A stretch of 61,507 bases of DNA, the filler included, from Hausera hauseri (Eukaryota): assembly GCA_046269625.1 (NCBI GenBank). It is 12 parts of 12 records of this genome, joined end to end, with 100 filler letters (N's around TTAATTAATTAA, not from the genome) between each part and the next. Parts side by side here need not be neighbours in the genome. Positions count along the whole stretch, not along the records: positions 38,068 to 43,375 come from JBJURY010284170.1; 11 more parts are not named here. The stretch is one strand, 5' to 3'. The notes beneath the pieces were generated by a model. That model saw nothing but the letters and a program-made list of their open reading frames with translations, did not search any database and was not told the origin of the DNA. The number at the start of each line of letters is the position of its first letter. Positions within the stretch are counted from its first letter, which is position 1. The position numbers and the translations under genes were made by a program. This document shows, in pieces, positions 1 through 61,507 of this stretch.

Positions 1-106
1 TCGGTTGGTGACATTTTAATTTCTTACAATTTTTTTTATCTGGCGCCAGGCATTTTCAATAGGGTTGATATCGGGAGACTGTGTCGGCCAATGATTAAAG
101 AATGAG

Positions 107-162
107 ATGAAATCAGCATTTATTGGTTACTATGCATAGTAACCAATAAATGCCGATTTCAT
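107..162. repeat. 56-bp near-perfect palindrome
   Basis: atgaaatcagcatttattggttac-tatgcata-gtaaccaataaatgccgatttcat; one mismatch between arms. Confidence 0.9.
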
Positions 163-344
163 GATATTAAATGATTTTTTCTCATGATTTGAAAAGTGAG
201 TGTTTCTGTTAGTGATAACAAAATTTATATATTATATTTTTTGCTGTTACATAGATAATTACATTGTTATGGGTAAAGCAAAATAAATTTCTTCCGAATC
301 AAGAAGAGCAATTCTAGCACTACATAAATGCAACAAAAGTTTTC

Positions 345-1402
345 GTGAAATTTGAGCAATGGGGTATGGTTCAAGTTCGGCGGTTGGAGCAATTATCAAA
401 AGATTTAAATGTTGGTAACGTTGATATAAAGAAAAGATTTGGACGGCCTAAAATTTCTATAGTTTGTAAAAAGAGGATGTTGTTGAGAATAACCAAAGGA
501 CATCCATTTTATGGATATTTTGAATTGAGGACCAGATGGTTAAATGTATGTGGTGTTAATGCATCTACTTGAACTATTCGTAATCTGCTTGTGAAAAATG
601 GACTTCGTGCTCCACCGACCAGCACTTAAACCAATGCTGACCCTTAATCATTGTAGAAAACGTATTAAATTTGCCAAACATTATCTTCATTGGTCCATTG
701 AAGAATGAAAAACCGTAATAATTAGTCACGAATCGTGTTTTTCAATAAGCTCAGCTGGTGGTTGTCAGTTTGTAAGAAGGGAGTCTGGGAAGCGTTATGA
801 TCCGGTTAGTACTTTGCCAACAGTGAAGCAACTTACCTCAGTTACCGTATGGGGATGCATGAGTTAATTTGGTACCGGGCGTTTGCATGTTCTTGAACCA
901 GGTAAAAGAATGAACCCAGTATGGTATCAAAAAGTTCGTAACGACAGGATGCTTCCAGGAGCATATGAATGGTGCATGGATGGTAATTTCAAATTCCAAA
1001 ATGAAAATGCTCCATGCCATCGAGCAAATGTCATCAAGCACTGGTTCCACAAAAACAGTGTCTTCTTTTTAATGATTGGTCAACACAGTCTCCCGATAAA
1101 AACCCTACTGAAAATGCCTGGTGCCAGTTAAAAAAGATTGTAAGAAATGAGAATGTACCCAACTGATCGACCCTGACTGCTTCAATAATCAAAGGATAGT
1201 TCCGCTTAATCAATGAAAATTATTTACGCTATCTTGTTGAATCTATGCCAGAGACTTAAAATGATTATTAAAAATAAATGATGTGCTACTAAGTACTGAT
1301 TAAATTATTAATATTGCTGTTTTTTATTAATTGCATGTTTTCAAAATTTGCGAATAATAAATAATTTTACTTGGTGTCCTTAAACTTTTTCCCAAGGCTG
1401 TA
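345..1402 (+). mobile_element. Tc1-family DNA transposon remnant (frameshifted transposase plus right TIR)
   Basis: Motifs across frames: GRPKIS; KPMLTLNHCRKRIKFAKHYLHWSIEE; FQNENAPCHRA (QDNAPCH-like); WPTQSPDKNPTENAW (SPDLNPIE-like). Ends ...GGTGTCCTTAAACTTTTTCCCAAGGCTG|TA, a typical Tc1 terminus with TA target. Left TIR not seen in window. Confidence 0.85.
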
Positions 1403-1663
1403 TATTTTGATAGAAATCATATTGATCATAATCACATATTGCTAGGAGTATGTCACACAAGTTACCATTTACCTATAAACTTGTTGTTTAAATATTCATG
1501 GAACAAGAATATAAGCTTATACAAACCTTCATACATTCATTCGCAAACTTTGAAAATATTTTGATTTGTTATTTGTGTAAATATTTTTTTCATAAATCTT
1601 CGGACTTCAATAGTTTTTGCTAAACGAATAAAACTTTCTTTTTATACAAATCAAATCAATTCA

Positions 1664-4600
1664 ATGATTAATTATGATCGTTTGCCATTTGAAACCAACC
1701 AACAATTGTTTCGTCAGATTTACGATCGGCAAATTCACCGGTCACGTGGAAATTCATCTTTAATGAGTAAATTGATGATTTTTTTATATCGGCTGTCATT
1801 ATTTTTTTCAGACAATTTCGTACCCGGTTTTTTATTTGAGACATACGAATGTATGAAGTCGGATAAACATTTAATTCTGTCGGATGATTTGAAGGAAACT
1901 CCTTGTTACCAGAGTAGGTTTTGTCAAGGTAGTTTGGTATTCATACATATGTTAACTGTTATATATTAGTTAGCGGATATGAGGAATTTTGTTTGATTGC
2001 CAAAGAAACTGGGGATTTGTTTATTCTGAATACTAATAAATCGGAAAATGCCATCGGAAATAGTGAGATTGTTTTTAGGACACTGAATGTTTGTTTTTGT
2101 AGAATACAATGCACACAGAAATTGTATTTTTGACATCCATTGGATCGGAAATAATTTGGCCATATCGTCATCGGGAGACTCTACAATCAAATACCACGAC
2201 TTGAACAAACCGGCCGTTATCAAAACACTATACGGTCATCAAGGGTCCGTTAAATGTCTGGCAATGCGACCCAATCACATTAACAGTAATATTTTCTTGT
2301 CCACTTTTTGACACCATCAACTCAACAGACCAATTTGCATCCTGCTCCAGAGACGGATCTATTATGTTGTGGGATATTCGAACTGATGAAAGTCTACAAA
2401 CGGGAATCGAGTTGGCTCATCTGCCCGATGGGACGGTATCAACACCAAATCGACGGAAAAATCTTGACGTAATGTTTTCGTTTGTTGTGACCAATGAAGA
2501 TGTTTTAAGACGAATTAACAATGGCAGGTTGTAGTGGCGACCACAACGAAGACATTGACATCGGTGATTTATGCAAACGAGAATGTTTTAGTTAGCAGTG
2601 GATCGACGGATGGGTAATTATTTTGGTTTTGATTTCATTGGATGTAAGAATAGTTGACGCTTTAATTTGTTTTTTTTTAATTCACAATTTATGCACTTAT
2701 TCTATTTTCCCAAATGGAAAAAGATCCAATGAAATAAATTTAACGCAATTGGAGATTTTCCAGTATTTCAGCACTTGTTCAATTCTCCCCCGCATCTCTG
2801 ATACGTTTAGGAATTTCGAACTTTGACAAAATAGTTGCTCGTTTTTATGAGTTAATGCAGATAATATCAAAATGGATAAACGAAAATTTTGTGAAAATTG
2901 AAAATACCAAACGTTCTGGGTAAGGTGTGTGTGTGTGGCAGGGGGGGGGGTAATTGAATAAGTGCATAAATGTTGGAAATTTAAAATTTCATATTATTAA
3001 TGAGCATTATGGTTTGTTAACGAAGCCAAAAATGACTGCATTTCGGCACTTGTTCAATTCTCCCCCTTTTGAAGAAATTCTCATTCCTTTTGGATCTAGG
3101 ACCAAAAATTTGTCAAAGATGTGGCGAATTGAACAAGTGCCGAACATTCCCATGGGGAACACACAAATGCACCATGGACATGTCACGGAAAATTGAACGA
3201 ATGATGAATTGCAGAAAAAAAAACTATGGGATGTCCGTCGAATCCGTAAAGACAAAACGACACCAGTATTTCGGCACTTGTTCAATTATCCCCCGCACCC
3301 CTGATACGTTTAGGAATTTCGAACTTTGACAAAATAGTTGTTCGTTTTTATGAGTTAATGCAGATAATATCAAAATGGAGAAACGAAAACTTTGTGAAAA
3401 TTGAAAATAACAAACGTTCTGTGTAAGGTATGTGTGTGTGTGGCGGGGGGGGGTAATTGAATGTGCAAAAATATGGGAAATTTAAAAATTCATATTATTA
3501 ATGATTATTATGGTTTGTTAACGAAGCCAAAAATGACTGCATTTCGGCACTTGTTCAATTCTCCCCCTTTAAAGAAATTGTCAAAGATGGGGCGAATTGA
3601 ACAAGTGCCGAACATTCACATGGGGAACACACAAATGCACCATGCACATGTCACGGAAAATTGAACGAATGATGAATTGCAGCAAAATAAAACCATGGGA
3701 TGTCCGTCGAATCCGTAAAGACAAAACGACACCGATCGGTGTCATTCAGTATCCAGGACAGAGCAAAGTTTACAAAGGTTTCACGGATTTGATCGTCAAC
3801 AAATCGGGTACGAAACTATTTGCAAGTTGCATGGACAATTTCATATACGAATTTGCTATTTGCCGATCTGATTACCAGCATCCCAGTAAGCCGCTGCCAT
3901 TTCCCATCCAAATGAATTTTATCCGGGCCCATTTCAGCCGTCTGTTACACCGAACATGAAACTCGATCGTACTACATCAAAATGGATCTGAGTTCCGATG
4001 AAAACTATCTGGCAATCGGTAGCTCATCAAAATCGGCGTACATTTACGAAATTGGCCGAGTTCCCCAACGGCCAGTTCTGTTGAACGGACACGATGCCGA
4101 AGTGACTGTATGCCGATGGAAACCGAACGATCCGACAGTAATGCTGACAATTTCCGATGATTGTTCACTGATGGTTCATCGGATGCGTCCGGGATCGGAA
4201 TACAACGTTTTCTATCGACATCTCGTTCAGAAAGCCCAGAGAAAATCGTACTCACATACTGATGGTTGTTATTGGCATTTGTAAATGGAACTATTAGAAG
4301 AATTGTTATTTCCAGTACCAATTGCCATTTCATCCCGTTCTGTACGACAATCTGTCTCTGATCATAATCAATTGAAAAAAGACAACTCCATCAATTCCCA
4401 TTCCTCCAATCCACTTGTTGCCCTCACAACTCCACCATTCAGACCAATACACAGTCACCAACATTCCCCAATAGTCCCTTCCACGCCACCAAGACCAGTC
4501 CTGCAGACCAGACAACCACTCGCCAATCGGAATTCCCCACTTCAGTTGCAACAGAAAACCAATCGGCCAAAATCCATCAAACGATCCAAACCGATCGATG

Positions 4601-4704
4601 ACGTACCAGTTCTGCAACAAACGGAAAACGAAAAGGAAAATATCAAAAGGCGCAAGACAATTAATCAATCACTAATAACGAAATATTTTTCGTCGAATTT
4701 GTAG
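1664..4704 (+). CDS. DTL: Denticleless/Cdt2 WD40 substrate receptor of CRL4 E3 ligase; 9 exons, ~552 aa
   Basis: Manual GT-AG model: 1664-1766, 1812-1928, 1970-2062, 2103-2285, 2329-2468, 2528-2613, 3683-3885, 3938-4264, 4298-4704 (frame consistent). Cdt2-type blocks: AHRNCIFDIHW, GHQGSVKC, SRDGSIMLWDIR, LVSSGSTDG, KGFTDLIVNKSGTKLFASCMDNFIYEF, YYIKMDLSSDENYLAIGSS, LNGHDAEVTVCRW, TISDD. C-terminal KRRK and PIP box QSLITKYF; AATAAA at ~4797. Confidence 0.9.
2760..3733. repeat. Tandem duplication (~503 + ~471 bp) of a foldback/MITE-like repeat in DTL intron 6
   Basis: Units start CCAGTATTTC at 2760 and 3263. Each contains TTCGGCACTTGTTCAATT and its reverse complement AATTGAACAAGTGCCGAA. Confidence 0.9.
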
Positions 4705-6296
4705 CATTTTGTGATGTGAAAAAATTTCTATTTTGTGGTCATTTTTGTATATATTCTGATTCTCCTCAGATTAAGTTTAATGAATTGAAAGATGGCAATA
4801 AATAAATAACTATTCCAGATTTTAGCTCCGTAAATATCACAGACTCACATTGGCAGCGAATGTTGGAAAATAAGTTGTAAAATATGTCTTAAACCTGTAG
4901 ACTGACGTTGTAAAAATAATTTTTGACAATCGGTTCCTTCCTCCTTGCAACTGTTTTCTTACGACAATCACTCCAAAACCGTGACAAACCAAATTAACTG
5001 AAAATTGAAAGGAGGTAATTAGCTTAATCAACACACTGTTTAACCAAACACCCATATCCCAATGTTGCGTATTGGGTTCTGTGACATAGTGGTATTACTG
5101 AGATTTATTACTGAATATACATAGAATAATTTCAGAAATGCAAAGCTTGTTTAATTTCATTGGCTGACATAACTGAAAGAATAATGTAAACCAATAGTAA
5201 AACAAATATGTTAAATTCATATATGTAGTGAATTTTGACTCACCCGTCCAATTTCTGATTGATTGAATTTTACCACCATGTTTTGATCTTATCATGCTTA
5301 AATGTGTTCTATACAGGAAATGCGCTCCCGTTCAGTTAACATGTGACATGTACAGCTGTATATCTCTTAGAGCACATTGAAAAAGTCGATAGACAATTTT
5401 TTGATTCAAACGTTAACAGATAGACGTTATGAAACGGTTGTAAAAACACCCATCCGATGTAACAGTGGTCATAAAATAAAAGGGCTAAACTATCTGGTAT
5501 TTTTCGACTTTGAAGATGAACCTTTAAATAGCATTAATTTGAGTGAAATGTTTTCACGCTCAGACAATCAGTTTTTCATAATTAATTGCGATGCTTTATT
5601 TTCATGCTACCGCATAGCTCAGCGTTTTTGTCACAAAGTTATGTGAATTTTTACCTTCTGTAATTGCAAAAATACACCAAATAATCTGCAAATGTTTTGT
5701 GAGTCATTTTCATACTTTCTTTTTTGTCTTATTAAACCAGCTACGCAAATTGACAAGATTCTTTTTGTTAGCTGTATGATACAATTGGTTTGGAAAAGTC
5801 CTATTGATCTTTAGGCTGCTACAAACAATAGTGAAAAGATGCTGTGTCCGTCGGGTCATATGATTCGCTGGATTTCTATTCAACGATTCCACGATTATGA
5901 TTTCAATAAACTATTGGATGCACGAATTTTACGAATGACAGTTCATCAGAATTTTCAAAAACAGGCATATATTCGAATAACGTTAACATTAATAGTTGAA
6001 TTTTTCGAAAACAGTAAATCGGAATTAAATATTGGTACCAAAAATGAAGGCAAAACACCTGACAAAACAGTTAAAGGAGATGAATTTTTGAATAATCTAT
6101 CTGATGGCATAAACATTTTCAAAGTTCCAATTTTACTTCCATTATATAGCTACGGTCTCCAAAGTCAAAACTCCCAGAATATTTTCAATACGTTATTTTT
6201 GAGTATTCTTTCAACCACATGTTATTTTTTGAGTCGTTTTTCAGACAATGTTCATTTATACAAGAGTTCATTCAAGTATAATAGGAAGTCCAAGGT

Positions 6297-9200
6297 TGTG
6301 GGGCCCGAGTGTCGCCTCGATGGAAGTCTTGGTGCACTCGCGCACGTTACGGCGCACTGTACCCCAAGCCTACAGACCAATTCCTTTACTATTTTCATAT
6401 TTTTTAAAATAGACATATTCATACACACATCGGCAATCACAAAACATAAGGGCAACATATATACACCTCAATCCGCAATGACGTTCATTTTTCTGGTTTC
6501 TCTATATTTCTAAATGGACTCATTATTTGCCCCGATGATCTGCTATGCTCTTTTCAACCACATTCTTCATTTCTCTCGGTCCATCTAATTCCTAAACTTC
6601 GTGGTGGCTCTGACCCCAACTCGGAGGAGATAAAAAATTCCCAAACATAACTTTCGTTTCTCCAACTCCATCTTCTTTCTCACATTTTCAATGTGTAGAC
6701 TTTTTCTTCGATAGTCACAACTCTTGCAGAACATGGTTAGACATCCACGCTATGTGGCTAGCCTCACATAAAATCACTGATTCGTTTCAAAATGCCAACT
6801 GTCTACTTCTTCATCTGCCACCCAATATCAAATCCGGCATAACTAATCTTTCTGACATTTCTAATCATGCGGGTCCATACAAATCACTACTTGACTCCGT
6901 AACTACATCAACCGAACCTTCATTAGACTCAATAATTCAAAAATACTTCAACGAAAACGCTATTGGCCAGCAAAAACCCTCAGAATTTCTTCGCATCTCA
7001 CTTTCACAACTAAACTCACTAGGAGTAAACCAACAAAATAACGCGGATCTTCTTCGACGTTGTTTCTTATCATCTTTGCCAATCCAAATCCGTGCACTCC
7101 TTACTGTTGTAAAGGATACTACGCCACTCGACAAACTGGCGAAACTTGCGGACAAAAGTTACAAAATTTTTCATAACAAAACGCACATAAACCGATATCA
7201 ACTCTGCAAACAACGCAATCACCAACAATAGTTGTACATCTACAATCGGCAAAATCATAAAACAATGAGAACAGTATAATCTGTCAAATTCAAAATCTGC
7301 AAGCCGAAAACGTGGCCCTCCATCAAGCCATATCGGCCATCTCGAGCAAAATTGACGCTTTGGTTCTACCGCGTCGTGGTCGTTTTAGAGCGAATCGAAG
7401 CAGACATTCGTCTGCAAATTCTAGGCACGCCCAGTCACCTTCGCGTCAAATGGTGTGCCATTATCACACCAAATTCAATCGAAATGCCAAAAAATGCTGT
7501 ATAAGCTACAAGTTCTATACGCAACGTTTACAGTCAAACGATGCGGTCTGCATTTATTACAATAAGTTTAAAGACAATGCAGAACGCTGCTTATCTGGGT
7601 GCAAATTTTACACTCAGAAAACGCCAACATCTTCATCTATTCAAAAAAAACACCTAAAGCCGCCAGAAACCATGGCAAATTCTGGCAAAGGCCATTTTTT
7701 TCGTTTTAACTGCCGTACTTCTACCAATAGCATTTCCTTATTGGATGTTGCACTCACATCTTTTCCTCATCATACCAAATTCATGATCGACTCCGGTGCA
7801 GCTATTTCATTACTACCTTCATCTTTCACATCACTAAAAATGCTCCCTACGTCTACTAAACTTTTTACCGCAAATGGGCAAGCATTACGTATTTTTGGTG
7901 CCGCAGAATTGTCTTTCACCATGCCACATTTTTCTGATATCTTTTAATGGAAATTCACTGTTGCAGATATTAAAACACCAATTTTAGGGTCTGATTTTTT
8001 ATCGCACTACAACTTACTAGTTGACTGCAGGCAGCACCGTGTGGTTAAAAGTACAATCAATCACACAAAAATCACAAAATTTTGCACCACTTGTCGCACA
8101 GTTGTCTGTAGTTCCGAAATTTGTATTAAAGAAATCTTTTATCAAATTAGATAAATTAAATGTTGATAACCCCGATTGTGACGCCTCCATTCATACAGTA
8201 ACAACACATACAATTGCCAACACCGACACAACCTCTTACCTTACCTCCCCATTAATGCAACTAGATACAGTTCTTCGTGACTACATCACAATTTATTGTC
8301 CTAGAACATTGAAGAAAAACCCAAATTTCAAGCCTGTTTCTACGACGTACCATCACATCGTCACGGAACACCAAAGACCAATTAAGCAGAAGATTAGGCC
8401 ACTTTCTCCACGCAGACGCAAAGCTGTGGAATTGGAGTTCAATGAATTATAAAAAGCAGGAATTATAAGACGATCAAAGTCACCTTGGGCCTCACCTTAA
8501 CACGTAGTACCCAAGAAGGACGGTACCTTCGGGCGTTGTGGCGATTATCGCCAGTTGAACACCATTACGGTAATGGACGCATATCCACTACCGCTCATCA
8601 GCGATATCCTACACAGACTCAATGGCAACATCATATTTTTATCCATCGATCTTCATAAAGCCTACCATCAGATTCCTGTCTCACCTGCTGACATACTGAA
8701 AACAGCTGTGACAACACTTTTCGGTCTTTTTGAGTATGTTTTCATGCCGTTTGGTCTATGTAGTGCCTCTCAAACATTTCAAAGGCACATAGACACAATT
8801 CTCGCTGGTCTAAACTTTGCATTTCCTTACATAGATGACATTCTCATAGCTTCGTCATCTCCTAAACAACATTCTGAGCACTCACGCATAGTTATTCAAA
8901 GCCTCCACAAAAATAATTTAGAAGTAAATTTCGCCAAGTGCTCTTCTAACACAAGATCCATTTCCTTGGTCATGTCATCACCAAATTTGGCCACTCTCCC
9001 CAGCAAGACCACATAATTCAGCTTAAGAACACCCAATTGCCACGAACAACAACTGAAATGCCCTTTTTTCTTGGCACACTCCACTTTGTTCACAAATATG
9101 TGCCACAGTGCTCTGATTTAACCGCACCTTTTGCCTTTTTATCGTCTGAAAAGAAGAAACAACTAACTCATTGGACTCCCGAACTTGTCAACCAGTTTTA

Positions 9201-11415
9201 CCAGTTACGCGAAGGTTTAAAAAATGTTGAAATTCTAGCGCACCCCAAGCCTGACGCATAGCTAATATTAACCTCAGATGCCTCTACCACAGCAGTCGGC
9301 GCAATACTGCATCAAATTTCTAATGGTGTCAACAATCCTCTGGAATTTTATTCTCGGAAACTTACATCACCAGAAAGTCGTTATTTAACTTTCGACAGAG
9401 AGCTCTTTGCTATAGTATTAGCTTTAAAACACTTCTTTCGTTTGTTAATTGCCAGGTCCTTTACGATCCAAAGTGACCACAAACCTCTTAATCACATCAT
9501 GGATATGAAAACTTCTTCATCTCGACAAGAACGTCACATATCGTACTCCTCGACATTCAATTTTAAAATGGTACATATTTCAGGCACTGACAAATTTGGT
9601 TACCGATTTTTTGTCCAGATCAGTTAATATCATTGGAGTCACTTCCATTTTCTCACAAGCAGTGCTTCAGAAAAATGTACCAACACAGGAAATTCTTAAG
9701 TCTTTTAAATGGCACCATATTGTCGATGGAATAGCCTATGACACTTCTAAACCCTGTAATCACAAGCCAATTTTGTCTTCATCTTTGCAGAAAACTTCAT
9801 TTCGTAACGTACATTCTATTCATCATCCGGGTGCCAAAGCAACTTTTCGTCTTCTGCAACGTAGTGTTATATGGCCGTGGATGAGATTAGATGTACAGGC
9901 GTGGTTTAAAAAATTCAACACTCACAAGCATCTGAAGCCACCATTATATCACTTCCCCTGTACGTCGCGTTTTGAATCCGTTTATATAGACCTTGTCGGC
10001 CCTCTTCGTCCAGACAACGGTCATCAATTCATACTCACCATGATGGACCGTTTTTTTCGATTGCCAGAAGCCGTTCCATTACGTTCCACCAACACAGACA
10101 CCATAGCTGAGGTCTTCATCAAAACGTGGATCAGCAGATTTGGCTTCCCTTGTTTCATAATCACGGACCAAGGTGCACAATTCGAGTGAAATCTCTTTAA
10201 ATCCTTAGTCAATCGCTTGGGGATTAAACATATACACACCTCTCCATATCATTCCCAAGCGGACAATTTAGTAGAAAGATTCCACCGCACAATGAAAACC
10301 TCACTTAAAATCCTAACTAAATCACACAGCAACTGGACAGCTCTTCTACCTATTGTCTTGCTTGGCTGGCGAAACACACCTTCCACCACCACGGGTTGTG
10401 CACCAGCTGAAGTATTGTTTGGAGTACCGATTCGAGCACTTCTTGAGTTAACTGATCTGGGCGATACATCAACAGACGAACTGATTCGAAATGCCCAAGA
10501 TCACTTCGTTACACTACACAAAGACTCATTTTGTAAAATAGTAAATTGTAACAAATCAAATATACCGAATGATTTGTATACTGCCAAGTTTGTATGGCTT
10601 CGAAATCCTTCACCTGGTAATTTTCAACCAAAGTACGTTGGACCTTTCAAACTCCTTTCTTTATAGTCAAATACAGCTACAATTCTTAAAAGCGGTAAAG
10701 AACAAACGGTACACATCACCAATCTAAAACCTGCCTTTTTCGTGGATGACTCTCCTCATGATACACAAACCAACCCTAATTCAACCTGGCACTTTTCTCA
10801 ATTCTTTTGTTTCTACTCCGTTCCTTGCTAAATCAACAAATCATCAACCACCACCTGGTCCAATTCCCACTTTTCTATCTAATCTTTCTACCCTACTTTC
10901 AATTCTTTACCTGTTACTTTTCACTTCTCATCTTCTACAGCTAACGTCCCATCCAATACTTCACATTCAACACTTTCTGCTTCTCTCGTCTCAATTCCTA
11001 CTCATCTTTTCTCATCTTCCAACTCTACTTCACATTCTCCAATTTCTACTCCGCACTCTTCATTTTCCATTTCTCATTATTATCTTCGTCCTCCTTTTCT
11101 TCTTCAATTAATCGTTCCTCACAAATCTCACTTCCCTCAAAAAAACAATATCAAACAATCAACCCAAAAATACGACAAAGCTCTTACCACTACGTACATC
11201 TCCGCAAATGAACACACCACATGAAAACAGAACACGCAGAGTTATTTTCAGTAAGCACAGTAGGGAGCAATATATCGACAAAGTACAACGCCTCTCACAC
11301 ACAAAAATCGAGTAGAACACAAATCCATTTCCTTTTTGCGATTTTCTTTTCAAATTCTCACTCTCTATTAGTGCCATTTTTTGCTACGGAGGAGGGGGGG
11401 GGGTAGTGTGGTGCC
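6297..11415 (+). mobile_element. Ty3/Gypsy retrotransposon, CsRn1/Kabuki-like, near full-length internal region, degenerate (copy A)
   Basis: Gag (QKPSEFLR, FLSSLPIQIRALL, CHCC-type knuckles); protease FMIDSGAAIS; RT SPWASP, DAYPLP, PYIDDILIAS; RNase H DAS, FDREL, SDHKPL; integrase HHPG, IDLVGPL, ITDQGAQFE, VERFHRTMK, YVGPF; G-rich PPT 11388-11403. Many stops and frameshifts. Confidence 0.92.
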
Positions 11416-11808
11416 GCGTTTGCGGGCGCCGCCACCACTGACGACAAGCGTTTGGCGACTGAGGGCCTTTTGCACAGATGTTCCACTCGTCCTGATTTTA
11501 GCCCGACGACTCTCATCCGGACGGCAGTCGTCCAAGAATTGAACCGAAGTCAGAAAGACTTTACAATCTCATTGGAGATCGGTTTTTCAGGGTGATCAAA
11601 AGAGCGAAATATTCCTGAGTCAGTAAGAAATACATAAATAATGATTATGAAAGTGAATGCGTCACAATTTTCACGTTAAGAAACTAGAAATAGCTATAAA
11701 AAGAATTACCCAATAAAGAACAAGAAAAGTCAATTAAAACCGAAAAGAATCAAGGACATGTCAGTCATGATTCCAATTTCTGAATGATACCAAATCGAAC
11801 AGTAAAAA

Positions 11809-11908
11809 NNNNNNNNNNNNNNNNNNNNNNNNNNNNNNNNNNNNNNNNNNNNTTAATTAATTAANNNNNNNNNNNNNNNNNNNNNNNNNNNNNNNNNNNN
11901 NNNNNNNN
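11809..11908. other. Artificial contig spacer N44-TTAATTAATTAA-N44 (also 16210-16309, 20372-20471, 24736-24835, 29267-29366, 33554-33653, 37968-38067, 43376-43475, 48440-48539, 52727-52826, 57437-57536)
   Basis: Identical 100-bp structure recurs 11 times; the 12-mer places stops in all six frames. Confidence 0.99.
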
Positions 11909-13253
11909 ATTGAGCTCATTCAGGATCCTGAAATTTATCAGTTCTTTCAATTTGGTATTCGCGGTGGTATGACTTTTGTAAATAAGCATAAGGTTACCAC
12001 TGATGAAAACACTAGTCTCTTGTATATAGATGTAAATAATTTGTACGACTGGGCTTTATCTCAACCTTTGCTATTTGCAAATTTCATTTTATGATGAAGA
12101 TAATTTAAATAGTCTCATTGAGTAATTGCCCTTTATTGACACTGTTAAAGAAAAATGAGGTTTAGTAATTGAGGTTGATTTAAGCATTCAGGCTGACAAA
12201 CATGATAAATTAGACCAACTGACTTTAGCTCTAATCAATCAGTGCCCTCCTGGTTCCGAAGTAAAAAAATTGTTGCTGACACATGAGCGTAAGTCTAACT
12301 ATGTTATTCACTATTGGTTATTACAGCTGTACATCGAGTTAGGCACTATAGTTGAAAAGGTACATAGGGCTGTTGAGTTTGACCAGGGTTATGTTTTTAA
12401 GGATTACATCGATATAAATACTGCTAAGAGGGCTGCAGCAAATATATCTTTTGAAAAAGACTTTTTCAAGCTTAAGAACAACAGCTTATACGCCAAAACT
12501 GTTGAGAATCTTTTAAAGAGGTCCAACTTGAGACTATGTAATAATGCTAAGAGGCTTATTACATACGCCAAAAAGCCACAGTTTAAAGAGAGCATTATTA
12601 CAGATAATGACCTGGTTGTCGTTCTTTTCGATAGAGACATAGTCACCTTAGATAGTCCCTCATATATCAGTCAGGCCGTATTTGATCTGTCCAAGTTGCA
12701 TATGTATGACCTGAATTATATAGAGTTGGAGACATATAGACAACAGTTTAGTCGTGAACCTAATATCGTTGACGGTGACATAGACAGCTTTTTCGTCGAA
12801 TGCCGTGGTGTTGATTTTAGATCACAACTTTTACCGGCAATAATAGTAAACGAGTAGTTGGACACTTCAAACTATGATATATATGATTCGTTGTACTCGA
12901 TTTGTTTCGCAGCCAAAATTGGGAAATTTAAAGACAAGGGCAAGGGCAGCGTTCAGTATTAAGAGGCAATTTTCCTACGGCCCAAATCATATGTCCTGAA
13001 AACCCAAACAAAACCAGTCCTCAAATGTAAAGAGATCAATCTCAAGCATACAGACTTGCAGTTCAGTAACTACCTACAAGCTTATGAAACCCGTTGCAGC
13101 ACCATGGTGGATCAGGAGCGAATTGGCAGTAAAAACTACCAGCTGATGACATTCAGTTTAAAAAGGGAAGCATTGGACCCGTTCGACGACAAGCGCCAGT
13201 GGATTGAGAAAAAACGGAGTGTTGCATACGGACATTATTGTATAAATATGTGA
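11909..13253 (+). pseudogene. Polinton/Maverick protein-primed DNA polymerase B, C-terminal half, degenerate
   Basis: GIRGGMTFV; LYIDVNNLY (motif A); KDFFKLKNNSLYAKTVEN (motif B); DGDIDSFF (YGDTDS-like); LRPKSY; ALDPFDDKR; AYGHY stop; AATAAA ~13284. Confidence 0.9.
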
Positions 13254-13699
13254 ACATTTTCTATGTGCATATTTTTGTATATCAATAAAAGTTTTAAATC
13301 ACTCTAATATTTTATTACTTTGGCTCTGTTCTAGGGGTGGGAATAGTGAAACCACGATCACGCCAGAAATCCCTTTGTTCACTACCCAAATTTAAAATAA
13401 TTTTTACACGCCAAATTCAAATTTTTTAAACCACTTCGATTCCATACAGTATGCGTGCTTGTGTGTATCACTCTCACCACCGTGTGCCGCCCATCTGCGC
13501 CTTTTTACCGTGTGCGTGTATCGCTTTTTTCTACCCCATGACTCATCCCGAACTCCTTCTCTCCTTCCTTCCTTTTGGGGGGTATTGGCGCAGTGTGCTC
13601 ACTTCTACCTACTAGCCGGAAAAGTGAAACATGCCAAAAGTATATTTTCTTTATCAATTGCTATGGTAACGAGATATACATAGCAACACTAGGAGCTCA

Positions 13700-13770
13700 A
13701 TAGACCTGCTCCAAGTTCAGATCTAAATCCAATCGACAATATCCGGATATTTATGAAACGGAAGTTTAAA
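13700..13770 (+). mobile_element. Small Tc1 transposase fragment
   Basis: Translates RPAPSSDLNPIDNIRIFMKRK (WPxxSPDLNPIENxW-like). Confidence 0.5.
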
Positions 13771-15581
13771 TCATATGGTGGAAAATGTGTCAGCTACTCA
13801 GTGTCACATTGTGGCTTTTCTGTCGAACAAAGGAACATTGAATGCTTTGAGTGGTCAGTGTCGGGGACAATGAACTATAGACTTGTTTCTTTTAAAATAC
13901 TGTTCAATCCTCACTAATTCCGTTGGGAGAGACTTGTATATTAATGATTACTCAATGGGAAGAACAAATATGATTGCTACTTTATTTAGGCGCTACGAGT
14001 GGGTTTGCAGAGGTAGAATATCAGGTCCTTACCTAACTAACAGTAGGTAATGTGTAGGGATCAGTCCTCCTTAGTTATTGCTTACTTACTACGGTTTAGT
14101 TTTCTATATTACTTGGGCGGTCGTCAGGTAGTTTTGACCTGGTCGACCAAAGTTACCACTTTGTTGAACAATTAATTAGATTATTCAAATTATCTACGTG
14201 TGTCGTATGTAATATACCAATTAGTCACAATAATTAATATAATTGATACTCAAAATATAACATAAAATACAAAATACTCACGCGAAGACATGAGGTTTCA
14301 GAAATTATCAAAAAGGAAAAAATTGTTCTTACCATGAAATGTCACTGGTTTATAGTGTTTTGTATTACACACTATTACAAATAATCATACAAATCAATAA
14401 AATAATTTTCATGCTGCACAAAAGAATGTCAGGCATTTTTATAAATGTTAGATGCAGATAACATAGATAAAATTTTCAGTTCGTATTTCAGTTTGTTAAT
14501 TGACTATTTTATTTTTTTGGCTTATTTATGTACTAGGCTTCAATAATTTATTACAGATTGATACTCAGCTATCATATTGATATAGCGCACAAATTTATGA
14601 GTGAAATGGAATTATGGTATCTACGTTTTGCTTCATTCATTGATAGTTTTATGGTCGTTAAGTAGAATCAGTTAGATATCATACCGTTTTTTATGATAGA
14701 CTGTTTTTTGCGTGAATTATATGGTCAAATTGGTATGTTCAATTTACCAACTTAAATACATGGCCAGACTTTTGGTATTTATTGATTATTTATTTGAACA
14801 GGAAAGTAAACGAATAGAAAATTGGAATTTACAGGCTATGTAGTGGCGGTGTTGGTATTTTAGAAGTAGTTAGTAGTAGTTGTCATCCGTTCATAGAAGA
14901 TCCAATATCTGCTGTTATGGTTGCTGGATGTTGGATTTCCGAGTGGTTTATAGACCACTGGGTGTCTCATTCATTTTAAACTCATTGCGCCCTACCGATA
15001 TTTCCATGGGCAGATCTTAGATCGCACATAGAGTCTGGTGAGTAGTACATATTATTTTGGTGATCTTGATGACATGTTTATGATTTAATACAAGGACATT
15101 TCTTGGATTCTATAGACGCCTTTTTGCAGCTTCCAGGGTACCACTCATTTATTTTATTGGCTGAAGTAATTAGCGCAAAAATAAGAGAAATATATGCTCG
15201 GAAAATATGAGGAAACATGGTTACAGTTGAGAGAAAAAATAATGTGAAGGGAGTTTTAATTACATTGGATGTCAAAAGTCCTATTAACAGTACTCGCGTT
15301 AGTGACATCGTTCAGTACTCACTTTGCTCTGGCGTCTTGTTTGTTATCAAGTAGATTCTGTAAAAATTCTCGAGTCTTAAGACATAACTATAAAAGTCTA
15401 GTATATCCGTGGAACTTCATCTTTTTAGATGAGTCTTTGGTTTTACGGTCTCTTAGAATTTCTCAGTGAATTAGTCAAGAAAATGTAAGCATTCAGGAAA
15501 CTATGATTTCGGTACTTTGCATTTTACTCGAATTTCATTTTGAACTACTCCGTGAAAAATACTAATAGATTTATCTAGCAA

Positions 15582-16198
15582 AGAAACGAATTTTACTGTA
15601 AATCTGGGTTTTTATAATAAATAGTCAGAGAGATGTGCAAAATATAATGCTGATTAATAATATGAAAATAATTTTTGCCAAGAAATCCAAAATAACGCAT
15701 TTGGAGCCTTTAAATGTAATAACATTTCGCACTTATTCAAATCGCCTCTTTTACAAAATGTTCATTATTTTTCTCGAGCTAACATTCTTTTAATATTCGA
15801 TTTATAGTGTTTCTTTGATGTTCTGACGAAATAAAAAATATTCATAGAATATAGTCTCTGGTCATGTTTACAGACAAAATTTATACGCGATGGAATATGC
15901 TATTGTGAATTAAACCAATACATTTTAGATTGACAGAACATCAAGAAAACATAAATCAAATATTAAAAGAATATTATCAGGAGAAAAGTAATGAAAATTT
16001 TGTAAAAGTTCAAAATTCCTAAACATTGTGGGGTAGATTTCAACAAGTGCGAAATACTGTTACATGTAAAGACTCCAAAAACGTTATTTTGGCTTTCTCG
16101 GCAAAAATATTTTTCATATTATTAATCAGCATTACATTTTTGTACATTACATTTTGATTAATTGTTATAAAAAACCAGATTTCAGTAAAATTCGTGTC
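15582..16198. repeat. Long imperfect inverted repeat (foldback/MITE-like), same family as the DTL intron repeat
   Basis: Left arm (CGAATTTTACTGTAAATCTGG...TAATGCTGATTAATAATATGAAAA...TTTCGCACTTATTCAAATC) mirrors right arm (...CAACAAGTGCGAAA...TTTTCATATTATTAATCAGCATTA...CCAGATTTCAGTAAAATTCG). Confidence 0.85.
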
Positions 16199-17098
16199 CT
16201 TCTAAGTGTNNNNNNNNNNNNNNNNNNNNNNNNNNNNNNNNNNNNNNNNNNNNTTAATTAATTAANNNNNNNNNNNNNNNNNNNNNNNNNNNNNNNNNNN
16301 NNNNNNNNNAAATACACGTCAAATATAGAAAGAATATCAAACCCTATTTCCCAATTAGAATTGTTCAACCTACAGACAACCATAGTTTTACAATCACTGT
16401 TCGAAAACAGGGAGAAAATAAGACAAAATTACCAGCAAGAACACCGAAATTCCTAGAAGAACGAAAAAAAGAATTAAAGCCAGAAACAATAGTGAAGAAA
16501 CAAAAATTGGAAGAAAAACCTCAGCCAAAGAAAACGCCATCTATTTATAACTATTTATTCAAAAAAAGAAAAACAAAAGAATGAAAACCAACAAATGGAA
16601 CAAAGCACCTCTCAAAAGGCTAAGTGCGTAAAGAAAATTAGTAAATCTATGATAACCGAAATCAATGTTCTATTAGGAAAAAAGTCCGAAGAAAATGTCC
16701 ACCACAAAACAACTCAAGACTACCAAAGAATGCTGATACCTACCGAATATTGTGGCAAAAAATGATTAAAGAAGCCATGTTTTACATCAAAATTGCTCCA
16801 GTCAGAAAATTTTCGAAAATAAATATATCTGGGAAAACACTAAGTTAGGAAATTATTTCACCTCAGTCTTCCGCTCAAAAAGGACAAGGAAAATAATAAT
16901 TCCAGTAGACAAGCAAATTCCGGTACTACTAAAGAAGCAATATCAAAAATATCGAATAGAAGGAAAAATTCCAGATTTAGATCGAGATCTTATGGCGGAC
17001 TGGACATTAATACAAGTAACTGTGACCCATGGAAAAGTTCCATTAACCCCAAGTAGAAGGTAATCCACGGATACCTGTATCAAGACGGAGATGGTCTT

Positions 17099-17458
17099 GT
17101 GTTCGAACCGATTGAATTAACGATCCAGGTAGACTTGGATAGAGACGATTGGGACAAAGAAGATAATGAATGCCCTGTGTGCTATGCCAATCTGAGGCAA
17201 GGCTATGTGGTATTGGATAATAAAGTTTGCCGCCACAAATACTGTCGCGATTGTCTGGAGAAATGGACGCTCGACAATGGAAAAACGACGTGCCCAGTGT
17301 GTCGTGCAGAAGCCACTGAATTGAAATACTACTCAGACGGAAGTTACATCCAAGTTGTTCGAATCAAACCCTATCATAGTTACAATCTGGAGACGAGCCC
17401 ATTAACCAGTCAAGGCCAATTAGATTCCCAAACGGACCTACCAGAAAGAATCGATTGA
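17099..17458 (+). CDS. C3HC4 RING-finger domain (putative E3 ligase), probably the C-terminal part of a longer frameshifted ORF
   Basis: CPVC-x15-CRHKYCRDC-x3-W-x8-CPVCR: complete C3HC4 ligand set plus the conserved Trp and terminal CPxCR. Confidence 0.88.
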   Translation: MFEPIELTIQVDLDRDDWDKEDNECPVCYANLRQGYVVLDNKVCRHKYCRDCLEKWTLDNGKTTCPVCRAEATELKYYSDGSYIQVVRIKPYHSYNLETSPLTSQGQLDSQTDLPERID

Positions 17459-17533
17459 GACAACCTAGAACATTGGGCGCTACCTCTTCTGACGTAATAG
17501 GCTCCTTCGAGGATGCTGCTCAGGGAGGAGAGA

Positions 17534-18244
17534 TGTAATGATCAGACGATGATGCACTAGACCGGATTACGGCCGAAAATAATATAAATATTAGTGTATA
17601 AACTCGGGTTATTTTAAAATTGTCGATTGTTAAAATATTTTTAAAATTGAATCATAATGATTGTACTGGAATTTGCGAATGATAAAATTATAAGAATATC
17701 CATGATTGAATTGCAAATGTAAGAAATGTAAATATAATTAGAAGTATTACAAATAAATCGAACAAGTTTCGGACCTGCTACTATATAAGCAGATCGTGAA
17801 CCATCAGAAAGACAGATAACTAGCTGACGACCTTAGAGCATTCGGAACAAACAAATCAAATTCATTGTATTATTGACTATTTCTTGGATTGACTTGAACT
17901 GAATTGTGATTGATCGAGAACTTGTGGTTGTATTCAGAAATAAAGGTGAATTATATTTGGTTGTATTTTAAATTTCCTTATATAGTTTCGCATCGTCTCT
18001 TAAAGACGATTTGACTTCCCTAAGGTTAAAATAAACTTAAAATCAATAGTTAGGACGAGAACTATCTAAATTAAGACAGTCATTCATTGCAGACAGTACA
18101 AGCATCACACTAAATAGAACGAAAATTATAAGGTACAAACAGACTTTTCGAGAACGAATAGTCCGAACCTGCTCAAGAAGGAATTAATCTATTAGAAAAA
18201 CATTGTTATAGTGGGAGACGGTAAGGGCCACCCCAACTGTAACA
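17534..18244 (+). repeat. LTR (~711 bp) of RING-encoding element
   Basis: Directly after PPT; TGT...ACA termini; TATATAA ~17782; AATAAA ~17938; shares motifs with 42372-43110. Confidence 0.8.
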
Positions 18245-19834
18245 ATAGTATCTCAATTCCAATGACGTCAAAATTCACAGATGAAGAAAAAGTCTGAAAG
18301 GAATTACTTAGATGTTTTTGGGTTTACCATAGTAAGTGTTAAAACATTAGTATTATTGGAAACGCTCCGTATACCATTGGAAATTCTGCATGGCGTAATA
18401 AACATGCTAGCCTCACGAAACACTAGAGATTTGAAGAAGGTAACGAAAACCGACTTTGTCTTATCAAATTACCATATGTATATGGAATAAAAAGATTCAT
18501 AAAAAGTGCTGAAGCCATAACGGAGGTAATAATTCCTATTTATCAAACCTTAAAGAACCAATGTTATAATGAAACATACATAATGGAATGGAAACTGCAT
18601 GCCAACAACATGATACATAATGGTTACTTTCAATAAAGTAAATGTCCAATATCATGAAAATTATGTATCAGAAAAATTACGGCTGAGAAAAATCCAATTC
18701 AACAACAAAAAGTATATACTACAAAGTACCTGAAAAGATATGTGGAAACTATGTTAACTATAAAACATATAAGGTTGTCTATCATTTTTTATGAAAACAC
18801 CAATAGAACAGTAAATGTTATCTACATACAGCAAAGAACATCATCATTATATGACAATTTGATAATATCTAACCATGAAATCGGAAATATCATCATATTA
18901 ATATATAGACATCAAAAATGCAATACTCTTCTTGCCATCATCTTTGTAGTAGATTTTGAATTTCTTCAAAAAACTAATTATGAAATCATTCAAACAGATC
19001 AACCAATCCAAATACAAATGAAAAACAAATTATATCCTAACCAAGGAATAGAAAAATTCTAGAAATGAACGAGGCAGGACGAAATATAAAAATGATATTG
19101 TACAAAGGTCTCCATGGATAAGTACTTGAGAGTTTATATGGACCTAACAAAATCCATGAATCAAAACAAATGCACCCCTGTCAAACGACTCTAGGAATAG
19201 ACAGAAAATAAGTAAACAAACACCCATTCAAGTAGCCCCAGCCAACATTCAACGAAGACAAGAAAATAGAAAATAAAATTTTTGACAATGTTATTTATGC
19301 TAAAACGTTTGCTTATACTATCTACTCTGTCTTTATTTTGTTTCAAAAACACTGATCATCATGTGATTATTTTTCATGTATTTCAATTCTTATTTATGCT
19401 TCACTGACAAGTATAACACAGTTTTGTTGAACAAAAAAAATTTTTTATGGAGGAAGATGTTGGGATGCGAAATTCAAGATTTAAATATGACTTGAAAAAT
19501 CAGTTCAATCATTCATTTTCTTTATATTTTCATTTTGATTATAGTTTTGTTAGTACAGCCAACGCCGAACCGACGTTGAATAATTAATGAACGCTGAATA
19601 ATTAATGATGCAGACACCGATAATCTAAATAATTTAGTATAGCTGACGCCGATAATACAAAAATTAATGAAACATTGTTTCTTGGTCTAGACGACTTTAA
19701 TTTACATTACCTATTTATTAGTGTCATTATTAGTAGATTTTGTCATAAAGTATTGCTGAAGATTAAATCTATTTCATTTGAATTTTAATTCCTTTCCTAG
19801 AGTAATTTTTAAATAAATAATAAGATTTACGTAT

Positions 19835-20065
19835 AGCAATAAGGAAAGTAATATAATACGGACCCACTTTTCCATACACCGGACAGTAAAACCCGGTCGT
19901 TAAAATATTAAAGGGGGAGTCATCGGTTTGCGTCCTGACGAGACTCACACAGTAAGGTCAATTAAACTTAATAAGAAGTAGAGATTATAGCAGACCCTAC
20001 AGGCTGCTGTTGACCAAAAGAAANNNNNNNNNNGACCAATTATTTTACAACCTATAAACTTATCA
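19835..20065 (+). repeat. Solo LTR of the Met-PBS family (contains 10-N gap)
   Basis: Shares CCGGACAGTAAAA.CCGG, CCTGAC.AGACTC and GACCAAT...AAACT.ATCA with 26884-27173; similar to the reverse complement of 24903-25198. Confidence 0.7.
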
Positions 20066-20701
20066 GTTTCATGTTCAAGTTTTAACAAGCTATGAAAAAT
20101 TTAAATATAATTTCTAAATCCAACGTAAACCTAACTGTTGAAGTTAAGCTGGTGATTCAACATTAATCTGAAGCTGAAATCAGTAGTTTCTAAAAACGGT
20201 GACTAAAATCTTTTTGATCAGTAACGTAAAAATTTTGAATGAGTCAATTATACAGTCTAGAAATTTATAAAATTTGACTCTCAACTCAACATCTATAAAG
20301 AATTCTATAGTTTAAACTTACGATAATCATAAAACTTAAGTTTTAGCCACCTTTCGAAATTTTAAAACCCCNNNNNNNNNNNNNNNNNNNNNNNNNNNNN
20401 NNNNNNNNNNNNNNNTTAATTAATTAANNNNNNNNNNNNNNNNNNNNNNNNNNNNNNNNNNNNNNNNNNNNCAATACAAGTTCGATTGATAAGTCTCTCC
20501 AAACTCGAATTAGTGAGGATTGAACAATATGATCGTTGAAAAATTCCGTATGCTTGAATGGAATTGATTAAAGAGATGAAAGATTATTCGATTTTAATAA
20601 ATTCGTTTTTGTCGGAACGATGGTTTTGTTTCCAAGGATATTTTAATAAACAGGACGACATGGTACTTTGTTATTCTTTGTCAATCCAGTGACGTTTTGT
20701 G

Positions 20702-21276
20702 CTATTCGACTAACGTTACAAATATTGTTTTTCCATTTGAAATTATCATCCCGTGCTTGATTTCAGATGTAAAATTTGATGACTCGGATCTTTCTTTTCG
20801 TTTTTCATTGGGGTAAAAAACTGGATGTTTCAGTTGTTGAATATTTCTCATATTCGAAGGGCTGCGATTCGATGACGGGCTAAGTGTAGATGAATGTCGC
20901 TGATCAGAAGGAATCAACAGTGTGCTTAGAACGAATTCCGTCAACTGCTTTATTATTAAGAAATGTTTCCAATGCAAAATTGTAGCAGCTCTAACCTCGG
21001 GGCTCACATCTTTCAAATAGTTAAACAACTTATCATGAATCTGCTATCTGTGCTGTTTCCTAAAAGGAAAATGTTCTGAAACTTTGTTTCGCCATTGTGA
21101 AGTACTGGTAAATCATCTGCCATGTAAGGTAAAATAAGTGAAACTGATTTCTTACTTAAGATATCCTTGTTTTTTTTCTGCAACTCTTCATCTGACAAGA
21201 GACCATAATTATCCCGATTCATTCTTGAATAGTACATCGCCATTGCTTTAAATCGTTCTGGCAATCTTTCGTTCAA
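20702..21276 (-). pseudogene. Unassigned frameshifted coding-like fragment
   Basis: Two overlapping ORFs (21013-21276, 20702-21028) with protein-like composition; no recognisable motif. Confidence 0.3.
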
Positions 21277-21392
21277 TCAAGTGGATTAAACTCTCGAGAC
21301 GCAGAATCGGACCCGACTATAAATCCGGCGCGGCGATAACGGAACGCCCGGCCGTGCCCAATCAAAATGGGCCAATGGGCGCCGGTCGTAAT

Positions 21393-22230
21393 GGGCACAA
21401 CATCACCCCCCCCGTGTCGAAGTTGAAACTATAAAAGTGCAAAATAGAGAGAAACAAAAAGAACCAAACGGAAAAATGCCTGTATCAATTGGTCTTAGTG
21501 TGAACAAGACGTTGGATGCCTTCTGCTGATTTTCCCTGCTGTACTTACTAAATGTGACTCTGTGTGCTTTGTCTGTATGCCGTGCTTTTGCTTGCAGAGT
21601 TTGAAGTTGGGGAAAAAATTGTCAGATTTTGTTATAGGTGTTGTGTCTTGCAAAGACAAGTTAGAATAAAGAGGAGAAAAAAGTAAAGGAAAAAAATAGA
21701 TTGTTGAAAACGGGCGGTTGAAGGTGTACAAGAGAATGTTAGAAGACAAGGGATTGGCAAAAGACGTACTGGTGGATGAAGAAGGAGGGACAGAAATGGG
21801 AGTAGGGATTGGAATTGTATTAGACTAAAGAGTAGAAGTAGAAAGTGAAACAGAGGTAGTAGTAGAGATAGGAACAGCAATAGGAGTAGAAGTGGAAAGT
21901 GAAAAAAATGATGAAGCTAAACTAGAAGCAAAAGGAGGAGGTAGAACAAGTGTATCAACAGATATAGGAACAGCAGGAAGTGCAGGAGTAAGAAAAGGGC
22001 TCGACGTGTCGACTGGTGAAGTGTCGTCGACGAAAAAGGCAGGCTTTAAGTTGGTACTATTCACTGTAAATTCTTTGCCATCTTTAGAAATAATAACGTT
22101 ATGTGAATGTAGTTGGACCAGTTTATCGGGCCCCAGATACCGCGTCTGAAAATCGCACGGCGTGTGATTTTTTAGTCATACGAATTTTGTCAAATACAAG
22201 TCTTCGGGTGAATATGTTTTGTCTTTATGG
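21393..22230 (-). mobile_element. CsRn1-like Gypsy 3' end (copy B): integrase tail and PPT
   Basis: NLKPAFFVDD, Ser/Pro/Thr-rich tail, RVTFS, then G-run PPT (21406-21413) and TGTTGTGCCC. Confidence 0.85.
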
Positions 22231-22851
22231 AGTGTTGTAGTTAGTTTGCAATCGTATACCATGTGCCACATCTGTAGAGTAATTAGCAACTACAGAAAAT
22301 ATCAAATTTATCACCGCCTTTTGTTGGTGCATGGAAAGAGCGTTTAGTACATTCCGACGCACAAACCACGTCTCTTTATCGTTAGGTAAAATGAATTTTG
22401 CCTAATTTGTTACGACCGGTATTGTAAAATTCTTTCCTTTTCTTTCGGAGAAATATGTAAAAATAAAATTCATTTGCAATATCAAAAGTTTATATTCAAA
22501 CGTTCAAAAAATTCAAAACTTTCTATTTCTAGATATCGAGTCTTTTAAACAACATGGTAAAACAATACCAAAATAATATGACATCCGGCTCTCGCTCATA
22601 AAACCTGCGCGGTCGTTAAATGTAACAGTTTCCGTAATCAGCATAATTACCATTAATTTTCATCCAATGCTAAAAATCCAATGTAACAAAATGAATAATG
22701 TCCAAATGTCAACATGTTATACTTGACTTCAATTACCGAAATGTTTATTTATTAATTTATACGCTACTTACAAATTGTCAGTAGACTCTATTTGGCCAAA
22801 TACGCAAATCACCCGATCAGCGTTAACCGTTTGTCGTCGTCTGTTCAATAG

Positions 22852-23226
22852 TAAGTAGTATATTCAAAATTTTGAAGAGTGTATTCAAATTTTAAAATCA
22901 GTCAATTGGGATTTAAGTAAAGCTGTTGAAAATTTAGGCCAACTTAGTGAATTTTCTGTTTCTGCAGTGAAATCAAGTATTCTATTGAGTCAATCATCAA
23001 ATCGATCAAGATATTTAGTTTTAAATGTCAATATTAAAGGCCAAAATGTGGAAATTACTGTTTCAGAAAACCAAACCGTTGGTGATGTTGCCAAAGCAGC
23101 AGCATTATATATCAACGATCCAGAATGTTTACTCAAAATCAATGGTCTAAAACTCCATACGATGACAATACAGTTTTAAAAACCATGAAGTTACCAAGTC
23201 ATAATAACGTTGTTGCTATTCCTGTT
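22852..23226 (+). pseudogene. FAF1: FAS-associated factor 1 N-terminal fragment (UBA-like plus first ubiquitin-like domain), frameshifted and truncated
   Basis: IQNFEECIQILKSVNWDLSKAV resembles the FAF1 UBA (IENIDEAITLLEQNNWDLVAA); RYLVLNVNIKGQNVEITVSENQTVGDV...then, after a shift, DDNTVLKTMKLPSHN resembles FAF1 UBL1 (EDSTVLKSLHLPKNN). Confidence 0.72.
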
Positions 23227-33919: not shown

Positions 33920-36900
33920 CCCAATCTGTATTTATCACACAAAATTCCACTCCCTAGCCAGATCGTGCGTTCTGGGATGCAAACATTACAAAAACAACTC
34001 CAGTTTTTCTTCACCTTCTTCTCCTCCTCCTCCTGCCTACCAGTCATCTTCTTTTCCTCCATAATTTTCAAAAAACTAAAAAGGCCGCCAGATGTTGCGG
34101 CACATTCTGGCATAAACAACCCTGCTCAGTCTTCTGGCCGTTTTAACACCGCCTCCGCAGTTTTTCTGTTAAAAGGTACACTGTTTTCTAACAATGCTCC
34201 ACATATCGATTTTCTCATCGACTCAGGAGCTGCCTTTACACTCCTCCCTTTGTCCTGCGTCCCTACATCAACGGCAGTTTCTTCTCCTCAGCTATTCACT
34301 GCCAGCGGTCAACCGTTGCGAATCGCAGATACCACGTAACTGGTTTTAACATTTTCAAACTTACCAGGCAAATTTGTCTGGAAATTCCACGTGGCCAACA
34401 TTAAATCGCCAATAATCGGCTCAAAATTTTTGGCTGCGCACGACCTGCTAGATGACTGCAAGTACGGTTGTTTGCTACGTAGATACTCCGTCGTAAAAGT
34501 TAACAACTGTCTAACACGCAGCGCAACAGACCAATCGACTGCAAATTGCTCATCTTTTGATAACGACACATCTAGTAGTTTATCTATTTCCTTAATTACA
34601 CCTCAAACACCAAAGTCGATTTTAAAACAGTCGGTTAAACCGAATGTTGACGATGGCAACGTCGTTCGTTCTTCGCCAATCACAGTCACCGCTTCCTCTG
34701 ATAATACGCCTCAATCATTTTTATCACTAGATTCCAATCTCAAATCCTACATCAATTCTTCTTGTCCTCGCGTACTAAAAAAAACCCTAGCTTTAAGCCC
34801 CTGTCAACAACTTATCACCGCATTGTCACTCAACACTAAAGGCCTATCAGACAAAAGGTGAGACCATTATCGCCCCGTAGACAAAAAGCCGTGGAATTAG
34901 AATTTAACAATTTGAAAAATCTGGTATCATTCGGAGGTCCAAATCACCATGGGCTTTACCATTACATGTAGTGGCAAAAAAGGACGGTACTTTTCGACCA
35001 TGTGGCGATTACCATCTAGTAACCAATCTAACACTCATGGATGCTTACCCATTACCGCTCATAAAAGACATCCTGCGCAGTCTTAACAACACCATTACCT
35101 ATTCCACAAAAGATTTGCACAAAGCCTACCATCAAATCCCCGTTGCACTCGATGACATTCCAAAAACTGCTGCCATCACTTTATTTGACCTTTACGAATA
35201 CATGTTTATGCCATTCGGTTTACGTAACGCAGCCCAAAAATTTCCAACGCCACATCGACACCGTTTTCTTAGGCCTTGATTTTGCTCATCCTTACATTAA
35301 TGACATATTAGTTGCCTCCATGTCCGTAAAACAACACCATAAACACCTCCGAATTATTTTTCACAAACTGCATCATAGTAACTTACAAGTCAATTTCTCC
35401 AAGTGCTATATTTTTTAGAAACGTGTCAATTTCATAGGCCACATTATCACTCCTCACGGTCACTCTCCACAACCTGATTGACTACAGCAATTAAAAAACG
35501 TAACACTACCAACGACCATTACAGATATGAGAAGTTTTCTTGGCACACTACATTTTGTCCATAAATACATACCGCATTGCTCTGAGCTTACGGCACTTTT
35601 CGCACACCTCTCATCTGGAAAAAAAAGACAATTAATCCAATGGACTCCCGATTTAGTCACCAAATTCGATTACCTACGCGAAGGCCTAAAAACCGTCGAA
35701 ATACTGGCCTATCCAAAACCCGACGCAGAGCTAATACTTACCACTGATGCCTCTTCCACAGCTACTGGTGGAATACTACACCAAATTTCCAACGGCATCG
35801 ACGAACCTTTGGAATTTTATTTTTGAAAACTCACACAACCAGAAAGCCGATATTCTACCTTTGATCGTGAGCTACTAGACATAGTTCTGGCAGTAAAACA
35901 TTTCAAGCATCTCTTCCTCTCTCGCCCATTTATCATCCAAACGGATCACAAGCCTCTGTTACACACTAAAACAGCCATCACCAAGGCAGGAACGACAGAT
36001 ATCGTACCTATCTACATTTAGTTTTGTCATAAAGTATATTTCAGGCACGGAGAATTTGGTCGCGGATTTCCTATCACAGTCGATCGGCTCAATTACGGTT
36101 GAACCAATATTTTCTACCGAAATTCTAAAGCTCAATCAGCCATCTGCCGATATTCTTAGCTTTCTTAAATCCTTCGAAATCATTGATGGCACTGCATACG
36201 ACACATCTAACCCCGGTAATAAAAAAATCATTCTCGCTCCTTCTTTGTAGAAACCAGCTTTTCTTCACAAGCATTCATTTCATCACCCAGGCTTGAAAGC
36301 CACGTTTCGCTTGCTCCAACGTCATGTAGTTTGGCCATCAATGCGCACAGATGTACCGGGTTGGGTTAAGGAATGCGCCGCCTGTCAAAAATACAAAGCC
36401 AACAAATAGCTTAAACCTCTGCTTTACCATTTCCCATGTACATTACGTTTTCATACCGTCCATTTTGATCTCGTCGGACCTTTACCTTCCGATAACGGGT
36501 ATCAAGGTATTCTCACTATGATGAATCGTGCTTCTCGTTGACCTAAAGCCGTTTCCCTCCTCTCAACAAACACCGATTCAGTAGCAGACGCCTTCATCAA
36601 AATCTGGATCAGTCGTTTTGGATCCCCACGGCATATCATAACGGACAAAGGTCCGCAGTTTGAATCGAAATTTTTTAAATCGCTTGCTAAACGCTTGGGG
36701 ATATTACATTTCCATACAACACCGTACCACCCACAAGCAAATGGCCTCCTTGAAAGATTCAATCGAACTATGAAAATTTCTTTAAAAATCCTAGCAGACA
36801 ATAATCGCAATTGGACGTCCATCCTGCCATTTGTTCTACTGGGTTGGCGCAACACCCCTTCCACCAACATTGGTTGTGCTCCAGCCGAAGCACTTTTTGG

Positions 36901-37760
36901 GACTCCAATACGAGCTCTGTTCGAACTTTTCGACCTTCACGACAATCCGACAAACGAAAGCATTCGCGCAGCACAGTCGCACTTTGTTGAGGTCAACTCA
37001 GACTCATTCTTCCGCTTATTTAACAATAACAATTCGTACATTCCGAAGGATTTATACTAAGCCAAGTTTTTATGGCAGATGGATCAATCACCTTCAGGCT
37101 TTCGACCTCAGTATTCTGGTCCATATAAACTACTTCTCCTCTCATCTAATACAGCTACCATCTTACGCCAAGAAAAACCTTACAATGTCCACATTTCAAA
37201 CCTTAAGCCCGCTTTCTTCGTTGATGACAATCCGGATGCCGATTCTACCTCCAACTCCAACTCAACTCTCGCTCCTTCCATTCCTTCCTCAAACTTTCTC
37301 CACGTTTTCGCTCCGTTACAATAACAACTCTTCTCTCACACTAAATCATCTTCAACTTCCGCACCGCTTACTGAATCTACATCGCTTACTCCTTTTTCTC
37401 CGCCCACCTCTTTTCCCTCTCTTTCACCATCCCCACCACCTTCAGTTTCTTCGCCTCTCTTATTTGATTTATTCTCTTCACCATCTTCAACATTTTCACC
37501 TCAAGCAACACAGCACAATGAATCAGAAAACCTTACAAAACGTCCACCAAAAAATATCGTCCAACAACCAAGCAAAAACCAACCAAATAGGACACGCAGA
37601 GTGACATTCAGTACCTATAGGAGGGAAAAATCCGTAGACGGAACACAACGCCTCATACACACCAAAACCCAACAGGCACTAAACAATTTTAGCGTTTCGC
37701 CTCCTTCTGTTTCACCCTACAGTTTCTTTTCTGCCACGGGGGGGTGTGATGTAGTGCCAC
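33920..37760 (+). mobile_element. CsRn1-like Gypsy, gag end through PPT, degenerate (copy D)
   Basis: CHCC knuckle CIYHTKFHSLARSCVLGC; FLIDSGAAFT; RPCGDY; DAYPLP; PYINDILVAS; TTDASS; HFHTTPYHPQANGLLERF; YSGPY; LKPAFFVDD; PPT 37738-37744. Confidence 0.92.
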
Positions 37761-38639
37761 GGTCTAAGACATGGCCCTCCATTTCTGGCAATAGAGTCAC
37801 CGTTTGGTCTATATTTTGTTTAGGAGACGAACAGGGCACATTAGTGTCAAATAAAATCAATATTCGTATTTGGCTACTTCCCAGACTATTAATTATTCTG
37901 CCTTTTAAAATTTTACCGCCTATTACGTAATCGGCACTGAAATGCCTAGAGTTTAATTTGAAATTAANNNNNNNNNNNNNNNNNNNNNNNNNNNNNNNNN
38001 NNNNNNNNNNNTTAATTAATTAANNNNNNNNNNNNNNNNNNNNNNNNNNNNNNNNNNNNNNNNNNNNCGATTGTTTACAGAACAACATTTGCAAGGGGAC
38101 CCAGTTTCGAAAAGTGTTCCCTCAAAACAGTTCAACACGATTGGTTGAAATGGGTCAACTGAAAGGGAGTGGCTATCGGGTGTCGCACTGCTGTTTACTT
38201 GACTGAATGTTCAGTGCATCTTCCCGAGTCTTCCGATTTAAAGAAAATAAAAGGAAATAATATCGAAAGGTAGGCCCACTCTAGACATTTAAAACAAAAC
38301 AAAAAAATGAAAATTTGGAGGTGTTCTTTCAAATCAGAGGTTTTCAGCCACATTTTCCACACACCGATACTCTTTTCTAAATTCTAGGATGATCGCATTA
38401 ACGTAAAAATAAAATAACACATATGTGTATGAACAAGGCACTCGATAGATCGAAAGAAGTAGCTAAGAAGGAGAAGAAAAAAGTGTTTTAAATAGCAATG
38501 CAAAGGGGCCTAATTGCAAAATAAAAAGGTGAAGGGTAAAACAATGTCAATAGTGTACAAGCTGATTGCCACGTGGTGGTCGGGTTTGGTAATGTGTGAC
38601 GTGTGAATGGTGGCGGAAGATGCAGGGGAGTAGTACCGT

Positions 38640-39030
38640 TCTCGTATACTTATTTGTTGCGCATGGTCCACACTAAGTGTCATATTGTGCGACGATTATA
38701 AGTATTTATGTTTGAACTGGAGAGCATGTTGTGAAGAAATTGTTAGTCATGATGCCTCGTCCATGTGGATTTGGGGGCGTGAGTTTGGAGAAGATTTTGT
38801 GCATATGTTGTAGGGTTGAGACGACAACGACACAGGAAGAGTAAAGGTGCTCTTCGGTTTCGTACAGTTTTTTTGTGACAGATTTTGCAATATGCCGTGT
38901 TTCGTGAACCAAATTGTGGTATGCATCTCACTGGAGTCATTTTGTAAATCAAACAAACAGTTATTTCTTTTATTTTAGCTATAACCTGTGTGTTATGTGG
39001 ATTCGTGAAAATTTCACTGTGGTCTGTGAT
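38640..39030 (-). mobile_element. L1/Tx1-like non-LTR ORF2 C-terminal zinc-knuckle remnant
   Basis: YKMTPVR...YCKICHKK/LYETEEHLYSSC (CxxC...ETxxHLxxxC) across a frameshift. Confidence 0.55.
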
Positions 39031-40339
39031 GAAGTATTGTTATGTCAGATCTTTCAGCCATTAATTTTTTTTCCAAAGATGTTTACTATAATTTTACAAC
39101 ATCCACCTCCTTGTCGTCTTTTATTAATTAATAAATATTTAGCCATCAATTTATTTACATTTTTCCCTTGCCAAAGGAGGCCTACACAGCCAAACACCAG
39201 AACCGCAGGGCTCCACTTTTCAGCCATCGTTAGAAATTTTAGAGCTACCTGTGGGCAAGCACGAGGATAAGGACCTCGCCATGTAGACGCCGCATGGGCG
39301 CAGGCCACTAGTACTAGCCAAATGAGGGAGAATGTTTGTGACAGGGTTGTCATTTTGGCCATTTCATGGCTAAATATCACGATTCTGGTCATTTTTAATA
39401 GGCTTTGGCCATGACTTTTTGGGTTTGGCCATTTTTACCCATTTGCCATTTTCTGGCCTTTTCGGGACGACTGACCACGAATGTTTTGGAATTTACCATA
39501 TTTATATTCTGGCCAAATTTTTTTTTAATATTTAATTTCTTGCAACATTTATTCTAATGAACGCCGAGTGACTCCCCTTGCCAGTAAAAGCTACAGGTCA
39601 GGTGAACTACTGAACTAGGTATCATGTTACCTTACCAGAGCCGCTTGATATGCTCAGCGTCCAACTTAATGGTTTACAAGACAATAGCTGAACACTCCTC
39701 CTGTCTCACATTTTGTAAGATGTCCATTTAAAAGACCAACTGCTATTTTCACTGGATGCCAAAGTAGACGAAATTTATTAATGTTTCTGCTTCACTGTAA
39801 AGCTTTACACCTGAACTGGGTCTCACCTGGTCTGGGGCAAAATAATAGACCAGGTCATAAAATGGCCGTCTGTGTAACATTTTATTACCAGATCGCAATT
39901 CACAATGAGTCTTAACTAAAGTCATGGTGGAGGGGGAGGGGGGTATTTATAAACACAATGTGTGTAAAAATATTTCAAATGTGTGTTTAAGAGAAGTTGT
40001 CATACGTCTCACTTACTTGCTCGTTGAATATATTTATGTGAACGTAAGCTCATGCTTTAGTGCTCAGCCGATGCGACCTGCAGGAGGTTTCTGTCTTGAA
40101 TCAGATACGTACTATCAGTAATACAATCTGTAATTGAAAACACCAACCTCCTACTTCTGCTCCTGCAAGGATCCAACAGACAAACAATAATAACTGGCCT
40201 GTATGAAAAATCACCTAATGAGCACAGCAGCAGCTCCAGACTCCTAATCTAATTTATTTTAATAACATACCTATTTGAAATTTCAAACCTAAAACCAGAA
40301 GATGTTGCATATTCGACAGTGCTTGTTATTCGAGTTTCG

Positions 40340-40940
40340 GAGAGACAATGATGCAACAGAAAACTACAAAAACATTAGTGATGTTTATCCAACCTCACTG
40401 ACTGGTTTGCAGAGTTCAGGTCGGGTAATTTTAATCTTTGTGATTCGCCTCGTTCAAGAAGGCCGTGTATATTGATAATGATGTTTTATGGACAAAAGTC
40501 AAACAAAATTCATATCAAACTAAGTGAACAGTAAAATATTTAAAGCAAATTTGTAAAGTACACAGCGAAGGTGTTTCGGTTGTACATATTCTGTCAGAAG
40601 AAAATAAAGTCAATCGTTCATATACATGTAATTTGTTGTTGCAACGACATAATGCAGAAGAATTTCTTGATGGTGTGGTTGACCGAGGATGGGAAATTGG
40701 TCCTTTATGACAATCCAAAATTTAAAAGACAACGATTCTTTCCTACTCAAACCCCATTTTATACCCCAAAGAATGGCTTACACTCTAGAAAGGTACCGTT
40801 CTCTGACTGGTGGAATGCACAGGGTATAATGCACTTCGAAATATTAAAATAAAGTCAAGCTGTAACTGCAGAGCTTTATTGTCAATAATTATATCGAGTA
40901 AGCCGAGTTTTGATTAAAAAGCGTCCATCTCTTGTTTAGA
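40340..40940 (+). mobile_element. Mariner (Mos1-like) transposase remnant
   Basis: WFAEFRSGNFNLCDSPRSRRP; VLYDNPKFKRQ; TPKNGLHSRKV; WWNAQGIMHFEILK; VTAELYCQ; KKRPSL. Confidence 0.85.
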
Positions 40941-41079
40941 GAAAAGGCTGCCAGAAAGATTCAGGATAAAATAAAAGGTGCTATTTCATACACTTGAAGT
41001 GTCCAATATTCATGAATAAAGGTAGTAGGGGAAAAACGGGAAGTCTGCCGCACCCGCCCGGGGGTGTGCGAATCGATAA

Positions 41080-41470
41080 ATCAGTTTCCACATGTGTCAA
41101 TCGATAGTATACATGGCGCACTATTGATCGGTAGTGTGCTAGGCGACGGTGCAGTTAGGTATAGTTGCTATGCACATTTTTGCACATTTCACAAATCAAT
41201 AGCTGCACAGTGCAGTATTGATCGAATCGATCGGGACAAAGTGCTAATTGATAGTGCACATTAGTGCACATCGACTGGTCCACAGTACAGGTACACAGCA
41301 CATGTGCAAGTGTGCAAAAATCAATAATATCGGTTTTCCGATATTTCCAATATTGATGATTAGCATATGGCACCGGGTGCAATCGATTGGAAATATTATG
41401 CACTATGGAAAAGTGCAATTAGAATTTAAATCGATCGAGTCGATTCCTAATAATATCGATCCAAAGTGCA
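41080..41470. repeat. Degenerate low-complexity repeat rich in ATCGAT / GTGCA(C) words
   Basis: Many dispersed ATCGAT, GTGCA and TGCAC words in ~400 bp. Confidence 0.5.
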
Positions 41471-41537
41471 ACTGAGACAGACTTCCCAAAGGTTTTTTAG
41501 GTCCCATGGATTCAAAATTCGACAAATGTTTAAGCGG

Positions 41538-41809
41538 GAACAGATAGGAAGTGCCACATTGTAATCCGGGTCTTCCATCTCAGATTTCCGAAATTCTGTG
41601 AGCAACTCGAATAAATATCGATTTTCAGCGAACAGTATCAATTATTTTGACACCAATAAATTTTTTGAGAAATCTGAGAGCGACAGTCGATTCCACATAT
41701 CTTAATGCATCTATATAGCAGACAAAAATTTGGGTGTGCAAAGTATTTACAAGTGTCTCGAAATGAACAGATAGGAAGTGCCACATTGTAATCCAGTTCT
41801 TCCATCTCA
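41538..41809. repeat. Direct repeat pair (~45 bp; 41538-41582 and 41764-41809)
   Basis: GAACAGATAGGAAGTGCCACATTGTAATCC.G.TCTTCCATCTCA twice. Confidence 0.85.
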
Positions 41810-41814
41810 AATTG

Positions 41815-43375
41815 ATGGGAATTCCAGATTTAGATGCTCAACAAGTAATCGAATGGACCCTAATAGCCGTTAACCGTGACTCCAGAAAAAGCTCAATAGA
41901 CCCAAAAAGAAACAGTTACATGGATGTTTATATAAGAATTCAAAAGGATTGCTTTTTCAAGAAATATCATGGGTCACAGATTGCGATATAGATAACAATA
42001 CCGAATTTCTTTGTCCCGTTTGCGAAGCCAACTTATGGCAAGGCTATTCAATTTTAGCAAATAAGAATTGTCGACATCGTCATTGCCGAGACTGTTTAGA
42101 ACAGTGGACGTTAATCAATGGAAAAACCACCCTGTCCAGTATGCCGAGCCGAGGCCGCACAATTGAAATATTTCTCTAGAGGAGAAAATAACCATATTGT
42201 GGAAATAAGGCCTAACCCCAGTTACCAACTCGAAATAAATCCCAGAATTAGCCTACCAAGCTCTTCGTTAGATAGTTCGCAAAGTGATTTACGCGGACGG
42301 ATAAACGCCAGACCGTGGCGTCACTTCTGACGCAATAGGCACATTCGAGAATGCTGCTGAGGGAGGAGAAATGTTGTAAATAAGCAAAACATTCAAATTG
42401 GCTATCTTGTATATAGATATTGTAGCGAAATTATATCAATTGAGTAGTCATTATTCCATTAGATTTATAATTAATCTGGTTATTTAATATCTGGGCTAAC
42501 AGCTAAATTATTGATATTGCAAATCTAATTGAAATATAATCAGACTAACAGCTGGAAATTGTTGAGTAATATTAGAAATCGAGAAATAATTGTATTATAT
42601 GAGTAGAAAACGCCTACGTTATGTGATAAGCAAGTATAAATACTGAATGGAAAAATGGATAAGGTCAGAAGGAGAGATCGACTTTAGCGTTGATTCGAGA
42701 AAACAACGATTCAAACTTGAAAAGGATTACATACAAGTAACCAGTTCAGATTGATTAGAAAAGTGACTATCGTGACTAAATCGTTGCTGTCGATCGTTGC
42801 TGTAATTACGTTTGGTAAAATTTATTCTATTGATTATCTTTTTCTTTTAAAATTCGTATTGTTTTCCATCGGCTCTTAAAGCTGATTAGAGATACATTAA
42901 GGGTAAAATCATACGGTAACTTATATAAGTACTAGAGTTTATTAAACCGAAACACAGGACACGACATTATACAACCGCACGCACGTAACATCGACATATT
43001 GTCACATTCGTTTAAGGAGAACTTTAAACCGAATCTGCTTATAGTAAACAAAATTGAAGTGTAAAATACGTTATATATAGAGGGAAGGGCCACCCTAATA
43101 ATATATAACATTTTGCGACACTAGCAGGACAGTATGTGCCTAGCTAGATACTATTTAGAGTCAAGTAACGACATACCGGCGATCAGCGCCATCTACACCA
43201 AGTAATTGTGAGAAATTTAAAATTTGGGATATACGTTATTAGACTTAAATTTAAAGGGATAATTTAGCATGAATACTGACAACCAAGTAAACGGTAAAGA
43301 TAAATCACCTATACGTCAAACACGTAGAGTTATATATAGAGAAATAAATAAACGAGCAAACGCCGAAACTAGAGC
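41815..43375 (+). mobile_element. RING-encoding LTR retrotransposon (copy 2): RING ORF, PPT, LTR, PBS-like site, possible gag start
   Basis: IPDLD...WTLI matches copy 1; PPT GAGGGAGGAGAAA ending 42371; LTR 42372-43110 TGT...ACA; TTGCGACACTAGCAGGAC 43113-43130; open ATG frame from 43269. Confidence 0.82.
41949..42330 (+). pseudogene. C3HC4 RING-finger domain, one frameshift
   Basis: CPVCEANLWQGYSILANKNCRHRHCRDCLEQWTLINGKTT / CPVCRAEAAQLKYFS; collinear with 17099-17458. Confidence 0.88.
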
Positions 43376-44899
43376 NNNNNNNNNNNNNNNNNNNNNNNNN
43401 NNNNNNNNNNNNNNNNNNNTTAATTAATTAANNNNNNNNNNNNNNNNNNNNNNNNNNNNNNNNNNNNNNNNNNNNATAACCAGCCCTTGTATACAGCTCC
43501 AGGGCAGATGACGGGGCTAAGACCTCTATCCATGCCCGGTGTTATGACTCGTGGACAACGGAAGCGAAATCCACCGAACAACTGGCACAAGATCAGGATG
43601 GTGCCCCAGCAGAATGGTGGATCACTTCCAGGATGTCAAGTATTGCACTACTGCTTGGAGGACCATGGTCTACCATCTAGATAAATAACTAGGCTATCAG
43701 GAAAGCTTTGTATACTTTCCATCAGTCCATTTCATGGTTAGAATGACCCTTTCCATAGCTCATCCATAAAATCTCACTGTTCAGTGACAAGGAGTTAATC
43801 ACAACAACACTAGTCTCTAATTCACCACCTACCTTCTCAACCATGTTATTGACTATCAAGGGATTTTTCAGAATGTGCTGGCCAATCTCTGTCCTAAATG
43901 ATATACCTGCTGAATGACAAAAAACAAAAGGTATGATTGAAATTAACAAATCTGTGTTTTAGTTATTTGCAAATTTTACATTAAATCTAGGGCATATTTG
44001 TCATGGCATTTGTCCTGGTCACAGAGTTTAACCCTAAAATATGCATTAAAAACTTTGGATACAAAGTCTGGTATATGTTTCCTTTGTTTCAGAGTTGTAA
44101 ACAGCCACAAATGTAACAAAATATGTCTGGGCCATTTTTACACTTTCTATGAATGGCAGCCATTTTGCACAGGAATCTATAACGAAGAAAAATACATTAA
44201 GCTGGTATTTTTTAAACAACACAGAACAATTCATAACATTTCTATTACGTGAAACAAAGCTGACGTGGTGGTAAAATATGGGTATGATTTGTAGATTCAG
44301 CACCCTCGAATCAAGAAAGATGAGCTTTTACCTTAATAACAGCAAAACTTATGTAGACCAGTGTTCTTTGCGGGTGTCAATAAGACATGCAAAAGAACCA
44401 AGCTGGACCCAGCCATCAGAATCCTGACAAAACGCATAATGAAAAACAGGAGGCCGTTAACAGCATTTAATATAAAGAGCTCACTATATCTGAATTTAAG
44501 TCCCGTCTCGGGGAGAAAAGGCTGACGGTTCTAAATGAGTCACTCAAGACATTCCTACCTTCACGGAGTCCACTCGTGGGCTCTTGGTGCTCCCTATTAG
44601 GAACACACTGGGCTTTGCCGAATCTTCCTGGACACGAAAAGTGGGAGATGTCTGTTGACCGCTCCTACTGATTGTCTCTATCCTACTGAATGACAAGATT
44701 CAGACGATGGTTCAGTTGGAAAAGCTAAGACTGCCGAAGACAGGGTCTGTACGATACATGGGTGACGGCAGTACTCGATCCCACGTCTCGGACGCACTCA
44801 AACTGCTGTGCAACGCATGGGTCGGATCCCATAAACTAAACTCCGTCACTTGAATAATACCTCGAGAAGAGGCACTTCAGGGGGTGGACCTATCCGAAC

Positions 44900-45530
44900 A
44901 AACAAGCCCAGTCTCAACAAGATGAAACTCAAAAAACACCAGGGCCAGATCATATCCCCAACGAAATGCTACTCAAACATGATGAAAAAGAATTGCTGAC
45001 AATCCTAAAACAGGTAATCAGCAAAACAGATAATCAAAAATAATTCTAGAGAGGATTGGAAGTGGGTACATACTATAAACGGAAGGAAGCTTTTCAGACA
45101 CTTTACAGCCCCCAGCAATGAAGATGCTATCAACAGGATTGAACGAAAGTACCAAATATAGATCTCCAGGTTGAGAACTGGCCACTGTACACTAAATCCT
45201 CACAGAAACAGATTGGACCCGCAGACTACAGCAAAATGCAGACACTGTACATACTAAAATAAGACAGTGAAACACCACCTGCTGTCTTGCCCCGAACTCC
45301 AGGAGCTGAGACTGACTATACTACCTGACAACACAAACATAGACAGTGTTCTATATGGCAGTCCACAGCAGTTTATTAAAACTGCACAGTACCACATATT
45401 GGCATCAAAGTCAACAAGAGCTGACGCTCAATGAATGTGGATCAAAGGTAGGACAAGAACAAAATGAGAGAGTGGGGCACCACCTACTGTCTTTCTCAAG
45501 ACTCCAGGAGCTAAGACGGATTCTTCTTCT
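44900..45530 (+). mobile_element. Non-LTR (I-group-like) remnants
   Basis: KTPGPDHIPNEMLLKH (RT start); LRTGHCTLN and TVKHHLLSCPELQELR (C-terminal knuckle), partly duplicated. Confidence 0.6.
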
Positions 45531-45559
45531 TCTTCGTACGCCTTCAGATGTCAATTTGA

Positions 45560-46330
45560 ATCTTTTGAAAGAAGCTGTCATTTTATTAGAGCTGCAATCA
45601 CATTGATCAGTGGTTCCTATCTTCAATCTATCGAATATGTGGTACTTAAGTCTGTTATGTTCTGTGCGAAGATGGAATATAGTCATCTGTTTTTGTTTTT
45701 TTCAGTTCAGCTGGTGGTAGGCGTTATTTTTGTCGTAGCCTGAATGATCTGTCTCCCACGTTTCTCTGTATTTGCTCCTAATTATTCTATTTGCCTTTTC
45801 ATATGTGCGCATTTGTGTCATCCTGAGGTAGTTTGCTGCCTTCTTTTTCCAGTTTGGCTGCCTCATTATTTCCTGAGATGTTGCGCCATCCTTTTGAATT
45901 GTTGGCATAGCTTGGTGATTTTTTCTCTTAAGTCACTCAGCTGTCTGTTTTGTTGACTCTGCGGTGCAGTTATTATCGAGAGTGCATTTGTGGAGAAGAC
46001 TATTTGGCTTTCAGTGTTTGCCTCTGTGATCAGTGTTTCTGCTGCAGTTTTTTATGGCAATTTCCTCTGCTCTAAATTTGCTTGATATTTCTACAGTTGC
46101 CACAGACATTTTTTTGTGTTACATGTTGTAATGCCAGCAGGATTCCTTCACCTCCATCTTTTATTGCATCTGTCGCTGATCCATCTGTGTAAGCATGTAT
46201 CCAGTAACTGTTTTGGTAATGTTCCTCTATATATTTTACAGTATATTTTATTCGTTGGTTTTCAGTCTGACTGCCTTTCTTATCAATTCCAGGGATGTTT
46301 TCCTCAGCTCTGTTTATATACATGTATTCA
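45560..46330 (-). mobile_element. RNase-H-containing non-LTR retrotransposon 3' remnant (I/Ingi-like)
   Basis: WIHAYTDGSATDAIKDGG (RNase H); QMTIFHLRTEHNRLKYHIFDRLKIGTTDQC (C-terminal domain). Confidence 0.75.
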
Positions 46331-46732
46331 TAAGATGATAGAAATGTGAGTGTCTATGATAAAGGGCGGAAAATGATTTCTTCAGACTGTTAAAATTTGA
46401 AGATCACATAATCAACGGTTGTTTGGGACTTAATGACGTAAAGAAAATGACTGTGTTCCAGTCAAAGAGAAGATGGGAAATGCGTGAGATGGACACAGCA
46501 TTTTGAAGAAATACATAACATAGGTCTAGCACACACAATAATAAACATACTAGAAGCGGAGAATTATTAAATATAAACACAGACGCTCCTCAAAAATAAA
46601 TGGTCATTTAATCCATCAAACGACTGCAGAAACTTAAATGCAGAACTTTTCAAAGCAAACCCAAACCTAGCAATAGAATTATTAGTACCTTTGTTTACAC
46701 AGGTATGGGAAACAAACAAAAGCTAAACTGAA

Positions 46733-46960
46733 TTAGTTAGTCTTTCCTTTTGGGCAAAGTTTGGCACATAGGGCAGAGATCGCGGTCTTCCAATTCTGTC
46801 GGTCAGCTGCTGTGTGATGTAGTTCTTGCATAGGGCACATGATTTTACATTCATGCATGAAAGTTATTCTTAGTGTTTCCTTTGGTCTTCCTTGTTTTCT
46901 TTTCCCCGTGGGTGTCCAACAAACTGTTTGGATTGGTAACTGCAGCAGTGCTTTGTTCAA
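46733..46960 (-). mobile_element. RTE-clade LINE 3' end
   Basis: WTPTGKRKQGRPKETL...AADRQNWKTAISALC, the canonical RTE C-terminus. Confidence 0.8.
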
Positions 46961-48539
46961 ACTGAAAGTATTGTGGAATGGTTATGCACAGGTCAAGGTT
47001 GAGTTGCTAGAGTGAAGGAAGTATCATTTCATTTAGAATCAAGCATTGTAACTCAGGAACTGCTGATGTCATCAGACGGCAACTCAACTACTGTCAGTAA
47101 TCGCCTTCATGTTTGTCGTCCATATGTTTGACCATAACTGACTGCGGCCCACAGAACAGTTTGTTTAGGATGATGTATGCAGACATGTGTTTCCAGTTTG
47201 CAGAGGGCTAGGGTGAAATTCACAGATGAGTCCTGTTCTGCCTTGGAGCCAGCAGACAGACAAATCAAAATCTGTGCCGTGGTGGAAACTTTACTCATGG
47301 TGTAATGCTCCATCATTGCCATTATGGTGGCGGCAGTGATGATGTAGGGAGACATTAGCATATACCTCTCCCTACCAAGCATAAAGAATCTGACAAGATT
47401 CTACAGCCATTTGACATCCCATCACTGCAGATTACAGAAAATGCAGTCCTTCATGATCTCAATGCAAGACCATAATCGTTCAATATGTACTTTTTTTTTT
47501 TAAATTCGAAAATCCATTTATATTGTGTTTTTATTTTCCATATTCCCATGCTCTTTGTGACTATTTGAAGTATGTGAAATATTTGGTTTATTTTTGACCC
47601 ATTCTTTCTAAATTTGCTGGGCTTTAACCTGTAAGATGACAAACACAGTGTGAAGGAACAAACAATGAAGCCTCTTCCAAAGTTAGTTTCTGAATGCAGA
47701 TTTTGACAGTTTTCTCTGAGAGATTGAAATTTGCCTGACACAGACGTTCAGCACACATCAATTTATAGCAGCAACTTTGTAGCACTAATGCCATATTTCT
47801 GTGTGCTTTTAAAGGTACTTTGTCTATGTCTATGTGCAAATGTTTGATGTATACAGCTGTCACTATTTCTGTTTATACATCATTTTTCTGATGTGTACTT
47901 AAGAAATCACATTGGAATCTTTCTGGCTATACATCTAAGTAGCCGGTTCCACTTGCTGCAACAAATCTTGAGAGAAATGTTTCTACCGCAGTGTTTCCAC
48001 ACTTCCATTTCCTTTTTTAAAACCTAAAATGTAGGACTTCTTTCGTAAAAACCTATGCTGACAAAATAACGTTCTGATGTGGAAACTTTAAAAGTCAAAA
48101 AAAACCGAGGATAAGAAAAAAGTAATCTGGTTTGTTTTCCTGCTATCTGGTTACTTGGCAGATATTCAGGGAAAGTAAACTGAAAGTATAAATTTCAAGG
48201 TCCTATTTCAGATCAATCTGTCTCCTCTGACAGCTGGTCAGTCGGTTACAACCTGATCGTTGGCAATAAGGGATTGAATGTCTGAGCAGAATTAGCAGGA
48301 GGTCGACACTCGCTGAGAAAACAATGTGCACCTATTTCTTTTCACTCTTTATAAAAAAAAACCAAACATTAATTTGATTCATTAAAATTCAGCTTTAATT
48401 ATTTCTGCTGATTGATTTTTCTTTTTCTTTTATACAATTNNNNNNNNNNNNNNNNNNNNNNNNNNNNNNNNNNNNNNNNNNNNTTAATTAATTAANNNNN
48501 NNNNNNNNNNNNNNNNNNNNNNNNNNNNNNNNNNNNNNN

Positions 48540-48729
48540 CGAAGTAATAATTAATAGAATAGTAACCCACAATTTGATCAGAACAGAAAAACACACCCAG
48601 TTAACAAAAATATGTCTTCATTGTGTTTAACTTAATTTTCGTGTGACTATATATACTATTTTTGTTAACTGGGGGTGTTTTTCTGTTCTGATCAAATTGT
48701 GGGTTACTATTCTATTAATTATTACTTCG
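48540..48729. repeat. Inverted repeat, ~72-bp arms with ~45-bp spacer, at contig start
   Basis: CGAAGTAATAATTAATAGAATAGTAACCCACAATTTGATCAGAACAG... and its reverse complement ending 48729; one mismatch seen. Confidence 0.9.
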
Positions 48730-50829
48730 TCATTTTTTTGTATTGTAATGTTTTATTTCCTTTTTGTAGTGCGTATTGTACTGTACCGTAAAAGTGATAA
48801 TTTTGATGTATTCTAAACTATACTTTTTGTAGTATAGCTTTTGGTAGAATTGTGTTTTAATCATAAATCGTGTAGTATTGATAATGGTTTTGATATCATA
48901 AAATAGATAACTAATGTAGAGTTTTATAAGTTTTACGCATGACCTTGATTGCAGACGCAGCTGTATATCTAGTTATAATACTGCATGACTTAAATAGTTA
49001 CTTATTTTGGTTTTCTATAACATATTCTATTAGACTTTTTGTCATATGTTTTGTTTTTCAACCCTAACATATATATCACTCTTTTAACATAGTTTAATTC
49101 AAATTTGATTTAGGTGTACTTAACTTCGACAAAACAACTGGATACTGGATGGTTCATTCGGTTCCGAATTTTCCTTATTATGGAAGCTACAAATATTTCG
49201 AAAAGTCGACGGTTTATGGACAGTCATTTATTTGTGTTACCTTAAATACAACTTATTTGGATTCCATTGGTAATTCTGTACTTTTGTTACGTTTTTCTTC
49301 AAGTATAACGATTTTTCAAATTTTGAAATATTTGAGGTATTTCTTACGTGTACATTTGTCATCCGTATACATTATCATTTGGCAATCTTTATTCAGTTCT
49401 ATCTTTTTGTTTCACTTTACCATCGGCAAAAAATCAAGAATAAAAAAACAAACAGAAAAATCCAATGCACCATTAGATGATTATGAAAGGTGCCATAAAA
49501 CCAATTGTGGTGCCGCGGACTTGAGCGTCACCACGATCCAGCTGCCGCAAGTCAAGTGATTTACGACAGTCTCTCAAACAAAGAATGTTTTCAATAATTT
49601 ACATCTTCACGGAAGTTCACCAATTAACAATCTCAGAGTACTAATTGCGATCCTTGTTTACTCCAAACGAAGATTATGAAATTATCAGCATCAATGTTCT
49701 TTGGTTTGATTCCGAAACCAAATATGTATATTACACTTTGACCAAACAAACAGCATGCGCTATTGAAGATACGCATATATTAAATGAATTCGGATATTTT
49801 AAAATGGCCCTCAATATTAAAAACAATTCGAATCTATCAAAAAATTTTTAAATAATGTCAGTAAACATTGTTATCAATTATATCAGACGAAAACTATGAA
49901 TGTTGTCGATGCTAACCGTTAGGACAGTTTGAAAATTATTATGACATCTGCGTTTTGTGAAACTGTCAAATCATCGCGTTTTCTCCATACGTTCTTCATT
50001 TATCATTCTTGGATTACTTTTGGTTACTTTACTTTGGAGTATTTAATTTTTATATACAAACAACGATTTTTGCTATATGAAGCATCAGCTTAAATATTGG
50101 AGGTATTAATTATTTTGTTGTTAATGATCCGTGAAATTAGTCGATTATTTCATTCTATTAAATCAAATCTGGACGAAAATGTTGGGTTAAGTTTAAATCG
50201 CATTATATTGTCTTGTGTATCCGGAATTATTTATCTCTGTTTATGTATTTGGTAATCGTACGTTTTGAGAATCGAGCTCATCATTAATTAATTTCAAATG
50301 ATTGTTACGGCTTTTGAGCTTTTAAGTTTATTAGTTCTTATGATAGTTTTCACGAAATCCGCAGAATATAAATATAGATATTTGTATATAATATGTAAAT
50401 ATTGAATAATTGAATTTTGAATTTTAAGATTGAAAATAAACCGTTTTTTGTATTTATCTCTTCATTTGCTTAAATGGGATATTTAACAATGGTTCGTCCT
50501 TTTTCTATTTCGGATTTTATTCTCTTAAACCGAAGAATAACAGTGTGCATTGTTCGTTGTTTTGCCTTTTGTTTTGTCATCATTTATTTTATCTACATAT
50601 TTAACCTAATGTGAGAAACAATATGAAAATTAACAATATAAAATCAATTATATTAATTAAAATGAAAGACAAAGTCAAATTCGAAAAAACTCTCCCAGCT
50701 TCCATATTGGTGATTTAACGCTATGCAGTTCCTTGTATTCTTTCAGTTTCAATGTTAGGCACACTTTAGCTCATTTCTGCGGAAAAATTCTGCTGATACT
50801 GCTACTGCTGTTTCTCCACCGTGTGAATT

Positions 50830-52726
50830 AACAAGCATTGGACTACAGAATGAATGGGGCAGAACCGGACGCCTACTTCAACAAAATTGAACAGCTGGTG
50901 AAGGGCATCCTTAGCCACAAAATAACAGCAGAAGCTCTAACAGAGGAATTAATGATCCACTGTTGTGACAATCCAGAAATGAGAAAGGAAATCTACAAGT
51001 GACAAAAAAAGCGTCAAACAAATCAAAGAGAAAATACGGAAAGTACACGAAGTGGCAACAAAGACGGAAGAAATAAACACAGTCAGAGAATACACTAGAG
51101 AGGGTCGACGGAGTTATCGGGATGTGGTGGTACACAAATTTGATAAACCAAGGCAGGAAAGAAGGGATTTCAAACTGCACAATAATCAGGTAAAGAGCAG
51201 GATGAAATGCTGGTCATACCAGAAAAATGGGCATACAAATCGGACATGCAACCTCCAACAAGCACCAAGATGTTTTGGTTGCGGGAAAGAAGGATATATT
51301 AACAGGAATTGACCGGAAAGAAAACCCATAGTATTCTATGGGTGCGGTCAACAAGGGCACATAAGACGAAATTGCATAAACAAAATGCAATCGATGTCAC
51401 AATAGAGGGCACAGGGAAGAAGAGTGCTATACAAAATTGGGCAAGAGCAGAAGAGAACAAAACACGTATACCGACAATTTCAAACGTGCGGGGTATGGTT
51501 AGAAAAGATATGGAGAGAGGGCGAACAGCAGGCTTGCATACGTTGCAAATATTGATGAGGACTATGAAGAATCCATCACAGAGTCGACAAACCCAAAAGG
51601 CACAGCCTCGACAGAAGTGGAGCTAGTTGGGGCATTACATTAAAGAAATCCAAAGGCTCCCAAAATATTTGAAGGAAGGGACAAGGTATTGAAGGAATGA
51701 AAGAAAGAACAGAGGAAAAGGTACGGAAGTTCATAAAGAAGGGAACATTTGGAGACAGAAACGAAGAAGTACGAATTACAGAAAGTCAAAACGAGAACCT
51801 CCATGAAGAGGGGATTTTTTCCTTGGAAGGACTGTCGGAAAAGCAGATCACGTACGATAAACTACAAGGACGGCCAGGTGTATAAATAAAGATACAAGGT
51901 AGATGGGAAGATGGCCTATTGGACACAGGGCACGGGTGAACGTGATGAGTAGCACAATTTTTGAAAGATTGATAGATTTCTAGCTGGAGAAATTAGATAT
52001 CACGCTCCATTGTGCAAATGGTAGCCCCTTAGATTGCATTGGTGAATTGTCCATAAATGTGGAACTTAAGGGTGTACAGAAGTGCGTTACTTTCAAAGTA
52101 GTGACACACGTATCATCAGAAATAATTGGTGGAATGGAACTGCAAAAGACTTTTGGAATGGAATTAGGTTGGAGACAGAAAGATGGAGAGGAACAAAGGT
52201 ATGATGTATGCAACTTAGAAGCAAAATTTCGTCGAAAAGTGACGAATGAAAAATTGACCAAAAGAGCTAAGGAGATTCTGCGGATAAACGAAAACTCAAC
52301 GGTATGGGACATAGTGCGGAAGAACCAAGAAGTCTTCATGGCTGACAAGTGGGATATCGGCTGTACAATATTGATCAAGCATAGAATAGATACAAAAGGC
52401 GCACCAATTAATATCAAACGGCATAGACAACCAGTGAATTTAGAAAGCAAAATTGATGAGACCATCAAAAACTTATGGGAAAACAATATCATCAAGAAAT
52501 GTAATTTACCTAGGAATACTCCGATGATCTGCGTCTGGAAGAAAGCGAAAAACAATGTCAGAATTTGTCTAGACTTTAGACAGCTGAACCTCGTCACTGA
52601 AAGACAAGCGTACCCCATGCCGAATATGATGGAAATGATGGATAAACTGTATGGGGCTAGATATTTCACATCAATCGATCTGGGAAACGCATACTACCAG
52701 GTCGAACTAGAGGAAGAATCCAAGTT
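50830..52726 (+). mobile_element. Ty3/Gypsy gag-protease-RT remnant (third lineage)
   Basis: Four CCHC-type knuckles; GLLDTG protease; VRICLDFRQLN, AYPMP, YFTSIDLGNAYYQV RT motifs; truncated by spacer. Confidence 0.9.
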
Positions 52727-52826
52727 NNNNNNNNNNNNNNNNNNNNNNNNNNNNNNNNNNNNNNNNNNNNTTAATTAATTAANNNNNNNNNNNNNNNNNN
52801 NNNNNNNNNNNNNNNNNNNNNNNNNN

Positions 52827-53330
52827 ATTGGTTTATTATATTTCAACAAATCTTAATTGTTTCATGCACAACTACTGATTATGCCGACAGTAGGATGGCC
52901 GTAATTGCCGGAATGTTCAACAGTTGTTACATAAATTGTAGTTGTACAATAAATATGACAAATATGCATCAGATATTTAAAGGGAATTAACCCTTGTCAT
53001 GCAGAACTCAAAATGCATGATGGATCGGTCATCATTTTTATGAACCTCAAAAAATTTGGAGGAATCATATTTGCCAAAATTTTTTCAATCATATGTTTGA
53101 ATTACTGTCACAATTTATTTGTAAAATCAAAACCTACTTACATATAATGCTATATTTGACTTAAACAATAAATTTTTTTCACCATTTCATGTAAAAGCAA
53201 ATTATAGTTGTTAATTGAATTTCAGTATTTGATGTAGAAGTTAAAATTATTCATTGGTTTATTCTATTGCAACAAATCTTAATTGTTTCTTGCACAACTA
53301 CTGATTATGCCGACAGTAGGATGGCCGTAG
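52827..53330. repeat. Direct repeat pair (~78 bp; 52827-52904 and 53253-53329)
   Basis: ATTGGTTTATT...CAACAAATCTTAATTGTTTC.TGCACAACTACTGATTATGCCGACAGTAGGATGGCCGTA twice. Confidence 0.85.
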
Positions 53331-53859
53331 TTGTCAGAAACATGCCACAAACATGAAGTCTACAAATAATTAACGGATTTGGAACAATTTTAACATGGTC
53401 CCTGCGCAAGGATGCCATGCAAAATCGTGAAGCGTTTCATATTTTTAAACTTCACGATTTGTACGGCTGTCTTCTCTGAAGCGTTTATTGTTGCAGTTAA
53501 GTTCAGAGTTTCACTAAAATTAAGGCCTGCAGGTTTAGGGTTAGGGTTAGGGTTTGACTTAGAATTAGGGTTAAAATTGTTTTTACGTATTCTTTGACGT
53601 CCTTTTGCTATGTCTTATTTATTTTGCATGTTCATGGTTTAGATATATTTGCAAGTAACATTTTTATTATGTATTTAAAAATATAAGTTGCAATAAGTAA
53701 TTAATATTCCTGATAAATGTGATTATCACTGTTACTGTTAATGACATACATCATTTTGAAGATATTTGAACTTAAAAATCAAATACAATTGCCGTTGATT
53801 TTTTAAAAATGACATTATCCCCATCCATTAACTGTCGATTACATAGGTGCATATATTGT

Positions 53860-54750
53860 TCCTTATTAATACACCCTATGGTATTGCGGAAGAATTTGTT
53901 CAACTCGTCAGAATTAGCAAAATTATTTTTTCTCCGCTTTGATTCCAAATAGGAAAACAGCCATCGATCACAGGCTCTCTAGTCGGGTGAATATGCTGGT
54001 TGCTTCTGCACTGTATCTTTCTTTCTTCGCAAAAAATCTTCAGTTTCATAAGATTCGTATGGTTTTTCATTGTCGTGGATGAGGACAATTTTTCCATCCC
54101 ATAATCTGTCGACCACAATGTGCAAAGTTATTGTGCATATTCTGGAGAAAAGCTACAACGAGCACTTGTGATTGTTACTCCTAACAGAATTTCGAAATAA
54201 AAATATTCTCCAAAACTAAGAAAACCATTACTATTTTATCTGATTGTACACGCCTGGATATCTGATGGGAGCTTCAACTTGCGTAAGCCAAATTTTATTT
54301 GATCTTTGTGTGCCAATTGATCTGAAGAAGAACCAGTTTTCATTAATGTTTATGACCTATGTTGTACATATTGTTAGCCACCCTCTTGCAATGGTTACAC
54401 GACGCTCCTTTTGGGCTTGATTAATTTGATAAGGAATCCACACGTATCATGTTCAAGTTAAGCAATATTGAATGAGCAGAGCCAATATTGATCGATGAAT
54501 ATTGAGAAATTTCAACTTTTATATGGCGATCATTATTCAATATATCTTCAAGAGGTTCAATATTTTCATGGATAATGCTTTCTCGTGGTCACCCTTAATG
54601 TTGCTCATCCGTTGCGGAAGCCTCACTCTGAATAATGCCAGTATACTGTTACTAGTGATGGAGAATCATCACCCTATGCGTGGACCAAATACTGATGAAT
54701 TTACTGTTTATCAAAATCACTTCTTTTCATATTCTCAATGAAAAGCAGTA
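53860..54750 (-). mobile_element. Mariner transposase remnant
   Basis: VWIPYQI (WVPHEL-like); INENWFFF (DETW-like); LIHDNEKPY; QPAYSPD*RACDRWLF (YSPDLAPxD). Confidence 0.82.
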
Positions 54751-55754
54751 AAATCCGTTCACAGTTCATTGCAAAAATGCTACGGATATAAGACTTACTC
54801 CTTATATAGGATTATAGCTGTGTTTACAGTCCAATCATATTTAAGCGTTGTCCAATCATATTTAAATACACTTATACAACAGCTGGCATGCATAAATAAA
54901 CAACTACGCACATAAGCTATTTGATCAATGTGTTAATTTGCAGGGAATATTTTTCTCAAAACTGAATTACCTAAGTACTTATATTTTTAAATTACTGCTA
55001 GTTTTTATTTTAATTGAAGTTACAGTTAATTGAATTTCAGCAATAAATCTTGATAGCAATAAATTTTTTTCATGGTGAATTCGATGAATTAGATCTGAGC
55101 CCGCAACATTTTAGAAATCCGAGCTGGTCTCATAATTTCCTGGGGAAGCAGGGCCCACAGCATTAATCCCATGGAGTTCATATCGATTCGAGCTGGTCCC
55201 GAGCTGGCTAATAATAAGCGTATAAATAGGAACAGACATAAGAAGAAATGCCATAAATAAAAGAAACAGGAAAATTGGTCTTAGTACTTCCCAATAAAAA
55301 ATCTAGTAAATGACGTAATTGATATGCGGCTGCCTTTAAAAGCCCAAGTAAGATTTAAGCAAAACACGCCAACAATTAACTTAATTTAAAACTGCTTATA
55401 TAACGCGACCATTACCACAAACGACTGTGAATCATCAGATGAAGACCCTATAACTAAAGTTTGGCCCATAAATTTCACTAAAAAGAAACTAAGAAATACG
55501 GACTACCTTTTATGAAACCACATTAAAGATAGGAGAAAGCTTTCTCAAAGAAGCGAACGTTCCGTTTACATATCCTGGGACGATTTCACCAAGTTCTTCC
55601 CTAACACTACTAATGTGACCGCACACATTTAGATGGAGTCAGAAGACGCTGAATTAGCCATGAATGTGAAACGCGTCTTTTTCACCATAGGCTCCTAGTG
55701 CATAAATAGGGAAACTAAAGTCATTAAACTTCTTGATCTCTATACAGTATCCTC

Positions 55755-56470
55755 ATGCGTATTTCCCGGCTAAAACTATTCAATTCAGACTTCCAAATCC
55801 CGGACTTAGAATATAGGGACTCTTATGGGGGTAGGGACCATCAACCAGCTGACAACATCAAAGGCTTCATCCCCTACATCCTTGGCTATATGGTGCAAAT
55901 AGCTAAAGATGCACCATACCTATCAGTAAATCCTGAGGAAATTAGGAAAGCCATGCTAATAAAGAATCCCCTTTACTAATTTTTCAGCTCACCAAGAAAA
56001 AACCTCCGAGAAAGAGCAAAATCACCTTCAAAATGACACCATACCTATCTGACTTCCCAAATCTGCTGACTTCCCTTATATATTATTTAACCAAATACAT
56101 CTAAGCTGTGATATTCCAGATCAATGGAATACCTATAGGACAACCCTCATCCCAAAACCGGGGAAGGAGGAATACTCGTATTTAACCTCTTCATGGAGGC
56201 CTATCATCGTGCTGGACGCTGTATATAAACTGCTCACTAAAATCATAAGAGAATGATTGCTCCTCTGGACCTAAGCTGGAAACCTTCTCCATCCACTCTA
56301 AAAAGCTAACAGTGCACTCAATACGTGTGCGGAACATAACTTCATACTTGCATGCCTCCATGAAAAAACTATTAGGAATAAAAGCAATTACGTCCGCATA
56401 TGTTTTGTTGACATTAAAGATGCTTTCCAGTCAGTCCCCCATCACTTCATAAGCTTAAGTCTTAGAAATT
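55755..56470 (+). mobile_element. Early-branching non-LTR (Utopia/NeSL/R4-like) RT remnant
   Basis: IPDQWNTYRTTLIPKPG; SWRPIIVLDAVYKLL; CAEHNFIL; FVDIKDAFQSVPHH. Confidence 0.75.
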
Positions 56471-57199
56471 AGGCGTCAGTAAATATACTAGATGCCCAAT
56501 GTCCATGTCGTAATTTCTTATTGCCTCGAAATTACGCAACAAATGTAATATTGAGTTGATGTACAAGTTCTGTTACCGTTTTTGACTCACAATAAATAAC
56601 GTATTCCCCTCCATTGTTGACTACTTTTTTAAACTTTCGTTCAATGTTTTTCATGTTATTTCAAATATCCTAAGTTGTTTTGGATTTCTATGTCATCAAA
56701 CAATCAAAGCATTTTAAAGCAAGATCTATATTTCCTAGTACTTTTGCATGTTTTTGCACGATTTATCATTAAAAAATACAAGTCAATCTATAAACGTCGG
56801 TGTCTAAAAATTGCATTTACTTATTATTCAATGTAAAACTAATAAAAACAATTGAACTAAACGTATATTTCAATAAATTTACATTCACCATTTCAAAACT
56901 GTACGCTAAAACTCAGACAATACAACATTTCATTTTTACCATCATTTCACCTTTACGCCATTTCATTCATTGTCCTTTCATTTTTTCGCCTTCTTGGGTT
57001 GTTGTGTTTGGTTTTTTGTTCCTCGAAAATCTGATTTGTATTTTTTGGTTTCAGTTCTATTTCTGTCCGTTCAGGAACAAAGTCCTAAGAGTGAACGCAG
57101 CCCACGCTAATCACCGATTAAAAACTTTGCTCTGATGACGACGGGTGCAGAGTATATCAAGGAGCAGTTACACCACAGGGAAACAATCCATGGGGGAAC

Positions 57200-57430
57200 T
57201 CAGGGTCTCGAGCTACGTTGTTCGCCTCGTTTAAATCCCGATGGAGACACTTGGGATTTTTTTTTCTCCTGGATCTTCTAGTAAAAATTCACCTGATCTC
57301 TGGGTAGTGAGATCGGACGACCGCGTACATTGTCGTGCACGTTAAAAATCCCTTGACAGTTGGAAATCGAAAAAAATATTAGCAACTCGTCCACACACAG
57401 AGCTGCCAGAGACTGTACGTGAATGAAACA
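57200..57430 (+). mobile_element. Possible tRNA-derived SINE with Nin/Deu-like core
   Basis: B-box-like GTTTAAATCC ~57229; GTGCACGTTAAAAATCCC ~57335 resembles the Nin/Deu SINE core. Confidence 0.35.
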
Positions 57431-57867
57431 AAATGTNNNNNNNNNNNNNNNNNNNNNNNNNNNNNNNNNNNNNNNNNNNNTTAATTAATTAANNNNNNNN
57501 NNNNNNNNNNNNNNNNNNNNNNNNNNNNNNNNNNNNCACAAGCAATATCCCGTGTATTGCGTCTCTCGCACACATGCGGAGGGGGTGTGGTGCCCACATT
57601 GACCCACCTAAAAAATAACAATTATATACGTAATTTTTAATGTTTTTTTTAAATTGGTGATATTTTAAAAAAGTATGTTGTAGACATCTTACTCAACGTT
57701 TCTTTATCATTTGAAATATATATTTGGATTTTGAATGTTTGAGACAATTTTGTTGTTAAATTTAGTCAGAGAAATTAATGGGATTATTCATTTCTTTTGA
57801 TTAGTCGGCCGTTTTTAATTTTCGTATGGAATTTTATTCTAATCACTGAAATTAAAATGACAGACTT

Positions 57868-58233
57868 TTGCAGTGCCATCAAGAGGTGGCTAAATACTAC
57901 AAAATTGGTCCGGACACGTATGTGTGTCCAACGTGTTATATTCCAACCCGATGTCCGTACCCCGACTTTTATGCGATGCACAAGCATCATCTTGACTCAT
58001 TTACGCCTGAAAAGAAGATGATGGTTGTGCATTGCCCCACATACTCGCGATACTGTAGTAGAAGTAGTAGAGTGCATGACGTTGATGGTTGTCATAGTGT
58101 AACGCAGCAGTACTATCTCATAACCACAACGGTGCACGGTAAACGGGCCTACGTTTGTCCCGGTTGTTTTTCTGTAGTTGATGAAATGAACTATGAACAA
58201 TTCTACAAAACTCACAAGGACCATTTGAACTAG
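57868..58233 (+). CDS. Small Cys/His-rich ORF with two repeated YVCPxC(Y/F)...F...HKxHL modules, upstream of Polinton polB
   Basis: YVCPTCY...DFYAMHKHHL and YVCPGCF...QFYKTHKDHL. Confidence 0.5.
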   Translation: MQCHQEVAKYYKIGPDTYVCPTCYIPTRCPYPDFYAMHKHHLDSFTPEKKMMVVHCPTYSRYCSRSSRVHDVDGCHSVTQQYYLITTTVHGKRAYVCPGCFSVVDEMNYEQFYKTHKDHLN

Positions 58234-58260
58234 TTTCAGCGGTCCAAAAAGGAAATAGTA

Positions 58261-61200
58261 ATGTTGATAAGAAATACCAGTATCTCCTCAACAAGAAGGA
58301 AACGTCAAGCATCTACAAGTTTTGACGAGTGCATCCGAAATAATTCCGAACAACAGCAGCAGCAGCAGGAGAAACCTTCCATAACGGTCAGGTACGATTT
58401 AAACAAATCGTACGTGAACGTGAAAGTAAACATGTCTGGGACAACAATACTACAGCTGAGGCATGTTCCGTCCAGTGTGCGCAGCCGGTTGGCATCAGAA
58501 CTGAGAAAATTCCGCCAACATCAATGCAAAGTGCAATATTATGAACTTGCAGAATTTAAAAATCTGCAAGGTGACAGGAAACAATGGTACTTGTCACATC
58601 GAGCCGAACCATATTCCGACGATTTTATTGCCGGCGTAGGTGAAAAGCTCGACGAAAAAATCGCCAACTACACCGAAAAGTTTGTGGATGGCGAATTATA
58701 AAAATTGTCACTCTCGGCTTTATCATAACAAAGTCGAGTTATATAATTTACCTGTTCAGACGATCATTCATACCGACAACTGCAGGTCTGAAGCAGTCTC
58801 TGATGGTGATAAATGTGCAAAACAAATAAGATGAATATTGTTTTCTTTACAGTATACTGGCCGTTTTAAATTTCACAAAGTGGACAGAAAATATGCAAAT
58901 CGTGCATATCAGTATGGACAGTATTTTTCCGAATTGGATTTGGATGAAAGCTGGATGCAGATGAAACTAAAAACCATTCCGACGTTTGAACGGCGTAATC
59001 CGACGCAGTCAATCAACGATTTCCGGTACAACTCAATAGTTGATATACCGGTAGATGAAGAAATCTATAAGAATCCCTATGTGGATATAATCTATAGAAC
59101 ATGAAATCCAAACGGACGCCCAGTAAATGTATTACTGTTGAAGCGGGTGGAAAAGTACCATTACGTGGCCGTGACAAATTTGGATAGATTGCTGAATATA
59201 GATAATGATTAGTTTATTAAAAAACAAATACGATGAAAATGGTGCCCTGTGTGTCTGCACGGCTTTAGATCACAAACGACATGGAAAAAGCACGTGACGT
59301 TGTGCAGACAAAATGCAACAGGAAACAATGTATGTCATGCCAGTAAAATAGGAGCTGAAGTTCAGTGACTAGTGGAAAACTGACAATCCGTCATACGTTG
59401 TATATGCTGATATTGAGGCAATCCTACCACAGCACAAGGTATATGATCAAGAACATATTTCAATTACCGTCGGCATGCTGGTTGTCCCAATAAAAGCTGC
59501 AGTTCAACCGCAATGTTACGTTTTTCATGGCTGGAACTGTGTACGTGATTTGCTTCATCAGTTGGAAACAGCAGTAGAAACAAAAGTCGCGCCCTAGTAC
59601 AGTAGAAACAGCAATAAACCTTTTTTGGGGACAGATGAATATGAACCATTGATGTTTGCAGCCACCGATGAATGTTACCTGTGCCCCAAAATATTACCGT
59701 TCAATGCACTGGAACGGCACGTACCGGATAATGATCATTTGACTGGTCGATATCTCGGAGTAGTATGCAATTCGTGCAATTTTGCAAGGCGTGTGCGGCC
59801 ATTCTTGCCTCTGATTTTTTATACCTTTCGGGGTTATGTTTGTAACAATATTTTAAAATGGCTTATAAACGCATTTCGGCATTGCGAACTATACATAATT
59901 CAGACTGCTCATATAAACCGGTTCCAGGTACGCTTCCTGGGTTCATTGAAATTTCTCAATGAATCTCTGGCAAAGCTGGTGAATGCCTTGCTAGATGTAC
60001 CGCTAACATTGACTCAGTTCCCCACACGTATTGCACGTGGCAAAGGCATATTTTCGTACGACTTTGCGATATCATACAAGCGGCTCCAGACGACAGGCGA
60101 ATTACCACCGCAATGGTCCGGTATAACAGAAGAAGATCGTTTTGGGCAGAGCTCGCCTGTAGAAACCTATTGGAGTACATACTTCAGTATCTGAAACTGG
60201 ATGTGTATCTGTTAGCCGATGTGTTTCAAGCGTTTTAAGCAAAAGCGTTGGCTGGCGATAGCCTGGATCCACTCAACTTTTATTCTATACCGGGAATGAG
60301 TTTGGCGTCAGTTCTAATGTCATTGAATCAAGACATTGAGCTGCTGAAAGTCTTGGAAATGTACTGGCTATTTGATGTTGGTATTCGCGGCGGTATGACA
60401 TTTGTCAACAAGCATCAGGTCAGTGCTACCGCCAATACCACATCACTGCTGTATATTGATATTAATAATTTGTACGGCTGGGCACTTTTGCAACCCTTCC
60501 CATACGGTTTATTCGAATGCTCAGTCGACAGCCAAGATCTGGATGACACAATGTTCAACCTACCACGAGCAGACAAAGCAGACTCGGTCGGATAACTGAT
60601 GGAGGTCGATCTCGTGGTACAAAATGAGCTGCATGACGTTTTGAACGATTTAACGGTCGCGCCATTTAACCAGTGTCCGCCGAGCTCGAAGGTGAAGAAA
60701 CAGCTTATGACGCATAAACCAAAGCTGAATTACGTGGTCTATTGGCGTCTGTTGCAATTTTCCATGCAGTTGGATGTACGCATCACACGGCCACATCGTG
60801 CAATTTGATTTGCTCAGGCTCTCATATTTAAGGCGTACATCGATGGAAATTTGGAGAAACAAGCCGCAGCTTGTACAAAGTTCGAAAATGGCTACTACAA
60901 GTTGAAAAACAATTCCCTATACGGAAAAACAGTGGAGAATCTGAAAAAGCGGCTTAATGTACGCCTATGCAATAGCGAAGTGCGGTTGGTTACGTATACG
61001 AGTAAGGCGCAGTTTCGGCGGTCAATGCACATTGCCGATGGATTGTTTGCGGTGTTGTTAAACCGGGAAGAAGTCGTTCTGGACCGGCCAAGTTACATCG
61101 GACAAGTGCTACTGGACCTGAGCAAGTTGCAAATGTACGAGCTTCAGTGTCGCGACTTGGCACGTTACCGGCAAATGTTCGACGGCTGTGAGATCAGTAT

Positions 61201-61507
61201 CGTTGTCGGTGACACAGGCAGCTTTTCCTTGCGCTGAGAAACGTCAATCGCGACCAACTGCTCCGAAAAATGATAGCATATGGATTAGTGGACACGTCAA
61301 ATTACCCGCAGAATCATCCGCCATCACGAACAAAATCGGTTGTTCCAAGGATGAAAACAAAGGTCATGTTTAGCACCGAGAATGGATATTCCTGCGCCCA
61401 AAGTGCTACCGTCTCCTGACGGACTGTGGACCGAAAATGTGCGCAAAAGGCGTACAGCTGTCCCAGACGGAAATCAGCCACGGTGATTATCGCCGTATCT
61501 ATGAAGA
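58261..61507 (+). pseudogene. Polinton/Maverick pPolB (N-terminal region, endonuclease VII-like domain, exonuclease, polymerase), degenerate, runs off window
   Basis: VINVQN..EYCFLYSILA; YHYVAVTNLDRLL; VVYADIEA; CYLC...DHLTGRYLGVVCNSCN; KGIFSYDF; DVYLLADVF; GIRGGMT; YIDINNLYG; KLKNNSLYGKTVEN; GDTGS; LRPKCY. Confidence 0.92.

Follow-up and report, generated by a model that had tools for sequence, protein, structure and literature searches.

An LTR retrotransposon group with a long-maintained RING-finger gene that reaches its polypurine tract: a candidate element-encoded ubiquitin ligase

What would an LTR retrotransposon do with a RING finger? The question is raised by a locus of Hausera hauseri (assembly GCA_046269625.1) at which a RING-coding frame leads into a polypurine tract (PPT) and an LTR. 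To our knowledge, it is largely open by what protein-level means LTR retrotransposons evade host silencing, and we know of recognisable domains in only a minority of the extra ORFs of such elements. The window, i.e. the whole stretch of 61,507 nucleotides analysed here, consists of twelve contigs of 4–12 kb each from an AT-rich eukaryote, with N linkers between them, and it harbors a first copy of the element at 16310–18244 and a second one at 41815–43110.

Copy 1 begins with the C-terminal half of a broken accessory ORF (16310–17535, plus strand), the contig start falling within the ORF. Its reading frame changes four times, near 16580, 16805, 17020 and 17440, and is interrupted by two internal stops at 16763 and 17054. 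A C3HC4 RING finger is encoded at 17171–17302 (plus strand) with all eight zinc ligands intact and in RING spacing; it lies in the stop-to-stop frame 17057–17455 and is matched by Pfam zf-RING_2 (E 2.7e-10) and zf-C3HC4 (1.5e-7). According to the original prediction, a complete RING ORF stops some 65 bp short of the PPT. The RING and its eight ligands are confirmed, but the frame has no ATG and starts right after the stop at 17054. Its end was misplaced as well, the stop being a frameshift product, and the homologous frame continues across the PPT as far as the start of the LTR in copy 1, copy 2 and an unbroken relative, P0001. The PPT itself (17522–17533, plus strand) overlaps the last codons of the ORF and is followed, as predicted, by the 3′ LTR (17534–18244, plus strand; 711 bp, TG..CA), which contains a TATA-like site at 17782 and AATAAA at 17939 and 18030.

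P0001 (870 aa) is a singleton from one 16,242-bp contig and was obtained from a search of 1.84 billion proteins that gave 982 matches at E <= 0.001. Among the matches listed it is the sole family-level relative (E 1e-35, 59% over query residues 1–116), the other 149 aligning around the RING core only. Copy 1 is colinear with its residues 435–870, and its C-terminus is the same PPT-encoded tail as in the window copies. Conservation of the protein beyond the RING core, as originally proposed, is real by protein comparison. The layout of P0001 comprises an exonuclease-like domain, a basic linker in which five K/R residues cluster at 547, and the RING, which is preceded by 700 residues; a Pfam scan of P0001 yielded no reverse transcriptase, RNase H, integrase, chromodomain or env match. 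The segment 16312–16425 (plus strand), formerly taken for an integrase-like end, aligns to P0001 residues 435–472 with a score of 55, which was reached by none of 2000 shuffles. It therefore corresponds to the middle of an ORF that lacks an integrase, just behind the exonuclease-like domain. Because the supposed integrase end is no integrase, the evidence offered for a C-terminal fusion to Pol falls with it, and the 700 residues free of Pol domains favor the other option named at the outset, an ORF in the env position.

If the ORF were a long C-terminal extension of Pol, translated in frame or by read-through, with the RING sitting where chromoviruses have their chromodomain and anchoring integration to chromatin, this would agree with the passage of the frame across the PPT to the LTR start, as is often found for pol frames. 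Furthermore, Ring1B and Bre1, whose RINGs bind nucleosomes, are among the best PDB folds for the modelled RING (Z 6.6–7.5, tied with many others). Such an extension is nevertheless improbable given the lack of any integrase or other Pol match in front of the P0001 RING and the position of the supposed integrase end in mid-ORF, and no longer or fused relative was found in a weak search with the RING frame or in a search with P0001 as query that covered 478–1523 aa. We therefore consider the ORF likely to be separate from Pol. A chromodomain-type tail as the best reading was also rejected, since the scans of window frames and of P0001 showed neither a chromodomain nor an integrase. The same applies to an env glycoprotein with a C-terminal membrane anchor: there is no env match, the RING occupies the end of the protein, and its only hydrophobic window consists of residues 1–24. 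In this stretch the gene call may have run over a T-rich splice acceptor, which would be expected to encode residues such as 13–19 of P0001 in frame. P0001 is the product of a single gene call, and its start could lie behind a frameshift or stop of a damaged pol.

The exonuclease-like domain was located at about residues 246–345 of P0001 by weak, concordant DnaQ/DEDDh matches in the PDB (DnaQ 8h18, E 1.4e-4; PolC 2p1j, 4.6e-4), together with phrog_192 (1.1e-4), Pfam RNase_T (0.012) and four NCBIfam DnaQ/PolC models (0.004–0.011). All of these matches, from four libraries and the PDB, lie below the curated cut-offs and cover the first two motifs only. Three catalytic positions could be aligned, two of motif I and one of motif II, and none of them is acidic in P0001; motif III of the DEDD domain did not align. 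Judged by these residues the nuclease-like domain is likely inactive. A single-sequence fold of full-length P0001 reached a pLDDT of 31, too low to be used. Since the window does not cover the N-terminal half, this half is given to the family by homology only.

Further relatives were sought in several collections. With P0001 as query, itself alone was found among 7295 candidates of 478–1523 aa. Word-indexed protein searches with the RING frame gave none of one candidate at similar length and none of 112 longer ones, and these searches are weak because P0001 itself was missed. Scans for related loci gave 0 of 5 and 0 of 116 pattern matches in IMG/VR, 3 of 502 in JGI metagenomes (all of them RING-core matches) and 1 of 69 in GTDB, a 17-residue match; none of the three collections yielded a member of the family. 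In the ESM Atlas generic RING clusters were found for the RING frame and nothing for 16312–16581.

Copy 2, which lies on a different contig, retains the final part of the ORF (41815–42376, plus strand; P0001 residues 683–870) with three frame changes near 41905, 42132 and 42325. A PPT (42359–42371, plus strand) lies directly before its LTR (42372–43110, plus strand; 739 bp, TG..CA). The architecture claimed for 41815–43110 accordingly recurs with respect to PPT, LTR and RING homology, but the RING of this copy is split by the frameshift near 42132. The breaks sit at different places in the two copies, and both copies are dead and decaying. At about 41815 copy 2 is cut by another repeat, and P0001 residues 1–690 have no match upstream of it on its contig. 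The repeat block that abuts and truncates the copy (41038–41813) contains a MITE-like element with 15-nt inverted ends (41038–41487) and a 49-nt unit recurring at 227-nt spacing. The two LTRs share 428 of 681 aligned bases, and their alignment score of -5 compares with -92 +/- 10 for 100 shuffles; they are homologous and strongly diverged, in line with the original prediction. No further copies of this LTR were found in the window.

Two nucleotides behind the LTR of copy 2 follows a putative tRNA primer-binding site (PBS; 43113–43130, plus strand), an 18-mer with one mismatch. It has an Arg/Ser-type start, the mismatch lies within its first three bases, and the PBS shape test applied here is passed by 1.4% of the window positions. 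The start agrees with published Arg/Ser-type PBSs at 6 of 7 bases, and the exact 12-mer is absent from the table of PMC13524379. According to the supplementary rows available from that paper, Ty3/gypsy PBSs with such a start use tRNA-Arg or tRNA-Ser (PMC13524379), and a similar PBS start 2 bp behind the LTR is given for Dictyostelium DGLT-A in the accessible part of PMC5006619. Situated between a PPT and a candidate PBS, the LTR of copy 2 is probably a single LTR serving two tandem units. The region behind it (43111–43375) is the probable 5′ leader of the next unit and contains no long ORF through to the contig end.

Neither copy is linked to gag, pol, a 5′ end or a target-site duplication, the 5′ part being missing in both. 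One explanation would be a non-autonomous LTR-PBS-ORF-PPT-LTR element, partly in tandem, that is mobilised by others and has the ORF as its only gene. The PPT and putative PBS on either side of the copy 2 LTR are as in tandem arrays, in which non-autonomous LTR elements occur. Autonomous elements, however, form tandems too, the missing pol is accounted for by the contig end in copy 1 and the interrupting repeat in copy 2, and the contig of P0001 with its 16,242 bp has room for gag-pol, which renders this explanation quite improbable.

One public sequencing run (15.5 million contigs) that contains the stretch, and that is possibly the source sample of the window itself, was compared with copy 1. 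The region 16310–20020 is matched by 1725 run contigs, 1271 of them less than 95% alike. Summed contig depth, which is not a copy number, amounts to 1436–4678 over the RING and PPT, 5453 at the LTR end and 3–7 in the flank. It drops from 5453 to 4.6 across 18244–18294, and 35 run contigs depart from copy 1 at 18244 into continuations that are unlike one another (agreement 0.44). Position 18244 is therefore the true 3′ end of a member of a large and diverse family. The first half of the LTR (17550–17921) varies much more across the family than the ORF or the LTR end, with a summed depth of 26–119 compared to 967–5453 for these parts. With TG..CA ends, a sharp 3′ boundary and a PPT directly before the 3′ LTR, the sequence represents the 3′ end of an old and abundant LTR retrotransposon group.

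The RING element is not CpG-depleted (observed/expected 0.84–1.46) and transitions are balanced among its run variants; it therefore likely belongs to the main organism, which is probably an invertebrate, and not to the source of two CpG-poor contigs in the window. These contigs (29367–33553 and 43476–48439; observed/expected 0.62 and 0.43 compared to 0.79–1.12 elsewhere) suggest that the assembly includes DNA from a second organism, a vertebrate-like one. Other mobile elements in the window include three related degenerate gypsy gag-pol elements (6614–10750, 33900–37060 and 23760–24720, the last on the minus strand), which are about 66% alike, contain an RVT_1 match (E 2e-24), have no link to the RING family and look CsRN1-like to us. 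Another gypsy element at 50880–52726 has a broken gag with zinc knuckles, a protease and the start of a reverse transcriptase, with no LTR or PBS in front. Broken frames like those of protein-primed DNA polymerase B at 59598–61234 and 12159–13250 are presumably Polinton-like, and a zinc finger plus Myb-like segment at 32787–33314 (Pfam Myb, E 0.0017) resembles, in our view, the N-terminus of an R2-type LINE. Host-like genes are represented by a WD40 protein at about 1900–4700, presumably similar to DTL/Cdt2, a UBA/ubiquitin-like protein at 22859–23176, presumably similar to FAF1, and a DNase II at 49098–49290 (Pfam E 7e-16).

Whether the RING has been maintained was assessed from the codons of the two window copies. 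Over 111 codon pairs of the RING region, identities at the three codon positions are 70/85/35, pS is 0.90 (saturated) and pN 0.30, i.e. a ratio well below 1, and 40 of 62 identical residues are encoded by different codons. For all 145 codon pairs pN/pS is 0.35 (bootstrap 0.27–0.46, Fisher p 5e-20), a value from protein-guided local alignments, which favor low pN, and with 4 of the 145 pairs stemming from a mis-framed segment. The last 16 codons of the ORF are constrained as DNA (pS 0.19). In addition, three lineages that are only 52–59% identical in the RING region retain all ligands. Long maintenance of the RING gene under purifying selection, as proposed originally, is supported by the pN/pS between copies and by the many diverged copies.

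A host RING gene fragment that was captured once and spread passively, functionless for the element, would be consistent with the broken state of both window copies. It would also fit the comparison of copy 1 with the run contigs, in which the differences with the best support look neutral, with 4 synonymous and 10 not and codon positions of 5/5/4 (14 of 25 listed coding sites scored, among the best 40 of 566 sites). The same pattern, however, is expected for one copy decaying after its insertion. Contrary to passive spread, three lineages keep all ligands while synonymous sites are saturated between the window copies, and the 149 other protein matches listed contain no donor-like host protein beyond the RING core. 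Passive capture is disfavoured by the pN/pS well below 1 and is very improbable.

The RING of copy 1 was modelled with AF2 from an alignment of 65 sequences and adopts a predicted RING fold (pLDDT 81), flanked on both sides by predicted β-hairpins (about 17069–17110 and 17318–17362). Against the PDB, Ring1B was matched with Z 7.5 and an rmsd of 2.9 for 62 aligned residues, tied with many others. Common to copy 1, copy 2 and P0001 are a hydrophobic residue after the first Cys and a helix Trp, as well as a Pro and an Arg around the final pair of Cys, positions to which we ascribe a role in E2 binding. E3-type features and fold are thus supported for copy 1 by its residues and by the model, and ligase activity of the ORF product appears probable. 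Among predicted structures, baculovirus IE2 and alphaherpesvirus ICP0 come first (E 1–4e-4), a match that is a lead only, the folding alignment having been filled with generic RINGs. Matches to IE2/PE38 and ICP0 as a whole range from E 1.3e-4 to 8e-3 at 14–26% identity. These viral proteins likewise represent a C3HC4 RING in a mobile element, but the likeness is a functional analogy only and sequence kinship with the ORF was seen in the generic RING only. In the viral proteins, which are unrelated, the RING occupies an N-terminal or central place.

With regard to its organization, the element works like an ORF3-bearing LTR retrotransposon. According to the accessible text of PMC5408684, the Juno and Vesta LTR elements of bdelloid rotifers carry an ORF3 with a DEDDy exonuclease, and ORF3s are typically spliced. 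As far as that text goes, both cases concern a non-envelope extra ORF, which lies behind pol in Juno/Vesta, with a DnaQ-superfamily exonuclease domain, a putative one in the present family. In contrast to the rotifer domain, which is of the DEDDy type with invariant residues intact, that of P0001 has DEDDh/DnaQ-type matches and lacks the alignable catalytic acids, and unlike the rotifer ORF3, P0001 has a C-terminal RING after a long basic linker. The word RING does not occur in the main text of PMC5408684, PMC13524379, PMC3248453, PMC7264820 or PMC2774666, and its mentions in 10.1101/2021.04.23.441226 and PMC12465478 are unrelated to such ORFs. DnaQ-like domains are among the known accessory domains of LTR elements in the available part of PMC6338049. 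The accessible portion of PMC6431247 reports for the planarian giant gypsy elements Burro/GYPSM1 the ubiquitination- and apoptosis-linked domains MATH, BIR and 'AIR1 with RING Zn-finger', and describes no C3HC4 RING ORF ending at a PPT. Burro/GYPSM1 thus resembles the present element as an LTR element with a ubiquitination-linked domain; unlike this env-position ORF, its motifs sit, by the same portion, in an ORF1 polyprotein of about 4,900 aa or in upstream ORFs. The AIR1 label presumably denotes a zinc-knuckle family. As in chromoviruses, i.e. Ty3/gypsy elements with a chromodomain at the integrase C-terminus, a small reader-sized domain is located close to the PPT, but here 870 codons free of chromodomain and integrase precede the PPT. 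Extra ORFs with exonucleases or with motifs related to ubiquitin are consequently known already, whereas no description of a RING ORF at the PPT of an LTR element was found in the literature searched, a scope outside which lie Repbase, Dfam, GyDB and most subscription papers.

A comparable combination of domains is found on the host side. In the available part of PMC10123124, a study of the PML and Plex9 exonucleases, PML has a RING (RBCC) plus a DEDDh exonuclease domain and restricts LINE-1, and human PML does so via proteasomal degradation of ORF1p. Compared by description in that part of the paper, PML differs from the ORF in that it is a restriction factor of the host and has its two domains in the opposite order. 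A further DnaQ-derived domain occurs in Maelstrom, in transposon silencing (PMC2628886, as far as accessible).

Taken together, a selected RING gene and a relative with a nuclease-like domain and no integrase indicate that the element likely encodes its own ubiquitin ligase. Our preferred reading, to which we assign a probability of roughly 45%, is a separate accessory gene of about 870 codons in the env position whose RING E3 ligase would be directed against a host restriction or silencing factor. According to this reading gag-pol would sit upstream of the ORF, which would be read from its own, probably spliced mRNA. The element would also carry a P0001-like N-terminal half, by homology, with the DnaQ/DEDDh-like domain that has lost its catalytic acids serving as a nucleic-acid- or substrate-binding module. 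The basic cluster would drive nuclear import, the RING would recruit a host E2, and the product would ubiquitinate the host protein for degradation. As to the target alone, the analogy with the viral ligases leaves host defence evenly balanced against other substrates.

Alternatively, the E3 ligase or adaptor might serve the life cycle of the element itself instead of attacking host defence, either by ubiquitinating Gag or particle components or through binding of genomic RNA or cDNA ends by the nuclease-like domain. Anatomy and selection fit this equally well, and there are precedents: DEDDy ORF3s of rotifers are proposed to aid 3′-end processing in the accessible portion of PMC6431247, and the accessory protein CERV of C. 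elegans Cer1 exports the RNA of its own element according to the available text of PMC10309623. On the other hand, most elements manage with gag-pol alone, and the closest predicted structures are host-antagonising viral ligases, a weak argument that is not independent of the folding alignment. We regard a role confined to the element as rather unlikely.

Returning to host defence as the target, a more specific version seems doubtful but would reach furthest, namely an LTR clade with an ICP0/IE2-like counter-defence enzyme of its own, formed by fusion of a dead DEDDh nuclease to a RING ligase. The dead nuclease would mimic or bind the host anti-retroelement machinery and the RING would destroy it; if true, the protein would be the mirror image of the host restriction factor PML with its RING plus DEDDh. 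The domain that closes this extra ORF can be assayed by established means and its substrate can be traced, and since P0001 is unbroken in nature, the dead copies need not be used for such a test. Should the substrate belong to the silencing or restriction machinery, the element would parallel herpesvirus ICP0 and baculovirus IE2 directly on the retrotransposon side; if it is the particle of the element itself, it would represent a new use of ubiquitin in retroelement replication.

Follow-up and report, generated by a model that had tools for sequence, protein, structure and literature searches.

The window analyzed here – a 61,507-nucleotide stretch of DNA from Hausera hauseri (GenBank assembly GCA_046269625.1) – consists of short contigs joined by 12 spacers, each composed of N44, a 12-nt linker, and N44. 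Two of the contigs carry related LTR-element remnants (Table 1): element A lies in the contig at 16310-20371, and element B forms the right end of the contig at 38068-43375 (JBJURY010284170.1), stopping at position 43375 because the contig finishes there. Element B is composed, in order, of a RING remnant, a conserved block, 13 purines, a 739-bp repeat, 2 bases, a PBS-like 18-mer, a 138-nt leader, and an ATG-initiated frame, and an earlier reading of the sequence alone (the sequence-only reading) had placed the RING, PPT, LTR, PBS-like 18-mer and ATG frame where we find them. The ATG frame has no match in Pfam and can be designated gag by position only. Element A has the same order up to the LTR, with no primer site following it, and is an ordinary 3′ end of an LTR element.

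Table 1. Positions of the features of elements A and B in the window.
Feature	Position	Strand	Comment
Accessory ORF remnant, element A	16312-17538	+	Approximately P0001 residues 435-870; several frame changes; stop just inside LTR
RING, element A	17171-17305	+	Within the accessory ORF remnant
Pre-PPT block and PPT, element A	17485-17533	+	PPT at 17522-17533
3′ LTR, element A	17534-18244	+	711 bp, followed by unrelated DNA without a PBS
High-copy repeat, unrelated, cutting element B on the left	41077-41813	.	Summed contig depth 6,500-710,000, vs 2-20 in unique bins
3′ remnant of accessory ORF, element B	41821-42379	+	P0001 residues 683-870
C3HC4 RING finger, element B	42012-42147	+	Broken near its end; Pfam; 75% identical to its element A counterpart across 40 aa
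Pre-PPT block and PPT, element B	42323-42371	+	Last accessory-ORF codons and nucleotide-level constrained signal
PPT, element B	42359-42371	+	13 purines abutting the LTR, directly before TGT
LTR, element B	42372-43110	+	739 bp, TGTT..AACA, TATA-like box at 42635
PBS-like 18-mer	43113-43130	+	2 bases past the LTR; one mismatch relative to a tRNA CCA end
Leader and 35-codon ATG frame (from 43269)	43131-43375	+	Open to the contig end

That the 739-bp repeat is a true LTR, as the sequence-only reading had proposed, is supported by its TG..CA ends, the abutting PPT and PBS-like site, and an aligned TATA-like box. Both elements have a TG..CA terminal repeat with 12-13 purines directly before TGT; a run of 12 purines followed by TGT is present at three places in the window, two of which are the PPTs of elements A and B. 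Moreover, the homology between the elements begins within the ORF and ends exactly at the LTR end, as predicted if element A carries a 3′ LTR and element B a true LTR; the 260 bases after the LTRs are no more alike than shuffled sequences (z -1.2; 181 of 200 shuffles score as well).

Element B is not, however, a second copy of element A carrying the same LTR, as had been supposed. The LTRs at 17534-18244 and 42372-43110 agree in 477 of 802 columns (59.5%, against 54.8% in shuffled alignments); they are homologous and colinear yet very distant (score z 8.2, with none of 300 shuffles as good), and blastn links them through no more than a 68-nt piece (E 7e-4). Across 74 gap-free RING codons pS is 0.94 and pN 0.21, and 47 of 80 differences are at third positions. 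These saturated synonymous sites, together with the approximately 60% agreement of the LTRs, indicate that elements A and B represent two old, related, but separate families that split long ago, and the same codon comparison shows that the RING stayed under purifying selection across that split. The frame changes and stops in both elements were acquired later. Just before the LTR end, a motif (AGGGCCACCC, at 18217-18235 and 43081-43099) is identical in the two distant LTRs, and is a candidate integration or packaging signal.

The RING-PPT-LTR order is confirmed in both elements, but the RING proves to be the end of a much longer ORF, present in two families, which the sequence-only reading had overlooked. 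A HMMER scan with the open RING frame of element A yields 982 matches at E 0.001, of which only P0001, an intact protein of 870 aa, falls below 1e-30 (E 1.2e-35; 59% identical across query residues 1-116). Generic RING proteins follow as the next best matches (8 scanned). P0001 is a singleton, with one member derived from one 16,242-bp ENA contig, and is colinear with element A from about residue 435 and with element B from residue 683 to its last residue, tblastn aligning it to element B as four colinear pieces of 45-59% identity (joint E 6e-47). The element B ORF is broken by frame changes near 41900-41910, 42130 and 42250-42320, and its last frame crosses the PPT to a stop at 42377-42379, inside the LTR. 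We considered the RING as a C-terminal extension of an integrase and rejected this, the start of contig A aligning instead to P0001 residues 435-472 (E 0.003). P0001, known as a protein alone, is predicted to be the ORF of an LTR element. In the search for further relatives, a word-index protein search with the RING frame of element A gave no match, and one with P0001 residues 60-740 returned only P0001 itself among 7,421 candidates. Related-locus scans gave one chance locus and none in viral sequences, two loci in metagenomes (both unrelated RING genes), and none in either prokaryote genomes or phages.

A block of approximately 45 nt preceding the PPT had been described as strongly kept between the copies, and the pattern as written is exact in both (42 of 48 bases, z 11.5, none of 200 shuffles; blastn E 1e-12). 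The conservation at the nucleotide level holds; what had been missed is that the block is the coding end of the long accessory ORF. A single frame is open across it, all five amino acid changes between elements A and B are conservative, and the P0001 C-terminus has the same motif as the frame running across the block and PPT in both elements, which together identify the block as the end of the long gene. Synonymous change is strongly depressed in the block relative to the RING core (pS 0.17 vs 0.94), with third-position changes at 2 of 17 vs 47 of 74 codons (Fisher p 1e-4). This substitution pattern establishes a double constraint on the block, from coding and from a predicted nucleotide-level signal, the latter probably with a role in strand transfer or in priming of the plus strand. 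The reading of the block as an RNA structure that is purely non-coding was rejected, as it folds no better than shuffled sequences (z -0.63 and 0.21); a small hairpin occurs in both copies, in different registers, and is not significant. The only Rfam match over 38068-43375 is a chance one (E 0.54).

Upstream of the portion shared with the elements, P0001 residues 246-345 (approximately) resemble DnaQ-like exonucleases. Both of their PDB matches are to the proofreading domains of DnaQ and PolC (2 of 2; E 1.3e-4 and 4.5e-4); they also match a PHROG exonuclease family (E 1.1e-4) and four DnaQ/PolC models in NCBIfam (E 0.004-0.011), and P0001 matches Atlas RNase_T clusters at 0.89 and 0.87, which serve as leads only. 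The four libraries are concordant, with each match weak and below curated cut-offs, and Pfam contains no DnaQ-like match at E 0.1. In the DnaQ alignment with PDB 8h18 the acidic residues are not conserved in either motif I or motif II (motif III lies outside the aligned part), and because of this the DEDDh-like domain is probably a pseudo-nuclease. The architecture of P0001, as read from its sequence, is an N-terminal part, the DnaQ/DEDDh-like domain, a charged linker, a family-specific conserved stretch, the C3HC4 RING, and a short tail; a single-sequence fold of the whole protein is unusable (pLDDT 31). Pfam recognizes neither gag, pol nor env in P0001, and no transmembrane-like stretch (hydrophobic 19-mer above 0.95) is present after residue 30. 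It therefore carries no env family recognizable by Pfam, in contrast to the fusion glycoprotein that forms ORF3 of env-bearing errantiviruses; a separate env upstream of the accessory ORF is possible. The families of elements A and B likely carried the DEDDh-like domain too, which we infer through P0001 because the corresponding region lies beyond the ends of both contigs, in element A upstream of where the contig begins.

The C3HC4 RING has all eight zinc ligands aligned, with the element B copy interrupted, and given this full ligand set the protein is likely to be an E3 ubiquitin ligase. Pfam zf-RING_2 scores 40.8 bits in element A (E 2.7e-10; cut-off 27.3) and E 8e-6 in the first piece of element B, below the curated cut-off; the Pfam RING match of P0001 is at 30.8 bits (cut-off 21). 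A structure model of the element A frame (pLDDT 81) has the RING flanked by beta hairpins. Compared with the PDB it matches generic RINGs, none at E 0.001, and compared with viral structures it has 16 matches at E 0.001 (TM 0.33-0.48), of which the RINGs of baculovirus IE2 and herpesvirus ICP0/IE61 are best (E about 1e-4, TM 0.43-0.47). These alphaherpesvirus and baculovirus proteins, the closest viral structural neighbors, share a RING followed by a beta hairpin with the element A model, but TM is below 0.5, identity is about 20%, and the domain context differs; there is no sign of direct descent between the element A RING and ICP0, IE61 or IE2. The model was built on 36 of 149 generic matches, chosen in favor of short proteins with C-terminal extensions, and because of this selection the likeness to ICP0 is a hint only.

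The PBS-like 18-mer is tRNA-like in its position and its end, and its distal half presumably resembles the T arm of an animal tRNA-Arg(UCG). A DNA pattern scan of viral contigs found neither the predicted tRNA end nor the block, and the PBS core pattern gave five loci there, none of which is a tRNA gene. PMC13524379 lists 189 tRNA ends, 17 of which finish in TCGCCA: 12 are Arg, 3 Ser(GCU) and 2 of other kinds. Compared by eye, each of the 17 has four or more differences from the 12-mer of the window, against the limit of 2 used in that paper. A tRNA-Arg primer is plausible from the sequence, and by its end the candidate isotypes are Arg and Ser(GCU).

For a single LTR preceded by a PPT and followed by a PBS, the explanations suggested had been head-to-tail tandem elements, an integrated one-LTR circle, or the collapse of two LTRs in assembly, and we consider this to be the right set of options. 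One public sequencing run contains part of the stretch (share 0.33), being perhaps the source sample or perhaps another individual; no RNA runs containing it are listed. Depth is given as the summed depth of filtered contigs in that run, which is not copy number. It is 2-21 in the eight least-covered bins to the left of element B, 160-540 over the ORF remnant, and 4,074 where the block, the PPT and the start of the LTR lie; within the LTR it is 5.8 (bin 42493-42669, similar to unique DNA) and 51, and it rises to 1,290-3,341 towards the LTR end and primer site, with 990 over the ATG frame. From the high depth at these places, the two LTR junctions are part of a multi-copy family, as is the frame downstream. 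Contigs related to element B depart from it at 27 of 203 letters upstream of the LTR, 35 of 307 inside it, and 18 of 194 downstream (about 9-13%), with a 195-nt related contig covering 43115-43308. With these differences and the LTR interior at a depth of 5.8, there is no sign of near-identical LTRs that could have been collapsed.

The left edge of element B adjoins the unrelated high-copy repeat, which includes a 49-nt direct repeat (starts at 41538 and 41765), is rich in TGCAC and ATCGAT words, and has many joints among its relatives; satellite, MITE and Helitron-like sequences are all candidates for its nature. One contig, of which no more than some 30 letters fall on the side of the repeat, matches 41784-41987 with a single difference. 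A second high-copy repeat is located at the contig start (38068-38598, summed depth 13,000-22,000).

We conclude that element B is probably a head-to-tail tandem sharing one LTR, and genomic rather than a product of assembly. Such tandems are common both in plants (PMC11899658) and in Drosophila, where they generally arise by recombination between LTRs (PMC5932611), so that the PPT-LTR-PBS layout is by itself unsurprising. Element B resembles these, as far as they are described there, in having a PPT before and a PBS after one LTR, and differs in that neither an outer LTR nor a target-site duplication is seen on the contig. If LTRs recombined unequally, or if a tandem intermediate was inserted, a single LTR would close one element and open the next, and the high-copy repeat would later have cut the tandem on the left. 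The main competitor, which we regard as unlikely, is an assembly artefact in which the 3′ LTR of one locus has been joined to the 5′ LTR of another, leaving the findings on the accessory gene unaffected. The contig is indeed a 5.3-kb unplaced piece ending 265 bp past the LTR, the family is repetitive on both sides of it, and no contig spanning the LTR is found among the 8 listed of 27,441 pieces. Such a joint needs near-identical LTRs, however, and the nearest listed LTR contig differs by 5 gaps as well as the 35 letters noted above; the interior bin is not raised in depth, a weak argument given one run, possibly of another individual, and filtered contigs. We consider it quite improbable that a one-LTR circle was integrated after opening within the accessory ORF, which would give a circularly permuted single element. 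Such an integration would account for a left edge that falls inside the ORF (at about P0001 residue 683), and PMC5408684 mentions a scaffold with an LTR element in circularly permuted order, interpreting it as an extrachromosomal circle, but the adjoining very high-copy repeat explains the cut by later insertion or rearrangement, and recombination between LTRs is the tandem route described as usual in the part of PMC5932611 cited above.

Pieces of reverse transcriptase, integrase, DNA polymerase B, DNase II and WD40 proteins are identified by Pfam on other contigs of the window. Three decayed gypsy-type gag-pol pieces with reverse transcriptase and integrase matches (7261-11111, 23762-24735 on the minus strand, and 34340-37010) are mutually related at about 66%, and a GNAT_acetyltr_2 fragment (5815-6513, E 1.5e-10) is located just upstream of one of them on the same strand. 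At 50850-52726 there is an A-rich gag with several zinc knuckles (by eye), a protease, and the start of a reverse transcriptase cut by the contig end; its strand bias is the same as that of element A, with no detectable homology. Two related pieces of a protein-primed-type DNA polymerase B (11930-12857 and 59598-61237), one beside an endonuclease VII match, are what we take to be Polinton-like. A C2H2-like finger with a weak Myb match (32787-33317, E 0.002), an arrangement that we assume to be that seen at the start of R2-type retroelements, lies back to back with a 370-codon open frame on the minus strand (31495-32607) without a Pfam match. Long imperfect palindromes are present at contig ends (15580-16201, 71% over 658 nt; 48540-48729, 86% over 193 nt) and are candidate fold-back elements or assembly artefacts. 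There are also tandem units at 2760-3733 (about 470-500 bp) and 29367-30591 (372/605 bp), and pieces of host genes, namely a WD40 repeat (3916-4284) and a DNase II exon (49098-49300).

On balance we lean towards elements A and B being decayed tails of two LTR retrotransposon families that end in a long RING accessory ORF, in a repeat-rich eukaryote that is most likely an invertebrate animal. The families are probably Ty3/gypsy; there is no pol on the contigs of elements A and B, and neither the gag-pol contig (48540-52726) nor the other gypsy pieces in the window have a tblastx link to them. An active element would express the accessory ORF as its last gene, with the last codons overlapping the conserved signal and PPT and the stop lying in the first bases of the LTR. 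Viral RING proteins are known to remove host silencing factors, and an anti-silencing role is known for the viral RING E3 ligases ICP0/IE61 and IE2. A dead DEDDh fold would be expected to bind nucleic acid. PMC5408684 describes Maelstrom and EXD1 as DEDD derivatives that are inactive yet retain the ability to bind RNA. By analogy, it is conceivable, if doubtful, that the dead nuclease fold binds nucleic acid while the protein marks a host silencing factor for degradation. Removal of such a factor may be the most economical use of the ORF for the element, a tentative view at best; that the ORF serves the replication of the element itself, or the turnover of its proteins, has about the same likelihood. 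In its fullest form the proposal – an old animal LTR lineage with its own counter-defence protein, in which a dead DEDDh RNA-binding module is combined with an ICP0-like RING ligase degrading a small-RNA or chromatin silencing complex – is speculative and rather unlikely to hold entire, as is its corollary that the gene would be locked in place by last codons that double as the plus-strand priming region.

The counter-defence proposal has to be weighed against a less probable than not, although substantial, alternative in which the RING ORF is a passenger whose job is neutral or on the replication side rather than directed against the host (for example as the C-terminal part of a longer polyprotein, in handling the RNA of particles, or in turning over proteins that the element itself encodes), or in which the element is Bel/Pao rather than Ty3/gypsy. 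The planarian element Burro carries RING-type and ubiquitin-related motifs inside its polyprotein (as given in part of PMC6431247), and the DEDDy ORF3s of rotifers have no clear link to copy number in the sections of PMC5408684 that deal with them, both of which would fit a passenger. P0001, though, is a separate 870-aa ORF lacking any gag, pol or env match in Pfam, and neutrality is at odds with selection having kept the RING across a saturated synonymous distance.

Of the structures described here, the PPT-LTR-PBS layout either belongs to a known kind or is an effect of assembly; the passenger RING gene is the less familiar part. Activity is described as undemonstrated for the non-env extra ORFs of LTR elements in the portion of PMC5408684 cited, and their function is largely open. 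The passenger gene matters more than the layout. A RING ligase that purifying selection has kept across families, and that in a relative is fused to a putatively dead nuclease fold, is an assayable anti-silencing candidate; the case stands on two broken fragments and one protein without genomic context. Titles and the starts of abstracts in the literature covered – a scope outside which lie Repbase, GyDB, subscription journals and bioRxiv supplements – give no LTR-element ORF that combines a DEDDh-like domain with a RING, and the word 'RING' has no occurrences in PMC13524379, PMC11963269 and PMC3248453; the family may already be entered in Repbase or GyDB.

Several known systems share individual components with the accessory ORF. 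KolobokD is a mobile element with a DEDDh domain, but belongs to the DNA transposons, and the available text of PMC9587614 does not contain the word 'RING'. Fish PML (RBCC and DEDDh) has a RING and a DEDDh domain in one host protein, but is a restriction factor with the RING placed first and an active nuclease, as described in part of PMC10123124. Burro/GYPSM1, a giant planarian gypsy, is likewise gypsy-like and has RING-type zinc-finger and ubiquitin-related motifs; these sit in a Gag-Env-Pol polyprotein of roughly 4,900 aa in the relevant part of PMC6431247, whereas in elements A and B the RING closes an ORF that lies at the 3′ boundary. Juno and Vesta of bdelloid rotifers are LTR elements of invertebrates in which the last ORF is not env and has, as predicted here, a DnaQ-like exonuclease fold (part of PMC5408684). 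Their DEDDy-type ORF3 retains its catalytic residues, their pol includes a dUTPase, and the word 'RING' is absent from the text of that source available to us. In the families described here, by comparison, the best matches (of P0001) are of DnaQ/DEDDh type, without conservation of the catalytic acids; the ORF is fused to a C3HC4 RING and runs across the PPT into the LTR.
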